Shown here one piece after another: positions 1 to 64,000 of a DNA stretch of 64,000 nucleotides; position 1 is the first letter of the stretch; the number at the start of each line of letters is the position of its first letter. Below the pieces are notes generated by a model, which did not search any database, had not been told where the DNA came from, and was given only the letters and a program-made list of their open reading frames with translations. Position numbers and translations under genes: made by a program. Source of the stretch: an uncultured Flavobacteriales bacterium (GTDB lineage Bacteria > Bacteroidota > Bacteroidia > Flavobacteriales_G > NORP312); the NCBI GenBank assembly GCA_905480125.1, contig CAJQPE010000002.1, forward strand, positions 989 through 64,988, in the 5' to 3' direction.

Positions 1-1071
1 TCCGGTGTTAACATAACCGCTATAGCAGTTGACATGAATAGCTGTATTTCGAACGCTTCAGCACCTGTTTCCATAACAGCGCAGCCGTGCGATACAACTA
101 TCATAAACCTTACCACTACTTCTCAAAATGAATCGTCTGTGGGGGCGAACGATGGACAAGCAACAGTAGTTGCTGCTGGAGGAATGTCGCCTTACGCGTA
201 CTTGTGGGATAATGGAAATCCTACTGCAACGGCAGGTGGACTTAGTGCTGGAAATTATACGGTGACGGTAACAGACAATAATGGCTGTTATGCAATTACC
301 GATGTTACCATAACAACATTAACAGTGCTGCCATGCGATACAACAATAATAAACCTTACCACCTCTTCTCAAGATGAATCGGTAGCTGGGGCAAACGATG
401 GACAAGCAACAGTAGTTGCTGCTGGAGGATTCTCACCTTATTTATACTTATGGAATAATGGAAATCCTACTGCAACTGCAGGTGGGCTTAGTGCTGGAAA
501 TTATGCGGTAACAGTAACCGACAGTAATGGCTGTTATGCAATTGCCGCTGTTACCATAACGGTATTTAACCCTTGCGACACCACTTCGTTAGCCGTTTCA
601 ATTAGCTTTCAAAACGAAACTTCATCAGGGGCAAATGATGGACAGGCAACTGCTGCCGCGACCGGAGGAGCTGCGCCATACTCCTACCTTTGGGATAATG
701 GCAACCCAACCAATGCCGCTGCAGGATTAACAGCGGGAACTTATACCGTTACTGCTTCTGATGCAAATGGATGTACTGCGATTGCTACCACAACGATATC
801 CGTTGGTTTAATAATTTCTGACAAGGAGACAAAAATGAACTTAACTATTTTCCCTAACCCAGTTGAAGAGTCTGCTCTAATAAAGTTCTCAAATCCAGGG
901 CAGCAAATGGTTCAAGTTCAGCTTTTTGATCTCTCTGGAAAAATGATTAGAATTATCGAAACAAAAAATGATCAAACCGTCCTCAATTTGTCGGAATTAA
1001 GTCAAGGAATGTATACAGTTAAATTAATAAACTCGACCCATTTTGAGGGGTTAAAACTGATTAAAAACTAA
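1..1071 (+). CDS. SprB-repeat cell-surface protein with T9SS (Por) C-terminal sorting domain; 5' end cut by the window edge
   Basis: Frame 1 is open from nt 1 (SGVNITAIAVD precedes the listed Met at 34), so the ORF enters from upstream. It has three tandem ~80-aa units of the form PCDTT...GANDGQAT..A.GG..PY.YLW.NGNPT...GL.AGNY.VTVTD.NGC, which matches the SprB repeat as I remember it. The last ~75 aa (LTIFPNPVEE..VQLFDLSGKMI..LSQGMYTVKLIN) look like a T9SS type-A C-terminal domain. Confidence 0.8.
   Translation, partial: SGVNITAIAVDMNSCISNASAPVSITAQPCDTTIINLTTTSQNESSVGANDGQATVVAAGGMSPYAYLWDNGNPTATAGGLSAGNYTVTVTDNNGCYAITDVTITTLTVLPCDTTIINLTTSSQDESVAGANDGQATVVAAGGFSPYLYLWNNGNPTATAGGLSAGNYAVTVTDSNGCYAIAAVTITVFNPCDTTSLAVSISFQNETSSGANDGQATAAATGGAAPYSYLWDNGNPTNAAAGLTAGTYTVTASDANGCTAIATTTISVGLIISDKETKMNLTIFPNPVEESALIKFSNPGQQMVQVQLFDLSGKMIRIIETKNDQTVLNLSELSQGMYTVKLINSTHFEGLKLIKN
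85..807 (+). repeat. Three tandem coding repeats (units begin at 85, 331 and 571; period ~240-246 nt) encoding the SprB-type modules
   Basis: Units 1 and 2 share long exact DNA runs. One example is the 36-nt aacgatggacaagcaacagtagttgctgctggagga, present in both. Unit 3 is clearly more diverged. Confidence 0.9.
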
Positions 1072-1176
1072 ATTATTTGTAAGAGTTGGTTCTACCAGAA
1101 AGCAGCTTGTAATAAAGTAATTTTTGCCTAAACAAATTACTAAGGCTTGGCGTCTTTCCAAGACTTGCTGCGCCTT

Positions 1177-2160
1177 TTAACAAAACCAAAATCCCTCTAC
1201 GTTTGGATTATTGGTTAGCTGTTCTTTTATCATGTGCTGTTCTTCATTATTGGCTACAAGTATGATAAGTTGATGGGGCGCATCAGTATCAAATATGGCT
1301 TCCTGATTGGCAATTACTTTTCCATAAATATTTTTTCCAATTTTATTCGGATTGTCAGTCGCCCAGGTAAAGTCAATGCCGCGCTCAATAAACTTTTTGA
1401 CCAACGTTTTCCCTTTTTTTCCTGCGCCCAAAACGCAAAGCTTCTTGCCTGAATTATAGTCTAATTCTAAGAAATATTTCTCCTTTAAATCTAAAAAATT
1501 GTTGTCCGAATAATTCTCGTCATTTCGCGAAGCACGTTTGCTATGGTCCCTCCAAATGTGCAGCAACTCATTAATCCGTTTAACTTTTATCTCGTACTGA
1601 TACATCCTAAAAACCAACTCGTAATCTTCTGGATAAATATCGGAATTAAACGCTCCTATTTTTTCAAAAGTTTGTCTTTCCATCATCCAGCAAGGAGAAG
1701 GAATTACACACTCTCTATAAATTTCTGAATAGTGATTATCATTATCCACAAACTTGTTTAACCAGTCTTGATAATAAATATAACCTTCTCTAAGGTTCTC
1801 GCCAATGTATTTAACCTTCCCCGTAACCACCGTATTCGGTTCGCAGCTAGCAACCATCAGTTCCAACTTGTTAGGGGGCATAATGTCGTCAGCGTCCATT
1901 CTGGTAACATAAGTGCCTCCACATTTAGAATATGAAAGTTTTAGCGCATCAATAATTCCCTTTCCTTTGCTCTCAAGCGCGGTAATACGAATATCCTTCT
2001 TTGAAAATTCTTGCAGTTTTTCGGTGGTACCATCCGTTGAATTATCGTTAACGGCAATAAGCTCCCAATCGGCGTAAGTTTGGTTCAAAATAGAGTTTAA
2101 ACACTCTTCAATAAATAGATCTGCGTTTTTTGCAGGCATAATAATCGAGACTAGACTCAT
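1177..2160 (-). CDS. Family 2 glycosyltransferase with an extra C-terminal Rossmann-like domain
   Basis: The N-terminus VSIIMPAKNADLFIEECLNSILNQTYADWELIAVNDNSTDGT and the motif RMDADD are typical of GT2 (GT-A fold). The C-terminal ~100 aa carry a glycine-rich LCVLGAGKKGKTL motif. ATG start at 2160. Confidence 0.8.
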   Translation of the reverse strand: MSLVSIIMPAKNADLFIEECLNSILNQTYADWELIAVNDNSTDGTTEKLQEFSKKDIRITALESKGKGIIDALKLSYSKCGGTYVTRMDADDIMPPNKLELMVASCEPNTVVTGKVKYIGENLREGYIYYQDWLNKFVDNDNHYSEIYRECVIPSPCWMMERQTFEKIGAFNSDIYPEDYELVFRMYQYEIKVKRINELLHIWRDHSKRASRNDENYSDNNFLDLKEKYFLELDYNSGKKLCVLGAGKKGKTLVKKFIERGIDFTWATDNPNKIGKNIYGKVIANQEAIFDTDAPHQLIILVANNEEQHMIKEQLTNNPNVEGFWFC

Positions 2161-2163
2161 TGA

Positions 2164-4725
2164 TTACTGCTTGCTTTTTGCCGGAGTTGAGCCGCCTTGT
2201 ACCGCTGGTTTGGCTCCTGTAGATTGTTTAGTTGGTTTATAGGTTATGGTTATAGTATCTGTGGACTTACCGTCCGCTCCTGTTGCTGTAAGTTTAACAA
2301 TGTTCTGCCCTTGTTTTAAAACAACATTTGCCGAAATTGACCCATTCGTGTAGTTAAAAGATTGCGCTACTCCGTTAAGCAGCAACTTGACTTGCTGTTT
2401 ACCTTTTGCGCCCGTAACTTTTCCTTTAATTGCAATCGCAGAATTAGTTGATTGATGACCGTTTTTTGGGCTATTAATTTTTGCTATGGGCTTGTCTAAA
2501 CATTTTCCTTTAGAGTCGCCATGAGCTTGATGTTTTGACCAATCACTAATTGGTATTTCGATTGTTGCTTTTGGCTTTCCGCCTTCATTGTGGCAAATCG
2601 TAATCTTCGCTTCCGGTGTTATAATAACCCGCTGGTTAGCTGAGCCGCCATCATTCGTTGCAATGATGTTATAAGTCGCTTTTGAGGTAATTGTTTCGCT
2701 CCAGCTAATCTTATTACTCGCAAACGTAAACTTAGTAAAATTAGATCCATTTTTTGTCACCTTAATCTGGTTCTTACCCATAATACCCGTTGTAATAATT
2801 TGAACACTCGCTGTTCCGCTTTTCGTGGTATAATTTGGCGTGGTTGGTTTCTTCAATTTTAACGTAGGTTTTGGTTCAGCGCAAGTTCCCTTAATGTCTC
2901 CATGTGCTTGATGAAGGGGCCAAAAGTTGGCAGGAATAGTAATTGTCTCTGTTCCTGTTCCCTCTGGTTTATTATGACAAATGACCAACTGTTTGTCGCA
3001 TTTTATATTTACCTCGTCTTGCCCGGTACCATAATCCGTTGTTGCAATAATTAAATACCGAACCTCCGAAGTAATCTCTTCCGTAAATTCTACAACTCCA
3101 TTTTTAAACGTCCATTTAGTTGGGTCTAACACCCTTATGCCCGCAGTAATTTTTATTTGAGACTTGGCAGTTACTTCTGTTACAGAAACTCTCACTTTCT
3201 CGAAACAAGACTTACTCAAATAAGGCCTTCCCTTCGGTGATATCGTGGTCACAACAGGAGCTTTTCCAAGTATAACTTGTGGCGTTTCATAGATTATTAT
3301 TGCCTCCGCGTTTGATTTTCCTGCATCGTTTTCAGCAACAATATAAAGCTTGTTGTCTCCATCGACAAGATTAGCTGAGTAAGTTAATTCACCCTTTTGG
3401 AGATCGAAGTTGTAACTTGCTGTGGCAAGTCCGTTAAACGTTACACGCAACTGCGATGTCATTTTAATTCCTGTAACCGACGCTTTAAAATAGTATTGAT
3501 CATTATCTGTTTGGGCGTTTCCGCTATTCGGATTTGTAAACTTAACTGTTGGTGTGTCGTTTTTATATTTTTTCTCAATATTGGCCGTTTTAGTATCTGT
3601 CCCCGCTAAATTAGTTCCTGAAATGGAAATAATATTTGACCCATTTCTCAGGGTAATTTCACTTTGAAATTTATCAGTATTAGAGTTGTAGGTGAACTGC
3701 GTGGAAGGCTGGCCGTTAACACTATAGTTTATTCCTCCCCTATTATCAACGCCCTGAACCTCAGCAATTATAATATACCGTTCATTATAAGTGCTATTGT
3801 ATCCTTGTGATGGATTGCTTATGGTAACTTTTGGCGCTAACTGAACAGGAACAATTGGGTCTGGTTTAAGCGGGCTAGTTGGAATTCCTCCAGATGGTGT
3901 TGAGCTAGATTCTGTAGCGGGTCTCGTTTCAGCCTTTTCTCCTCCACCAAAATTAAATCTCAAGCCTAAGCCTATAAAATGCTGAACATCATATGGGTAA
4001 AAACCCGTTCTTGTTTCAAATGGATTACCATCCAAATTAGAATGGAAAGGAAACGTCATTTTGTGCTCAAACAAAACTGAAGTTGCTGGCCAAACTTGAT
4101 AGCCAATTCCATAACCAAGAGTTGGTACAAAATATGATTTCCATTCAGTACTGCCGTATGCATGAGATTCATAGTTGTAGTCTCTAGTAGAACTTGATGT
4201 GTAAGCGTACTGATTACCAAACTCATCTAATTGATCAATATCAACCTTGTAATAATAAGCCCCTATCCCTAAAAACCCTTGTAATATTATTTTGGTGCGT
4301 TCTCTTAATCGATTTGCAGACAGCACCAGCTCCAATGAATGCTCAGTACCTTTAACCCGGTAATTGTGATACATGTCAATGCCTGAATAATTTAATGCCG
4401 GGCTATAAGAACCATTAAGTGCCGGGTTTAGGCTCGCGGTTGATGAAAGAGATTGGCTTGCGCCATGGGTTGTAGAACCCAGAATTCTACCTTGTAAATC
4501 CCACCGAAAAATACTGTAACGTTTATAATATATTGTATGACCTAAAAAAATGCCTCCGCCATTACCGCCTTTTGATTTTACATCCCCACAAATATAAGTT
4601 CCTCCGAGGTTTACGCCAAAACTCCAATTGCCATAATCACTAGTTGCTGAATTCTGTGCATAACTTGAAAAACCACTAACACAGATCAAGAAAGCAAGTA
4701 GTAAGTATTGTTTTGTTCTTATCAT
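2164..4725 (-). CDS. Secreted protein with an N-terminal outer-membrane beta-barrel-like region, a Pro/Ser/Thr linker and a long array of Ig-like modules
   Basis: I prefer the start at Met10 of the listed ORF (MIRTKQYLLLAFLICVSGFSSYAQ is a signal peptide). After it, about 235 aa are rich in alternating aromatic/Gly residues and end in LGLRFNFGGG, which is barrel-like. A linker (ETRPATESSSTPSGGIPTSPLKPDP) follows, then ~540 aa of repeated beta-rich modules. Confidence 0.6.
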   Translation of the reverse strand: MIRTKQYLLLAFLICVSGFSSYAQNSATSDYGNWSFGVNLGGTYICGDVKSKGGNGGGIFLGHTIYYKRYSIFRWDLQGRILGSTTHGASQSLSSTASLNPALNGSYSPALNYSGIDMYHNYRVKGTEHSLELVLSANRLRERTKIILQGFLGIGAYYYKVDIDQLDEFGNQYAYTSSSTRDYNYESHAYGSTEWKSYFVPTLGYGIGYQVWPATSVLFEHKMTFPFHSNLDGNPFETRTGFYPYDVQHFIGLGLRFNFGGGEKAETRPATESSSTPSGGIPTSPLKPDPIVPVQLAPKVTISNPSQGYNSTYNERYIIIAEVQGVDNRGGINYSVNGQPSTQFTYNSNTDKFQSEITLRNGSNIISISGTNLAGTDTKTANIEKKYKNDTPTVKFTNPNSGNAQTDNDQYYFKASVTGIKMTSQLRVTFNGLATASYNFDLQKGELTYSANLVDGDNKLYIVAENDAGKSNAEAIIIYETPQVILGKAPVVTTISPKGRPYLSKSCFEKVRVSVTEVTAKSQIKITAGIRVLDPTKWTFKNGVVEFTEEITSEVRYLIIATTDYGTGQDEVNIKCDKQLVICHNKPEGTGTETITIPANFWPLHQAHGDIKGTCAEPKPTLKLKKPTTPNYTTKSGTASVQIITTGIMGKNQIKVTKNGSNFTKFTFASNKISWSETITSKATYNIIATNDGGSANQRVIITPEAKITICHNEGGKPKATIEIPISDWSKHQAHGDSKGKCLDKPIAKINSPKNGHQSTNSAIAIKGKVTGAKGKQQVKLLLNGVAQSFNYTNGSISANVVLKQGQNIVKLTATGADGKSTDTITITYKPTKQSTGAKPAVQGGSTPAKSKQ
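2500..2988 (-). repeat. Two copies of a Cys/His motif module inside the 2164-4725 CDS (copy 1 at 2881-2988, copy 2 at 2500-2604)
   Basis: The two copies are LVICHNKPEGTGTETITIPANFWPLHQAHGDIKGTCAEPKP and ITICHNEGGKPKATIEIPISDWSKHQAHGDSKGKCLDKP. The shared pattern is ICHN-x(9-11)-I.IP...W..HQAHGD.KG.C. Confidence 0.85.
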
Positions 4726-4958
4726 ATATTTCTTCTTAAATAGAATCTGCAATCCTTACTAACACAATTATTAGTATTGACCCTCCAGACATAGTAACCA
4801 TATTCAAATACCATTCCATATTATTTCAATCCCTAATAAATATGAATGCAAGCATCTCTTTTCGATGATGCTATTTTTAATGATTACTAACCCCAAATAT
4901 ATTAACTCCTGAGTTTTATTGCAGTTTTTGTTTTACTTTGAAGCAGAAAAGCAAAACT

Positions 4959-5996
4959 ATGGCAGAATTTACTTACGAATTTCTAAAGTCTTTACCTAAA
5001 GCAGAGTTACATTGCCATTTAGATGGCTCTGTTCGTGTTCAAACAATTTTAGACCTCGCTAAAAAGCATAAGGTTAAACTACCAAAAAAAAATTATACTG
5101 AACTAAAGTCTTATTTAGAAGTTGGTCATGACTGTAAAAACCTCCTTGACTATTTAAAGGCATTTCCCATTACCAACTCCGTATTGCAAACAACTGATGC
5201 CCTTTCAAGAGCCGCATTCGAATTAAGCGAAGATGCAGCCGAAGAAAATATTCGTGTTTTAGAAATTCGGTTTTCTCCACTCTTACACACCGAAAAAAAT
5301 TTAACTCTCAGCGAAATTGTAGAGGCTGTTATTGAAGGCAAATCAAAAGCCGAGAAACAGTATAACATTAAAGTTGGATTAATTCTATGCGGAATTAGAA
5401 GTATGTCTCCTGAGCTTTCAATGGATTTAGCGGAAGTTGCTATTAATTATAAAAACAAAGGAGTGGTAGCCTATGACCTTGCTGGACCAGAAGAAAACCA
5501 TCCAGCAAAAGACCATAAAGAAGCATTCTTCAAAATAATTAATAACAATATTAATACTACTGTTCATGCGGGAGAAGCTTACGGTCCGGAATCTATTCAT
5601 CAAGCGATTCACTATACCCGAGCAAATAGAATTGGCCACGGTACCAGATTACATGAAGATCCTGAATTACTACATTTCGTAAACGACCATCGTATTCCGC
5701 TAGAAATGTGCGTAAATTGTAATGTACAAACAAAAACAGTAGTCTCTCTTGAGGACCATCCAATAAAAGATTACTTAGATCAAGGTATTCGAGTAACAAT
5801 AAATACGGACAACCGTTTAATTTCTAAAACGACACTTACAAACGAATACAAGACCGTTTGTGACACTTTCAAATTAACAAACAAAGAGCTTAAAAAGATA
5901 ATCTTAAACGGATTTAAATCTATTTTTTTACCATATATAGAGTGTAAAAAAGTATATGAGAGCGCTGAAAAAGAATTGGCAGAACTTGGATTATAG
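4959..5996 (+). CDS. add: Adenosine deaminase
   Basis: It has the LPKAELHCHLDGS metal-binding motif, VHAGEA and INTDN motifs, and the expected length. I take the ATG at 4959 (MAEFTYEF) rather than the listed TTG at 4938. Confidence 0.85.
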   Translation: MAEFTYEFLKSLPKAELHCHLDGSVRVQTILDLAKKHKVKLPKKNYTELKSYLEVGHDCKNLLDYLKAFPITNSVLQTTDALSRAAFELSEDAAEENIRVLEIRFSPLLHTEKNLTLSEIVEAVIEGKSKAEKQYNIKVGLILCGIRSMSPELSMDLAEVAINYKNKGVVAYDLAGPEENHPAKDHKEAFFKIINNNINTTVHAGEAYGPESIHQAIHYTRANRIGHGTRLHEDPELLHFVNDHRIPLEMCVNCNVQTKTVVSLEDHPIKDYLDQGIRVTINTDNRLISKTTLTNEYKTVCDTFKLTNKELKKIILNGFKSIFLPYIECKKVYESAEKELAELGL

Positions 5997-6843
5997 ATCT
6001 CCCGACATTCAACCCGAGAAATTTTATCTGACGCGTTGCTTAATCTTATCGTTAGTAATCTCTTCTCTATTCTCTTGCAAAGACAACGTAAAAACCTACT
6101 TGTTTTTATCTCACACCCGAACTGATTCCAACCCTAAAATTGATTCAATTGCAGAAAAAATCGACTATTCTAAGTTCGACATGCTGTGGCTTGGAGGTGA
6201 CCTTGCTTGGTATACATCAGCAGATGATGCGACGATGGAGTATGTAGATAATATTTTTGACTTATCGAACGAAAACACATTATGGGCTATTGGTAACCAC
6301 GATTGTTTTTCAGCGGAAAGAATTCAACGCTTTACGAAACGCCCTAACTCTTATGGTTATTTCAAAAATGGAATAACATATCTGGTGCTTAATACGCAAG
6401 ATAGTGCTAGTAATATTAATGCCGAACAATTAGAATTACTAACCAAGATAACTGATACAATAAAGTATTCGTCACATTTAATACTGTTGCATCATAAATT
6501 AATTTGGATGTACGGGAATCCTGATTTAGAAGTGCTAGTTGATAGTGTTTCAAATGTTTCGTTAGGAACAAGTTCGCATAGCCTTAATCCAAACAATTTT
6601 TATCAAGAAGCATATCCAAAACTGATCGACATAGCAAACAAAGGGATAACAGTTCTTTGTATAGGTGGTGATATTGGAATTAAAACAAATGAATTTGAAC
6701 ACACCACCATAGAAGGAATTACCTTTTTGGCATCAGGTATAAATTTAGGAGATAAAAACAACCAAGTATTATTGTTCGAACACGATATAAAATCTAGAAC
6801 ATTAACCTGGAAATACCGATTGATTAATTCAATTTTAGATTAA
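5956..6843 (+). CDS. Calcineurin-like metallophosphoesterase, probable lipoprotein
   Basis: Motifs GGDLAW, GNHD, LLHHKL and GGDIG fit the metallophosphoesterase signature. The LVISSLFSC segment looks like a lipobox. The start is uncertain because the ORF overlaps the add 3' end by 41 nt. Confidence 0.6.
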   Translation: MRALKKNWQNLDYRSPDIQPEKFYLTRCLILSLVISSLFSCKDNVKTYLFLSHTRTDSNPKIDSIAEKIDYSKFDMLWLGGDLAWYTSADDATMEYVDNIFDLSNENTLWAIGNHDCFSAERIQRFTKRPNSYGYFKNGITYLVLNTQDSASNINAEQLELLTKITDTIKYSSHLILLHHKLIWMYGNPDLEVLVDSVSNVSLGTSSHSLNPNNFYQEAYPKLIDIANKGITVLCIGGDIGIKTNEFEHTTIEGITFLASGINLGDKNNQVLLFEHDIKSRTLTWKYRLINSILD

Positions 6844-9311
6844 TAAAATAATGCTTCAATGGCTATTTTTTTAACCCCGGTACTTTCGGTTCCGTTCAGG
6901 TCAATTTTAGAGCTTTTGTCTAAAATAAATTCGTTTTTAACCTCCTTAAATTCAATACTTTTTGCAACAATTGACGCTGGACCAAATTCTGGTTTCTTTT
7001 GGTAAATTGCAAAACCGTATTTACATTTTTCAAAATTAACATTCTCTATTTTTCCTGTTGACAAATCTTTTGCGCTTACGCCTATTGCGGCACCTTCAAT
7101 ACTCGAGTTAACTGCCTCTACTGAAGAGTTTTCGCCTATACTAATTCCTTTATCTCCAATCCCTGTCATAATACAGTTTTCAACATAAATATCGCTCCCT
7201 GAAAAGTCTATCGCATCATTACCAATATTCTCGTAAGACGAATTCAATACTTTACCGACACAAAAGTCTCCGTCAAACGCGTCACTAAATACATTCTTAA
7301 ACAGTGAAGTGTCAACTACAAAAGATGATCGAATGATATTCAAGGCATCTTCACATTGGTTAGAAATAAAAGAACAATTAGAAACCGATACATCCGATTC
7401 ATAAAAAGTAACTGAGCCTGTCAATATCCAACCCTTATAATTTAACGTGTTCATATTTGAAAAATCAACATTTTCCAATCGTGATTCTTTATTCGCTTGA
7501 AGAACTGTAAATCCGTTTGCACTGCTATCACTTGAAATGATTTTAATTCTTTTTTCCTTTGTGCCCATTGCATAAACAGGAGAATAGCTTATTATTTTTG
7601 CTCCGTTAATCATGTCTAGAACAGTACCTGCTTCTATATGGAATTCATACCCTTTTGGAATGATGATGTTAGCTGAAAGAGAATATTCTCCCGTTGGAAT
7701 AACAATTTTATCTCCTTGAACGTTGCAAAGTTGGTTTAATCCTATTTCGAGAACTTCTTGCATCGGTGAATAAAATTTTGGTGCTGATTGTGGTATAATA
7801 TCCGAGCAGAATATTGAATCAATTCCCTCAGTGGTGTAATAAATTTTATCCCCTTTATTCTCGTTCATGTATGTCGACCAGCTTGGAGTATCTAACTCTT
7901 TATAGGCCTGCAAAATGAGTTTAGATCCCTTTGGATTTCTGTCATCGCCAATTCCCAAAATTGTAATGTTCCGGTAATGAACATTTAGCAGGTCGTAATG
8001 TCCTTCTGCTGAGCGATAGGCAACTATTGATACATTGTTAACCGGAATCGCTACTTCTACCGATTGTTTAATCTCCATGCTTTGGAAAGGAAAATTCATA
8101 TAAGCATTTCGATAATTTTTTAATTCACACCTTTTTTTAATTTTAGTAAGGTTTGCAGCTAAAAGGCCCTGGTCATATTGGTAATCGGCTCTTTCGGAAC
8201 CAATCAATTCCTGATACTCTAATAATTTATTCGAAATTTCTATCTGCAACTTATCAAGATAATCAATTGAAAAATACTCTTCTAAATAATAAAAGTATCT
8301 GTCTACAAATATAGAATCCTTAAAAGGTTCAATAGAAAAATTACCATTTAGAAATGGGCTCTCTCCTTTTTCATTGATATATCCTAAAAATGGTCGGTCA
8401 TCCCAATAATCTTGCTTTTTACCCATATAACCATCAAAACCAATTGGCTCTAGTTTACCTGTTACGCCATTATAATACCATCTTTGATTGTGGTAATACC
8501 AACCGTGATAGCTTTTGGTTATGTCTTTAATTGCCAGAAACTTCGCTAAACGATCAACATCATAAATATCAGACGTTTTGGCCTTCATAAATTGCTCTTG
8601 ATATAAAAGATTTCTAGCAATGTTGTATTGTTTATTAAGCGTTGGCCTACTATGTGTTTTCTTTTCACTAAATACATCAACCGATGCAGATCTAGCAAAT
8701 TCCACACCGCCAACTGTTTTCCCTTGATTTATTACTCTAGACTGCCATAGCGGGTCTTCATTAAACTTTACTATTGGCCCTTCTCTTCGTTTTTGTCTTT
8801 CTAATAACAGTTTTGTGAAGTGCTCTTCGAGAGCAAAAACACCCTTGCTAACTCCATTAATCGATAAATCACAAAACTCATATCTTGTAGTTAATATATC
8901 TTCTTTTTCCAAAAACTTATGATAAACCCATTCACTAAGGTCTCCTCTAGTTTCTGGCGCCTGAAAAGAAAATTCCTTCATCCCTAGCACGTAGTCTTCG
9001 CTTTTTACTTTGACTCTTAAAGACCATTTATTATCTTTAAGGTGGTCTGGCCAATCACCTTTAAGTCGAACCTTAACAGGAATTCTTTCTCCTTCAAAAA
9101 TCAAATCTGCCTTTACCCAGCTTAACAAATCAGAAGTAAGAACTTTATTTTTTATTGCCTGCGCTCTATCATTCTCGAGACTTTTAATCCCCTCGTTTGA
9201 AATTTCAAGGGAAAATGATAGTGAATTAATTTTTTCTTCTTCTTTTTTCTCTGACACATTGCATCCTAAAACGAAAAATGCAGCAATAATAATTGGTGAA
9301 ATTCTAAGCAT
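6840..9311 (-). CDS. Lipoprotein with a CotH-like domain followed by right-handed parallel beta-helix repeats
   Basis: Signal and lipobox are MLRISPIIIAAFFVLGC. The middle region (SYHGWYYHNQRWYYNGVTGKLEPIGFDGY) resembles the CotH family core. The C-terminal ~250 aa show PbH1-type repeats (NCSFISN.., GNDAIDFSGSDIYVENC, GIGDKGISIGENSSV). Confidence 0.5.
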   Translation of the reverse strand: MLRISPIIIAAFFVLGCNVSEKKEEEKINSLSFSLEISNEGIKSLENDRAQAIKNKVLTSDLLSWVKADLIFEGERIPVKVRLKGDWPDHLKDNKWSLRVKVKSEDYVLGMKEFSFQAPETRGDLSEWVYHKFLEKEDILTTRYEFCDLSINGVSKGVFALEEHFTKLLLERQKRREGPIVKFNEDPLWQSRVINQGKTVGGVEFARSASVDVFSEKKTHSRPTLNKQYNIARNLLYQEQFMKAKTSDIYDVDRLAKFLAIKDITKSYHGWYYHNQRWYYNGVTGKLEPIGFDGYMGKKQDYWDDRPFLGYINEKGESPFLNGNFSIEPFKDSIFVDRYFYYLEEYFSIDYLDKLQIEISNKLLEYQELIGSERADYQYDQGLLAANLTKIKKRCELKNYRNAYMNFPFQSMEIKQSVEVAIPVNNVSIVAYRSAEGHYDLLNVHYRNITILGIGDDRNPKGSKLILQAYKELDTPSWSTYMNENKGDKIYYTTEGIDSIFCSDIIPQSAPKFYSPMQEVLEIGLNQLCNVQGDKIVIPTGEYSLSANIIIPKGYEFHIEAGTVLDMINGAKIISYSPVYAMGTKEKRIKIISSDSSANGFTVLQANKESRLENVDFSNMNTLNYKGWILTGSVTFYESDVSVSNCSFISNQCEDALNIIRSSFVVDTSLFKNVFSDAFDGDFCVGKVLNSSYENIGNDAIDFSGSDIYVENCIMTGIGDKGISIGENSSVEAVNSSIEGAAIGVSAKDLSTGKIENVNFEKCKYGFAIYQKKPEFGPASIVAKSIEFKEVKNEFILDKSSKIDLNGTESTGVKKIAIEALFY

Positions 9312-9387
9312 CGTTAATAACAGTTAAGCGTTCAAAAGTAATATTTCTAACCCCCGAATCTAATCGAACTTTCGTCAACTTTGTTTT

Positions 9388-11907
9388 ATGTCGGAACAGC
9401 CACCATCAAAAAAACGATTTAAAAAATTTATCTTCTTTTTTTGGTTGTCAGTTTTAGGGCCAGGAATAGGAATTACGGTCATTATGTTTTTGGCTGCCAA
9501 TAATTATCTGGGAACATTACCCACGTTTGAAGAATTAGAGAGTCCGAATAGCAACTTAGCTACAGAGATTTATTCCTCTGATGGCAAAATTTTAGGAAAG
9601 TATTTTAAAGAAAATAGAACCAATATTATTTATGATGACTTATCCCCGCACCTTGTCAACGCGCTTGTAGCGACCGAAGACGAAAGATTTTATTCTCATT
9701 CTGGTGTTGATTTTAAAGGTCTTGTGCGAGCAGTTTTGTACGTGGGGACTAAAGGAGGGGCAAGCACTGTTACCCAGCAGTTATCGAAAATGCTCTTTAC
9801 CAAAAAGCCTGCGCACAAACTCGAAAGAATAAAACAGAAAATGAAAGAATGGGTAATTGCAGGCAGACTAGAAAGGCAATATACCAAAAACGAAATTATT
9901 GCCTTGTATTTCAACAAATTAGACTTTGTAAATAATGCGGTTGGAATAAAGTCAGCATCGTATGTTTATTTTGGCATGAATCCAAATATGTTGCAAATCG
10001 AGCAAGCTGCGTTATTGGTTGGAATGGCGAAAAATCCCTCACTATTTAATCCTATAAGAAGGCCTGATACTGCGTTACACAGAAGAAATGTTGTGTTATA
10101 CCAAATGAGAAAAAATGATTTTATTTCCACAATCGAGTATGATTCATTAACTCAAATTCCATTGGGGCTAGAGTATAATGTTGTTGATCACAAAGAAGGA
10201 CTAGCCCCCTATTTTAGAGAAATTCTCCGTTCTCAGGTAAAAAATGTTTTTAGTGAAAAAAATGATTTGGGCAATTATAAACACCATAAGCCAGGTGAGC
10301 CAAAGGAGCCTTATAATATCTACAAAGACGGATTAAAAATCTATACAACCATTGATTCTCGATTACAGAAATATGCAGAACAAGCGATTACTACACATCT
10401 AAAAACCGAATTACAAGACGATCTTTTTAGAGACTTAAAAAAACGTAGTAAAAAGAAGTATCCTTTTGACTGGCGAGTTACTGAAGAGCAAGTAACCGAT
10501 ATTCTTAATAGGGCCATGAAAAAAACACAGCGTTACCGAATTCTAACAGGAAAAGAATGTACAAATTGCGGAAGAAGGGGGAAGTTCATTACTAGGTCGG
10601 TTAAAAAAAATGGTGCTGAAGTGTTTATTTGCTCTGCTGATGACTGCTTGTATGAAAAACATGCGATACCCGAGGATTCAATATACATAATGTTCAACAC
10701 GCCAGACACGATGAGAGTATTTACCTGGGGCGGAGAAAGAGATACTATAATGACACCAATGGATAGCATCCGTTATTACAAAAGCTTTCTGCAAGCGGGT
10801 CTGATGTCAATGGATCCGAACACTGGATTTATAAAAGCCTGGGTAGGCGGCATAGATTACCACCACTTTAAATACGACCACGTAAAACAAGGAAAACGGC
10901 AAGTGGGCTCAACTTTTAAGCCGTTTGTTTATTCTTTAGCAATTCAAAATGGTTTATCTCCCTGCTATGAGGTACCGAATGTCCCAGTTATCTTTCAAAA
11001 AGATAAATGGGGAATGGAAGACGATTGGTCCCCAAAAAATTCGGATGGTTTATATGGTTGCAATGTTTCTCTTAAATATGGGTTGGCTAATTCTATGAAT
11101 ACTGTTACCGCGTGGGTTTTAAGCCAGTATGGGTCTGATGCTCCCCAAAACGTAATACGTCTAGCTCGAAAAATGGGAATTACTAGCTACCTTCCCCCTG
11201 TTCCTTCGATTTGCTTGGGTGTAGCCGATTTATCACTATTCGAAATGGTTGGTGCAAATTCTACATTCGTAAATAAAGGCGTTTGGACGGAGCCCATTTT
11301 CATCACTCGAATTGAAGACAAAAATGGAAATGTAATTCAAGATTTTATACCCGAAACACGGGAGGCAATGAGCGAAGAAACAGCATACGTTATGCTTAAC
11401 TTAATGAAAGGAGTTGTTGACGGTGTTTATAGCCAGTGCATGGGAGATAAAATGAAGGCAAATCGTGACAAAAATGGAAGGGGTTCTGTGATGTATCGAC
11501 CTGGAACAGGTATGAGAATTAGAGGGCGAAAAACAGAACAAAGACCTTATGCAGGAATAAAATACCCAATGGCGGGTAAAACTGGCACAACACAAAACAA
11601 CTCAGATGGTTGGTTTATGGGGTTAACTCCAGATTTAGTGACCGGCGTTTGGGTTGGTGCAGAAGATAGGGGTGTTCGTTTTTCAAGAACAACACTTGGC
11701 CAAGGTGCAAATACAGCGCTCCCAATATATGGTTATTATATGAACGATGCGTACGAAGATGAAGACATTTTAATTTCAAAAAAGGACTTTGAAAAACCCA
11801 AGAAACCATTATCCATAGAATTGAATTGTACTCGCTATAAATATTCTAATAGCAATACTAACTCTCGTTCGGGAGGAGATGTTAACTTTGGCGATGATGA
11901 TTTTTAA
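9388..11907 (+). CDS. mrcA: Class A penicillin-binding protein (PBP1A-type transglycosylase/transpeptidase)
   Basis: GT51 motifs are ATEDERFYSHSGVD and GASTVTQQL. Transpeptidase motifs are GSTFKP (SxxK), SMN (SxN) and KTGTT. There is an N-terminal TM anchor. Confidence 0.9.
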   Translation: MSEQPPSKKRFKKFIFFFWLSVLGPGIGITVIMFLAANNYLGTLPTFEELESPNSNLATEIYSSDGKILGKYFKENRTNIIYDDLSPHLVNALVATEDERFYSHSGVDFKGLVRAVLYVGTKGGASTVTQQLSKMLFTKKPAHKLERIKQKMKEWVIAGRLERQYTKNEIIALYFNKLDFVNNAVGIKSASYVYFGMNPNMLQIEQAALLVGMAKNPSLFNPIRRPDTALHRRNVVLYQMRKNDFISTIEYDSLTQIPLGLEYNVVDHKEGLAPYFREILRSQVKNVFSEKNDLGNYKHHKPGEPKEPYNIYKDGLKIYTTIDSRLQKYAEQAITTHLKTELQDDLFRDLKKRSKKKYPFDWRVTEEQVTDILNRAMKKTQRYRILTGKECTNCGRRGKFITRSVKKNGAEVFICSADDCLYEKHAIPEDSIYIMFNTPDTMRVFTWGGERDTIMTPMDSIRYYKSFLQAGLMSMDPNTGFIKAWVGGIDYHHFKYDHVKQGKRQVGSTFKPFVYSLAIQNGLSPCYEVPNVPVIFQKDKWGMEDDWSPKNSDGLYGCNVSLKYGLANSMNTVTAWVLSQYGSDAPQNVIRLARKMGITSYLPPVPSICLGVADLSLFEMVGANSTFVNKGVWTEPIFITRIEDKNGNVIQDFIPETREAMSEETAYVMLNLMKGVVDGVYSQCMGDKMKANRDKNGRGSVMYRPGTGMRIRGRKTEQRPYAGIKYPMAGKTGTTQNNSDGWFMGLTPDLVTGVWVGAEDRGVRFSRTTLGQGANTALPIYGYYMNDAYEDEDILISKKDFEKPKKPLSIELNCTRYKYSNSNTNSRSGGDVNFGDDDF

Positions 11908-11918
11908 ATGCACCTCGA

Positions 11919-12617
11919 ATGAACAAAGTTGTAGCAAATAGCAATAAAGCTATTGAAGGTATCAAAGATGGAATGACATTAATGTTGGGCGGTTTTGGTC
12001 TATGTGGCATCCCCGAAAACTGCATCGGTTCACTAGTAAAAAAAAGAATAACCAATTTAACTTGTATTTCGAACAATGCTGGCGTTGATGATTTCGGGCT
12101 CGGGTTATTATTACAGCAGCGGCAAATTAAAAAAATGATTTCCTCATACGTTGGAGAAAACGATGAGTTTGAACGACAAATGCTTAATGGAGAATTGGAG
12201 GTTGATTTAATTCCTCAGGGATCTTTAGCCGAAAGATGCAGAGCTGGTGGTGCAGGAATTCCTGCCTTTTTTACCCCTGCAGGATTTGGAACTGAAGTTG
12301 CAGAAGGAAAAGAGATTAGAGAGTTTAACGGAAAGCCGCATATACTTGAGTCTGCTTTAACGGCTGATTTTGCAATTGTAAAGGCTTGGAAAGGAGATCC
12401 GTTTGGTAACTTAATTTTTAAGGGAACGGCTAGAAATTTTAATCCTGTAATGGCAATGGCAGGAAAAATAACCATTGCAGAGGTTGAAGAATTAGTTGAA
12501 CCTGGAGAACTTGACCCAAATCAAATTCATACCCCTGGCATATTTGTTCAGCGAATATTTCAAGGGGTTGATTATGAAAAAAGAATTGAGCAGAGAACCG
12601 TTCGTTCAAAAAACTAA
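11919..12617 (+). CDS. scoA: 3-oxoacid CoA-transferase subunit A
   Basis: At 232 aa it has an N-terminus (NKAIEGIKDGMTLMLGGFGLCGIPE) typical of the CoA-transferase family I alpha subunit. It is followed directly by the beta subunit. Confidence 0.85.
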   Translation: MNKVVANSNKAIEGIKDGMTLMLGGFGLCGIPENCIGSLVKKRITNLTCISNNAGVDDFGLGLLLQQRQIKKMISSYVGENDEFERQMLNGELEVDLIPQGSLAERCRAGGAGIPAFFTPAGFGTEVAEGKEIREFNGKPHILESALTADFAIVKAWKGDPFGNLIFKGTARNFNPVMAMAGKITIAEVEELVEPGELDPNQIHTPGIFVQRIFQGVDYEKRIEQRTVRSKN

Positions 12618-12633
12618 ATATCAAAATTTAGGT

Positions 12634-13290
12634 ATGTTAGATAAAGTAGGTATTGTAAAAAGGATAGCGCAAGAGTTGCAAGATGGTTGGTACGTAAATT
12701 TAGGAATAGGAATCCCTACACTTGTCGCCAACTATATTCCTCAAGGAATTAGCGTTGAATTTCAATCTGAAAATGGACTTTTAGGCATGGGGGCATTTCC
12801 ATATGATGGGGAGGAAGATGCTGATTTGATAAATGCAGGTAAGCAAACCGTTACACTTCTTCCAGGAGCCACATTATTTGATTCTGCTACAAGTTTTGCA
12901 ATGATTAGGGGTCAGCACGTTCAACTAACTGTTCTAGGAGCAATGGAAGTCGCTGAAAATGGCGACATTGCTAACTGGAAAATTCCTGGAAGAATGGTTA
13001 AAGGTATGGGTGGTGCTATGGATTTGGTTGCCTCTGCTGAAAATATTATTGTAGCAATGATGCACACTAATAAAAAAGGTGAATCAAAAATACTTAGCAA
13101 CTGTACTTTACCATTAACTGGTGTTGCTTGCGTAAAAAAAGTAGTAACCAATCTTGCTGTTATGGAAATAAAAGATGGGGCATTCCATCTAATTGAAAGA
13201 GCTCCAGGGGTTTCTGTGGAAGAAATTCAAAATGCAACGGAAGGAACCTTAATTGTTGAAGGAGAAATTCCTGAAATGCAATTGGATTAA
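12634..13290 (+). CDS. scoB: 3-oxoacid CoA-transferase subunit B
   Basis: It contains the catalytic-Glu motif FQSENGLLG. I take the start at MLDKVGIVKRIA (12634), just after the scoA stop, which gives ~218 aa. The listed 12496 start overlaps scoA. Confidence 0.85.
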   Translation: MLDKVGIVKRIAQELQDGWYVNLGIGIPTLVANYIPQGISVEFQSENGLLGMGAFPYDGEEDADLINAGKQTVTLLPGATLFDSATSFAMIRGQHVQLTVLGAMEVAENGDIANWKIPGRMVKGMGGAMDLVASAENIIVAMMHTNKKGESKILSNCTLPLTGVACVKKVVTNLAVMEIKDGAFHLIERAPGVSVEEIQNATEGTLIVEGEIPEMQLD

Positions 13291-13313
13291 TCTATAAAAA
13301 CAGCTCCGCTTAG

Positions 13314-13345
13314 GCCATCTTTAAAATTAAACGATGGCATTTTCG
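13314..13345 (+). terminator. Weak candidate intrinsic terminator after scoB
   Basis: GCCATC (13314-13319) pairs with GATGGC (13333-13338), followed by ATTTTC. The stem is only 6 bp with a 13-nt loop, so this is tentative. Confidence 0.25.
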
Positions 13346-13503
13346 CAAGAAATGATACATACAATCAGAATTGAACATGCGATCAAAAAACGAATCATTC
13401 ATGCCGGCATATGCCAACAATACCAAAACGCACAATAAGCAATACTGATTAAAAAAAGCACCTTGTTTGTCAAAACACTAACAAAAGTAATTTTCTCGTT
13501 AAA

Positions 13504-15315
13504 CTATTCTACAACTAAATTCTTTTGTTTAGATGCTTGTACTGCTTTTATGTCTGCCAATTCTCCTTTAGGAATGGCATTAATCAACCCTTTTGTGTAA
13601 TCTGATTGCGGATTGTTGTATATTTCATCGGCATCACCCATCTCTTCGATTTTCCCTTGATTCATGACAATCATTCTGTCGGCCATAAACTTGACAACTG
13701 ATAAATCGTGTGAAATAAAAATGTAAGTAAAATTAAATTCATCTCGAAGCTCATTCAGTAAATTAAGTACTTGGGCTTGAACTGAAACATCAAGTGCAGA
13801 AACTGACTCATCGCAAATAATAAACTGTGGGTTTAGTGCTAAAGCTCGGGCAATACAAATTCTTTGTCTTTGCCCTCCGGAAAACTCATGAGGATAGCGA
13901 TAGAAATGTTCTTTCCCCATATTTACTCTTACCAACAACTCAACAACGCGATTCATTTGTTCTTCTTCTGAACTTAATATATTATGAACTCGCATTGGCT
14001 CCATAATAGCTTCGCCAACTGTTAAGCGCGGGTTTAAGGAAGAATATGGGTCTTGAAAAACAATCTGCATATCTTTACGGTAATTCCTCAACTCCTTAGA
14101 AGAAAGAGTACCTAAGTCTATTCCGTTATAAATAATCTGACCTCCATTATTGTTAACTAATCTTAGAATTGTTCTCCCTAAAGTTGTCTTTCCGCAACCA
14201 GATTCCCCAACCAATCCTAGCGTTTCCCCAGGATAAACATCAAACGTTACATCGTCAACAGCTTTAACAACCTTAGTTACATTACCGAAAATATTCTTCT
14301 CAAGCGGGAAATATGTTCTTAACCCTTTTACCTTTAAAACGGGCTCATGGGCATACATTGCTTTATGGCGTTTTCTCCGCTCTTCTTTAGAAATTAACAA
14401 CTTACTTACAACCTGTTCTACTGATTTATCAACTTCTTGAAGGTCGCCTTCAACATCAAACTGCATAAAATCTTTGATAGTAGGTAACCAATGTAGTCTT
14501 TTATTCATAGGTGGTCGGCATGCCAATAAGCCTTTTGTATATGGGTGCCTAGGGCTCGAGAAAACATCCCAAACACTTCCTTGCTCAACAATTTTACCCT
14601 TATACATTACAACGACCTTGTCTGCTAACTCTGCAATAACACCAAGATCATGCGTGATAAACAAAATCCCCATGTCTTGTTCCCTCTGCAGTTGGTTCAT
14701 TAGGTGCAAAATTGTGTTTTGTACCGTAACGTCAAGAGCTGTTGTTGGTTCATCAGCAATTAGAATTTTTGGCTGACAAGACATCGCCATTGCAATCATT
14801 ACCCTTTGCTTCTGTCCTCCCGATATTTGATGAGGATATGCATCAAACATTGCTTCTGGTCTTGGCAATTCAACTTGTTTAAATAAAGCTATAGTTTTTT
14901 TCTTCGCTTCATTTTTCGATACCTTTTGATGCAAAATAATTGCTTCTGCAACTTGGTTTCCACATGTGTAGACTGGGTTAAGTGAAGTCATTGGCTCCTG
15001 AAAAATCATAGCAATATCGTTGCCGCGAAGACCTCTCATCTCTACTTCAGAAGCTTTAGTTAGATCTATTTTCTCCCCGTTTTCTTTATGAAAAATGATC
15101 TCGCCTCCTGTAATTCTGCCTGGTGGATCTGGAATTAATCGCATAACAGACAACGAAGTAACAGATTTCCCCGAGCCAGACTCGCCAACAACACCAATTG
15201 TTTCTCCTCTATTTAGCGTAAAGCTAATATTGTTAACGGCCTTTACAACCTCGTCTTCCGTTTGAAATTCGGTGACAAGATTCTTAACTTCTAATAAAAT
15301 ATTTTGATCTTTCAA
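13504..15315 (-). CDS. ABC transporter ATP-binding protein with duplicated ATPase domains (oligopeptide/dipeptide DppD-DppF fusion type)
   Basis: There are two Walker A motifs (GESGSGKS, GESGCGKT), two signature motifs (ISGGQKQR, FSGGQRQR) and two Walker B motifs (ILIADEPT, FIICDESV). The apparent start is TTG at 15315. Confidence 0.85.
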   Translation of the reverse strand: MKDQNILLEVKNLVTEFQTEDEVVKAVNNISFTLNRGETIGVVGESGSGKSVTSLSVMRLIPDPPGRITGGEIIFHKENGEKIDLTKASEVEMRGLRGNDIAMIFQEPMTSLNPVYTCGNQVAEAIILHQKVSKNEAKKKTIALFKQVELPRPEAMFDAYPHQISGGQKQRVMIAMAMSCQPKILIADEPTTALDVTVQNTILHLMNQLQREQDMGILFITHDLGVIAELADKVVVMYKGKIVEQGSVWDVFSSPRHPYTKGLLACRPPMNKRLHWLPTIKDFMQFDVEGDLQEVDKSVEQVVSKLLISKEERRKRHKAMYAHEPVLKVKGLRTYFPLEKNIFGNVTKVVKAVDDVTFDVYPGETLGLVGESGCGKTTLGRTILRLVNNNGGQIIYNGIDLGTLSSKELRNYRKDMQIVFQDPYSSLNPRLTVGEAIMEPMRVHNILSSEEEQMNRVVELLVRVNMGKEHFYRYPHEFSGGQRQRICIARALALNPQFIICDESVSALDVSVQAQVLNLLNELRDEFNFTYIFISHDLSVVKFMADRMIVMNQGKIEEMGDADEIYNNPQSDYTKGLINAIPKGELADIKAVQASKQKNLVVE

Positions 15316-15439
15316 CGTTCCTGGCCTCTAGTGGAAAGTAAAAATATATCATATCTCTTTACAAAACAACTAATAACTGACATTTAGATTATTACCCTTT
15401 TTTGAGCGATGAAATCACGAACAAAATTGAGTATAAGAC

Positions 15440-16165
15440 TCAAGAAACGCTAACGTTCTCTGGTTTTATCAATGGTAAGTTTTTATACCGTAATAAAAGC
15501 TGCGCTACCGTTAATACATCTTTTTCGCAATAGGTTGCGATACGTCTTAAGTCCTTGTCTTGCCAATAAACTCTCCAAACATCGCTTCCATCAATATCAT
15601 CTTTTGGAGTTGGGATGTCAAAAATTGCACAAAGTAAATTTAATGCCGTATAGCGTTTATAATCTCCAAATTTCCATAACTCCATAGTGTCGAGGTGAGC
15701 AATTTCCCATGGTTTTTTCCCCGAAATGTCTAGTGTTTTAGGTAGTTTAATTCCGTTAACTAACATTCTACGGCAGATATAAGGAAAGTCAAATTCTTTA
15801 GAATTGTGCCCGCAAAGAATATCATCTGCGTTATTGTAATGTGTATTTAAAAGTATTGCAAATTCTTCGAGAAGCTTCTTTTCGTCATCTCCGTAAAATG
15901 ACTTTAACCTAAACTCAAGGTTTTTCTCTTCACCATGAACCATGCCCACAGAGATGCAAACTATTTTACCGAACTCTGAATAGATTCCTGCTCTATTATA
16001 AATTTCTTCAACAGTTTGCGGCACCTCATCTCTTTGAGTTAGCTGTTTAGCTTTTTTATCCCATAAACCTGACATCCTTTCAGACAAGTCTTTATACCTA
16101 GATTGCTGCGGAACAGTTTCTATGTCCAAAAAAAGGACTTTATCTAATTTAAGGTTGTTTAGCAT
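15440..16165 (-). CDS. Predicted 3'-5' exonuclease (RNase H-like fold, PolB-exonuclease-related family)
   Basis: The N-terminal VLFLDIETVP acidic motif, GHNSKEFDFPY and a C-terminal YCEKDV match the DEDD-type PolB-exo-like family widespread in Bacteroidota. This is from memory of the family, not a search. Confidence 0.6.
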   Translation of the reverse strand: MLNNLKLDKVLFLDIETVPQQSRYKDLSERMSGLWDKKAKQLTQRDEVPQTVEEIYNRAGIYSEFGKIVCISVGMVHGEEKNLEFRLKSFYGDDEKKLLEEFAILLNTHYNNADDILCGHNSKEFDFPYICRRMLVNGIKLPKTLDISGKKPWEIAHLDTMELWKFGDYKRYTALNLLCAIFDIPTPKDDIDGSDVWRVYWQDKDLRRIATYCEKDVLTVAQLLLRYKNLPLIKPENVSVS

Positions 16166-16166
16166 A

Positions 16167-16571
16167 TTACTTTATCATTACGCCAGGTTTATTTATAATA
16201 GGTATATTAATTAAATGGTCGTTTTGAACACTTTCTGCGAGAAATACAAACTTCTTATCATACATCACAGAATTGTTATAAAAACTTAGCCAATACTCAT
16301 TATTCAAACCAAAAAGCTCTTCTTGAATTGGCTCAATTTTTTTAAATGAATTTGCCGCTATTTTGTCTAAAAAATGTCTAAGTACAGATGTTTTTACTTC
16401 TTCTCCCTCTTTCTTTCCATAACCTTTTGACGTAACCAAAACACCTTCAATTTCTTGATTTTTCAAGTTAATTATATAAACACTCCATTCCGACTCTTTA
16501 AGATTATTTTGTTCCCTTACAATAGCAAGCGCAACGTTTTCAACTTTTGGTATTATAATATCTTCTTTCAC
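16167..16571 (-). CDS. Hypothetical protein (134 aa), no recognisable domain
   Basis: The ORF has a GTG start forming a GTGA overlap with the upstream gene's stop. Its own stop lies 1 nt from the exonuclease start. The coding call rests on this tight coupling. Confidence 0.5.
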   Translation of the reverse strand: MKEDIIIPKVENVALAIVREQNNLKESEWSVYIINLKNQEIEGVLVTSKGYGKKEGEEVKTSVLRHFLDKIAANSFKKIEPIQEELFGLNNEYWLSFYNNSVMYDKKFVFLAESVQNDHLINIPIINKPGVMIK

Positions 16572-17731
16572 TCTTTGATCATATCTAACGCAGCATCAAT
16601 ATAATAGAAAACATCAGCAGAATGTTTAGCTCCGTCTTTTTTAATTCTATTGTGCCCCAAGCGAACGATTACCAGGTCTTTTTCGGGAATAATTATGGTA
16701 TATTGCCCGTTAATGCCTCTTGCGTAGAATATGTCGTTTCCTTTGTGATTCATCAGCCACCAAGCATAGCCATAGTGATCAGTGTTCTTGCCAAAACGAT
16801 CTGGAATGTTTATTGATTTAGCTGCATCAATCACATAGTTAGAATCCAAAATTTGTTGACCATTCCAACTTCCTTTTTGAAGCATCAATTGTCCTACTCT
16901 TGCAAAATCTTTTGCGTTAGAAAAAACACAGCAATAGGCCTTTTCATGCCCATCATGTTTATCTAAGCTCCATAATGCATCTTTCTCTGCGCCGGTTGGT
17001 TTCCAAATCTTTTCTGAAAAATATTCTGAGGGGGTTTTTCCTGTTGCCTCTTTTAAAATTAAACCTAATAATAGATTGTTTCCTCCTTGGTAATGCCATT
17101 TTGTTCCTGGTTCATATTCTACATGATGAGCCAATGCAATATCTTTTACATCATTTCCGTAAAGCGCCTTTGCCATAAACCCAAAAGGGTTCATATAGTG
17201 TTCTCCGAAATCGATTCCTGAACTCATCGTAAGTAGGTGTTTTATTGTTAGGTTTTTGTCCTTCCCATCATTATAGGTCTCAAGATACTTGCCGACCTTG
17301 TCGTCAATACTTGTAATAAATCCTTCTTTGATGGCAATGCCTACTAAAATACTAATATAAGATTTCGCCATCGACCAAGAATTACTCAACGAAGCATCCG
17401 AAAATTCATCCCAATATTCTTCGTGCATTAATTTATTTTTGTAAATAACTATAAATGAAACAGGGTTAGTTGCCTCAATTTGCTTTCTTAATTCTGGTTC
17501 AATTTCTGACTTATTGTAGCCCTGCGAAAGCTTCCATGGCTGACCAACTCCAGCGTCAATTATTCTATTAGGATAGTTTTCGTGATTTACTATCGAAGGG
17601 CCAAGCCTTCCTTTAAAAATAGTATCAGCCAACGTATTATAAAAATGTAGATTACCTGTTGTAAACAAGACAATGTGCTGTATGACAAGAAGGATTAACA
17701 CCGCTATCCCTATGTTTATAAGTTTACGCAT
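16568..17731 (-). CDS. Membrane-anchored serine hydrolase of the beta-lactamase/class C (transpeptidase-like) family
   Basis: There is an N-terminal TM helix (INIGIAVLILLVIQHIVLF). The SxxK motif lies within NSWSMAKSY, and a downstream Y..N-type region and the overall length fit beta-lactamase-related proteins. Confidence 0.7.
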   Translation of the reverse strand: MRKLINIGIAVLILLVIQHIVLFTTGNLHFYNTLADTIFKGRLGPSIVNHENYPNRIIDAGVGQPWKLSQGYNKSEIEPELRKQIEATNPVSFIVIYKNKLMHEEYWDEFSDASLSNSWSMAKSYISILVGIAIKEGFITSIDDKVGKYLETYNDGKDKNLTIKHLLTMSSGIDFGEHYMNPFGFMAKALYGNDVKDIALAHHVEYEPGTKWHYQGGNNLLLGLILKEATGKTPSEYFSEKIWKPTGAEKDALWSLDKHDGHEKAYCCVFSNAKDFARVGQLMLQKGSWNGQQILDSNYVIDAAKSINIPDRFGKNTDHYGYAWWLMNHKGNDIFYARGINGQYTIIIPEKDLVIVRLGHNRIKKDGAKHSADVFYYIDAALDMIKE

Positions 17732-18431
17732 CTACCAATTCTGCTTCAAACAATTCACAAAAATGCTTTTTTAGACTCGTTGTTACGTTGTTTAAATCAA
17801 CTTTTTGTCCAAGTTCTTTTTCCATTGAAGTAACATGTTTATCATCTATTCCGCAAGGAATAATGTTTTTGAAATAGGATAAGTCTGTGTTTGCATTAAG
17901 TGCAAAACCATGCATAGTAACCCAGCGGCTACAGCGAACGCCAATTGCACAAATTTTTCTGGCTTTTAATGGGTTTTCAACATCCAACCAAACACCAGTA
18001 TAGCCACTATATCGTCCCGACTCAATTCCAAATTCGGCCAAAGTAAGAATAACCATTTCTTCCAAAAATCGCAGATATTTATGAATGTCCGTGAAGAATT
18101 TATCTAAATCTAAAATTGGATATCCAACAATTTGGCCTGGCCCATGATAAGTAATATCTCCTCCGCGATTGGTTTTATAAAAAGCAGCGTCAACTGTTTT
18201 AAGGCCTTCTTCATCTATTAAAAGATTATCAACTGAACCACTTTTTCCTAAGGTAAATACATTTGGGTGTTCACAAAACAGCAGTGTGCTTGTTGTTTCT
18301 TTTTGCAATGCTTGAGGGCTTTTCCGATTCTCTGTTTTTATCTGAACTGCTTCATTACTAAGCCGCTCTTGAAGCTTCCATGCCTTTTTAAAATCTATTA
18401 AGCCAAGATTTTTGTAGAGTACTTTTTGCAC
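17724..18431 (-). CDS. lipB: Octanoyltransferase (lipoyl(octanoyl) transferase)
   Basis: It has the RGGDITYHGPGQ motif, KICAIGV (catalytic Lys region) and PCG near the C-terminus. It is 235 aa with a GTG start. Confidence 0.9.
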   Translation of the reverse strand: MQKVLYKNLGLIDFKKAWKLQERLSNEAVQIKTENRKSPQALQKETTSTLLFCEHPNVFTLGKSGSVDNLLIDEEGLKTVDAAFYKTNRGGDITYHGPGQIVGYPILDLDKFFTDIHKYLRFLEEMVILTLAEFGIESGRYSGYTGVWLDVENPLKARKICAIGVRCSRWVTMHGFALNANTDLSYFKNIIPCGIDDKHVTSMEKELGQKVDLNNVTTSLKKHFCELFEAELVDA

Positions 18432-18439
18432 CGAACAAA

Positions 18440-19423
18440 TTAAATTTTAGATAATTCGTCTTTTAATCCGGTAATTACATCCACTTCTGTTGCGTCAATC
18501 TGCTTTAAATGAGCTAGCTCGACTGAAATATGGTCGCCAAAATGAATTAAGTACAAAGTCCTTTCAATTGCAGATAAGCCTTTAGAAAAAACCTCAATGA
18601 TATTTGTAGTATAATTTCTAATAATACTTTTATTGATGTCCATCCTTTTTTTAGACCGGTAAAAATCTGTTTCGTTTCTAAAAATAATAACTGCAAGATT
18701 GTCGTTTCCCCCTGCCCAACCAACAAGTTCATTGTGGTTCATTTCTGGAATAGCGTGGTGCCAGCATAACATTTTTGAATTCTCATTAAGTTGCTGTCTA
18801 AATCGAACTCCTACGCCTTCAAAACTAGCATCGGTATATATTACTGGAATCGTATCTTTTAAACACCCTGCAACGTACTTGGCCTGCTGCCGTATCTCAC
18901 TATCGCTAGAATTAATTGATTTAATCGTATGCTCAATTCCTTCTTCGAATACATTAGAAACTAAATTATATTGGTTCAATACAAAAAGCAATTGAGGGAA
19001 TGCTAAACCAAATGCTGCCCGAGGAGGAAGACCCCCCGGGATAATTATATAATTATATCCTTTCTCTTTCGCTATTTTTTCTATCGCTCCACCAGAAGTT
19101 ACGCAAGCTATTTCTGCCCCGTTTTTCTCTGCTGCTTCCAGCGCGTAAAGCGTTTCTTCTGTGTTTCCGGAATAAGAGCTTGCTATAAAAAGGGTGTTCT
19201 CATCTACAAACTGAGGAATGGAATAATCCTTATTAACAATAATCGGAACTTTAATCTCTTGGGCCACCAATTGACCAACTATTGTTCCTCCAATGCCGGA
19301 CCCACCGAGACCAGAAATCACAACATTAGCTATTTTTTTGTTCGTAGAAGAAAACTTTATTTGCCTCCCTATTTCAAGGGATTTTGTTAAGTGTTTGGTA
19401 AAATCTTCTACTAAATCTATCAT
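18440..19423 (-). CDS. SIS-domain bifunctional phosphoglucose/phosphomannose isomerase family protein
   Basis: VISGLGGSGIGG and SYSGNTEET are SIS-domain motifs. The ~327-aa length fits the archaeal/bacterial PGI/PMI family. Confidence 0.65.
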   Translation of the reverse strand: MIDLVEDFTKHLTKSLEIGRQIKFSSTNKKIANVVISGLGGSGIGGTIVGQLVAQEIKVPIIVNKDYSIPQFVDENTLFIASSYSGNTEETLYALEAAEKNGAEIACVTSGGAIEKIAKEKGYNYIIIPGGLPPRAAFGLAFPQLLFVLNQYNLVSNVFEEGIEHTIKSINSSDSEIRQQAKYVAGCLKDTIPVIYTDASFEGVGVRFRQQLNENSKMLCWHHAIPEMNHNELVGWAGGNDNLAVIIFRNETDFYRSKKRMDINKSIIRNYTTNIIEVFSKGLSAIERTLYLIHFGDHISVELAHLKQIDATEVDVITGLKDELSKI

Positions 19424-19520
19424 TGCCTAATGTGTTGTTAATTAACAAATATAAAAAAGGTTTTAAAGGCAAAGTCATCATATGGCCGTGTTAATTATCT
19501 TCGCACAAAATTTCACAGAA

Positions 19521-21233
19521 ATGAGTCAGCAATTAAGCGAGCAAGAATTAGTTAGAAGACAGTCGCTAACTAAATTAAGAGATTTGGGAATTAATCCATA
19601 TCCCCAAGCTTTATATCCTGTAACAACTCGTTCATCAGAGGTTAAAAAAAATTTCGAAGAAGGGAAAAAAGTGATGATAGCTGGCAGGCTAATGTCTAGA
19701 AGAAATCAAGGGAAGGCTTCTTTCGCAGAACTGCAAGATAGCGAAGGTAGAATTCAGGTCTATTTTAATAGAGACGAAATATGCATAAGTGATGACAAAA
19801 TGATGTATAATGATGTCTACAAAAAACTATTGGACATCGGAGATTTTATTGGTGTTGAAGGAGAGCTATTTAAGACGCAAGTTGGTCAGATTAGTGTTAG
19901 GGTAAAAAATTTTTCATTGTTAAGCAAGTCTTTAAAACCCCTTCCATTGCCAAAGACTGATGCTGAAGGAAATGTTCATGATGCCTTCACCGATCCTGAA
20001 ATGAGATACAGGCAGCGTTATGCTGATTTAGTTGTAAACCCACACGTTAAAGAGGTGTTCGTTAAACGCGCCAAATTAATGCATGCAATGCGTTCTTTCT
20101 TTATAGATAGAGGGTATTACGAAGTAGAAACGCCTATTTTGCAGCCGATACCGGGCGGTGCTGCGGCTCGTCCTTTTGTTACACATCATAACTCGTTAGA
20201 TGTACCGATGTACTTGCGAATTGCATGTGAACTTTATTTAAAAAAGACGCTAATTGGTGGTTTTGAAGGTGTATTCGAGTTTGCAAAAACTTTCCGTAAT
20301 GAGGGAATGGATAGAACGCATAATCCAGAATTTTCGATGATGGAAATTTACGTGGCCTATAAGGACTATAATTGGATGATGGAGTTTGCTGAAAATTTAC
20401 TAGAACATTGTGCAATTGCGGTAAATGGAACTACAAAAGCTGAATTTGGAGGACACAACATTAATTTCAAAGCACCCTACAAAAAAGTTACGATGCGCCA
20501 AGCGATTATCGATTTCACGGGGTTAGATATCAAAAACAAAACAGAAGCGGAACTTACTTCATGGTGCACTGCAAATGGTATTGAGGTGAATAGCACTATG
20601 GGTAAAGGGAAATTAATCGATGAAATTTTTGGAGAAAAGTGCGAAAGCAATTACATAGACCCCACATTTATTATCGACTACCCAAAAGAAATGTCACCGC
20701 TTTGCAAGGAACACAGGGATGATCCTAGCTTAACGGAGCGCTTTGAGTTAATGATTTGCGGCAAAGAATTGGCTAACGCCTATACAGAGTTAAATGACCC
20801 AATAGACCAAAAAGAGCGTTTCGAAGAGCAGCTTAAACTTGCTGCCAAAGGGGATGACGAAGCTGGGGAGTTTATTGATTATGACTTTTTAAGAGCTTTA
20901 GAATATGGCATGCCGCCAACATCTGGCATGGGAGTTGGAATTGATAGATTAATCATGTTTTTAACTGGTAATGAAAGCATACAAGAAGTTGTTCTTTTCC
21001 CTCAAATGAAACCAGAGGCAAAAGCGCAAAAAACGGTTGAGTTAAAAGATAACGAAAAAGCCATTTTTGATATTCTAAGTAAAACGGGCTCAATGGAACT
21101 CAATACTCTTAAAGAGCAAGCAGGCCTTAGCAACAAAGGGTGGGATAAAGGAATGAAAAGTTTGAGTAAACATGGTTTGACTTCTGTAATTAAAGGTGAT
21201 GATGGCAGCTTGACCGTTATGGTTGTGGAGTAG
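19521..21233 (+). CDS. lysS: Lysine--tRNA ligase (class II) with a ~70-aa C-terminal extension
   Basis: It has the OB anticodon-binding region and class II motifs (YLRIACELYLK, FRNEG, GMGVGIDRLIMF). I take the start at MSQQLSEQELVRR (ATG 19521). The tail after FPQMKPE is an extra domain. Confidence 0.9.
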   Translation: MSQQLSEQELVRRQSLTKLRDLGINPYPQALYPVTTRSSEVKKNFEEGKKVMIAGRLMSRRNQGKASFAELQDSEGRIQVYFNRDEICISDDKMMYNDVYKKLLDIGDFIGVEGELFKTQVGQISVRVKNFSLLSKSLKPLPLPKTDAEGNVHDAFTDPEMRYRQRYADLVVNPHVKEVFVKRAKLMHAMRSFFIDRGYYEVETPILQPIPGGAAARPFVTHHNSLDVPMYLRIACELYLKKTLIGGFEGVFEFAKTFRNEGMDRTHNPEFSMMEIYVAYKDYNWMMEFAENLLEHCAIAVNGTTKAEFGGHNINFKAPYKKVTMRQAIIDFTGLDIKNKTEAELTSWCTANGIEVNSTMGKGKLIDEIFGEKCESNYIDPTFIIDYPKEMSPLCKEHRDDPSLTERFELMICGKELANAYTELNDPIDQKERFEEQLKLAAKGDDEAGEFIDYDFLRALEYGMPPTSGMGVGIDRLIMFLTGNESIQEVVLFPQMKPEAKAQKTVELKDNEKAIFDILSKTGSMELNTLKEQAGLSNKGWDKGMKSLSKHGLTSVIKGDDGSLTVMVVE

Positions 21234-21334
21234 GTCTTCTCTTACCGGATTTAATTAGTTAAGTGTTCCTTTTTCCATTTTTGGCGTTATGTAGTTAGTA
21301 ATCAATAAAATCGTTTAACTAAATTCAAGAGACT

Positions 21335-21757
21335 ATGAAACGCATATACACAACACTTTTAATCTTAATAACATCCGTATGCTCTGGGCAAGCAATGTTT
21401 CTTTCCATTAATCTTTCTGGACAAGACACGTGTAATGATGTGCCACAAAATTGTGATTCTCTTTTTGCTACCTTTGCTTCTAAAAAAGGTGGTATCATAA
21501 CTAAAAAGGAGTTGAGCCTTGGAAAAGGGTTAGCGATTAAATCTGTAGCGGCGATTTGTAAAGGGCAGGTACTTTCGTATAATATTTCCCTGAATGGAAA
21601 TGAAGTCATTAACCATGGCCCTTATCTTACTGAGCAAGCCAAAAAACTACTTAGTTATGCTAAGCCTGGAGACGACTTATCTTTTGAGTTTATCAAAGTT
21701 AAAGAGCCATACGGCTACGTCAGAAATCTTGGGGCCATATCATTTACTGTGAAATAA
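21335..21757 (+). CDS. Small secreted hypothetical protein (140 aa)
   Basis: It has a signal peptide (MKRIYTTLLILITSVCSGQ). I chose it over the overlapping antisense ORF 21325-21609 because of the signal peptide and the clean ATG. No domain recognised. Confidence 0.55.
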   Translation: MKRIYTTLLILITSVCSGQAMFLSINLSGQDTCNDVPQNCDSLFATFASKKGGIITKKELSLGKGLAIKSVAAICKGQVLSYNISLNGNEVINHGPYLTEQAKKLLSYAKPGDDLSFEFIKVKEPYGYVRNLGAISFTVK

Positions 21758-21793
21758 ACACTAAAGGCTTGGAATGAATCGTTAGGTCTCGTT

Positions 21794-21878
21794 GAGCTTA
21801 AAGAGCAAGCAGAAAAAGTCACAAAGCTTGGCCAAGTTGGAAACAGGGGATGATGGACTAATTGTTAGTATTATTTAA
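21794..21878 (+). pseudogene. Possible frameshifted relic of a lysS-like 3' end
   Basis: The 16-nt exact match cttaaagagcaagcag occurs at 21797-21812 and in lysS at 21108-21123. It is followed by ggggatgatgga...taa. Two-frame translation gives ELKEQA... and GDDGLIVSII*, versus the lysS tail TLKEQA...GDDGSLTVMVVE*. Confidence 0.3.
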
Positions 21879-22439
21879 TCACTCGTTTTGCTTCGCCTTT
21901 CTTTTTTGACGGTTATTATGCCAATCATTAAAATTAATTTGGTTTATCGCAATTATTGGTATTAGAGCAATCCAAACGAAAAATACAAACCCAAGATCTA
22001 ATCCAAAATAAAAAAGAATTACCACAACAATTAACATAATGACAATTGCTATAAGAGCTAGTCCTAAACAGCCCAACATTTTTGGAAATAAGAAGCCCGC
22101 ATAGGTATCGAAATACTCATGCTCCCTCTTAAGATAGGGACTTTTGCTTGCTGCTCTCGCTTTTTTTCTTGCGGCGCTTCTGTATGCTGTATCTTCGTAT
22201 CTTTCTCTACCTGATGCTTTGTTTGGACTGGGACTAGCGGAAGTTAAATCATAACGCCTTCTAATTTCAGGGTCTTTTAAAATTTCGTATGCTTCTGTAA
22301 TTACAATAAATTTTTCTTCGGCTTTAGCTATTTTACTAATATCGGGATGATATCTTTTCGCAAGTACTCGATATGAATCTTTGATTTCTTGTTGAGTCGC
22401 TGTATGGGTTAGTCCTAATATTTCGTATAAATTGTACAT
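21879..22439 (-). CDS. J-domain (DnaJ-like) membrane protein
   Basis: The J-domain is YEILGLTHTATQQEIKDSYRVLAKRYHPD, including the HPD motif. The C-terminal half has two or three hydrophobic helices. I take the ATG at 22439 (MYNLYEILGL) over the TTG at 22457. Confidence 0.75.
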   Translation of the reverse strand: MYNLYEILGLTHTATQQEIKDSYRVLAKRYHPDISKIAKAEEKFIVITEAYEILKDPEIRRRYDLTSASPSPNKASGRERYEDTAYRSAARKKARAASKSPYLKREHEYFDTYAGFLFPKMLGCLGLALIAIVIMLIVVVILFYFGLDLGFVFFVWIALIPIIAINQINFNDWHNNRQKRKAKQNE

Positions 22440-22616
22440 CTGAGAAGCGAAATACAATACTATGAAACGTTTAGCACTTCTCTGCCTCAGTTATAATCTT
22501 ATCACCGTCGTAAAAGAACTTCCTTTATTAAAAAACGATTAAGTACCGATAAGCGAATATTGGGTTTAAGCTTTTAAGCCGGAGAAACAAAATGATACTT
22601 AATTTAGATTGATAAG

Positions 22617-24272
22617 TTATTTATCAGCCAGCAACCGTTCAATAAAACTAGTCGTTTGTTCTACGTACATTTTGTAATAAGGGCCCGTTCCTGGCCCATA
22701 GAAGCCCGTATGGATTTTTCGAATGGCCCCCTCCCTGTCAATAAACAAAGTCGTAGGAAAGGACATAACGTGATTAAGTTGTGGTAGTTTCTTTGTCGCA
22801 CAATTTTTACTTGCACACCCCGCGATAAGGTACTCATGCTCTGTTCCGAAATGCCTTTTCAATTTTTCAACACCAGTTTTGTTTTTTCCAAAATCAGTAG
22901 AAGGCTCAAAGCAAATTGAAATAATCTCTAGACCGTCTGAATTATATTTCTCATATAACTCTGCCAATAACTTGGTTTCGTCCATGCAATTTGGGCACCA
23001 AGAAGCCATAATTTGAACCAAAACGACTTTGTCAACATACCGATCATCCTTATTAGAAATCAATACATTATCTAAATTTGGAAATGAGAAAACAAACTCT
23101 TGAGTGGAATCAATTTGATAAGTTAATTTGTCGGGATCTGCGAGTATTGCGTTATCGTTTCGCTTTGCTATCCATGGCTCCTCCCAATGTTTTCCCGAAA
23201 AAAAAGTGCCTGCGATTACTTCGCTATCATCAATCATGGCTTTGAAAAGAAACGCATGGGCGCCATCGAAACAAGACAGCAACATTTTATTTCCGTCAAT
23301 ATTTCCCTCTAAAAAACGATAATCTCCCGTTTCTGTAATGAAAGTTCCCATAACCACGTTTCCGTTTTGTTCAAAAACTCCAATTGCAGGATATGCATCT
23401 TTCGTTCCTGGACTAAAGGTAACATCCCATTTGCCAGAAAAATTTTGTGGGGCATCATCAGAAATTTCAAATCTAGTCATCGGAAATTTTCTCCCTTCAA
23501 ACGGAATTGAATAATTTCCTTTTGCCAAATTATTCCAGCGGCCCGCAATTTGTTCTCCTCGCCTAATAAACCTTAGCTCAGAGTTAAAAATTGGCATTTC
23601 CAAAATAGTTGTGTCTCCATCTGTTTTAACTAAATCTATCTGTATTTTCTCTTCGCCGTTTAAGATAAAATACTCATTACTATCTATAATGATTGAAATT
23701 GGCAAAACTTCTTCCTTAAACAATAAATCAAAACACCAAAATTCCTTAGTTTGTTCAACAAACTCACCAACAACTTTGTATTCAAACTGGTCTATCTCTC
23801 TAACTTTTTGTGTTCCATTTATTTCATACCCCAATCCTGGTTGATAATATAATTCTTGATAATTATTGTTAATTCTATCTTTTACTAGCCGCTGCATATA
23901 AACCATCTCGCATTTATCTCCGCTGAAAACATATTGTATTTGCTTCGTTGCTACCTTCTCCGAAAGACTAATGCAGTTAATAATTGTTTTTTCTCCGCTA
24001 ACAGTCTTTTCAATAGAATATTCGGATTGAAATTTCGGCATATTTATCTCAGCTTCTAGAAAATAGGCGAGTTCTTTTTTCCAGCTAACTTTAACCTTAG
24101 AGTTCTTAGAAATCCCATCTTTTGTAATCGTTTTTGCAACGAAAAAATTCCGTTTCGATAATAACTTTATTTCATTTTCAAAAGAAAATATAGGTGTAAA
24201 CGAAGAATTTTCTGGCCTTAAATTACAAGATACGGCAATACCTACAGAAAATATAAATAATAAATTTCGCAT
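22617..24272 (-). CDS. Lipoprotein with a large unknown N-terminal region and a C-terminal TlpA/ResA-like thioredoxin domain
   Basis: The lipobox is SVGIAVSC. The C-terminal ~170 aa carry VVLVQIMASWCPNCMDE (CxxC) in a thioredoxin-fold context. Confidence 0.7.
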   Translation of the reverse strand: MRNLLFIFSVGIAVSCNLRPENSSFTPIFSFENEIKLLSKRNFFVAKTITKDGISKNSKVKVSWKKELAYFLEAEINMPKFQSEYSIEKTVSGEKTIINCISLSEKVATKQIQYVFSGDKCEMVYMQRLVKDRINNNYQELYYQPGLGYEINGTQKVREIDQFEYKVVGEFVEQTKEFWCFDLLFKEEVLPISIIIDSNEYFILNGEEKIQIDLVKTDGDTTILEMPIFNSELRFIRRGEQIAGRWNNLAKGNYSIPFEGRKFPMTRFEISDDAPQNFSGKWDVTFSPGTKDAYPAIGVFEQNGNVVMGTFITETGDYRFLEGNIDGNKMLLSCFDGAHAFLFKAMIDDSEVIAGTFFSGKHWEEPWIAKRNDNAILADPDKLTYQIDSTQEFVFSFPNLDNVLISNKDDRYVDKVVLVQIMASWCPNCMDETKLLAELYEKYNSDGLEIISICFEPSTDFGKNKTGVEKLKRHFGTEHEYLIAGCASKNCATKKLPQLNHVMSFPTTLFIDREGAIRKIHTGFYGPGTGPYYKMYVEQTTSFIERLLADK

Positions 24273-24451
24273 CCTGGTTTAGTTGTTTGCTTAGTAAAAG
24301 TATAATATTTAGCCAGATAGATCGTGTTTATATAATGAGATTATTAGCCGCTAATTGCCTATAGGACTTCAAGAATGTTTATCATTAAATGGGAGTTAAG
24401 AGTTCTTCGTTTTTAAACGAATAGCTTCAGGTAGTTCTTATTCCCTCCCAA

Positions 24452-25651
24452 TTAGTAAAGGAAATTATTGTAAGGAAATCGTTTAATATGAACCTTTTTT
24501 ACCTCTTCGTAAAGTAAACTTCTGAGCTCTTCGATATTCTCTTTATTGATTGCAGAAATGAATAAACAGAGGTCATCATTCTTTGTTATCCACATCTTTT
24601 TCAAGGCTTCTAAGCTATAGTTCAGGTCTTTGTTTCCTGTAAAGTCAAACTCTGTTTCTTGCTCTTCTTCCGTGTTGAACGTATAGTTGTCAATTTTATT
24701 GAAAAGCAATAGCGTTGGTTTATCGACAGAGTCAAGTTCTGCTAAGGTTGATTTTACTACCTCAATCTGTTCCTGAAAATTAGGGTGTGAAATATCAACT
24801 ACATGAATTAATATGTCTGCTTCCCTCACCTCATCAAGTGTAGATTTAAACGATTCTACTAACTGGTGGGGCAGCTTACGAATAAACCCAACCGTGTCAG
24901 ACATCAAAAAAGGTAAATTTTGAAGCACCACCTTTCTCACCGTTGTGTCGAGTGTTGCAAACAATTTATCCTCAGCAAAAACTTCCGATTTACTCAGCAT
25001 GTTCATTATTGTTGATTTTCCAACATTGGTATATCCAACTAATGCCGCACGAACCAATGCGCCTCGGTTTCCCCTTTGAATAGCTTTTTGCTTGTCAATT
25101 TTAGCAAGTTTTTCTTTCAGCAGAGCAATCTTTTGCTGAACAATTCTCCTGTCCGTTTCTATTTGGGTTTCCCCTGGCCCCCTTAAGCCTATGCCGCCGC
25201 CTTTTTGTCGGTCAAGGTGTGTCCACATCCGGGTTAATCGAGGCAACAGATATTGATATTGAGCCAATTCTACTTGCAGCTTAGCATCATGCGTTCGTGC
25301 TCTTGAAGCAAAAATGTCAAGAATTAGATTATTTCGATCTAGGATTTTTCTTTCAAAAATACGTTCAATATTCCGGAGTTGAGAAGGTGATAGTTCATCG
25401 TCGAATATAATACAGTCTATTTGGTGTTGTCTAACATATTCTTCAACCTCTTTTATTTTTCCACTTCCTAAAAATGTTTTTGGGTGCGGATGCTCTAGGT
25501 TTTGTGTGAAGTACTTCTTCGCAACAGCACCTGCCGTCATAGCTAGAAATTCTAGCTCGTCTAAATATTCTTTTGTTTGAAGTTCTGACTGCCCTTTGGT
25601 TACAACACCTACTAATACGGCTGTTTCAGAAACAAATGCTGTGTCTATCAT
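24452..25651 (-). CDS. hflX: GTPase HflX
   Basis: It has the HflX N-terminal domain and G motifs GYTNVGKST, DTVGF and NKID. It is 399 aa. Confidence 0.9.
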   Translation of the reverse strand: MIDTAFVSETAVLVGVVTKGQSELQTKEYLDELEFLAMTAGAVAKKYFTQNLEHPHPKTFLGSGKIKEVEEYVRQHQIDCIIFDDELSPSQLRNIERIFERKILDRNNLILDIFASRARTHDAKLQVELAQYQYLLPRLTRMWTHLDRQKGGGIGLRGPGETQIETDRRIVQQKIALLKEKLAKIDKQKAIQRGNRGALVRAALVGYTNVGKSTIMNMLSKSEVFAEDKLFATLDTTVRKVVLQNLPFLMSDTVGFIRKLPHQLVESFKSTLDEVREADILIHVVDISHPNFQEQIEVVKSTLAELDSVDKPTLLLFNKIDNYTFNTEEEQETEFDFTGNKDLNYSLEALKKMWITKNDDLCLFISAINKENIEELRSLLYEEVKKVHIKRFPYNNFLY

Positions 25652-25653
25652 TT

Positions 25654-25968
25654 CTATCTCCGCAATGTGGTAATATACTCTGTCACTTGAATAATTTCTT
25701 CTTCCGACAATATCGCCCCGTATCCAGCCATACTGCCTTTTCCTGTTGTAATGATGTCTATAACTTCTTTGTTGGTGAGTGTTGAGGCCAATAAATCTTT
25801 TGCTCCCCCCAGCCCTTTAGTTCCATCATTTCCATGGCAAGCAATACATTTCGCCAAGTAAATTATTCTTCCGTTTGAGGCACTTTCCGTGTTGTTTGTT
25901 GGTGAAACTTTTCCTCCGCAAGAAACGAACCCAAGTAATAAAGAAACGAATAGACTTCTTTTTAGCAC
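25654..25968 (-). CDS. Small c-type cytochrome (class I), probable lipoprotein
   Basis: The heme-binding motif is CIACHG, with a lipobox LLLGFVSCGG and a downstream GSMAGY candidate Met ligand. It is 104 aa with a GTG start. Confidence 0.8.
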   Translation of the reverse strand: MLKRSLFVSLLLGFVSCGGKVSPTNNTESASNGRIIYLAKCIACHGNDGTKGLGGAKDLLASTLTNKEVIDIITTGKGSMAGYGAILSEEEIIQVTEYITTLRR

Positions 25969-26378
25969 GGCATCATTACAAAAACGGTTAGTAGAACTAT
26001 CGCTAAAGAACTTAAATAAAATAATGCAACGGTTTTGTGTTTTTCTGACGCTTCTACTTGCTTCTTTGACTTACTTCTACCTATCGTAATTAGTACTCCG
26101 ACTATTATCATTAAAAATGCATGTTCTATTGTAAAATAACGAGTAGTGCCGTCAGCAATATTTGAAAAATCTACCCTTGGACTAATATAATACAAAACAA
26201 AACCAATCAAAATTTGTGTGTGTATCGTTATCAGTGTAAACAACGAAAGCTTATCGTCAACTTTTTCATATGAAGACTTGTTTAACCAACCTATTAATGA
26301 TTTTATTCCTGTAGCAATCATTAATGCCAAAATAATCCATCTAAGTGATGAATGAGTATGAATTAATCCTGTTAGCAT
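25962..26378 (-). CDS. Integral membrane protein (about four TM helices), unknown function
   Basis: The 138-aa protein is very hydrophobic and His-rich at the N-terminus (LIHTHSSLRW). Its stop overlaps the cytochrome c start by 7 nt. Confidence 0.55.
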   Translation of the reverse strand: MLTGLIHTHSSLRWIILALMIATGIKSLIGWLNKSSYEKVDDKLSLFTLITIHTQILIGFVLYYISPRVDFSNIADGTTRYFTIEHAFLMIIVGVLITIGRSKSKKQVEASEKHKTVALFYLSSLAIVLLTVFVMMPC

Positions 26379-26394
26379 ATCAATTTGTTTTCAA

Positions 26395-26402
26395 CAAATG
26401 TA
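26395..26402 (-). promoter_or_regulatory. Candidate Bacteroidota -7 promoter box (TACATTTG) for the membrane protein/cytochrome c/hflX operon
   Basis: It is an exact match to the TAnnTTTG consensus on the minus strand, 16 nt upstream of the ATG at 26378. Confidence 0.4.
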
Positions 26403-26452
26403 TGGAATATTGCCGTTGATGTATTGTCTAATACTCCGATTCTCAAAAACAT

Positions 26453-26460
26453 TACATTTG
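26453..26460 (+). promoter_or_regulatory. Candidate Bacteroidota -7 promoter box (TACATTTG) for the amidohydrolase pair
   Basis: It is an exact match to TAnnTTTG, 22 nt upstream of the ATG at 26483. Confidence 0.4.
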
Positions 26461-26482
26461 TTCTCATTTTAGCACTTAATAA

Positions 26483-29400
26483 ATGGCACAAAGACTATTT
26501 CTTTCGGTTTTTATAACAATTGTTTCTCTTTCTGTTTCAGCACAAGAAACTTTTCCTGTAAATGGAACACATAACGAAAGCCACACTTATTATTATTTCT
26601 CTAATGCAACTGTTCATGTTGATTATGAAACTACTATTGAAAATGCTTCCCTCTTAATTAAAGACGGATATGTTATTGCGGTTGGGGATGGCATTAAAGA
26701 GCCTGAAGGAAGTGTAAAAATTGATCTTGACGGAAAACATATTTATCCTTCTTTTATTGACCCGTTTTCCAATTATGGAATGCCAAAACTTGAGAAACGC
26801 AAAAAAAAACGAAGTGATGGGCCACAAATTGAAAGCAAAAAATCAGGAGCATATGCTTGGAATCAGGCGTTGAACCCTGAAGTTGATGCTGCAAAAATCT
26901 TTAAAACGGATGCAAAGGCTTCAAAAAATTTGCGGGCAAATGGTTTTGGCGCAGTAGTAACTCATCAACAAGATGGAATAATCAGAGGAACCTCAACTAG
27001 CGTATTAACAGGTAATGACAACGAAAACAAAATGATGATTGGGGCCTACACCGCTGCAATGTATTCGTTCAAAAAAGGAAATTCAGCACAAGATTATCCT
27101 GGTTCATTAATGGGGGCTATTGCCCTTCTTCGTCAAACTTATTACGACTCAGAATGGTACATTGGTTTGCAAAATGAAGAGGAGTACAATCTGGGACTAG
27201 ATGCGTTCTTAGCAAACCAAACACTGCCCCAAATTTTTGCTGTAACAGATTACTTATCTGCTATTCGGGCTGATAAAATTGGTGATGAATTTGGCGTTCA
27301 GTATATCATTAAAGGATCTGGCGATGAATACAAAAACATAGAGTACGTTCAATCTACCAATGCCGCATTTATTCTTCCTTTAACTTTCCCATCAGCCTAT
27401 GATATTAATGACCCTTATGACGCTCTTGTAATAACAACTGAAGACATGAAACATTGGGAATCTGCCCCAGCCAATCCGGCAATATTCGAACAAAATTCTA
27501 TCCCGTTCGCTTTTACTGCAGATGGATTAAAGAAAAAAGAAGACTATTTGGTTAATATCCGTAAAGCCATAAAAAATGGCCTTACCGAAGAGTGTGCGCT
27601 TAAAGCGATAACATACAACCCTGCTTCATTAATTGGCTTAGAGGGTCAATTAGGAACACTTGAGGTAGGAAGAATTGCTAACTTTTTGATTACTTCAGAT
27701 AACATTTTTCACGATGATTCTAAAATCTACGAAAACTGGGTAAAAGGAGAACAGTACATTGTAAAAAATATGAACGTAATTGATTTGTCAGGGTCTTACA
27801 GTGTAAATATTGACGGCAAAAAATATATGCTAACCGTAACCGAAAGCGCTGGCAAGTTTAAAGGCTCCATCAAACGGGATACGACTAAAATAAAGGCTGC
27901 CGTTCTGCTCGATGGTCAGTTAGTCTCTATCCGTTTTGTTGCTAGCGATGAAAAATATCAGGGTCTTGTTTCTCTTTCCGGTAAAGTAAATTTCAAAAGC
28001 GGAATTTGGGATGGTAGAGGCCAAGGCCCTAATGGAGAGTGGGTAAAATGGGGGGCGATTAAACAAAAGGAGGTAAAAGATAAAAACGCTAAGTCTAATG
28101 GGGAAAGTAATACTGAACAAAATGAAGAGGCAGATTCCCTTGCGGCTTTCAATTCGGAACTTTCTTCTTCGATTTGGTCTCCAAATATGGCTTTTGGTTT
28201 CGATTCTGTCCCCAAGCAAAAAACGGTGCTTATCGAAAATGCTACTGTTTGGACTTGTGATACAGGAGGTGTACTAAAAAATGCTTATGTATATCTGCAA
28301 AATGGGAAAATTATGGCTGTTGGCTCTGGTAAGCTTAATCTTTCAGTTGAGCCTGTTGATCTGATAAGAATAGATGCCGAGGGAAAACATGTTACACCAG
28401 GAATTATTGACGAACACTCGCATATTGCAATTAGCCGTGGTGTTAACGAATGCACCCAAGCTGTTACTGCTGAGGTTAGCATTGCAGATGTAGTTAATTC
28501 AGATGATATTAACATCTACCGTCAATTGGCTGGAGGTGTCACTGCTTCTCAATTACTGCATGGCTCATGTAATCCTGTGGGTGGTCAGTCGGCCCTTATC
28601 AAATTGCGATGGGGTTCTTCTCCTGAAGAAATGAAAATTAAAAATACTGATGGCTTTATCAAGTTCGCCTTAGGGGAAAACGTAAAACAAAGTAACCATG
28701 GAGATGCTAGCGTTGTTCGATTTCCTCAAACAAGAATGGGAGTTGAACAAGTTTATTACGATGCTTTTACTAGAGCTCAAGAATACGAACTAGAATGGTC
28801 AGAGTTCTTTCAATATTATGATGGATTGAAAAAAAAAGAAAAGGACTTGGCTGTTCCTCCCAGAAAAAATTTGGAGCTTGATGCTTTAGTTCAAATTATG
28901 AATGAAAGACGATTTATTTCATGCCACTCCTATCAGCAATCAGAAATCAATATGCTCATGCATGTTGGGGATTCAATGGGTTTTAGAGTTAATACATTCA
29001 CTCATATTCTTGAGGGATATAAGGTTGCTGACAAGATGAAAGCGCATGGTGCAGGTGGGTCAACTTTTTCTGATTGGTGGGCTTATAAATACGAAGTAAA
29101 CGATGCAATCCCATACAATGGTGCTCTTATGCATCAGCAAGGAATAGTCACTGCCTACAATTCAGATGATGCCGAAATGGGTAGAAGACTGAATCAAGAA
29201 GCGGCCAAAGCTTTTAAATACGGTGGGGTTAATGCCGAAGATGCACTAAAATTTGTTACTCTTAATCCTGCCATTCTTCTTCATTTAGACGACAGAATGG
29301 GCAGTATTTCTGTTGGTAAAGACGCTGATGTTGTTCTTTGGTCAAGTCACCCATTGTCTGTTTATGCAAAAGCGGAGAAAACATTTATTGATGGAATATG

Positions 29401-29569
29401 TTATTACGATGCTGAAAAAGACTTGGAACTAAGGGCCCGGGAACGGTCCGAAAGAGCTAGGTTAATTGCTAAAATGTTGGAAGCTAAAAAAGATGGTGAG
29501 CCAACCCAGAAAGCTGTGAAGAAAGAGCAAAAACTATATCATTGTGATACCGTTGATTCAGAATATTAA
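26483..29569 (+). CDS. Secreted double-module amidohydrolase-family protein (1028 aa)
   Basis: It has a signal peptide. The C-terminal module carries the metal-binding motif GIIDEHSHIA (HxH). The N-terminal module is homologous in layout but has SFIDPFSNYG at the equivalent place. A low-complexity Lys/Glu/Asn linker lies between the modules. Confidence 0.75.
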   Translation: MAQRLFLSVFITIVSLSVSAQETFPVNGTHNESHTYYYFSNATVHVDYETTIENASLLIKDGYVIAVGDGIKEPEGSVKIDLDGKHIYPSFIDPFSNYGMPKLEKRKKKRSDGPQIESKKSGAYAWNQALNPEVDAAKIFKTDAKASKNLRANGFGAVVTHQQDGIIRGTSTSVLTGNDNENKMMIGAYTAAMYSFKKGNSAQDYPGSLMGAIALLRQTYYDSEWYIGLQNEEEYNLGLDAFLANQTLPQIFAVTDYLSAIRADKIGDEFGVQYIIKGSGDEYKNIEYVQSTNAAFILPLTFPSAYDINDPYDALVITTEDMKHWESAPANPAIFEQNSIPFAFTADGLKKKEDYLVNIRKAIKNGLTEECALKAITYNPASLIGLEGQLGTLEVGRIANFLITSDNIFHDDSKIYENWVKGEQYIVKNMNVIDLSGSYSVNIDGKKYMLTVTESAGKFKGSIKRDTTKIKAAVLLDGQLVSIRFVASDEKYQGLVSLSGKVNFKSGIWDGRGQGPNGEWVKWGAIKQKEVKDKNAKSNGESNTEQNEEADSLAAFNSELSSSIWSPNMAFGFDSVPKQKTVLIENATVWTCDTGGVLKNAYVYLQNGKIMAVGSGKLNLSVEPVDLIRIDAEGKHVTPGIIDEHSHIAISRGVNECTQAVTAEVSIADVVNSDDINIYRQLAGGVTASQLLHGSCNPVGGQSALIKLRWGSSPEEMKIKNTDGFIKFALGENVKQSNHGDASVVRFPQTRMGVEQVYYDAFTRAQEYELEWSEFFQYYDGLKKKEKDLAVPPRKNLELDALVQIMNERRFISCHSYQQSEINMLMHVGDSMGFRVNTFTHILEGYKVADKMKAHGAGGSTFSDWWAYKYEVNDAIPYNGALMHQQGIVTAYNSDDAEMGRRLNQEAAKAFKYGGVNAEDALKFVTLNPAILLHLDDRMGSISVGKDADVVLWSSHPLSVYAKAEKTFIDGICYYDAEKDLELRARERSERARLIAKMLEAKKDGEPTQKAVKKEQKLYHCDTVDSEY

Positions 29570-29573
29570 GAAT

Positions 29574-30911
29574 ATGAATAGATTTATAACACATGGTTTC
29601 GTGACTAGGCGATTCACGATATTCGCAATTATTTTCATATACACTTGTTCGGTTTTTGGCCAAGTGCCGGCACCGGGGATGAAACAAACTAAGAAAATAT
29701 TAATTATGAATGCGAGTGCGCATCTCGGAAATGGCGAATTAATTGAAAATAGTGCAATAGCTTTTGAAAAGGGTAAGATAACTATCGTGGATGATGCTCG
29801 AACAATAAAATTAGACATAACCTACTTCGACACGATTATTCAAGCCGAAGGAAAACACATTTACCCCGGAATAATTGCACCAAATTCCACGCTTGGAATT
29901 ACCGAAATTGATGCTGTTCGGGCTTCCCGGGATTACGATGATGTAGGCAAGTACAATCAACATGTCCGTTCAGTAATTGCTTATAATGCAGAATCCAATG
30001 TTACCTCTACGGTAAGAACAAATGGAGTTCTTATTGGACAAATTACTCCTCGCGGCGGTAGAATTTCTGGAACATCTTCTATCGTTCAATTTGATGCATG
30101 GAACTGGGAAGATGCTGTAATAAAAAAAGATGACGGCATCCATTTAAATTGGCCCAAAACATTTCAGCGCTCGGGCTGGTGGGCTGAGCCTGGAGGCACA
30201 AAAAAGAACGACAAATATAATAATGAAGTTTCTGAACTAATAACAGTATTTAATGACGCTAGGGCTTATTCTAATGCAGATAATGCCGAGCAGAACATTC
30301 GTCATGAAGCGATGGGTGGTTTGTGGAACGGGGAAAAAACGTTATTCATTCACGCCAACTATGTAAAAGACATCGAAAATGCGGTTCTTTTTGCGAGAAA
30401 GATGAAAGTAAAAAAAATCGTACTCGTGGGGGGATATGACTCCTGGATGCTGACCGATATGCTTAAGGAAAATAATGTAGCGGTTATGTTACGTAGGGTT
30501 CACGACCTCCCTAAACGACCTGAAGATGATATCGATTTGCCCTACAAATTACCATATTTACTGCAAAAAGACGGAGTGCTTTTTTGCTTACAAAATGCAG
30601 GCGACATGGAGGCGATGAACGCGCGTAACATTCCTTTTTTAGCCGGCACAGCTGTTGCGTATGGCTTAACCCAAGAGGAGGCGCTTCAATCAATTACGGG
30701 CAACTCAGCCAAAATATTAGGAATAGATTCTTTCTGTGGAACACTCGAGGTTGGTAAAGATGCAACAATGTTTATCTCTTCGGGAGATGCTTTAGATATA
30801 ATGACAAATAATGTTGAGTTAGCTTTTGTACAAGGAAGAAACATCTCATTAGAAAACTCTCAAAAGCGCTTATACCAAAAGTATAAAGCGAAATACGCAG
30901 CTGATAATTAA
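29574..30911 (+). CDS. Secreted amidohydrolase-family protein (445 aa), HxH motif not conserved
   Basis: I take the start at MNRFITHG (ATG 29574), 5 nt after the upstream stop. The layout is amidohydrolase-like (GKHIYPGIIAPNSTLG where HxH is expected; C-terminal GTLEVGKDATMF). Confidence 0.7.
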   Translation: MNRFITHGFVTRRFTIFAIIFIYTCSVFGQVPAPGMKQTKKILIMNASAHLGNGELIENSAIAFEKGKITIVDDARTIKLDITYFDTIIQAEGKHIYPGIIAPNSTLGITEIDAVRASRDYDDVGKYNQHVRSVIAYNAESNVTSTVRTNGVLIGQITPRGGRISGTSSIVQFDAWNWEDAVIKKDDGIHLNWPKTFQRSGWWAEPGGTKKNDKYNNEVSELITVFNDARAYSNADNAEQNIRHEAMGGLWNGEKTLFIHANYVKDIENAVLFARKMKVKKIVLVGGYDSWMLTDMLKENNVAVMLRRVHDLPKRPEDDIDLPYKLPYLLQKDGVLFCLQNAGDMEAMNARNIPFLAGTAVAYGLTQEEALQSITGNSAKILGIDSFCGTLEVGKDATMFISSGDALDIMTNNVELAFVQGRNISLENSQKRLYQKYKAKYAADN

Positions 30912-31879
30912 TAACCTGTTTTATTCTTTACTTTCCCCAACACGCTGCTAATTGCAGCCTTCGCTTGTTCTGCACCTATTGCCAGTTGCCGATCAATTTC
31001 ATCTGTGTTTTCCATCAACTCATTGAATCGTACTCGTTCTGTCTTAAATTTCTCACAAATTAAATCAAATAACGCTTGTTTTGCATGACCATAACCATAA
31101 CCCGGTGTGGCATAATTAGTTTTCATTTTATCAATCTGACCTTCGTCGGCTAAAAGTGCATATAAGGCAAATGCGTTACACGATTCAAAATTCTTTGGTT
31201 CTTCAATAGGAGTGCTGTCCGTTTCTATCTTCATTATCTGATTACGTAAAGCTTTATCGGAAAGAAATATGTCAATAAAGTTATTATACGACTTACTCAT
31301 TTTTTGGCCATCAGTACCTGGTACAATCATTACCCTTTTATCATAAATCCCTTGCGGTAAAACAAACGTTTCGCCATGGATATAATTAAAAGAAGATGCT
31401 ATATCTTTTGTCATTTCCAAGTGCTGCTGCTGATCCTTCCCGACAGGAACAAAATCGGCATCATAGCCAATAATATCCGCAGCCATCAAAACAGGATAAG
31501 TAAAAAGACCTGCGTTTACATCAGATAGTTTTTTGGACTTATCTTTAAACGAATGAGCGTTCGACAACATAGGAAAGGGGGTATAGCAGTTTAAAAACCA
31601 AGCTAATTGACAAACCTCAGCAGCCACATCAGATTGACGATAAAATACATTAGTAGAAGTATCAAAACCAAATGCTAACCATGTTGCTGCGGTCGCATAA
31701 GTATTCTTTCTCAATTGCTCTCCGGACTTGATTTGTGTTAATGAATGTAGGTCCGCTATGAAGAAAAATGCTTCATTATCGCTCTGTTTAGAAAGCTCTA
31801 TTCCTGGTATAATTGCACCTAGAATGTTTCCTAAATGTGGTGTGCCTGTACTTTGTATTCCTGTTAAAATTCTTGCCAT
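30908..31879 (-). CDS. trpS: Tryptophan--tRNA ligase
   Basis: Class I motifs are GTPHLGN (HIGH-type) and KMSKS. It is 323 aa. Confidence 0.92.
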   Translation of the reverse strand: MARILTGIQSTGTPHLGNILGAIIPGIELSKQSDNEAFFFIADLHSLTQIKSGEQLRKNTYATAATWLAFGFDTSTNVFYRQSDVAAEVCQLAWFLNCYTPFPMLSNAHSFKDKSKKLSDVNAGLFTYPVLMAADIIGYDADFVPVGKDQQQHLEMTKDIASSFNYIHGETFVLPQGIYDKRVMIVPGTDGQKMSKSYNNFIDIFLSDKALRNQIMKIETDSTPIEEPKNFESCNAFALYALLADEGQIDKMKTNYATPGYGYGHAKQALFDLICEKFKTERVRFNELMENTDEIDRQLAIGAEQAKAAISSVLGKVKNKTGY

Positions 31880-31903
31880 TTTTTATAACTATCAATGTGA
31901 ATT

Positions 31904-31911
31904 CAAATGTA
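31904..31911 (-). promoter_or_regulatory. Candidate -7 promoter box (TACATTTG) for trpS
   Basis: It is an exact TAnnTTTG match on the minus strand, 24 nt upstream of the trpS ATG. Confidence 0.4.
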
Positions 31912-31986
31912 TGGATTTTCTTTATCGTGGCCGTCTTAAGCAAACTAAGGTTCAGTTTTTATACTTTTACTATCCGAATTTAAGAA

Positions 31987-32739
31987 ATGAACGCAATTCT
32001 ATGGCTTCCCAGAGTGGTTTACAAACTGTATTTTTTAATATTGTTTGCTGGTTATTTAATCTTGGGCTACCCTTTTTTTCATTGGGCAACAGTAAATGAA
32101 GCTCGTTTCCCTATTGCTTTTAGAAGACTTAATAATTGGTCTAAATTTTTGACTTTTTTTTCCGGTATTTACGTCCATAAAAAAGGGGTAGGAAATTTAC
32201 CAAAAAACCAACCCTATGTTCTGTGTGCTAACCACTCTTCTTATCTAGATATTACCATAATTTATCGGGTGCTAGATGATTATTTTGTTATGATGGGTAA
32301 AGGAGAGATTAGAAACTGGCCTTTATTTAATCGATTCTTCACTACTGGAATGAATATACTTGTTGATCGAGAAAGCAGGATTGGCTCACACAAAGCACTA
32401 GAAGAAGCAAAAGTTGCACTAGACAAAGGCCATAATGTTGTTGTGTTCCCAGAAGGAGGAATTCCGGATTTTATTGCTCCAAAAATGAGAGGGTTTAAGA
32501 ACGGAGCATTTAAAATGGCAATCGAAAAACAAGTCCCCATAGTGCCCATGACCTATCAGACTAATTGGAAACTACTTGAAGGAGTTAGCTTTTTTACTGG
32601 GCGTGCGGGTCCTGGAATCTGTCGCGTAATAATTCACAAACCTATTGAAACAAAAGGATTAACACCATATGACGTGCATGAATTGCGCGCAAAAACTAGA
32701 GCGATTATTGCTGGTCCTTTAGAAAAGTATTACGCTTAA
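31987..32739 (+). CDS. plsC: 1-acyl-sn-glycerol-3-phosphate acyltransferase
   Basis: It has the NHSSYLD (HxxxxD) and FPEGG motifs and an N-terminal TM segment. Confidence 0.8.
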   Translation: MNAILWLPRVVYKLYFLILFAGYLILGYPFFHWATVNEARFPIAFRRLNNWSKFLTFFSGIYVHKKGVGNLPKNQPYVLCANHSSYLDITIIYRVLDDYFVMMGKGEIRNWPLFNRFFTTGMNILVDRESRIGSHKALEEAKVALDKGHNVVVFPEGGIPDFIAPKMRGFKNGAFKMAIEKQVPIVPMTYQTNWKLLEGVSFFTGRAGPGICRVIIHKPIETKGLTPYDVHELRAKTRAIIAGPLEKYYA

Positions 32740-32802
32740 TTGACGAACGCCTTTTCCTTTGTGACAATTCTATGACAAATACCAATTCTCAATGCTTCTT
32801 TT

Positions 32803-34053
32803 TTGCTAGGCAAAAAGTTGACAGCCTTGAAGAGATTTACAGTTATAGCATTTACGCACAAAACTCTTGAATTAGAGGAAGTTGGAAGATTACATCTAGA
32901 TGATAGTATTCGATCGGAAAGGTTACAATCGGTAAAACAAGCGCTAAACCTTGATGAACTTATGTACGTTTCTACCTGCAACCGTGTTGAGTTTTTTATT
33001 GTAGGAAGTCAACCTGTTTCAATCGAATTTATAATTCGCTTCTTCAGTGCATTTGCCCCGAATTGGTCCTCCGAATTAGCAGCTAAAATGGCTCATGCAG
33101 CTAAAATTTTCTTCGGAAGAAATGGAATCGAGCATGCTTTTAGAGTTGCGTCTTCACTAGACTCTATGGTGGTTGGTGAGCGAGAAATTATTACTCAAGT
33201 TCGCAATGCTTACGAAGACTCAAATAAAATTGGAATTACTGGTGACTTCATTCGTCTTGCGGTTAAGCATACTGTGGAAACTGCCAAGCAAATTTATACA
33301 GATACTGATATTGCAAAAGCTCCTGTTTCTATTGTTTCTCTGGCGTATAGAGAGTTGTTGAAGTTAAAAGTGAAGCTTGACGCACGAATTTTAGTTATTG
33401 GAGCAGGGAAAACAAACAGCTCTATGACCAGGTTTTTGCACAAACACGGTTACACAAACTTTTCTGTTTTTAACCGAACGTTAGACAATGCTTTGGCTAT
33501 GGCTTCAGAGATTTCCGGGTATAGTTATTCGTTAACGGACTTGCTAAAATTTAACAAGGGATTCGATGTGATAATTACATGTACCGCGTCTAATAATCAT
33601 ATAATCACCCCAGAAATTTACAAGTCATTGCTGGTTGATGAAGCGTCTAAAAAAGTAGTTATAGACTTGGCCATTCCCAATGATTTTGATGAATCAATAA
33701 CAAATGATTATCCTGTGAATCTGATTCAGGTCTCTTCGCTTAAAGAGCTTGCGCAACAAAACATTAAAACAAGAGAGAAAGAACTTGTAAGGTGTAACGA
33801 AATTATTGAAGAGAGAATAGTAGAATTTACTCTTGCTCAGCGCAAACGTAAGTTAGAAGTTGCGATGAGCGAAGTACCTAAAACAGTGAAAGAAATTCAT
33901 CAAACTGCACTTACAGAAGTTTTTGCAAAAGACATTGCAAGTCTTGATGATTCCTCTAAAGAAGTGCTCAACAAGGTGCTCGCCTACGTTGAAAAGAAGT
34001 ATATTTCAGTGCCCATGAAAATGGCGCGCGAAATATTAATTGAAGATGAGTAA
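32803..34053 (+). CDS. hemA: Glutamyl-tRNA reductase
   Basis: It has the catalytic Cys motif STCNRVEFF, the GEREI motif and the NADPH-binding VIGAGK. The start codon is uncertain (TTG at 32803). Confidence 0.85.
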   Translation: MLGKKLTALKRFTVIAFTHKTLELEEVGRLHLDDSIRSERLQSVKQALNLDELMYVSTCNRVEFFIVGSQPVSIEFIIRFFSAFAPNWSSELAAKMAHAAKIFFGRNGIEHAFRVASSLDSMVVGEREIITQVRNAYEDSNKIGITGDFIRLAVKHTVETAKQIYTDTDIAKAPVSIVSLAYRELLKLKVKLDARILVIGAGKTNSSMTRFLHKHGYTNFSVFNRTLDNALAMASEISGYSYSLTDLLKFNKGFDVIITCTASNNHIITPEIYKSLLVDEASKKVVIDLAIPNDFDESITNDYPVNLIQVSSLKELAQQNIKTREKELVRCNEIIEERIVEFTLAQRKRKLEVAMSEVPKTVKEIHQTALTEVFAKDIASLDDSSKEVLNKVLAYVEKKYISVPMKMAREILIEDE

Positions 34054-35605
34054 AATAATAATTGGATCAAGAGGTAGCGAACTTGCGCTTTGGCAAGCAA
34101 ACCATACTCAAGATAGACTTGTTGATCTCGGTCATGAGGTTGAGATTAAAATAATAAAAACACGCGGAGACCAGGTTCAACATCTTGGCTTTGATAAGAT
34201 GGAGGGCAAAGGGTTCTTTACTAAAGAAATAGAAGAGGCGCTATTAAACAAGGACATCGATTTAGCTGTTCACTCTCATAAAGACTTAGAGACAAATCAA
34301 CCTAATGGTCTAACTGTTGCAGCAGTTTCAAGCAGGGAAAGCCCTGCCGAATTATTGCTAATTCGCAAAGAATCGGTTGACTTAAAACTTCCGTATAGCC
34401 TTAAAAAGAAGCCCGTAGTTGGAACTTCTTCTGCACGAAGAAAAACGCAACTACTCTCAATAAGACGCGATATTGAGCTTAAAGATTTACGCGGCAATGT
34501 CCCTACTCGTATTCAAAAATTGCGAGATGGAGGATATGATGCAATTATGCTAGCGGCAGCTGGTGTTCTTCGTCTCAATATAGATTTGTCTGAATTTCAT
34601 GTTGAGGAAATTGATTGTAAAGAATTTATTCCTGCACCTGCACAAGGTGTTTTAGGTTGGCAGATACGAGAACGGGATTACGAGCTCGCAAAAATTATGA
34701 CAAACCTGAATGACTCTGAAGTTCAAGAAACCATTAGAGTTGAAAGAAAAATATTAAACCTTTTTGATGGAGGATGTCAGCTTCCATTAGGTGCGTATTG
34801 CATCAAAGAAAATGGAGAGTATCATGTTTGGGCTTCTTCGTCTAGATCTTGGGATGCATATCCTCAGCGAGTTTATTTAAAGTCAGCATCCACTAAAGGG
34901 TTAGCAGAAAAAGTGGTTAAACGATTAAAAGAAAACCCATCAAAAAGATCGATCTTTGTTTCTCGACATTTACCCAAGACAACCTTCTTTAGGCAAGCGT
35001 TAGAAGAAAATGGCTTTAGTGTATTTGCTGAAGCGCTAACCATATTTGAACAGGTTCCTTTTAAAGAAATCGAGCAAACAGATTGGATTTTCTTCTCTTC
35101 TAAAAACTGTGTCAACTACTTCTTTTCTCAAAACCCACAAATTGGTGAAAACACCAAATTAGGCGTTATCGGTGGGGCAACAAATCAAGAATTAAAATCT
35201 AGAGGTTATTCCGCTAATTTTATTGGAAGCAGCACCAATACCAAAGCAATTGGTAAGGGCTTCGCAAAATTAGTAGGAGAAAAAAGTGTGCTTTTTCCTA
35301 TATCAAGTTCGAGCTATAGAACGGTTCAAAAACAATTCGAGAGTCAAGACAACTTAATTGATTTGGTGGCTTATCATTCGGTAGAAAATGTTTCGGTGAA
35401 GGTTCCTAATACTGAAATTGTCGTATTAACAAGTCCATCAAACGCTATTCTATATTTTAGGCATCATACTGCAACGACAGATAAAGTATATGTTGCAATG
35501 GGTAATTCTACAGGTAAAAAGCTTGAAGAGCTTGGGGTCTCCAATTTCATTCTACCTTGGAACAGTTCAGTTATCGCTTTGGTTGATGCTATTCAGAGTA
35601 TTTAA
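34040..35605 (+). CDS. hemC: Fused hydroxymethylbilane synthase / uroporphyrinogen-III synthase
   Basis: The N-terminal ~300 aa are HemC-like (IGSRGSELALWQA, VGTSSARR, cofactor Cys in GGCQLPLG). The C-terminal ~215 aa have the HemD-type two-lobe pattern. The start is ATG at 34040 or 34046 and overlaps the hemA stop. Confidence 0.8.
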   Translation: MKMSKIIIGSRGSELALWQANHTQDRLVDLGHEVEIKIIKTRGDQVQHLGFDKMEGKGFFTKEIEEALLNKDIDLAVHSHKDLETNQPNGLTVAAVSSRESPAELLLIRKESVDLKLPYSLKKKPVVGTSSARRKTQLLSIRRDIELKDLRGNVPTRIQKLRDGGYDAIMLAAAGVLRLNIDLSEFHVEEIDCKEFIPAPAQGVLGWQIRERDYELAKIMTNLNDSEVQETIRVERKILNLFDGGCQLPLGAYCIKENGEYHVWASSSRSWDAYPQRVYLKSASTKGLAEKVVKRLKENPSKRSIFVSRHLPKTTFFRQALEENGFSVFAEALTIFEQVPFKEIEQTDWIFFSSKNCVNYFFSQNPQIGENTKLGVIGGATNQELKSRGYSANFIGSSTNTKAIGKGFAKLVGEKSVLFPISSSSYRTVQKQFESQDNLIDLVAYHSVENVSVKVPNTEIVVLTSPSNAILYFRHHTATTDKVYVAMGNSTGKKLEELGVSNFILPWNSSVIALVDAIQSI

Positions 35606-35619
35606 ATTAATTTTGGTTT

Positions 35620-36117
35620 ATGTTTAGCCCACTTTTCAAAGCCAATCTGCGTCTAACGATTTTTTCCATTTGGAAAATTCCGTTAATCTTTTTCTGTAAG
35701 CCGAAAATCTTACGTCAAGATGATATCACAACAGTTGTTCGAATCACCTTAAGAAGACGAACCAAAAACCATCTAAATAGTATGTATTTCGGAGTGCTTG
35801 CGGTTGGTGCAGACATAACTGGGGCGTTTACCGCATTTGATAAGGCAGAAGCAATGGGGAAACCTGTTTCGCTTGCGTTTAAAGATTTCCATGCAGACTA
35901 TTATATGCGTGCGGTTGGTGACGTTTATTTTACTTGTGACGATGGTAAACTGATTGACGAAATGTTGGACGAAACAATTGAAACAGGAGAACGAGTCAAT
36001 AAACCAGTTACGGTTATTGCTAAGTGTCCAGATGTTAGTGATGATGTAGTTGCGAAATTCGTTTTGACTCTATCCTTAAAGCACAAGAAAAAGAAGCTAA
36101 AGGCCTCCTCTATATAG
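35620..36117 (+). CDS. Hot-dog-fold protein (DUF4442/PaaI-like putative thioesterase)
   Basis: The 165-aa protein has a pattern (YFGVLAVGADITG ... YFTCDDG ... VTVIAK) that resembles the DUF4442 family as I remember it. It sits between hemCD and hemB on the same strand. Confidence 0.45.
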   Translation: MFSPLFKANLRLTIFSIWKIPLIFFCKPKILRQDDITTVVRITLRRRTKNHLNSMYFGVLAVGADITGAFTAFDKAEAMGKPVSLAFKDFHADYYMRAVGDVYFTCDDGKLIDEMLDETIETGERVNKPVTVIAKCPDVSDDVVAKFVLTLSLKHKKKKLKASSI

Positions 36118-36134
36118 CAAAAAAGATACACTCA

Positions 36135-37103
36135 ATGAGCATTAGACCCAGAAGACTGAGAACTACACCAATCATGCGTAACATGGTTGCTGAAACGAGA
36201 TTGAGTTCAGATATGTTCATCTATCCTTATTTTGTTGTTCCCGGTTCTGGACACAAAGAGGAAATTGGTGCAATGCCCGGAGTTTATCACTTCTCAGTTG
36301 ATGAGCTATTGAAAGATGTTGAAAAAGGACTAAAGCACGGTATTAATAAAGTGCTTTTATTTGGTGTTGGCGAAGAAAAATCAGAAGATGGAAGCTCTTC
36401 TTCTGGAGATGGATCTATTGTGCCGAAAGCAGTTTCTGCTTTAAAAAATAAGTTTGGTGATGACCTTATGGTGATTACAGATGTGTGTGTTTGCGCATAT
36501 ACCGCCCACGGGCACTGTGGTGTGTTAGAAGAGGGGTATGTACTAAACGATGAAACGCTTGACGTACTGGTTGCCATGGCATTATCACATGCAGAAGCTG
36601 GTGCTGATGTCGTTGCGCCATCAGATATGATGGATGGCCGCGTAGAAGCTATTCGTGATGGGTTAGACGATAACAGTTTCGAAAACGTTGCAATTATGTC
36701 TTACTCTGTAAAGTTTGCCTCAGCGTATTATGGCCCGTTCCGTGAGGCGGCAGATTCTGCTCCCGGACAAGGGGATAGAAAAAGCTACCAAATGGATTTC
36801 CGAAACCGAAGAGAGGCGATGAAAGAAGCTGACCTTGACGAAACAGAAGGTGCAGACATACTAATGGTAAAACCAGCATTAGCTTACTTAGATATAATTA
36901 CAGAAGTACGAGAGCAAACCAATTTGCCATTAGCGTGCTACAATGTTTCAGGAGAATACTCAATGGTTAAAGCTGCGGCAAAACAAGGTTTAGTAGATGA
37001 GCAAGGCATTGTCATGGAAAACATGTATGCTTTTGCTCGTGCTGGGGCAGATATCATTATTACCTACCACGCAAGAGACATTATGGACAAGGGTTGGTTG
37101 TAA
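36135..37103 (+). CDS. hemB: Porphobilinogen synthase (delta-aminolevulinate dehydratase), zinc type
   Basis: It has RPRRLR near the N-terminus, the Cys-rich zinc site DVCVCAYTAHGHCG and active-site lysines in MVKPA and the SYSVKFAS context. Confidence 0.92.
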   Translation: MSIRPRRLRTTPIMRNMVAETRLSSDMFIYPYFVVPGSGHKEEIGAMPGVYHFSVDELLKDVEKGLKHGINKVLLFGVGEEKSEDGSSSSGDGSIVPKAVSALKNKFGDDLMVITDVCVCAYTAHGHCGVLEEGYVLNDETLDVLVAMALSHAEAGADVVAPSDMMDGRVEAIRDGLDDNSFENVAIMSYSVKFASAYYGPFREAADSAPGQGDRKSYQMDFRNRREAMKEADLDETEGADILMVKPALAYLDIITEVREQTNLPLACYNVSGEYSMVKAAAKQGLVDEQGIVMENMYAFARAGADIIITYHARDIMDKGWL

Positions 37104-37760
37104 TTAGTATTTGTAATGAATGGAATCAGGGACCAGTTTTTGGGTTGATTCTTCTAGCGTTTTAACAATCACACCATTAGATAAAATCTTGTATTCTTCA
37201 ATTTTATCAATGTAATCCCAATATGGTTGGTAATCGGATTTAATAATGGCCCGACCCATAATATTCGTATAAACCGTAAAGGTTGAGTCATTAATAAATT
37301 TAGCCTGAGAAGACTCCGAACCGTTCTCCCAACCACAATCAACAACCAACGGAACTTGCGATATTACAGAGTCTTTTTTATTTGTTGTTTTTAAGTATTG
37401 GAATGCCCCACAGTCACCACCTTCATCAATAATGAAAACTAGAGCGTCAAACTTAGAAGAATAAGTAATATCACAATAGTAGAGCTCAATTCCTGAAAAT
37501 CGTTCTCGATTAGGATTTAAATGTGGTAATGAATCACCCCGATAAGAGAACGAAGCAAACTCCAACGCCCCTTTGCAAGGAAACAACTTCTTGTTCAAAT
37601 GATTTAAGTCTGGGTAATAAGTCATCTGAAGCTTTTCCGTTTTTATTTCCTTAACTATTATAGTGTCTGAAACTGCATCCAAATGCTCACCCTCTTTATT
37701 CTCTTCCTCTGCACATGAACAGAGTAACAACAAGGGAATTATTAAAAATAAATATCTCAC
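37104..37760 (-). CDS. Orphan lipoprotein, last gene of the type III PKS operon
   Basis: The lipobox is IIPLLLLCSC. It has a GTG start in a GTGA overlap with the MMPL stop. No domain recognised. Confidence 0.55.
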   Translation of the reverse strand: MRYLFLIIPLLLLCSCAEEENKEGEHLDAVSDTIIVKEIKTEKLQMTYYPDLNHLNKKLFPCKGALEFASFSYRGDSLPHLNPNRERFSGIELYYCDITYSSKFDALVFIIDEGGDCGAFQYLKTTNKKDSVISQVPLVVDCGWENGSESSQAKFINDSTFTVYTNIMGRAIIKSDYQPYWDYIDKIEEYKILSNGVIVKTLEESTQKLVPDSIHYKY

Positions 37761-40000
37761 TTCTTCTTGATCGGAAAAATCAACAGCAAAGCTGGTAATA
37801 AAACGAGGTCTGAGAGCACAGCAAACAGCAGCGTAAGCGAAATTAGAATGCCGATATTTGCTGTACCCAAAAAGTCAGAGAGGGCAAGGGTTAAAAACCC
37901 ACCACATAAAATTAAAGAAGTAACCACAATTGCTTTCCCTGTAGAGAGGTAAGATCGTTTTATGGCGTATAACATCGTTTTACCTTGTTGTAATTCATGC
38001 CTTAGCTTACTTAAAAAGTGAATGGTATCATCCACTGCAATGCCAAAGGCTATGGTAAATATTATCGCGGTCGACATTTTAAGGTCAATGCCCAAAAAAC
38101 CCATAATTCCGCCAATCATGACGAGCGGTAAAATGTTTACGATTATTGAGAATATGACTAGTTTAAAAGACCTAAACATTAAAAAAACGATTATTGCAAT
38201 TACCCCAAATGCTATCATCAGGCCTTGTAATACATTCTTTGAGATGTAGCTATTATTGATGTCAATAAGGTGTGCGGTGCCCGTAATGTTAAACCCGATT
38301 ACTCCTGCATGCACTTTCATGTACTCGGCAAGTTTGGCGTCTTGCTCTGCTAATCTGTAGCTACCAACATCTGCAGTGCGGCCCGCAATTCTGGCTGTTC
38401 GTGCATCGTCAGACACTACAGAAGATATGATATCCAGCTTCTGCAGTTCTTTTACAATTTTATTGAGCTGCTTTTCTTTCTCTGGTAATTTGTAGAACTT
38501 CTGCTTACCGCCATGTTGGGCTTTATTTGCTGCTTTAATAATCGCAACAGGGCTTAATACAAATCCTAATTCATGTTCCGTTTGCAAATACGTTTCAATT
38601 GATTCCAATCTTTGCAATACGTTAGCATCGTATATTGTTTTGTTGCTATCCTCCACCCAAATCGATAATTCATACGGTCGGCAGCCATCGAAGTTTTTCT
38701 CAATAAACCGGAAGCCTTGTTGTAGGTAATTATCCTCCTTAAGGTCTTCCAGTAAATGATTGTTTAAAATGATCTTTGAGCATCCCAATATGCTCAAGCC
38801 CATAATAACCACAAATCCAGCGATACTCAGCCCTTTATTTCGTATAAGCCACCTAAACATTATGTGCAGTATTCTATACCAAAACGTTTCTTTGTTTTCT
38901 ACTTCAGCAACCTTCAAGGGCTTGGTTAATAGCATAATAGCAGGCATCAAGGAGTAAGTTAAAACTAAGGCGAAAACAACTCCACAAGCCACGTAAATTC
39001 CCAAATCTATAATTGGCGTTATACTAGACGTGAGAAGTGTTAAAAAACCGATTGACGTAGTTAACGAAGTAAAAAAGGTAGCCAAACCGACTTCTTTGTA
39101 GGCTATAGTTATTGCCTCATCTTGTGGCTTTCCTTTTCGAAGCTCTTCTATGTACTTTGAAATAAGATGAATCGCATCTGATAAGCCTATCACTAGCATT
39201 ATGGTTGGCAAAATGCTTAAGATCATGTCAATCTTTTTACCTGTAAGCTCCATTAGGCCCGTCGTCCAAATTACTGCTGTAATTATTACCACTGCAGGAA
39301 CCCATACCCCCCATATAGATCGATAAGATACGGTCAAGAAGAGTACAATTAATAAAATTGAAGCGCCAACAAAAATGACTAGCTCTTTCTGCAATAAGTT
39401 TATATAATATTCTTGGGCATCGCATCTTCCTGCAATATGATGTTCGGAAAAATTGAATTCACCAAGAATTTCATTAGTGTTTTCCGATAACCTTCTGCAT
39501 CCTTCTTCAGGTAGTTTTGAAGTATGTCTTACGTAAATTAATATAGATTTTCCATCTGCAGAAAAGTAGCTGTCGGCCAACTCTGGTGAGTTAAATATTC
39601 TAGCCGAATCGGATTCGTATTTGCGCGGTTTATCGAAATGGAGATATGGGATGTTGTTTAAAACTCCAAAAAGTGGGTCTCTTATAGGAAAGGTAATGTT
39701 GGTAGGGGAAATTACATATTCAGTCCATGTCTGTTCTTCAAGCTTCTTCGTTAAGTTGTTAAGCTGAGCCAGAAAATCTTCTTGAAAAACTCCTTTTTCA
39801 TTTCTAATCGCAATTAAAACATAATCGTTGTCGGTAATAAATTGGTCGCGATGTTCTAAGAACTTTCTAGTTGCTGGATCATCCTTTGGAAAAAACATTT
39901 CGAAGTTATAATCGAACTCCAGTTGTGCAGCACGCCAACCCATAAATGCCGTTATTGCGGTTATTACGAAGATGATTATTATACTAGCTTTCCTATACAT
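37757..40000 (-). CDS. MMPL/RND-superfamily exporter (predicted lipid exporter)
   Basis: The 747-aa protein has two blocks of about six TM helices each, separated by soluble loops. This is the layout of MMPL-type 'predicted exporter' proteins seen in aryl-polyene/flexirubin-type clusters. Confidence 0.7.
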   Translation of the reverse strand: MYRKASIIIIFVITAITAFMGWRAAQLEFDYNFEMFFPKDDPATRKFLEHRDQFITDNDYVLIAIRNEKGVFQEDFLAQLNNLTKKLEEQTWTEYVISPTNITFPIRDPLFGVLNNIPYLHFDKPRKYESDSARIFNSPELADSYFSADGKSILIYVRHTSKLPEEGCRRLSENTNEILGEFNFSEHHIAGRCDAQEYYINLLQKELVIFVGASILLIVLFLTVSYRSIWGVWVPAVVIITAVIWTTGLMELTGKKIDMILSILPTIMLVIGLSDAIHLISKYIEELRKGKPQDEAITIAYKEVGLATFFTSLTTSIGFLTLLTSSITPIIDLGIYVACGVVFALVLTYSLMPAIMLLTKPLKVAEVENKETFWYRILHIMFRWLIRNKGLSIAGFVVIMGLSILGCSKIILNNHLLEDLKEDNYLQQGFRFIEKNFDGCRPYELSIWVEDSNKTIYDANVLQRLESIETYLQTEHELGFVLSPVAIIKAANKAQHGGKQKFYKLPEKEKQLNKIVKELQKLDIISSVVSDDARTARIAGRTADVGSYRLAEQDAKLAEYMKVHAGVIGFNITGTAHLIDINNSYISKNVLQGLMIAFGVIAIIVFLMFRSFKLVIFSIIVNILPLVMIGGIMGFLGIDLKMSTAIIFTIAFGIAVDDTIHFLSKLRHELQQGKTMLYAIKRSYLSTGKAIVVTSLILCGGFLTLALSDFLGTANIGILISLTLLFAVLSDLVLLPALLLIFPIKKK

Positions 40001-40562
40001 TTATTGACTGTTTTTGATAGGCAAAAGATCCCCAATTATAGTCATGGCTCAAAGATAATAGGTAGTGTTGGTTCTCCAACTTCAGGGTGGGCACATTATT
40101 TTCATCTTTACTTATTTCAACTTGGTCAACATCACAGTTATTGAAAGATGCAATTTTTGTTATTACTTGCTGATGGAAATTTTTTTTGCATTCAAACACA
40201 AAATGTTCAATCCTTTGTAATCCGGTCTCTATAGAGGAACATGCTGCATGAATATATTCTTCTGTAAACTCAACTTTACTATACATAAGTCCTGCTGGGG
40301 TTTTTACAGTTGCTTCCTTCCCATCAAAAGATAATACTTCAAATTGTTTTGGTAACACAATTACTTTGGGAATAACTCTAAAATAAGCTTTATAGGCACT
40401 TTCTTTCAATGTCCAAAAAAAACCCTCAACATGCTGTATGTTAAGGGTTTTGATTAGCCGAATTTCGTTTTCGGTATATGTCTTATTGTAGTAGCGCTGG
40501 TTTCTGTCTCCCTTGCGCGTTTTCAAATGGGCGATAGATATTACATCGTTACCTAGACTCAC
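39993..40562 (-). CDS. 4'-phosphopantetheinyl transferase
   Basis: It has GNDVISI near the N-terminus, FWTLKESAYKA ((W/F)xxKE(A/S)xxK motif) and SLSHD. It is 189 aa, has a GTG start and abuts the ACP stop. Confidence 0.7.
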   Translation of the reverse strand: MSLGNDVISIAHLKTRKGDRNQRYYNKTYTENEIRLIKTLNIQHVEGFFWTLKESAYKAYFRVIPKVIVLPKQFEVLSFDGKEATVKTPAGLMYSKVEFTEEYIHAACSSIETGLQRIEHFVFECKKNFHQQVITKIASFNNCDVDQVEISKDENNVPTLKLENQHYLLSLSHDYNWGSFAYQKQSINV

Positions 40563-40820
40563 TTATGCAGCTGAATCGACACTTGCGAAAATCGTATCCA
40601 CAGAGTCTTTTACTGTGATCATTTTTTCTACAGAATCATCGTCAATCTCAATATCAAATGCTTCTTCAACATCTAAAACAACATCAATAAGATGAGCAGA
40701 ATTAATTTTAAGGTCTTGCAATAGGTCTGTTGCTTCAGAAATGTTACCGAAAGCCTCCATGTCTTGAACATATGGCTTAATGATTTCTGCTAATTTATCT
40801 TTTATTTCTTCTCTCTCCAT
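40563..40820 (-). CDS. Acyl carrier protein
   Basis: The 85-aa acidic protein has a phosphopantetheine attachment region DLKINSAHLIDVVLDVEEAF, comparable to the canonical DLGxDSLD.VEL...E..F. Confidence 0.8.
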   Translation of the reverse strand: MEREEIKDKLAEIIKPYVQDMEAFGNISEATDLLQDLKINSAHLIDVVLDVEEAFDIEIDDDSVEKMITVKDSVDTIFASVDSAA

Positions 40821-40824
40821 GATA

Positions 40825-42105
40825 TTATTTATTATTCCATTTTTTAAATATAATACAGCAATTTACATCTCCAAATCCAAAGCTTGATTTTGCAATCACC
40901 TCAAAGTTAGTTGTTTCCATAAGGCTATGAGGAATTTTATTTTTACTGATTACTTTTTCTATTTCAGGATGTATGTTCTCACTGTTTATCGATGAATGAA
41001 AAAACCCACCCTCTAATTGAAGCAATGCAGCAACGCATTCTATTGAACCTGCTCCAGCTAAGCAATGACCAATCATCGACTTCAACGAATTAATGTGTGG
41101 AAAATCATCCCCTTTTCTTCCTAGTGCTTTGCTCCAATTATCTACTTCAATCACATCGCCCATAGTAGATGTTAAGTGGCCGCAAATAGCATCAATATCA
41201 TTAGGTGAAATGCCTGACGAATCAATCGCCTGACGAATACATCTTTTTACCCCATCAGGATTTGGAGCAGTCATAGAGCCTTCTCCTCTTTGTCCACCTG
41301 AGTTAACTGCAGTTCCTATTATTTCACCATAAATTTTAGCACCTCTTGAAAGTGCAGAATCTAACTCTTCTAAAACCAGGGCTCCCCCGCCAGCTCCTGG
41401 AACAAAACCGCTAGCTTCTTCACTCATTGGACTAGAACCTTTTTCGGGAGTTTCATTGTTTTTTCGGTTTAAAACACGCATAGAGTCAAAGCCTCCCCAG
41501 ATATATGGGCCTTCACTATCACAACTTCCTGCAAGCATTCTTTTTGCTTTACCTGATTTAATTCTGTCATAGCACATTGTTATTGCTTCTGATCCTGTAC
41601 TGCATGCCGAAGAGTTAGTTGTTACTTGGTTCCCTAATCCTAAAATTCCTCCCATGTATGCACTAATTCCACTAGCCATCGTTTGCTCAACAATTCTACT
41701 ACCTAATCTCCTAACTTTAAGAGCATCAACTCCATAAATGGCATCGCGTAAAGCATCAACTCCTGTTAATCCCGATCCAAATACACAACCTGAATCCCAA
41801 TCTATTTCATTATCAGAACTTACATCAAAGCCTGCATCTTTCCATGCGTCAATTCCCGCAATACAGCCATAGATAATGCCTGTACTTTTTAATACTTTAA
41901 CCGTTAATTCATCAAAATATTGGTGTTTCAATTCTTCTGAAACATCTGGTATTCCGGCTATTTGACAAGAAAATTTAAGGTCTCCTAATAATGGGATTTT
42001 CTCAATGCCTGATTTTCCTGCTCTAATTGCCGATCTAAAATTTTCTAATCCTGTTGCGTTTGGCGCCACAACCCCAAGACCGGTAACTACAACTCGATTA
42101 TTCAT
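40825..42105 (-). CDS. Beta-ketoacyl-ACP synthase (FabF/FabB-like elongating KS)
   Basis: The active-site Cys lies in NSSACSTG, and the two His residues lie in ICGHLTST and MIGHCLAGAG. The N-terminus VVVTGLGVVAPN is typical of the family. Confidence 0.85.
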   Translation of the reverse strand: MNNRVVVTGLGVVAPNATGLENFRSAIRAGKSGIEKIPLLGDLKFSCQIAGIPDVSEELKHQYFDELTVKVLKSTGIIYGCIAGIDAWKDAGFDVSSDNEIDWDSGCVFGSGLTGVDALRDAIYGVDALKVRRLGSRIVEQTMASGISAYMGGILGLGNQVTTNSSACSTGSEAITMCYDRIKSGKAKRMLAGSCDSEGPYIWGGFDSMRVLNRKNNETPEKGSSPMSEEASGFVPGAGGGALVLEELDSALSRGAKIYGEIIGTAVNSGGQRGEGSMTAPNPDGVKRCIRQAIDSSGISPNDIDAICGHLTSTMGDVIEVDNWSKALGRKGDDFPHINSLKSMIGHCLAGAGSIECVAALLQLEGGFFHSSINSENIHPEIEKVISKNKIPHSLMETTNFEVIAKSSFGFGDVNCCIIFKKWNNK

Positions 42106-42566
42106 TACTCTTTAACAAACATTCCAGACAAAGTGCCAGAGCAAATCAACTCCCCTGAAGGAGTTTCCATTTTCACGTCACAACAAAGTTTCTTCATTCT
42201 AAAATATTTCTTTGTTGAAGAAACAATCACTTTGTCTCCTGGTTCAACTATTCTTCTAAAATTAACTTCTGAAGAAGTAAATAATGTTTTGCAATTTTCA
42301 CCACCTTCACCAGCTTGGTTTAAAATGAAAATGGCCATAGCCACCAATCCAATTTGAGCCATGCATTCTGTTAAAATAACGCCCGGCGTAACGGGAAACC
42401 CAGGAAAATGACCCGCATAGAAAAATTCATCTTCACGAAAAGTATAACATCCTGAAATAAAGTCTTCGTTTACCTCAAAAATCTCGTCAATAAATCGAAA
42501 GGGCTTTTGTTGGGGAATAAGGCTAAGAATTTTCTCCTCTATGGATGAATCGATAACTTTTTGCAT
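42105..42566 (-). CDS. FabZ/FabA-like 3-hydroxyacyl-ACP dehydratase (hot-dog fold)
   Basis: It has the catalytic His motif YAGHFPGFPVTPGV and the Glu in ILTECMAQIG. The stop overlaps the KS start by 1 nt (TAATG). Confidence 0.8.
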   Translation of the reverse strand: MQKVIDSSIEEKILSLIPQQKPFRFIDEIFEVNEDFISGCYTFREDEFFYAGHFPGFPVTPGVILTECMAQIGLVAMAIFILNQAGEGGENCKTLFTSSEVNFRRIVEPGDKVIVSSTKKYFRMKKLCCDVKMETPSGELICSGTLSGMFVKE

Positions 42567-42593
42567 ACAATTTTAGTTTGAAAAGTCGTAAAG

Positions 42594-43472
42594 CTAAGCA
42601 ATTTGTTCGCCACCATCAACATTTATTATAGTCCCGTTAATCCAAGTGGCTTCATCAGTCGATAATAAATAAACAACATTGGCAACGTCTTCTGGCCGTG
42701 TAAGTCTGTGAAATGGATTTCTTATGACTGAGTGCTTTATTATCTCTTGACTTCCGGGGATCATTCTTAATGATGGAGTATCTGTTACGCCAGCTTGAAT
42801 AATGTTGGTTCTAATGCCGAATGGTGCTAGCTCTAAAGCCATTGAGCGTGCCATTGCTTCTAATACTGACTTAGCTGCCGATACTGCTCCGTATGCTTTC
42901 CAGGCTTTTTTGTTTCCTTCGCTTGTTAGGCCGATTATCCTAGCGTCTGCCGAGAACAAACCTCTCTCCCTAACTTCGTTTGCCCAATCTAAAAGACTAG
43001 ATCCCATAGCATAAATAGTCATTTGATAGTCCTCTTGATTCAGCAGACGGCTGTCGTCCATTGCCTCTGGCAACTCTAGTGATGCTGTGTCAATCTCTAA
43101 ATCTTCTAAAGATTTTTTAATGATTGCTGATTGATCTATGTTTGGTGCAAGCAATTTAAGGTTTCCCCTTGCTATTGAATGCAGCATTACTCGGATTTTT
43201 CCTCCTGATTTTTCTAGCTCTAAGGCTAAATCATCAAGGATTTTTTTTCTGCCAGCATCAACTAGGGCGTCCGCATTAAAAGAAATTATATTTGCTCCTT
43301 CTGCTCTAAGTTTGTCAAATATTGCTTCTGCTGCTTTTGCACCTCCTCGTCTTTCTCGATAAGCGACACAAACACTCAGGCCTTTATTTGCTAATTTTTT
43401 TACCGAAGCTAAGCCTATGCCGCTTGATCCGCCGAGGATAAGTGCCCAATTATTATTATTTGATGTGCTCAT
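42594..43472 (-). CDS. SDR-family reductase with a FabL/FabI-like Y-x6-K catalytic spacing and an internal insertion
   Basis: The cofactor motif is LILGGSSGIGLA. The catalytic region AYGAVSAAKSVLEAM has Tyr and Lys seven positions apart (classical SDR is YxxxK). About 35 extra acidic residues lie between HSIARG and LNQEDY. Confidence 0.7.
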   Translation of the reverse strand: MSTSNNNNWALILGGSSGIGLASVKKLANKGLSVCVAYRERRGGAKAAEAIFDKLRAEGANIISFNADALVDAGRKKILDDLALELEKSGGKIRVMLHSIARGNLKLLAPNIDQSAIIKKSLEDLEIDTASLELPEAMDDSRLLNQEDYQMTIYAMGSSLLDWANEVRERGLFSADARIIGLTSEGNKKAWKAYGAVSAAKSVLEAMARSMALELAPFGIRTNIIQAGVTDTPSLRMIPGSQEIIKHSVIRNPFHRLTRPEDVANVVYLLSTDEATWINGTIINVDGGEQIA

Positions 43473-43537
43473 TATGTTTTGCTTCTTTACTTCGAATTAC
43501 AAGGGTCCTTGTTCCAGAAAATAGAGTTAATTCAGGG

Positions 43538-44617
43538 CTATTCCCATCTTAATAATGCTGTTTGTGCGGAAAAACCCGGTCCAAAACTTAACATTAATCC
43601 ATAGTCGCCTTTTTTAATCTCCTTCTTTAAAAATCTTTCCATCACAAAAAGAACTGTTGCGCTAGACATATTGCCAAACTGATCTAAAACAGCTTTGGTC
43701 TCGTCAATGTTTTTGCCAATCTTTCCAATTAAATCCTCCACCATTACAACAATTTTCTTGCCTCCTGGGTGGAAAATAAAATGCCCTAAATCAGCAACCT
43801 CGATGTTGTTTTTCTCTAAGAAAGGAAAAATGATTTTTGGAAAATGTTCTTCGATTTTATTAGGAACAGCTGGGTCTAAGATAATGTGAAGACCGGAGTT
43901 CTTCAGTGCAAAACCCATCATATGTAATTCATCTCTAAAGTGATACATCTGCGTATCGATTACCGCTGGACGAACCTTGTTGGTGTCGCCCATAATCATG
44001 CAAGATGCTCCATCTCCAAAAATTGCAGAGCTAACCGCATTGGTCATCGAATAATCTTCCGTTTGAAACGTAGCCGTAGGAGATTCAAATGCAACAATGG
44101 CAACTTTTTTACCTGGATTTGCCTTTAAGATATCATTCGCATATATTGTTGCGGAAACTCCCGCAGCACAGCCCATTTCAGTAATTGGCATGCGGACAAC
44201 ATCGGTTCTCATGTCTAACCTGTTGATTAAGTATGCGTCAACAGAAGGAATCATAATTCCTGTGCAACTTGTTGTAATAATGTAATCGATATCGGTAGCC
44301 TGTAATTCGGCTTTTTTAAGTGCATTAACCAATACCTCTTCGCATAAATCAATACCCCGTTCCATATAGATATTATTGCGCTCTTCAAAAGTCATGGTAG
44401 TAAACACTTCGTCGATATTCATAATTGAATATCTCTTAGACACTCTAGCGTTTTTAAAAACCTTGATGAATCTTTTCCTTGTTCTCTCGTCTTGGTCGGC
44501 AATCCAGCGCTCGACATATTTGATAATATCTTCGGTATTTTCCGAGTTTTTTGGAGTTGCAGATGCTACTGCTAATACTTTAGGATTCATTCGCTGATAT
44601 TTCCGCAAAAGTGCCAT
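43538..44617 (-). CDS. Type III polyketide synthase (chalcone/stilbene synthase superfamily)
   Basis: The Cys-His-Asn triad context is ITTSCTGIMIPSVD, FIFHPGGKKI and FGNMSSATVLFV, with C-terminal SFGPGFS. It is 359 aa. An alternative start is Met10 (44590). Confidence 0.85.
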   Translation of the reverse strand: MALLRKYQRMNPKVLAVASATPKNSENTEDIIKYVERWIADQDERTRKRFIKVFKNARVSKRYSIMNIDEVFTTMTFEERNNIYMERGIDLCEEVLVNALKKAELQATDIDYIITTSCTGIMIPSVDAYLINRLDMRTDVVRMPITEMGCAAGVSATIYANDILKANPGKKVAIVAFESPTATFQTEDYSMTNAVSSAIFGDGASCMIMGDTNKVRPAVIDTQMYHFRDELHMMGFALKNSGLHIILDPAVPNKIEEHFPKIIFPFLEKNNIEVADLGHFIFHPGGKKIVVMVEDLIGKIGKNIDETKAVLDQFGNMSSATVLFVMERFLKKEIKKGDYGLMLSFGPGFSAQTALLRWE

Positions 44618-44620
44618 TTA

Positions 44621-45337
44621 TTATTGGCAATACACAATAATTTGGTGTCGAAATGCCCACGTCCATTTTATTTCGTATTTCTTGACTCCGGCTTTGTTCA
44701 AAATGGCTCGCCATTCTTTCTTTTTAAACCCTTTTAGAATGGAAATTTTACCGTCATTACGCGTTATATGATTTGCACTAAATAGTATCGTGATAGCAAT
44801 AAATGCTACATAAGAAATTATATTTCGGTGCAAATCGCAGATGATTATTGCTTGGTTTGTTTTAGGAGTCGCTTGCTGAATAAATCTAATAATTTGATCT
44901 TCAGAAAAGTGATGAAGAAAGATGTTGGCAGAAACAAAATCATAAGATTCAGAGAAAAAATTATTATCAAATACATCGCCTCTTTCTATCTTTATGTTGG
45001 TATTCATTTTTGTTCTGCTTTGGGCATAATCTACGATAAAAGGATTCGCATCCACGCCTTTCATTTTTAAAGAATAGCCTCTTTTTGTGGCTACTTCACC
45101 TACTTTTATCAGTGTATCTCCTCCTCCACAGCCCGTATCTAACAGCGTGTGTTCTTTCTCTTTTGAAAACGTGAAAATAGTTTTGTTAAGTGCTCCCAAC
45201 AAAGCATTATGACCACCAAGTAATTTGTTGAATCCTTCAATTTCCTGAAGGTTTTTTATCAGCGCAGGTCCTTTAAGACTGAAGTCGTCAATTTTTTCTT
45301 CTACCCCCGATAATCGTTGTTTAAATTTTTCGAACAT
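44621..45337 (-). CDS. Class I SAM-dependent methyltransferase, first gene of the operon
   Basis: Motif I is LLDTGCGGGDT. It is 238 aa and its stop lies 3 nt from the PKS start. Confidence 0.75.
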   Translation of the reverse strand: MFEKFKQRLSGVEEKIDDFSLKGPALIKNLQEIEGFNKLLGGHNALLGALNKTIFTFSKEKEHTLLDTGCGGGDTLIKVGEVATKRGYSLKMKGVDANPFIVDYAQSRTKMNTNIKIERGDVFDNNFFSESYDFVSANIFLHHFSEDQIIRFIQQATPKTNQAIIICDLHRNIISYVAFIAITILFSANHITRNDGKISILKGFKKKEWRAILNKAGVKKYEIKWTWAFRHQIIVYCQ

Positions 45338-45421
45338 AATTTTATGGACACAAAGGAAGAACTAAAAATGGTATAAACATGAAACTTCCATCACCAAAAA
45401 GATTTGACTACTTTTGTTACG

Positions 45422-46417
45422 ATGGCTAACAAACAAGTGGCAGTTTTAGGTGGCGGTAGTTGGGCTACAGCGATTGTTAAGATGTTACTTAATAACTCGG
45501 AAAAAGTTCATTGGTGGATGCGTAGTGCAGATGCTGTTAGTCACATTCAAAAATTTCATCATAATCCTAACTACCTTAGCTCCGTTGAATTCCCTGAAGG
45601 TAAGCTAGACGTTAGTGCAGATTTGCGGTTTATAATAGAAAAATGTGATATAATTGTTTTGGCTATTCCTTCTGCATTTATTGAAGATGCTTTTGTTGCT
45701 ATTGAAGGTCTTGACATCTCTAAAAAATTATTCTTTTCTGCAGTGAAGGGTATTATCCCTAACCAGCACTCCATTGTTGCTCGTTATCTTCATAAACAAT
45801 ATCAACTTTCTTACGATAACATAGGAATTATTTGCGGGCCTTGCCATGCAGAAGAAGTTGCTATGGAAAAATTGTCTTATTTAACCATCGCTTGCGTGGA
45901 TGAGGACAAGGCGCAAATGATGGCGAATCTTTTAGATTGCAGGTACATTAAGACGTCTATTACGGAAGATGTTTTTGGAACAGAAATTTCTGCCGTTTAC
46001 AAAAACGTTGTTGCAATTGCTTCCGGAATATATCACGGATTGGGTTATGGAGATAATTTTCAAGCGGTTCTTATTTCTAACGCGATTCGTGAGATTAAGC
46101 GTTTTGTTGATGAGGTGAGCCCTGTTCATAGAGATGTGAATTCTTCGGCTTACTTAGGTGATTTATTAGTAACAGGGTATTCACAGTTTTCTAGAAATAG
46201 GACTTTTGGGACAATGCTAGGAAAAGGCTACACAGTAAAATTCGCTCAGCTTGAAATGAACATGATTGCTGAAGGTTATTATGCAGCAAAAAGCCTTGTT
46301 GAAATCAATAAAAAATTCGACGTAAGTATTCCTATTGCTGATGCCGTAAATCGCGTTTTATATGAAAAAATGTCTCCTCAAATTGAAATGAGATTATTGG
46401 CTGATAAGCTAAATTAA
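45422..46417 (+). CDS. gpsA: NAD(P)H-dependent glycerol-3-phosphate dehydrogenase
   Basis: The motif is VAVLGGGSWATA. The length and C-terminal pattern are typical. I take the ATG at 45422 (MANKQ) over the listed TTG at 45404. Confidence 0.88.
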   Translation: MANKQVAVLGGGSWATAIVKMLLNNSEKVHWWMRSADAVSHIQKFHHNPNYLSSVEFPEGKLDVSADLRFIIEKCDIIVLAIPSAFIEDAFVAIEGLDISKKLFFSAVKGIIPNQHSIVARYLHKQYQLSYDNIGIICGPCHAEEVAMEKLSYLTIACVDEDKAQMMANLLDCRYIKTSITEDVFGTEISAVYKNVVAIASGIYHGLGYGDNFQAVLISNAIREIKRFVDEVSPVHRDVNSSAYLGDLLVTGYSQFSRNRTFGTMLGKGYTVKFAQLEMNMIAEGYYAAKSLVEINKKFDVSIPIADAVNRVLYEKMSPQIEMRLLADKLN

Positions 46418-46531
46418 AATTATTGTTCTTAAACAAAGGTTCTATTTTCTCAATAAAATTTGGCTTAACTTAACAAAACGATATTTAATTTTATGGTGCT
46501 TTTTAAGCTAGAAAAATTAATTCTGAAAGAA

Positions 46532-48325
46532 TTACTTCTTAAAATAATTTACGATAATAATCGCTCGTGCTTTTCCAACAGCTCGCATTAGTTCTTTTTC
46601 AGAAGCTGCCTTAACGCGCTTAACAGACTTAAACTCTCGCAATAAGTCCATAATTGTTTTTTCTCCTACCCCAGGTATTTCATTCAGCTCAGTTTTCAAA
46701 GCCCCTTTCGATCGCTTGTTTCTGTGATGAGTAATACCAAAGCGATGTGCTTCGTTTCTTAGGTGCTGTATCACTTTGAGTGACTCAGAACGTTTATCAA
46801 TATAGATAGGAATAGAATCTCCAGGGAAAAAGATTTCTTCCAACTTTTTCGCGATACCTACAATGCCTATTTGGCCGCGCAGGCCTAATCTTTCGAGCGC
46901 GTTTACAGCCGAGCTCAGTTGTCCTTTACCTCCGTCAACTATAATAAGCTGAGGTAGTGATTTCTTTTCGTCTTGTAGTCGTTTATAACGTCTGTAAACC
47001 ACCTCTTCCATCGATGCAAAATCATCTGGACCTACAACCGTTTTAATGTTGAAATGACGATAATCTCGCTTGGCAGGTTTTGCGTTTCTAAAAACTACAC
47101 AAGCAGCAACCGCATTGGTTCCTTGAAGATTTGAATTATCGAAACATTCAATATGCACAGGCAGCGATTTTAACCGCATGTCTTTTTGAATTAGCTCTAA
47201 AATTCGTTCGGTTCTTCTTGTTGGGTTTCGTTTGTCAAGTTGTTTTTCTTTTTCGAAACGAAACTGTTTTGCGTTTTTGGTAGAAAGGTCGAGTAGTGCT
47301 TTTTTGTCGCCCCTTTGTGGCACGAAAAATTGTATTTCCTCATCGAATTGTGCTATTTCGAAAGGAATAATAACCTCTTTTGCTGTTAACGAAAACCTTG
47401 TTCTTAAGTCCATAATGGCGAAAGCCAAGAGTTCTTCATCTGTTTCTTCTAAACGCTTCTTAAGTTCAATAGTGTGCCCTTGAATGATAGCCCCATTATT
47501 CACTTTCATGAAGTTGATAAAGGCACTTTTTTCATCGGTTACGATGGAGTAAACCTCAACGTTTTTGATACTGGGTGTAACCACAGCTGACCGACTTTGA
47601 AACTTCTCTATTAGCTCAATTTTTTGCTTTAGTAAATCCGCTTTTTCAAATTCTAAATGCTCGGCATAAACCATCATTTTTTCTTTGAGGTTCTTTGTAA
47701 TTCGGGGTATATTCCCTTTAATTACATCGCGAACAGAATCTACAAAGTCGTTGTAATCAGCTTCAGATTGAAGCCCCTCGCAAGGTGCTTGGCAATTGCC
47801 CAAATGAAACTCAAGACACTTTTTAAACTTACCTTTTTCTATGTTTTCTTTCGATAAATTGAAATTACAATTACGTATTTGACTAACCGCCACCGTTAAG
47901 TCCATAACTGCTCTTAACATGCGGACCGAAGCATACGGGCCGTAATACTCAGACCCGTCTTTAATTACTTTTCTCGTCTTGAATATTCTAGGAAATCGTT
48001 CTTTTTTAATACAAATCCAAGGGTAGGTTTTATCGTCTTTTAGTTGGATGTTATACTTCGGCTGATGCTTTTTGATTAGCGAGTTTTCAAGCAGCAACGC
48101 CTCCATTTCAGAGCCGACCATAATGTAATTTAGATCAGCAATTTTACGAACCAGGAACAACGTTTTAGTGCTGTCGTGCCGCCCTTTTACAAAATAGGAA
48201 GTCACCCTTTTTTTAAGTGCTTTGGCTTTACCAACGTATATTAGAACCCCTTCTGAATCGAAATATTGGTAAACCCCCGGGGTGCTGGGTAGCGCTTCTA
48301 TTTTCGATTTTAGTTCTGGGTTCAC
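46532..48325 (-). CDS. uvrC: Excinuclease ABC subunit C
   Basis: It has a GIY-YIG N-terminus (GVYQYFDSEGVLIYVGKAKALKKRV), a UVR domain and a C-terminal HhH region. GTG start. Confidence 0.92.
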   Translation of the reverse strand: MNPELKSKIEALPSTPGVYQYFDSEGVLIYVGKAKALKKRVTSYFVKGRHDSTKTLFLVRKIADLNYIMVGSEMEALLLENSLIKKHQPKYNIQLKDDKTYPWICIKKERFPRIFKTRKVIKDGSEYYGPYASVRMLRAVMDLTVAVSQIRNCNFNLSKENIEKGKFKKCLEFHLGNCQAPCEGLQSEADYNDFVDSVRDVIKGNIPRITKNLKEKMMVYAEHLEFEKADLLKQKIELIEKFQSRSAVVTPSIKNVEVYSIVTDEKSAFINFMKVNNGAIIQGHTIELKKRLEETDEELLAFAIMDLRTRFSLTAKEVIIPFEIAQFDEEIQFFVPQRGDKKALLDLSTKNAKQFRFEKEKQLDKRNPTRRTERILELIQKDMRLKSLPVHIECFDNSNLQGTNAVAACVVFRNAKPAKRDYRHFNIKTVVGPDDFASMEEVVYRRYKRLQDEKKSLPQLIIVDGGKGQLSSAVNALERLGLRGQIGIVGIAKKLEEIFFPGDSIPIYIDKRSESLKVIQHLRNEAHRFGITHHRNKRSKGALKTELNEIPGVGEKTIMDLLREFKSVKRVKAASEKELMRAVGKARAIIIVNYFKK

Positions 48326-48355
48326 TGTTCAAAGAAAAACAATTCATTGCAAAAA

Positions 48356-48994
48356 TCACTTCTTTCTTAGCACTTGTATCCCGTCTCGAATTGGGAATAG
48401 AACATTTTGCACACGTTCATCTGCCTGTACTTTTTTATTGAAGTCGATTATTGCTTTTGTATCTATATCGCATTTCTCGTATTGTTCTAAAATTTTAGAG
48501 CTCCACAAAACGTTGTCGGCAATTATGTAGCCACCGGTTTTAAGCATTGGAAAAACCAGGTCGTAATAGGCAGCATAGTTGGATTTATCGGCATCGATAA
48601 ACACCAAATCAAGCTCTTCGTTCAGCTCAAGAATAATTTTATTGGCGTCTCCTATTCGTTGCTCGATGGTGTTTTCAAGCCCAGCCCTAAAAAAATATTT
48701 TTTAGCGAAAGTTTCTAATTCTTCGTTGATGTCGATTGTAATTAATTTACCATTTTCGACCAGGCCCTCGGCCAAACAAATAGCAGAATAGCCGGTAAAC
48801 GTGCCGATTTCTAAAATCGTTTGGGGCTTTACCATGTGGCTCAGCATACTTAATGTTCTACCCTGTAAATGCCCCGCAAGCATCCTGGGATTCATAACTT
48901 TTAACCACGTTTCTCTTGTTAATTCTTGAAGCAATTGTGGCTCATCCTCTGAATGAGCCACCACATACTGATCTATTTTAGGATCTAGGAACAC
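48356..48994 (-). CDS. Class I O-methyltransferase (caffeoyl-CoA OMT-like family 3)
   Basis: The motifs ILEIGTFTGYSAICLA and FIDADKSNY are characteristic. GTG start. Confidence 0.8.
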   Translation of the reverse strand: MFLDPKIDQYVVAHSEDEPQLLQELTRETWLKVMNPRMLAGHLQGRTLSMLSHMVKPQTILEIGTFTGYSAICLAEGLVENGKLITIDINEELETFAKKYFFRAGLENTIEQRIGDANKIILELNEELDLVFIDADKSNYAAYYDLVFPMLKTGGYIIADNVLWSSKILEQYEKCDIDTKAIIDFNKKVQADERVQNVLFPIRDGIQVLRKK

Positions 48995-48998
48995 AATG

Positions 48999-50228
48999 TC
49001 ATTTGGACAAATACGTAAGGTGAGTTAGCTGATCCTCCGCAAAAACTTCATTCGCAATTTCCTGAATTTCTTCCGAGGTTATTGCGTCTATTTTCTCAAA
49101 GACTTTTTCAATTGGGTCGACAACATCATAAACCATTATGCTTTTTCCAATCGTTAACATTAAGGAAGCTTTGTTTTCTTGAGCCAAACCAATTTGTCCA
49201 ATCAATTGTTGTTTAGCTTGGTGCAATTGATTTATTCCTAATTTCTTATTTCGCAGCAATCGTAATTCTTTTAAAACTAAGCTTCTTGTTTTTTCTAAGT
49301 GTTTTTTATCTGTGCCAAAATAAATGTTGAAAAGGCCTGTGTCACTGTATGCCGTATAATTAGATTCTAGATAGTATGTGAAGCCATATTTTTCCCTAAT
49401 ATTAAGATTTAATCTACTGTTAAGTCCGGGGCCTCCCAACAAATTTGACAGCAATATTAATCCTCTGCGTTTACTTGATTGCGAAGAATACGCAACATTT
49501 CCTAGCATCGCATGTTCTTGAAAATTCGCTCTTTGTCTCACAATCTTTTTTGGTGAGTAATTGGAAAATGCGACCCGTTTTTTATTATTAGATTTTGGCG
49601 CTATTTTGCCAAGGTGCTTTTCTACCTGTTTCCGGAGTTTCGCTCCTGAAATCGGACCAACTGAGGCAAAAACCATTTCATCTGTTGAATAATTTTTCTC
49701 GATAAATTTTTGAATGTCAACAATCGCAAATTTCTTAATCAAATGCTCCTCTCCAAGGATATTACGCCCTATTTGGTGTCCTTCGAAAAGCTGCTCCTCA
49801 AAATCATCAAAAATAGTTTCCGATGGATCATCTAAGTATGAATTTATCTCATCAATAATTACGTCTTTTTCTTTGTCGATTTCCTTTTTAGGGAAAATTG
49901 AATTAAATGTAATGTCGGTAATTAGCTCAACAGAGCGGTCATAATGATGAGCTAAGAACGAGGCATAAATACATGTTTCTTCTTTCGTTGTGTAGGCATT
50001 AATTTCTCCACCTACCGCGTCTAGTCTGCTTAGAATGTGAAATGCTTTTCTTTTCTTGGTTCCTTTAAATACAGTATGCTCAATAAAGTGAGCAATGCCA
50101 GACTCTTCTGGGTGTTCGTCTCGAGAGCCAACATTAATTATGAGCCCACAATGAGCCACGTTTCCATAAGGCAATTCATGGTGAATTACCCTAATGCCAT
50201 TTTCTAATGTAAATGTTTCAAAACTCAT
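48999..50228 (-). CDS. M16-family zinc peptidase (insulinase-like)
   Basis: It has the inverted zincin motif HFIEHTVFKG. I take the start at MSFETFTLENG (ATG 50228). The upstream 74 codons of the listed ORF look non-coding. Confidence 0.8.
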   Translation of the reverse strand: MSFETFTLENGIRVIHHELPYGNVAHCGLIINVGSRDEHPEESGIAHFIEHTVFKGTKKRKAFHILSRLDAVGGEINAYTTKEETCIYASFLAHHYDRSVELITDITFNSIFPKKEIDKEKDVIIDEINSYLDDPSETIFDDFEEQLFEGHQIGRNILGEEHLIKKFAIVDIQKFIEKNYSTDEMVFASVGPISGAKLRKQVEKHLGKIAPKSNNKKRVAFSNYSPKKIVRQRANFQEHAMLGNVAYSSQSSKRRGLILLSNLLGGPGLNSRLNLNIREKYGFTYYLESNYTAYSDTGLFNIYFGTDKKHLEKTRSLVLKELRLLRNKKLGINQLHQAKQQLIGQIGLAQENKASLMLTIGKSIMVYDVVDPIEKVFEKIDAITSEEIQEIANEVFAEDQLTHLTYLSK

Positions 50229-50240
50229 CTTCTGTGTGCG

Positions 50241-50248
50241 CAAAAGTA
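50241..50248 (-). promoter_or_regulatory. Candidate -7 promoter box (TACTTTTG) for the M16 peptidase/OMT/uvrC operon
   Basis: It is an exact TAnnTTTG match on the minus strand, 12 nt upstream of the ATG at 50228. Confidence 0.35.
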
Positions 50249-50414
50249 GAAAATCAAGTAGGTTAACCACTATATAAAACCGAACTTGACAATAATAAGC
50301 TTTGGTTTGGTTTTTAATTGGGAAGTTTCCAGAAAAGTGTTTTAACAATAGTGGTCTATAGAGATGGGATTTATTGCTGTAATTAGTTTTTCTTCTTTCA
50401 GTGTTATTTTGATT

Positions 50415-50422
50415 TATCTTTG
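50415..50422 (+). promoter_or_regulatory. Candidate -7 promoter box (TATCTTTG) for glnS
   Basis: It is an exact TAnnTTTG match, 19 nt upstream of the ATG at 50442. Confidence 0.4.
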
Positions 50423-50441
50423 CGCTCAATTCAGCATTAAT

Positions 50442-52106
50442 ATGGAACAAACAAAGTCACTTAATTTTATTGAAGAAAAAATAAAAGCTGACTTAGCTGC
50501 GGGGAAATTTGGAGGAGCTATTCATACTCGTTTTCCTCCTGAGCCTAATGGATATTTACATATTGGTCACGCGAAAGCTATCTGCTTAAATTTTGGTATC
50601 GCAAAAGCTAACGGTGGGGTTTGTAACCTTCGTTTTGATGATACCAATCCAACCAAAGAAGAAACCAAGTATGTTGATGCTATTAAGCAAGACGTCAAAT
50701 GGTTGGGATTTAACTGGGGAGATAAAGAATACTATACTTCTGATTACTTCGAAACCCTTTATGGTTATGCGGTTAAGTTAATTGAAAAAGGCCTTGCCTA
50801 TGTAGACCACCAAACACCTGAACAAATAGCAGAACAAAAAGGAACACCAACAAGGCCTGGGGAAAATAGCCCGTTTAGAAATAGAACTATTGAGGAAAAC
50901 CTAGAATTGTTCGCTAAAATGAGAAATGGTGATTTCGAAGAGGGTGTTTGTATTCTTCGCGCTAAGATAGACATGGAAAACGACAACATGCTTTTGCGTG
51001 ATCCGTTGATTTATAGAATTAAAAAAGTAACCCACCATAGAACGGGAGATGATTGGTGTATATACCCCATTTACGATTTTGCTCATGGACAATCAGATTC
51101 AATTGAAGGCATAACTCACTCGCTTTGTTCTTTAGAGTTTGAGGTTCATAGACCTCTTTATAATTGGTTTATCGAAAATTTAGAGATATTTCCTTCGGAA
51201 CAAACAGAGTTTGCCAGGCTCAATCTTTCCTATACTATTCTTAGTAAAAGAAAGTTGTTAGAACTAGTAGAAGGCAATCACGTAACGGGTTGGGACGACC
51301 CAAGGATGCCAACACTTTCTGGGCTGCGCCGAAGAGGTTATTCTCCCGAGTCAATTTTAGCGCTTTGTGAAGAAATTGGTGTGCTTAAACGGAATGGTTT
51401 AACGGATCTTTCCTTGCTTGAACACCACCTAAAAACTCACCTCAACAAAGTTGCTGAACGCAGAATGGCAGTATTGAACCCGCTAAAGGTGACTATAACG
51501 AATTACCCAGAGGGAAAATCGGAATTGCTAGATGCAGTAAACAATCCAGAAAATGAATTAGCAGGAAAAAGACAGGTGCCTTTTTCCAGAGAAATTTATA
51601 TCGAACAAGACGATTTTATGGAAGATGCACCACGTAAATTTTATAGACTTTCGCAAGGTAGAGAAGTGCGCTTGCGTTATGCGTATTACATTACTTGCAA
51701 TGAGATTATTAAAGACACTGAAGGAAATATTACCGAGCTACTTTGCACCTATGACCCAGAAACGAAAGGAGGCCAATCTCCTGATGGAAGAAAGGTGAAA
51801 GCTACAATGCACTGGGTTTCTGTTAATGATTCAATTGATGCAGATGTTAGGTTATACGACAGGTTGTTTTCTTCCGAAACACCTGATAAAACTGAAGAAG
51901 GCGGCCATTTTACTGACAACCTTAACCCTAAGTCTGTTGAAATTATTTCAGCCAAACTTGAGCCCGAATTAAAAACAGCTATAATTGGCGCCACATATCA
52001 GTTCGAAAGACTTGGTTATTTCTGTAAAGACCAAGATTCTTCAAGTTCTAATCTTGTCTTTAACAGAACCGTCGCGCTTAGAGATTCTTGGGCAAAAAAG
52101 AAATAG
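50442..52106 (+). CDS. glnS: Glutamine--tRNA ligase
   Basis: It has the HIGH region [14 protein letters not shown] and the KMSKS-equivalent ILSKRK. I take the start at [12 protein letters not shown] (ATG 50442). Confidence 0.9.
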
Positions 52107-52107
52107 T

Positions 52108-52467
52108 ATGGGTTTAGTGTTAGTAGAAGATTTAGAAGTTTTTGCCTATCACGGGCACTTTAAAGAAGAGCAGCTTGTGGGGCGTAATTTTGTGGTTAAC
52201 CTAATGGTTGATACTGATTTTTCGAAAGCTGTTGTTACTGACGAATTAGATGGTACTGTTGACTATTCAGCTTTGTGCAGAATTATACATGAACAAATGG
52301 CGATTCCATCAAAGCTTTTAGAACACGTTGGCGGAAGAATCCTTGCCAAAATTAAAGAAGAGTTTAACGGTTCCGTTCATTTGGCTGAGCTTAAAATAGC
52401 CAAAATCAACACTCCGCTACCTGGAAAAATTGGCGCTGTTTCCATCGTAATGCGGGAAGAGTTTTAG
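52108..52467 (+). CDS. folB: Dihydroneopterin aldolase
   Basis: The 119-aa protein has the FolB family signature VFAYHGHFKEEQLVGRNFVVNL. Its ATG lies 1 nt after the glnS stop. Confidence 0.8.
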   Translation: MGLVLVEDLEVFAYHGHFKEEQLVGRNFVVNLMVDTDFSKAVVTDELDGTVDYSALCRIIHEQMAIPSKLLEHVGGRILAKIKEEFNGSVHLAELKIAKINTPLPGKIGAVSIVMREEF

Positions 52468-52668
52468 TTTGTTTGTCTTAATTTAGGTTTGCCTATCTGC
52501 TTACTGTATTTGTTGAAAATAAAAAAGCTGCCAGCGCTGCTCTTCTGTTAATCTCCGCAACATGCTCTTTTTTTGAAACATGTTTAGGGCTATGTTTCTG
52601 TAAAAAGGAATTAGCTAAGTGCATAAAGATTGTTCATTATCCGCTCAATTTCACTTCATTTGCATCGA

Positions 52669-54792
52669 ATGAAAAAGAAAAAAAAGCCCGCTTCGAAGGG
52701 TAAACTAATTAACTCAGTACTAGTTGTTTTTGAAAAAACCCAAGGAAGGCCCCTTAATTATAAGCAGATAGCAAGAGAATTAAAAATTACCTCAGCTAAT
52801 AGCCGAAAAGTAATCATCGATATTTTAATAGATCTCGTTAATTCAGGAAAACTTAAAGAAATAGATCGAGGCAGGTACGAACTAAAAGCAAACAGCCGAG
52901 TTTTAATGGGTCAAATTATGTTCACGAAGGCTGGCAGTGGATTTGTTACCATTGAAGGCCAAAACCGTGACATTTACATACATGCGAGAAATGCAAGAAA
53001 CGCACTCAATGGTGATAAAGTAGAAATCAGAATTACAAAGTCGGGCATGGGTGGTAAGCGCTCCGAAGGCAAGGTTGTTTCTGTTACGGAAAGAGCTAAA
53101 ACAGATTTTGTCGGGCTACTCGAGGTAAGCGAAAAATATGCATTCGTTGTGCCAAATGATGATAAAACACCGGTAGACTTCTTCATACCTTTAGATAAGC
53201 TAAATGGCGCTAAACATGGAGAGGTTGTTTTGGTTAAAATGACAAGCTGGTCTGCCGACCAAAAGAGCCCATACGGAAAAATAGTTGAAGTGTTCGGAAA
53301 CCCAGAAGATAATAATGTTGAGATGCGGTCTATTCTGGCAAACAAAGGTTTTACTTCTGGTTTTCAGCGAGTAGTTGAGCGGGAAGCGGAACAAATTTCT
53401 TTAGAAATTTCTAAAGAAGAAATTGCCAAAAGAAAAGACTTTAGAGATGTGTTAACATTTACCATCGACCCGGCCGATGCTAAAGACTTTGACGATGCGC
53501 TTTCCTTCAGGAAATTAGAAAACGGGAACATCGAAGTTGGAGTCCATATTGCAGATGTAACTCACTATATAAAGCCGGGAAGCGCCTTAGACGAGGAGGC
53601 CATTAACCGAGCAACGTCAGTATATCTTGTTGATAGAGTTATTCCGATGCTTCCCGAAAGGTTGTCAAATGGGGTTTGTTCCCTTAGGCCCAATGAAGAA
53701 AAATTATGTTTTGCTGCTGTTTTCGAAATAGATAAAGATGCCAAAGTACTAAGTACTTGGATTGGGCGGACTGTAATTTATTCTGATAAACGATTTACAT
53801 ACGAAGATGTTCAAGAAACTATTGAGGCTAAAGATGGACTTTACGTTGATGAAATACTTCAATTAAATACTCTAGCAAAAAAGCTTCGCGACAATAGAAT
53901 GAATGAGGGTTCGATTAGTTTCGATCGTGTAGAAGTTCGTTTTAAACTAGACGAACATGGCGATCCTGATGGTGTTTATTTCAAGGAACAGAAAGATGCC
54001 CACAAGCTTATTGAGGATTTTATGCTTTTGGCAAACAGGTCTGTCGCTTTGTATGTTTCTAAATTAGACCGCAAAGACAAAACATTCGTTTACCGAATAC
54101 ATGATGATCCGGATCCAGATAAAATCTCGGCTTTCAGCCAGTTTATCTCTCGGTTTGGATATAAAGTAGACGAAAACAGGGTGCAATCATCTCTTAACCA
54201 GATACTAGACGCTGTTAAAGGAAAGCCTGAAGCTAATGTTGTAGAAACACTTGCTATTCGAACAATGGCTAAGGCAGTATACACAACTAAAAATATTGGC
54301 CATTACGGTTTAGGTTTTAGTCATTATTCGCACTTTACATCACCTATTAGAAGGTATCCTGATGTAATGACGCATAGATTGTTATGGTATTATTTGACTG
54401 GCGAAGGAGTTAAGGTCGATCCCGAAGAAATCGAGGACGTTTGCAAACACTGTTCACAACAAGAAAGGTCTGCCGTTGAAGCCGAACGAGAATCAACTAA
54501 ATATTTTCAAGCCTTAACGCTTAATGATAAAGTTGGTGAAACATTCGCTGGGCTCATTTCTGGTGTAACCGATTTTGGGTTTTTTGTAGAAGTTGAAGAA
54601 AACAAATGCGAAGGATTGGTTCGGTTGGCAGACATGAAAGATGATCATTACTATTTTGATGAAAAAAACTTTCAAGTCATAGGTAACAATAAGGGGGCAA
54701 TCTACCAGTTGGGTCAAAAAGTTATGATTAAGGTCCGAAATGTCAATTTGGTTAAAAAGCAAATTGATTTTGAAATATTGCCCCAAGACTAG
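52669..54792 (+). CDS. rnr: Ribonuclease R
   Basis: It has the RNB catalytic region (IDPADAKDFDDALS), cold-shock-like N-terminal domains and a C-terminal S1 domain (GETFAGLISGVTDFGFFVEV). I take the start at MKKKKKPASKG (ATG 52669). Confidence 0.9.
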   Translation: MKKKKKPASKGKLINSVLVVFEKTQGRPLNYKQIARELKITSANSRKVIIDILIDLVNSGKLKEIDRGRYELKANSRVLMGQIMFTKAGSGFVTIEGQNRDIYIHARNARNALNGDKVEIRITKSGMGGKRSEGKVVSVTERAKTDFVGLLEVSEKYAFVVPNDDKTPVDFFIPLDKLNGAKHGEVVLVKMTSWSADQKSPYGKIVEVFGNPEDNNVEMRSILANKGFTSGFQRVVEREAEQISLEISKEEIAKRKDFRDVLTFTIDPADAKDFDDALSFRKLENGNIEVGVHIADVTHYIKPGSALDEEAINRATSVYLVDRVIPMLPERLSNGVCSLRPNEEKLCFAAVFEIDKDAKVLSTWIGRTVIYSDKRFTYEDVQETIEAKDGLYVDEILQLNTLAKKLRDNRMNEGSISFDRVEVRFKLDEHGDPDGVYFKEQKDAHKLIEDFMLLANRSVALYVSKLDRKDKTFVYRIHDDPDPDKISAFSQFISRFGYKVDENRVQSSLNQILDAVKGKPEANVVETLAIRTMAKAVYTTKNIGHYGLGFSHYSHFTSPIRRYPDVMTHRLLWYYLTGEGVKVDPEEIEDVCKHCSQQERSAVEAERESTKYFQALTLNDKVGETFAGLISGVTDFGFFVEVEENKCEGLVRLADMKDDHYYFDEKNFQVIGNNKGAIYQLGQKVMIKVRNVNLVKKQIDFEILPQD

Positions 54793-54852
54793 GCAACGTG
54801 TTGACCCGAAAAAAACTGCAAAAAATAAATTTGGTCGGGGCTAGATATTAGC

Positions 54853-55764
54853 TTACCTAAGGTTAAATATTAGTTTTCTAATATTCTCACTATTTTCCAT
54901 GTCACATATCATTCGTTCCTCAGGAGTATCAATAGTGTCCACACCATTCTTTCGATAGAAGTCTAGGCAAATATTTCCCGGGGTTAATAGAGTTTCCGCT
55001 AGCGTCCCAAATTCTTTATCAAATCCATCAACCGTTTCTAATAGCTCCTGAGAATAAAAAGACTTGAGGTCTGCTGTTTTTAACTCATTTGCAATTGTCT
55101 TCCTGTTCTCTGTAGAGTCATCATACCAATCAAATATGTCGTCCATATATTGACAACATGCGCCAAGCTTATAAAGTGCTTTTTCGTTTTTTAATTCTGC
55201 ATCCAACAAACTAAAAAGTAACAAGGCCGAGCACCCTCCTTTTTCTTCTGTAATTTTTCTAATTTCTTCTTTTGAAGTATTTGCAATAAGTTGCTTTTTG
55301 CTGTTTTCTTGTGCGTCCGTTAATTTTAAAAAACAGCTTAAAAACGACCGTTTTTTGTTCATTTTTTGAAAAAGTGGCCGATAAAACATCAAAAACATCA
55401 ATTCTTCGTCATTATATGGTTGTGTGCTCGGTTCCCTTAAAAGTAAAACTATTCTCTCTTTTGGGGTGTTCCTTTTATCAAACAAATCATCATATACAGG
55501 AGCGAGATGACTGAGTAAAACAATTCGCTCCAGCTCATCATCAAATATTCTTCTGCTAATTAATTTTTCAAAGCTCAAGCCCATCAATCCAAAGCTTTTT
55601 ACATATTGGCGTCCTCGGTTAAAGTGTTTCGACTTAAGTAAATACTGATTTTCTTGGTCTTGGAAGCCTAGCTTTTTATAGAGGCTTTTATAATCAAACG
55701 CCTCCAGCTTCTTTAAATACTTGCGGAGCTGCCAAGCTGATTTAATATTTGAAAATATTCCCAT
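54853..55764 (-). CDS. Hypothetical all-alpha protein with two DDxxD motifs
   Basis: The 303-aa protein has DDLFD at aa 92-96 (nt 55477-55491) and DDIFD at aa 208-212 (nt 55129-55143). It also has DDELE at 75-79 and DDSTE at 215-219. No family recognised with confidence. Confidence 0.5.
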   Translation of the reverse strand: MGIFSNIKSAWQLRKYLKKLEAFDYKSLYKKLGFQDQENQYLLKSKHFNRGRQYVKSFGLMGLSFEKLISRRIFDDELERIVLLSHLAPVYDDLFDKRNTPKERIVLLLREPSTQPYNDEELMFLMFYRPLFQKMNKKRSFLSCFLKLTDAQENSKKQLIANTSKEEIRKITEEKGGCSALLLFSLLDAELKNEKALYKLGACCQYMDDIFDWYDDSTENRKTIANELKTADLKSFYSQELLETVDGFDKEFGTLAETLLTPGNICLDFYRKNGVDTIDTPEERMICDMENSENIRKLIFNLR

Positions 55765-55779
55765 CTGCGCTGATAAAAG

Positions 55780-55787
55780 TACTTTTG
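55780..55787 (+). promoter_or_regulatory. Candidate -7 promoter box (TACTTTTG) for the thioredoxin-like gene
   Basis: It is an exact TAnnTTTG match, 9 nt upstream of the ATG at 55797, which implies a very short leader. Confidence 0.3.
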
Positions 55788-55796
55788 TTTATCGAA

Positions 55797-56306
55797 ATGT
55801 CATTCTTTAAGAAATATAAAAAGCCGATTGATCTACTTTTTTGGATTGTTCTTGTTGCTATTATTGCTTATAAATTTGGCTATCAACAAATGGCTCCGTC
55901 TATTACTTTCTCTGAGTTGTTATTAGTCAATGAAGCTGGTCAAAAATTTAGAATTGAAGATTATTCGGACCAAAATTTACTAATCAATTTTTACCAATCT
56001 TGGTGCGGACCATGCATTCAAGAAATGCCGTCTCTAAGTAATGCTTATCTAAAGTTAAAAAAAGATGACTTTGTTTTTATAGCCGTCTCTGACGAGCCAT
56101 TTAACTTAATTAACGAAGTGAAGTCGAGAACAGATGATCAAATGATATTTCTACAATCGAAACAAAGCTTCGATAAAATAGGTGTTCGTGCCTATCCAAC
56201 CAGTTACCTGATTAACAAAAAGGGAGAAATTGTTTTCGAAAAGGTTGGACGAGAACAATGGGATTCCCCTGAAATGGAGGCACATTTTCGGGAACTAGTT
56301 CAATAA
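55797..56306 (+). CDS. Membrane-anchored TlpA/ResA-like thiol-disulfide oxidoreductase
   Basis: It has an N-terminal TM helix and YQSWCGPCIQEMP (CxxC) in a thioredoxin fold. I take the start at MSFFKKYKK (ATG 55797). Confidence 0.75.
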   Translation: MSFFKKYKKPIDLLFWIVLVAIIAYKFGYQQMAPSITFSELLLVNEAGQKFRIEDYSDQNLLINFYQSWCGPCIQEMPSLSNAYLKLKKDDFVFIAVSDEPFNLINEVKSRTDDQMIFLQSKQSFDKIGVRAYPTSYLINKKGEIVFEKVGREQWDSPEMEAHFRELVQ

Positions 56307-56391
56307 TCTTTTGCATTTTTGACTCTTATGTTTTTTCATACTATCATGGTTGCTTTTTGCCTCGTGAAAACGTATTAAAAAATAATTATTT

Positions 56392-59300
56392 ATGATTAAT
56401 TTATCCTTCAAAAACCCTTATTTAATAATAGTCCTAGCAGTTGTCGTGCTTGTTCTTTCTGGGGTTTTGATTCCTAGAATGCCTATTGATGTTCTTCCGC
56501 AATTTAAAAAATCTGCCATGCAGATTTTAACCCTCTACCCAGGAATGCCGGCTGAGGTCGTTGAAAAAGATATCACAAGCCGGATGGAGCGTTGGACGGG
56601 ACAATCTCCAGGGATTGAGAAACAGTTGTCAAAAAGTTTAATGGGCGTGAGTATTGTTACCAACTATTATGGTGAAGATGTTGATCCCGCAGAAGCTATG
56701 GCGAATACTTCTGCTTATGCCATGAGCGATATGTACTATCAGCCTCCGGGCACATTGCCGCCAATGGTTCAGCCATTTGACCCTACAGCAAGTAAGCCGT
56801 TAATGTTGCTTACTGTTAGCAGTAAAATAAAAAGTGGGAAAGAATTATACGGTATTGCATATTATAACCTGCGACAAATGCTTAGCGGTGTGCCTGGAAT
56901 TGTTGCTCCAGCAGCTTATGGTGGCACAAAAAGAAGGGTTCACATTTATGTTAATCCTGTTAAGCTTGAAGCTTTAGGTATTTCTCAAACGGAAATAAAT
57001 GATGCTATTAAAGAAAATACCACAATGATTCCTTCTGGTATAGCCGAAATCGGAATAATGAATTATGCCATAGATGCTAAGGGGATGATTATTGATGTAG
57101 ATGATTTCAATGATATTGTAATCACTTACAAAAATGGAAAACCAATTTATGTTAAAGATGTTGGCCATGCGGAAGATGCAAGCGTAATCCAAACCAATAT
57201 TGCACGGGTTGATGGCAAAAGCCAAGTATACCTCCCTATTTTTAAACGACCTGGCGCAAATACAATTGAATCTGTAAACGGTGTAAAAAATGCACTACCT
57301 CAATTAAAAGAAAGAATGCCAAAAGACGTTAATCTAGATGTAATTTTTGATCAAAGCTCCTATGTTCGTAACTCAATCTCTGGACTTGCCAATGCTGGTA
57401 TAGGTGGGTTAGTGCTTGTGGTTATTGTATTGGTTCTTTTCTTAGGAAATTTTCGTTCCGCACTGGTCGTGTCGATCAGCCTACCACTTTCTATTCTTTT
57501 CTCATTTATCGTATTGTCTATGACTGGACAGGCGATTAACAGTATTACATTAGGTGGAATCGCTTTAGTTCTTGGGCTATTGGTTGATAATTCCATTGTT
57601 GTTTTGGAAAACATCGACCGCCACTTAAAAATGGGTAAATCTGCGTGGCAAGGAGCGCTCGATGCTGCGCAAGAAGTCGCAACGCCAGTACTGGCTTCAA
57701 CGCTCGTAATTATCGTGGTATTCTTTCCTGTAGTTTTCTTAACCGGAATGGCTAAGTTTTTGTTCTCTCCGTTGGCTATCACCGTTGCAGGAGCGATGTT
57801 AGGGTCTTACTTGTTCTCTTTAACACTAGTGCCTTTGGCCGCTGCCTATTTGTTCAAAAATAAACTTCCCGAAGCTGGAGAACAAACGCAGTCTATGAGT
57901 TTTTTCCAACGATTTGTTGAATTTCTACGCGTCAAGTATGAAGGCAGCTTGGTTACTGCTCTAAATTACAAATGGGGAGTTTTAGCTGCCGTTGCGGGGC
58001 TGTTTGTTTTTTCATTATTCGTAATGAAAAATAAATTGGGCTATGAGCTGTTCCCTCAGTCTGATGTTGGGCAAATGGAAATTATGGTTCGGATGGAGTC
58101 AGGTACTCCGCTTAAAACAACAGAGCAAACCATTATCGAAATGGAGGAAGTTTTAAGAAAAGAGCTGGGAACAGATTTAGAGCAATTAATTTCGAACATT
58201 GGTGTGTTTTACGACCTACCGGCGGCATATACTCCAAATTCCGGAACTCAAGATGCATTTATAGGTATTCAACTTACTCCTGAACACCAAACTAGCACCT
58301 TCAGTTATGCCGGTCGATTAAGGGAGCTATTAACCGATAAATTTCCTGGGATAGAGCTTAGTTTTAATACGGGAGGATTAATCACCGCCGCTCTTAATGA
58401 TGGCAAGCCAGCTCCAATTGACGTGCAAATAATAGGAAATAATCTTCAGGAATTAAGAAAAATAGCTGAACGCATTAGAGATACCATTACAGATATTACA
58501 GCGACTAGAGATGTGCGGATACTTCAACGAATTGACCAACCGACAAAAGACATTGATATTGACAGAATAAAAGCAGCAGAACTTGGCGTTAAGCCTGTAG
58601 ACGCCATTAAAAACATGGTGTCGGCGTTAAATTCTTCTGCAACTTTCGATAAAGCATTTTGGATTGATGAAAAAAATGGAAACCATTACTATGTTGGCGT
58701 TACTTACCCCGAGCACCTAATTAATGATGAGTATATCCTTTCTAATGTTAACGTGTCTAGCCAAACTCATGACAAACCGGTTCCTTTTAGAAGCTTCTCG
58801 AAGATTAGCGAATCTACCAACCCGGTTGAAATAAATCACTACAAACTTCAAAGAGTTTTCAATGTGTATGCCAATGTTGAAGGGTCTGATATTGGTTCTG
58901 TGTCGAACGAAATTCAGCGGAGAGTTGATGCAATGAAATTTCCTAAGGGGTATAAAGTTAATTTTCAAGGTGAAATTGCATTGATGAGAACCTCTTTTTC
59001 TGACCTTGGCATAGGAATGGGGCTAGCTGTGCTTTTGGCCTTTCTAATTATCATACCTCTATTTCGATCATTTCGTCAGCCGCTAATTATTATTATGGCT
59101 TTCCCTTTGGGAATAATTGGTGTAGCGCTACTCATGTGGGTAACCGATACCAATCTAAATATTCAGTCACTCATGGGTATTATAATGATGATTGGCATCG
59201 CTGTGTCGTATGGAAATATTCTTATTGACAGAATTAACGGGTTAATTACAGAGGGTCAAGAAAAAGGCGAAGCAATTATTAGCGGTGCTACGGATCGGTT

Positions 59301-59499
59301 TCGTCCTGTTTTGATGACTGCCGGAACCACCATTTTCGGATTATTGCCTACAGCAATGGCAACAAGCGCGGGAACAGAAGCCAATGTTCCTTTGGCAATT
59401 GCAGTAATTGGAGGAACATTCATGGCGACCCTGCTTACTTTGTATATAATTCCTATTCTTTACTTATTGATTGCAAAAAATAAAACCGACAAAGAATGA
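56392..59499 (+). CDS. RND efflux transporter permease (AcrB/CzcA family)
   Basis: The 1035-aa protein has a 12-TM layout with two large periplasmic loops and the conserved GGIALVLGLLVDNSIVVLENI segment. Confidence 0.88.
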   Translation: MINLSFKNPYLIIVLAVVVLVLSGVLIPRMPIDVLPQFKKSAMQILTLYPGMPAEVVEKDITSRMERWTGQSPGIEKQLSKSLMGVSIVTNYYGEDVDPAEAMANTSAYAMSDMYYQPPGTLPPMVQPFDPTASKPLMLLTVSSKIKSGKELYGIAYYNLRQMLSGVPGIVAPAAYGGTKRRVHIYVNPVKLEALGISQTEINDAIKENTTMIPSGIAEIGIMNYAIDAKGMIIDVDDFNDIVITYKNGKPIYVKDVGHAEDASVIQTNIARVDGKSQVYLPIFKRPGANTIESVNGVKNALPQLKERMPKDVNLDVIFDQSSYVRNSISGLANAGIGGLVLVVIVLVLFLGNFRSALVVSISLPLSILFSFIVLSMTGQAINSITLGGIALVLGLLVDNSIVVLENIDRHLKMGKSAWQGALDAAQEVATPVLASTLVIIVVFFPVVFLTGMAKFLFSPLAITVAGAMLGSYLFSLTLVPLAAAYLFKNKLPEAGEQTQSMSFFQRFVEFLRVKYEGSLVTALNYKWGVLAAVAGLFVFSLFVMKNKLGYELFPQSDVGQMEIMVRMESGTPLKTTEQTIIEMEEVLRKELGTDLEQLISNIGVFYDLPAAYTPNSGTQDAFIGIQLTPEHQTSTFSYAGRLRELLTDKFPGIELSFNTGGLITAALNDGKPAPIDVQIIGNNLQELRKIAERIRDTITDITATRDVRILQRIDQPTKDIDIDRIKAAELGVKPVDAIKNMVSALNSSATFDKAFWIDEKNGNHYYVGVTYPEHLINDEYILSNVNVSSQTHDKPVPFRSFSKISESTNPVEINHYKLQRVFNVYANVEGSDIGSVSNEIQRRVDAMKFPKGYKVNFQGEIALMRTSFSDLGIGMGLAVLLAFLIIIPLFRSFRQPLIIIMAFPLGIIGVALLMWVTDTNLNIQSLMGIIMMIGIAVSYGNILIDRINGLITEGQEKGEAIISGATDRFRPVLMTAGTTIFGLLPTAMATSAGTEANVPLAIAVIGGTFMATLLTLYIIPILYLLIAKNKTDKE

Positions 59500-60593
59500 T
59501 GAAAAGAAATAAAAATCAACTGCTCATATCCTTATTGATCTCTGTCGTTTTATTATGTTCTTGCGGAAATAAAGAGCATGAGGTGGATTCCTCTGCGAAG
59601 GAGGATAAAATGATTAGCCAGCTTCAGTCAGTGGAAGTAGTAAATCCTATAGAAAGGTCATTCACTGCCAATATTTTAATTACGGGAACGGCCGAACCCA
59701 ATCAGAAGGTTACTATTTATGCAATGGAGAGTGGTTATGTGCAAAACATCTTGGTTGACATCGGTGATGTTGTTGCTAAAGGTGCTGTAATTGCAGAATT
59801 GTCGAACCCAGAGCTGCTCAGACAATTAGAAGAGAAAGAGGCTCAATTAAGTGCTAATGAGTCCACCTATAAGAGATTAAGCTCAATTCAAGAAAAAACC
59901 CCGGCATTAACCACAATCCAGCTAGTGGAGGACGCTGAAGCAAATTATCTTACCACTAAAGCCGCTGTTTCTTCTATTCAAGATCGCTTACGTTTTTTGC
60001 AGGTCAAAGCCCCCTTTAGCGGAAAAGTCACCAAACGTATGATTGATAATGGTGCACTAATTCAGAGCGGACTGACCCAAAGTCGTCCCCAAGGGATTAT
60101 TGAATTGCAAGATGTTAACCCAATAAGGTTAACCATTCCTCTGCCAGAATCTGATATCGTTTCTATAAATAAAGGCACTGAGGTTGATGTTTCTTTCCCT
60201 GAGCTGCCGGGAGCACTATTAAAGGCTAAAGTGAGCAGAATGGCCGGTGCGCTAGACCCTGCCTCTAAAACTCTTCTCGTAGAAATAGACCTAGATAATT
60301 CAGATGATAAAATTAAACCTGGCATGTATGCTAAAGCCTTAGTTAAGGTAAATAGCCGAAAGGGCGTTATTTCTCTTCCGGTTACGGCGCAGTCCATTTT
60401 CCAAAATCAGCCAGTTGTTTTAATAGTAAACAACAACGAAGTCGAGCAAGTTTCTTTACGAAAAGGCTTGGCGGGAAAAGATTATTTTGAAGTATTAAAT
60501 CCAGAGATAAACGCTAATTCTTTGGTTATCGTTCAAGGAAAAGGGCTGGTAAAGGCTGGCCAAATTGTAACTCCCGTATTAAAAAACGAGTAG
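59496..60593 (+). CDS. RND efflux periplasmic adaptor (membrane fusion protein)
   Basis: It has a lipobox (LLCSCG), a lipoyl/hairpin/beta-barrel pattern (VKAPFSGKVTKR, KPGMYAK) and an ATGA overlap with the permease stop. Confidence 0.8.
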   Translation: MMKRNKNQLLISLLISVVLLCSCGNKEHEVDSSAKEDKMISQLQSVEVVNPIERSFTANILITGTAEPNQKVTIYAMESGYVQNILVDIGDVVAKGAVIAELSNPELLRQLEEKEAQLSANESTYKRLSSIQEKTPALTTIQLVEDAEANYLTTKAAVSSIQDRLRFLQVKAPFSGKVTKRMIDNGALIQSGLTQSRPQGIIELQDVNPIRLTIPLPESDIVSINKGTEVDVSFPELPGALLKAKVSRMAGALDPASKTLLVEIDLDNSDDKIKPGMYAKALVKVNSRKGVISLPVTAQSIFQNQPVVLIVNNNEVEQVSLRKGLAGKDYFEVLNPEINANSLVIVQGKGLVKAGQIVTPVLKNE

Positions 60594-60596
60594 AGA

Positions 60597-61910
60597 ATGA
60601 GTCAACCTATACAGTCTGCTAAACTCCTTTTATTTATTCTGTTTTTCGGAATGTCATCGATGGTTCTATCACAAGATAGTTTAGTTCCTATTAATTTGGA
60701 AACGGTACTTAAACTTGGGGGAGCAAACAATCTCACTATTAAAGAATATAAATTAAGACACGAGCTTGCTTTGGCTGATGTTGCGAAAGCAAAAGAGTGG
60801 TGGCTACCAGACTTATATGCGGGTACTTCTATTCATCAATTATGGGGAAACGCCATGAATGGTAATGGGGCATTTTTTACTGATGTTAACCGTCAAAATT
60901 TTTGGGGGGGGCTTGGTGTTAATGCGTGTTGGGATTTTGGAACGGGTTTGTATCTTACCGATGCAGCAAAATTAAATACACAAGCGGTTTCGTTCGCATC
61001 GGAAGCGGAGCGGAATAAAGCTTTGCTAATGACGATAGAAACCTATTATGATTTCCTTGTCACTCAGCTCTACTCCAAAGAATATTCACAATTGGCTAAA
61101 CAGGCTGGGATAATTGCAGCTCAAATCGAAATGCAAGTTGCAGCCGGTTTGCTATATGACTCGGAATTACTATTAGCGCAGAGCAACTTCAGCCATCTGC
61201 AGGTCCAGATGATGTCCGCTCGTATGAAACACAATAATCAAGCTGCATTGCTAATACAATTACTAAACCTAGATCCTAAAACTCAGTTAGTCTGCATTGA
61301 CAGCTTGCTTGTGCCTATAAAGTTAATAGGTCTGGAGAAAAGTTTAGATGGTTCTATTGAACCTATCTATCAAAAAAGACCAGAGTTAAAAAGCATGGAC
61401 TTGAGTTTGCAGGCATTAAATGCAGCCAAGAAAACTACTACTACCGGCCTTCTTCTGCCTAAGTTTAGTATAGGTGGATACGGGTCATACTTTGGTGGTG
61501 CGTTTTCTCCTTTTGGACCAACTAGCGAAATTAATGCCTCTCTTATTTGGACGGTTCCTGCGGGGAGGCTTATTTATGCTGGAGAGCTAAAACACTACGA
61601 TGCTCGAATTGCATTGCAAGAAAATGAAATTTTACAAGCAAAAGCAAGTATTAATAAGGCTGTCATCAGCTCCCGCGCACAAATCTTGTTGGCAAAACAA
61701 CAATTAGATATTGCTTTAGCGGGTAGTAAGTTAGCTGAAAAAGCCATGAAGCAATGTCTGCAAAGACAAAGCCTTGGTACCGTTCGTCCGTTTGAAATTT
61801 TACAAGCACAAGAAGTGTATATCAAATCCAGATTAGATTTCCTTACCTCTGTTTCCCTATATAACAAAGCGCAATATCAGCTTTTTGTTGCCGAAGGCAA
61901 CAACCTTTAG
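60597..61910 (+). CDS. TolC-family outer-membrane efflux protein
   Basis: It has a signal peptide and the two-repeat coiled-coil/barrel pattern typical of OEP proteins. Its start is 3 nt after the adaptor stop. Confidence 0.75.
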   Translation: MSQPIQSAKLLLFILFFGMSSMVLSQDSLVPINLETVLKLGGANNLTIKEYKLRHELALADVAKAKEWWLPDLYAGTSIHQLWGNAMNGNGAFFTDVNRQNFWGGLGVNACWDFGTGLYLTDAAKLNTQAVSFASEAERNKALLMTIETYYDFLVTQLYSKEYSQLAKQAGIIAAQIEMQVAAGLLYDSELLLAQSNFSHLQVQMMSARMKHNNQAALLIQLLNLDPKTQLVCIDSLLVPIKLIGLEKSLDGSIEPIYQKRPELKSMDLSLQALNAAKKTTTTGLLLPKFSIGGYGSYFGGAFSPFGPTSEINASLIWTVPAGRLIYAGELKHYDARIALQENEILQAKASINKAVISSRAQILLAKQQLDIALAGSKLAEKAMKQCLQRQSLGTVRPFEILQAQEVYIKSRLDFLTSVSLYNKAQYQLFVAEGNNL

Positions 61911-62063
61911 ATTTTTTGATTTCGAAAATATTACCTCTTCCGCTCTTCAATTGGTTGGCTCGTTAACTAACTATTTCTGCAGCGGATAAGTGATTTCTTC
62001 TTTTGCATATAGCATATACGATTCATTTTTTTTGTGTTTCTCTATTCATCGTATCTTTGCTGA

Positions 62064-62582
62064 ATGAAAATTTATGTATTAGCTCTCTCTTTCGTTATGA
62101 CTGTCTTCACTGTTTATGCTCAGGGACCAATGGCCAATGGCCCTGCCGGGACAAGCGAAGAATCTGAATGGCAAACAATTAATTTAGGCGGTGGTGTAAT
62201 TTACGAAGGCTATATGCTGCATGGGAATTTTAATGGTGATGGTACCATGATTTATCAAGACTCTAGCATGTATTCTGGAGAATGGAAAGATGGCTTAAGA
62301 AACGGAACGGGAACAATGAACTGGAGAAACGGAGGCGTTTACCAAGGTAAATGGAAAGAAGATTTAATGCAGGGTAGGGGAACCATGCGGTGGAAAAATG
62401 GAAATTTATTTGTGGGTCATTTTGAAAACAGTAAACCCTCGGGAAAAGGGACAATGATCTATGCTGATGGATCTAAGCATGTGGGCCTGTTTACCAATGG
62501 TGTGCCTAACGGGAAAGGGAAAAGTAAAACTATTGATGGTGTTGTCGAAAAAGGCATTTGGGTAAATGGTGCCAAACAATAA
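62064..62582 (+). CDS. Secreted MORN-repeat protein
   Basis: It has a signal peptide (VFTVYAQG). It then has about five tandem units of the type Y.G.W..G...G.G (YSGEWKDGLRNGTGT, YQGKWKEDLMQGRGT, FVGHFENSKPSGKGT). Confidence 0.75.
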   Translation: MKIYVLALSFVMTVFTVYAQGPMANGPAGTSEESEWQTINLGGGVIYEGYMLHGNFNGDGTMIYQDSSMYSGEWKDGLRNGTGTMNWRNGGVYQGKWKEDLMQGRGTMRWKNGNLFVGHFENSKPSGKGTMIYADGSKHVGLFTNGVPNGKGKSKTIDGVVEKGIWVNGAKQ

Positions 62583-63207
62583 TTTTTATCGCATATTTCT
62601 TTGGGTTGAGTTAACGCTGCTATTTGTTCTTATTCCAGTGGCTATTAGCCAAGCTATCCCGACATGGATTAAGATTGCTGCTGTTTTGTTGGGAGTTGCT
62701 TATGTGATTTACGTTTCTAATAAAGTTGGCCTATTAAAGCTGCGATTCTTTCCCGCTGTGTTTTCTTCTGTGGGCAAAAGGTCTTCTTTAATCTGCCTCC
62801 TTGTATTTGTCGTTGCAACTACTGCTTGCGGTTATTCTCTTGAACCCTCCCTTTTGTTTCAGTTCCCCCTACGAAGGCCTTTAATGTGGCTAGGCATCTG
62901 TTTAGGCTATTCTTTATTTTTTGCCTTTCCTTTAGAGTTTATCTATCGTGTTTTCTTCTATAATCGTTACCGCGCATTGTTCGGAACGCACTTTGTTTTT
63001 GTGCTTTACAACTCGTTACTTTTCGCTTTAGCTCATTTGATGTTTGGTAATAACCTCGTTCTAGTAATAGCTTTTATTGGTGGGCTACTCTTCAATTACT
63101 CTTACTCGAAAAACCAATCTTATCTCCTTGTAGGTATTGAACACAGCGTTTACGGTTGCTGGCTATTTACAATCGGAATGACTGAATTGCTGGCGCTCCC
63201 CAACTAA
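62566..63207 (+). CDS. CPBP-family (CAAX/Abi-type) intramembrane protease-like protein
   Basis: It is a multi-TM protein with PLEFIYRVFF (ExxxR region) and LLFALAHLMF (FxxxH). Its start overlaps the MORN gene end by 17 nt. Confidence 0.65.
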   Translation: MVPNNNFYRIFLWVELTLLFVLIPVAISQAIPTWIKIAAVLLGVAYVIYVSNKVGLLKLRFFPAVFSSVGKRSSLICLLVFVVATTACGYSLEPSLLFQFPLRRPLMWLGICLGYSLFFAFPLEFIYRVFFYNRYRALFGTHFVFVLYNSLLFALAHLMFGNNLVLVIAFIGGLLFNYSYSKNQSYLLVGIEHSVYGCWLFTIGMTELLALPN

Positions 63208-63414
63208 TAAATCCAGGCAAGACAAACGGTTAATACAATGTCGTCATTTGTTAGGGTGATCGATGCTGGGGTAGATTCAACATGATCGGTGCCCATAAAA
63301 GAAAGGGCTCCAATAGCATCATCAGTATCTGGGAGGGTTGTTGGCTGTGGAGGTATAGTATAACTAATGATTAGGCGCGCATAACAATGGGCTTAGTTAT
63401 TCAATAATACTTAA

Positions 63415-64000
63415 TCAAATAACTTCCCTTTTTGGAATTTCATTCATCGCTCTTTCGGCAATTGCAGTTATTGAAAGAGCTGGATTTACGCCAGGATTAG
63501 CAGAAATCATAGAGCCATCAATCACATACATATCACGATACCCAAAAACACGATTGTCTTTATCGATTACGCCCGTTTCTTTGTTCTCGCCCATAACTGC
63601 GCCACCTAATATGTGCGCTGTTGAAGGAATTCCAGCAATAGATTCAAGGGCGAAAGATGACGGTTTACCTTTTGTTATTTGGCTATATTTTTTGGTTAAT
63701 TCAATAGATTCCTTAATAAATGGGGTTGGTGGTTTGCCTTGTCCTATAGATGAGCTCATCAACCCAAAAATGTTTCTTTTAAATTTAAGAGTGCTGTCTA
63801 TTGTTTGCATAAAAAGCAATACCACCGTGGTTTTAGACCAGCTATTAAGAACATACATTTTTACATAGGCCCAGGGCGACCTTATTAGTATTGATGCTGT
63901 TTTAAACAATCTACTCCAGGCATTATTCCCCACAGAATATGGTAAATGAAATAATTTCCAAAACCCAGACCCTTCTGAATATCTAACAACTTCTAGGTGA
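63415..64000 (-). CDS. GMC-family (cholesterol/choline oxidase-like) oxidoreductase, C-terminal part only; N-terminus lies beyond the window
   Basis: The motifs STAHILGGAVMG and MYVIDGSMISANPGVNPALSITAIAERA are typical of the GMC C-terminal domain. The minus-strand frame stays open from 63933 to nt 64000, so the listed start is an artefact. Confidence 0.7.
   Translation of the reverse strand, partial: HLEVVRYSEGSGFWKLFHLPYSVGNNAWSRLFKTASILIRSPWAYVKMYVLNSWSKTTVVLLFMQTIDSTLKFKRNIFGLMSSSIGQGKPPTPFIKESIELTKKYSQITKGKPSSFALESIAGIPSTAHILGGAVMGENKETGVIDKDNRVFGYRDMYVIDGSMISANPGVNPALSITAIAERAMNEIPKREVI

Follow-up and report, generated by a model that had tools for sequence, protein, structure and literature searches.

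Type III polyketide synthases (PKSs) acting on long chains are encoded beside a SAM methyltransferase (MT) in the picocyanobacterial hierridin operon hidABC, the planctomycete mtr-fdo-t3pks operon and Streptomyces griseus srsABC, as in the locus described here. Their products are alkylresorcinols, methyl ethers or quinones. Each of these operons has three genes, without a private ketosynthase (KS), dehydratase (DH), enoyl reductase (ER), acyl carrier protein (ACP), phosphopantetheinyl transferase (PPTase) or transporter. The remaining gene encodes a flavoprotein oxidoreductase. Of 62 related Bacteroidota loci, 61 also have one, a likeness of gene composition; the gene order is MT-OX-PKS in hid but OX-MT-PKS in the Bacteroidota family. 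The flavoprotein, methyltransferase and type III PKS trio is that of the characterised alkylresorcinol operons hidABC and mtr-fdo-t3pks (PMC10896814), and HidC is proposed to take acyl-ACP (PMC8086630). Unlike all three operons, the cluster in our window (the whole 64-kb stretch of DNA analyzed) lacks the oxidoreductase.

In Azotobacter vinelandii arsABCD, a dedicated FAS ACP reportedly hands its chain directly to type III PKSs, which are said to make both alkylresorcinols and alkylpyrones. The starter-supply logic is the same as the one we propose here from sequence, but there the FAS consists of ArsA and ArsD, large multidomain proteins of type I that contain KR, AT and ACP domains and serve two PKSs, whereas the present cluster has discrete type II-style proteins, no KR or AT, and one PKS. 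In the Myxococcus xanthus operon ftpA-E, an operon-encoded ACP is said to supply a type III PKS with its fatty acyl starter, with tailoring to follow. Its stand-alone ACP resembles our proposed scheme; however, the Ftp ACP is charged by a fatty acyl-AMP ligase, which is missing here, and the present cluster has its own PPTase and, for elongation, KS, DH and ER. FtpA is cited in PMC10896814.

Mycobacterium tuberculosis Pks11 and cyanobacterial CylI have a Cys-His-Asn triad and, as we would expect of the PKS here, long acyl substrates. CylI forms a resorcinol, and in its cluster type I PKS genes accompany that of the type III PKS; pks11 is located among other mycobacterial pks genes. MMPL-type exporters occur in aryl-polyene clusters, again with discrete KS/DH/ACP genes, and in flexirubin clusters, together with lipoproteins for outer-membrane delivery. 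Both pigment cluster types depend on an ammonia-lyase, a CoA ligase, a KR and several KS/CLF genes, all of them absent from the cluster here, and neither is known to have a type III PKS, DarB being KAS III-like. Discrete genes for an ACP, a beta-ketoacyl synthase and a dehydratase are found in flexirubin clusters (PMC9606717).

Organization of the locus

Nine tightly packed ORFs lie on the minus strand at 37104-45337, flanked by convergent hemB (gap 0 nt; ALAD profile, 475 bits) and divergent gpsA:

44621..45337, minus strand: class I SAM-dependent methyltransferase (MT), first gene, 238 aa
43538..44617, minus strand: predicted type III PKS, alkylresorcinol/alkylpyrone-synthase type, 359 aa
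42594..43472, minus strand: FabL-like enoyl-ACP reductase (ER), predicted, 292 aa
42105..42566, minus strand: FabZ-like hot-dog 3-hydroxyacyl-ACP dehydratase (DH), 153 aa
40825..42105, minus strand: FabB/FabF-type elongating ketosynthase (KS), 426 aa
40563..40820, minus strand: private acyl carrier protein (ACP), 85 aa
39993..40562, minus strand: AcpS-type 4'-phosphopantetheinyl transferase (PPTase), 189 aa
37757..40000, minus strand: MMPL/HAE3-family RND transporter, putative lipid exporter, 747 aa
37104..37760, minus strand: ORF9, ORFan, putative lipoprotein with signal peptide and Cys, 218 aa

The ORF list of the window agrees with the original prediction in the nine minus-strand ORFs and in the spacings, which in gene order are +3, +65, +27, -1, +4, 0, -8 and -4 nt. 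The 1-nt overlap is a TAATG shared by the DH stop and the KS start, the 4-nt overlap is a GTGA shared by the MMPL stop and ORF9, and the MMPL gene overlaps that of the PPTase by 8 nt. Searches with Pfam and NCBIfam likewise bore out the domain calls, giving for ORFs 1-5 a class I SAM methyltransferase, Chal_sti_synt_N/C, adh_short_C2, FabA/FabZ-like and ketoacyl-synt N/C, for ORFs 6-8 an ACP, ACPS and two MMPL matches, and nothing for ORF9. Domains and catalytic residues are intact in all seven enzymes and the carrier. The dN/dS values of the eight conserved genes, measured against a relative about 95% identical, are 0.04-0.23, so these ORFs are real genes under purifying selection. The ORF list and Pfam revealed no ligase or thioesterase within the unit, and the nine genes include no ketoreductase or malonyl transferase.

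The type III PKS

The PKS is matched by Pfam Chal_sti_synt_N (87.9 bits) and Chal_sti_synt_C (73.7 bits). Pfam ACP_syn_III_C also matches, at 62.5 bits, but the NCBIfam FabH models reach only 66-80 bits against cut-offs of 249-292, and the DarB model 25 bits against 550. The catalytic triad is C150 (EMGCAAG), His283 (FHPGG) and Asn316 (GNMSSAT). The His and Asn had been correctly identified, but the Cys had been assigned to TTSCTG; this residue, C118, is ruled out as the nucleophile because C150 is the counterpart of Pks11 C138, the position changed in the C138S mutant entry 4jat. The triad and an SFGPGF loop are invariant across 51 homologs.

The nearest solved relative is M. tuberculosis Pks11 (6e-54, full length). 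Using an AF2 model of the PKS (pLDDT 90.7), Foldseek returned type III PKSs for all 50 of the top 50 matches, including Pks11 (TM 0.89-0.91) and CylI (TM 0.88-0.90), at structural-alignment identities of only about 24-28%. By profile and predicted fold, the protein is thus a CHS-type PKS rather than a FabH/KAS III enzyme, as had been anticipated, and among solved structures its closest matches are Pks11 and CylI, which act on long acyl chains. The Pks11 deposition names an alpha-pyrone synthase, which makes methyl-branched alkylpyrones, while the CylI entries include complexes with acyl-SNAC and beta-ketoacyl-SNAC substrates and a resorcinol product. Homologs of the PKS carry the JGI label "alkylresorcinol/alkylpyrone synthase", and either head group would fit the sequence. 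Since homologs are about 350 aa long, translation may in fact begin at M10 (44590), which would widen the MT-PKS gap to 30 nt.

The predicted elongation module

The ER has its best NCBIfam match in FabL (127.7 bits, cut-off 328; FabG, about 92 bits) and its best PDB match in Bacillus subtilis FabL (3oic). The Y and K of its YGAVSAAK motif align to the Y-x6-K of that enzyme, and these residues and the glycine motif are kept in 63 family members. Residues ~107-150 of the protein also include an inserted stretch of about 30-40 aa. The earlier SDR call therefore stands for the adh_short_C2 domain, but its sequence indicates an enoyl reductase type rather than a ketoreductase, leaving the set without one. 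ER genes are found in 51 of 62 loci and are lost from several in Polaribacter, Tenacibaculum, Pedobacter and Winogradskyella; the enzyme is thus either dispensable or the chain chemistry varies.

The DH scores 56.9 bits with Pfam FabA and 77 bits with NCBIfam FabZ (cut-off 113), and its His52 (GHFPG) and Glu67 (ECMAQ) are kept in 73 family members. Close homologs carry weak precomputed ApeI-like/ApeP-like matches. Both ketoacyl-synt domains are present in the KS, which matches FabF at 267 bits, under the equivalog cut-off of 493.75; its top PDB matches are all FAS KAS I/II enzymes (1.6e-53), and C167, H310 and H347 are kept in 68 family members. The ACP scores 34-49 bits with NCBIfam ACP models (cut-offs 66-106) and 17.5 bits with Pfam PP-binding. 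Its Ser41 lies in an N-S-A motif in place of the usual D-S-L, with N40, S41 and A42 each at least 95% conserved among 57 members. The PPTase matches Pfam ACPS over residues 2-108 (35.4 bits), carries some 80 additional aa at its C terminus, and conserves the GNDV and KESxYKA motifs. It evolves quickly (median identity 24% across the family), and ORF clustering placed the family in 51 of 80 loci.

As the KS, DH, ACP and FabH-like scores all fall below the NCBIfam cut-offs for housekeeping equivalogs, these proteins are specialized paralogs. In one relative (L018), a separate housekeeping fabH-accBC set adjoins the cluster. The original prediction described a mini-FAS with its own ACP and PPTase. 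The KS/DH/ACP/PPTase linkage is indeed conserved, but self-sufficiency fails: because the single SDR is FabL-like, the ketoreductase and malonyl-CoA:ACP transacylase must be borrowed from outside the unit.

The methyltransferase and distribution across Bacteroidota

The MT exceeds Pfam cut-offs for Methyltransf_25/31/11 and matches NCBIfam PRK06202 below cut-off (118 bits). It keeps motif I, LDTGCGGGD, in 80 family members but is fast-evolving, with a median identity of 35% across the family and a dN/dS of 0.20 against the ~95%-identical relative. The best PDB match is YcgJ (E = 1e-4), and no characterized relative was informative.

Synteny was counted in 62 species-level Bacteroidota loci with enough flanking sequence, spanning Flavobacteriales, Saprospiraceae, Chitinophagales, Pedobacter and Spirosoma. 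The conserved order is FAD-oxidoreductase, MT, T3PKS, ER, DH, KS, ACP, PPTase, with the oxidoreductase upstream of the MT, and the MT directly upstream of the PKS, in 61 loci. The DH is present in 60, the KS in 59 and the ACP in 58, and in 58-61 loci the genes of MT-PKS-(ER)-DH-KS-ACP-(PPT) lie in this order on a single strand. Two loci (L004 and L031) contain the PKS but not the KS set. These counts support physical and evolutionary coupling of the PKS to a discrete KS/DH/ACP/PPTase set in about 59 of the 62 loci.

The core is therefore one copy of a Bacteroidota-wide cluster, and the window lineage is a derived variant marked by loss of the flavoprotein and by an MMPL transporter. The synteny expected elsewhere for all nine genes holds from MT to PPTase, less often for the MMPL gene (13 of 62) and never for ORF9. 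Nor is the cluster type rare: genome-mining papers already flag flavobacterial T3PKS clusters as common, at about 10% of BGCs, and in one of them the flavobacterial T3PKS family had no MIBiG match. As predicted, searchable open-access literature contained no characterized product or cluster of matching composition.

The MMPL transporter and ORF9

The transporter has two Pfam MMPL matches (164.6 bits) and matches TIGR00921 HAE3 (229 bits) and HpnN (128 bits), both under their cut-offs; its nearest solved structures, weakly, are HpnN and MmpL3. Its dN/dS against the ~95%-identical relative is 0.07. A same-strand MMPL gene comes directly after that of the PPTase in all close relatives, and in only 13 of the 62 loci, from separate lineages, so MMPL export is not general for the cluster family.

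ORF9 had been paired with the transporter as an export lipoprotein. While the MMPL gene does recur after the PPTase, ORF9 is an ORFan whose membership of the unit is doubtful. It has a signal peptide and Cys (MRYLFLIIPLLLLCSC), no Pfam or NCBIfam match, an AF2 single-sequence model with pLDDT 35, and only identical self-copies as homologs among 5.8 billion protein clusters. It is absent from loci L081-L085, even in relatives about 95% identical; where the PKS is 88-96% identical, its place is empty or taken by unrelated exported ORFs, one of them encoded on the opposite strand.

Proposed pathway and alternatives

Our preferred reading, to which we give somewhat better than even weight, is that the operon makes a methylated long-chain phenolic (alkylresorcinol-type) or pyrone lipid and that a private type II-style module feeds acyl-ACP to the PKS. 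Gene content, catalytic residues, synteny and purifying selection are read from the sequences; we infer every chemical step, as well as which way the intermediates flow, how long the chain is and which head group it bears. The AcpS-like PPTase would convert the private ACP to its holo form at Ser41, and housekeeping FabD would load malonate. The FabB/F-like KS would then elongate an ordinary fatty acyl chain on this ACP, with keto reduction by housekeeping FabG, invoked because the cluster has no ketoreductase, and each round completed by the cluster's FabZ-like DH and FabL-like ER. The special acyl-ACP would pass directly to the Pks11/CylI-like PKS, which may add two or three malonyl-CoA and cyclize them into a pyrone or resorcinol head. 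Direct hand-over would make a thioesterase or ligase unnecessary, and for a unit lacking both it is the simplest logic. The SAM methyltransferase would methylate the head group, and the MMPL/HAE3 transporter would take the lipid out of the inner membrane.

The same enzymes may instead yield a non-phenolic product. The PKS could, for instance, act as a chain-terminating condensing enzyme and give a long-chain pyrone (triketide or tetraketide), a beta-diketone or, in loci lacking the ER, an unsaturated chain. The MT would then be a C-methylase or pyrone O-methylase, as with BpsA/BpsB. We regard this as unlikely, though a real contender: the alpha-pyrone synthase Pks11 is the nearest solved relative, and the flavoprotein expected to hydroxylate a resorcinol is lost in this lineage, but the resorcinol former CylI is an equally good structural match, and 61 of 62 related loci keep the flavoprotein and MT pair of alkylresorcinol-to-quinone operons (PMC10896814).

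It appears rather improbable that the PKS uses ordinary acyl-CoA or housekeeping acyl-AcpP while the KS, DH, ER, ACP and PPTase make a separate lipid or serve another step, co-located only through a shared membrane function of both products. SrsA and HidC are thought to use such ordinary starters, the characterized relatives, in the srs, hid and planctomycete operons, do without a private FAS (PMC10896814), L004 and L031 keep the PKS without the KS set, and 11 loci dispense with the ER. However, order and strand are near-universal (59-60 of 62 loci), the genes overlap or abut, and, the PKS aside, the unit encodes neither a thioesterase nor an acyltransferase that could release or consume an ACP-bound product. 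Finally, a misread primary fatty-acid synthesis region (FabH/FabF/FabZ/FabI/AcpP) or flexirubin/aryl-polyene cluster is highly improbable and already close to refuted by the profile scores: the ACP_syn_III_C and ApeI-like/ApeP-like matches would suit it, as would the discrete KS/DH/ACP genes and MMPL-type exporter of aryl-polyene clusters, but every equivalog cut-off (FabH, FabF, FabZ, ACP) and that of DarB are missed, the closest folds are all type III PKSs, an ammonia-lyase, a CoA ligase, a ketoreductase and a second KS/CLF are all missing from the unit, and true fabH-accBC is located elsewhere in relatives.

Under the private-module reading, a flavoprotein monooxygenase in most Bacteroidota probably hydroxylates the product further to a hydroquinone or quinone, by analogy with srs and hid. 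Rather than the stand-alone nine-gene invention first supposed, the window holds an atypical, reduced variant of this srs/hid-like core, and with the flavoprotein gene lost in this lineage, the product should remain a methylated resorcinol or pyrone.

Gene organization of the cluster

ORF calling placed nine minus-strand ORFs at 37104-45337, with successive spacings of +3, +65, +27, -1, +4, 0, -8 and -4 nt. Layout, flanks and the Pfam and NCBIfam domain assignments agree with the original prediction, apart from corrections to the catalytic Cys of the PKS and to the SDR.

Genes of the cluster, from the gpsA side to the hemB side.
ORF 1, minus strand: MT, class I SAM methyltransferase
ORF 2, minus strand: PKS, type III PKS (Chal_sti_synt_N, 87.9 bits; Chal_sti_synt_C, 73.7 bits)
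ORF 3, 42594-43472, minus strand: ER, SDR of the adh_short_C2 type, FabL-like
ORF 4, minus strand: DH, FabZ-like hot-dog dehydratase
ORF 5, minus strand: KS, FabB/F-like ketosynthase
ORF 6, minus strand: ACP, acyl carrier protein
ORF 7, minus strand: PPTase (PPT), AcpS-type
ORF 8, minus strand: MMPL, MMPL/HAE3 transporter
ORF 9, 37104-37760, minus strand: ORF9, without a family in Pfam or NCBIfam

The cluster is flanked by hemB (ALAD), which is convergent and abuts it with no gap, and by the divergent gpsA, directly upstream of MT at a distance of 66-84 nt. MT lies 3 nt upstream of PKS, or 30 nt with an alternative PKS start; the true start may be M10, since PKS homologues are approximately 350 aa long. 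Read directly from the sequence, the overlap between the MMPL gene and ORF9 is GTGA (4 nt). The GC content of the cluster is that of the surrounding sequence.

Compared with a relative that is approximately 95% identical, dN/dS is 0.04-0.23 for the eight conserved genes. At sites with at least 90% conservation in the rest of the family, the substitutions in the window proteins are mostly conservative, and the catalytic residues are untouched. Together, the dN/dS values and intact catalytic residues indicate that these eight ORFs are real genes under selection. None of the nine proteins has a specific model in NCBIfam (June 2026). An Rfam search of the whole window gave no matches, and thus no riboswitch or leader. 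A promoter scan, which does not cover Bacteroidota promoters, returned 25 promoter-like sites against 27.6 expected, and the sites from a terminator scan all fell within coding sequence.

The type III PKS

The PKS scores above the Pfam cut-off of 27 bits with both Chal_sti_synt domains, ahead of ACP_syn_III_C (62.5 bits) and ACP_syn_III (25.2 bits). Its NCBIfam score with DpgA is 168.6 bits, versus 66-80 with the FabH models, whose cut-offs are 249-292. AF2 modelling from an alignment of 51 sequences gave a pLDDT of 90.7, and the top 50 Foldseek matches to the model were all type III PKSs (TM 0.85-0.91), with no KAS III among them. These include Pks11 from M. tuberculosis (0.89-0.91) and the cyanobacterial resorcinol-forming CylI (0.88-0.90). 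By sequence, the best solved relative is again Pks11, matched over its full length at 186.7 bits with the single sequence and 219 with the family profile, followed by THNS (143.4), CylI (131.3), Steely1 (118.2), PKS18 (109.8) and plant CHS (about 100-115). The affiliation, judged by family scores, PDB ranking and Foldseek, bears out the earlier assignment to the CHS type rather than to FabH.

The triad of C150, H283 and N316 aligns with that of Pks11. Wild-type Pks11 (4jao) and the C138S entry (4jat) are told apart by the C138 column, and C150, in the motif EMGCAAG, aligns there, which identifies it as the nucleophile. The Cys originally proposed, C118 in TTSCTG, is therefore not catalytic; the proposed His283 and Asn316 were correct. 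The triad and the loop F345-G346-P347-G348 are invariant in 51 PKS homologues.

The partner enzymes

ORF 3 had been described as an unspecified SDR, and we now regard it as a FabL-like ER. FabL is its top match in NCBIfam (127.7 bits), B. subtilis FabL (3oic) ranks first among its solved relatives, and the Tyr and Lys of its motif YGAVSAAK align with the Y-x6-K of FabL, not with the ketoreductase Y-x3-K. With the SDR reassigned in this way, the cluster contains KS, DH and ER and lacks both a ketoreductase and a malonyl-CoA:ACP transacylase, so the complete "mini-FAS" of the original prediction does not hold. In the window lineage the ER is 292 aa, versus approximately 258-269 aa in other family members, with an extra segment at residues ~107-150 that does not align with FabL.

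The KS, DH, ER, ACP and PPTase are discrete proteins, not type I, and they are present and syntenic with the PKS. We rejected a housekeeping type II FAS (FabH/FabF/FabZ/FabI/AcpP), as every NCBIfam equivalog cut-off was missed: 267 versus 493.75 bits for KS with FabF, 77 versus 113 for DH with FabZ, 127.7 versus 328 for ER with FabL, at most 48.6 versus at least 66 for ACP, and at most 80 versus at least 249 for PKS with FabH. The ACP carries Ser41 in an N-S-A motif, at least 95% conserved across the family, in place of the usual D-S-L; this motif fits with the cluster having its own PPTase.

YcgJ is the only PDB match of the MT (E = 1e-4) and gives no clue to O- versus C-methylation. The window MT shares 34% identity with its counterpart in a relative that has an 80% identical PKS. 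Replacement of the gene in the window lineage was nevertheless rejected, since MT divergence is just as high (median 35-37%) in all the lineages compared. A separate cation-dependent, catechol-type O-methyltransferase (Methyltransf_3, 177.8 bits) is encoded at 48356-48994, on the minus strand like the cluster and approximately 3 kb upstream of it, with uvrC and gpsA between; it is kept in four close relatives (L081-L084).

Conservation across Bacteroidota

Among the candidates scored, 7,420 PKS relatives had E <= 1e-10. Sequences from Owenweeksia, Polaribacter, Tenacibaculum, Halocola and others are annotated at source as "alkylresorcinol/alkylpyrone synthase" or "type III polyketide synthase". 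Scanning one genome per GTDB species gave at least 593 matching stretches, from which we analysed 80 loci by tblastn with the nine window proteins and by ORF calling and clustering. Gene counts refer to 62 species-level loci, those whose flanks reach at least 2.5 kb upstream and 7 kb downstream.

In these loci the PKS is adjoined by MT (61/62) and accompanied by DH (60/62), KS (59/62), ACP (58/62) and ER (51/62). The fast-evolving PPTase was found in 40/62 by tblastn, and its family in 51/80 by ORF clustering; MMPL is present in 13/62. A further gene, f2, lies upstream of MT in 61/62 and encodes a flavoprotein of ~378 aa with an FAD_binding_3 domain, a member of the geranylgeranyl-reductase family similar to UbiH-like flavoproteins. 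In the loci compared, the order is always f2-MT-PKS-ER-DH-KS-ACP-PPT(-MMPL), on one strand. The cluster occurs in Flavobacteriaceae, Schleiferiaceae/Cryomorphaceae, Saprospiraceae, Chitinophagales, Pedobacter and Spirosoma. ER, lost repeatedly (11/62 loci), and MMPL, with its patchy distribution, are accessory to the core; among cultured carriers, for example, MMPL occurs in Winogradskyella and ER is missing in Polaribacter.

In at least 59 of the 62 loci the PKS family thus has one conserved architecture, a flavoprotein-MT-PKS core like that of srs and hid joined to a discrete KS/DH/ER/ACP/PPTase set. This upholds the core of the proposed nine-gene unit, a PKS with a private elongation module; its supposed uniqueness falls, as the family is spread across the phylum.

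Several loci carry additional genes. Just upstream of f2, on the same strand, L006, L013, L021-L026, L029, L030, L032 and other loci encode a YceI-like periplasmic lipid/polyisoprenoid-binding protein (Pfam YceI, 100 bits), and some of them also a GreA-like 149-aa protein or a DAO-type FAD oxidoreductase; all three genes are absent from the window. A 186-aa IS200-like Y1 transposase ORF (Pfam Y1_Tnp) sits within the operon just upstream of DH; in L018, L026 and L056 it separates DH from ER, and in L037, where ER is missing, from PKS. A predicted membrane protein of 137-148 aa, outside all Pfam and NCBIfam families, comes right after PPTase in L009, L036, L045, L049, L057, L060, L067 and L076, and in L073 it comes after the MMPL gene instead; in L036 and L057 it is followed by a second methyltransferase gene. 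In several Flavobacteriaceae loci (L018, at 3285-6224, and also L014, L019, L047 and L075), a housekeeping fabH precedes the cluster by a few kb; in L018, accB and accC, for malonyl-CoA supply, come next after fabH. The 333-aa "second PKS" match in the L018 region is this FabH.

The window lineage and ORF9

By tblastn, the 64-kb window contains no f2 homologue. Two relatives with PKSs 70% and 80% identical have gpsA followed by f2-MT-PKS-ER-DH-KS-ACP(-PPT), without MMPL. Those with PKSs 88-96% identical have gpsA followed by MT-PKS-ER-DH-KS-ACP-PPT-MMPL, as in the window. Judging from these two layouts, f2 was lost and MMPL gained within the window lineage. The MMPL gene product has two Pfam MMPL stretches (164.6 bits); it scores 229 bits with the HAE3 subfamily model, below the cut-off of 351.9, and does not reach the HpnN or MmpL3 equivalogs. 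In L086, the relative with the 70% identical PKS, gpsA is called as two pieces of 258 and 88 aa (6184-7165), which suggests a frameshift or assembly error.

ORF9 has a signal peptide followed by a Cys and is an uninterrupted frame of 218 codons in AT-rich DNA, so it may be a real lipoprotein. It has no Pfam or NCBIfam match, and a search of 5.8 billion protein clusters, by a method that needs shared 5-residue words, found only identical copies of itself. Its single-sequence AF2 model was unusable (pLDDT 35). No homologue is present in the close relatives L081-L085. There, the slot between MMPL and hemB is taken in L081 (16867-17568), L083 and L084 by an opposite-strand, unrelated exported ORF of 233 aa and in L085 (11496-12119) by an unrelated exported ORF of 207 aa, whereas L082 has no called gene in it. 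The slot is hypervariable: three lineages with PKSs 88-96% identical have three mutually unrelated small signal-peptide ORFs, one on the opposite strand (window 37104-37760, L081 and L085). The only tie of ORF9 to the pathway is its 4-nt overlap with the MMPL gene. On these grounds ORF9 was dismissed as a conserved partner in export, and the lipoprotein role first proposed for it was not borne out.

The far side of hemB also varies. In the window, hemA (GlutR_N) and a hemC-hemD fusion (Porphobil_deam and HEM4) occupy 32803-35605, between a PlsC-like acyltransferase gene (31987-32739) and a 165-aa ORF that precedes hemB. In L081-L084 (~95% identical) the acyltransferase gene is ~240 nt from the 165-aa ORF, and hemA and hemCD are absent there. 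The 165-aa ORF itself (35620-36117, plus strand, between hemCD and hemB) has no Pfam match and is kept in L081-L084, where it is also unannotated.

Comparison with known systems and proposed pathway

T3PKS clusters make up 9-10.7% of Flavobacteriaceae BGCs in genome mining (PMC7440613, PMC10734526), one flavobacterial T3PKS family is reported to lack a MIBiG match (PMC9860996), and species descriptions name T3PKS clusters without a product. We found no characterised Bacteroidota cluster of this type in the open-access literature searched. The cluster type is common in nature and already noted as "T3PKS", and is uncharacterised within the open-access literature.

Transfer of acyl chains to a type III PKS is known from ArsA/D to ArsB/C in Azotobacter and from FtpC/D to FtpA in Myxococcus. 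HidC has also been proposed to accept acyl-ACP (PMC8086630). In arsABCD the chain comes from a dedicated type I FAS, whereas here there are discrete KS, DH, ER, ACP and PPTase proteins without KR and AT. Precedents exist for the concept; the architecture is both unusual and widely distributed.

No gene of the unit encodes a ligase, thioesterase or acyltransferase, which leaves the type III PKS as its only enzyme able to take the chain off the private ACP. In the pathway we propose, the PPTase would activate the ACP, and KS, DH and ER, with FabD and FabG borrowed from primary metabolism, would extend a normal acyl chain on it. The PKS would then add two or three malonyl-CoA units and cyclise the chain, the MT would methylate the head group, and MMPL would export the product.

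For the head group we favour a resorcinol in the family, with a non-hydroxylated, methylated product predicted for the window lineage, because the flavoprotein-MT pair of most family loci has its parallel in hidABC, in srsABC and in the mtr-fdo-t3pks operon of planctomycetes. These operons make alkylresorcinols, their methyl ethers and quinones (PMC10896814). An MT beside the PKS is shared with srsABC and hidABC by the window and 61/62 loci; their flavin-dependent oxidoreductase is present in 61/62 loci and in the 70% and 80% relatives but absent from the window. A pyrone is a live alternative, since Pks11, the closest solved relative, was deposited as an alpha-pyrone synthase. Flexirubin/DarAB and aryl-polyene clusters, which have a DarB/StlD-type ketosynthase, ammonia-lyase and CoA ligase, KR and paired KS/CLF, can be dismissed: the PKS scores 25 bits with the DarB model (NCBIfam cut-off 550), and no ammonia-lyase, CoA ligase, KR or KS/CLF pair lies between hemB and gpsA.

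Synteny thus supports the idea of a private elongation module joined to a PKS. We tentatively suggest, as a real possibility just short of probable, that across Bacteroidota this type II-style module (KS, DH, FabL-like ER, N-S-A ACP and PPTase) makes an acyl chain of an unusual kind, very long or special in another way, that is passed straight to the type III PKS to give undescribed envelope phenolic lipids or alkylquinones. In the window lineage, with the flavoprotein step lost and MMPL added, the lipid sent out towards the outer membrane would be a methylated resorcinol or pyrone. This lineage, which lacks the hydroxylase and has MMPL, is a natural experiment, and the cluster is directly testable in the cultured genera that carry it (Winogradskyella, Polaribacter, Dokdonia, Aequorivita, Psychroserpens, Pedobacter and Spirosoma). 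If the hand-over is true, the cluster would be a type II counterpart of the Azotobacter relay from type I FAS to type III PKS, and its product an unrecognised, widespread envelope lipid of marine and soil Bacteroidota.
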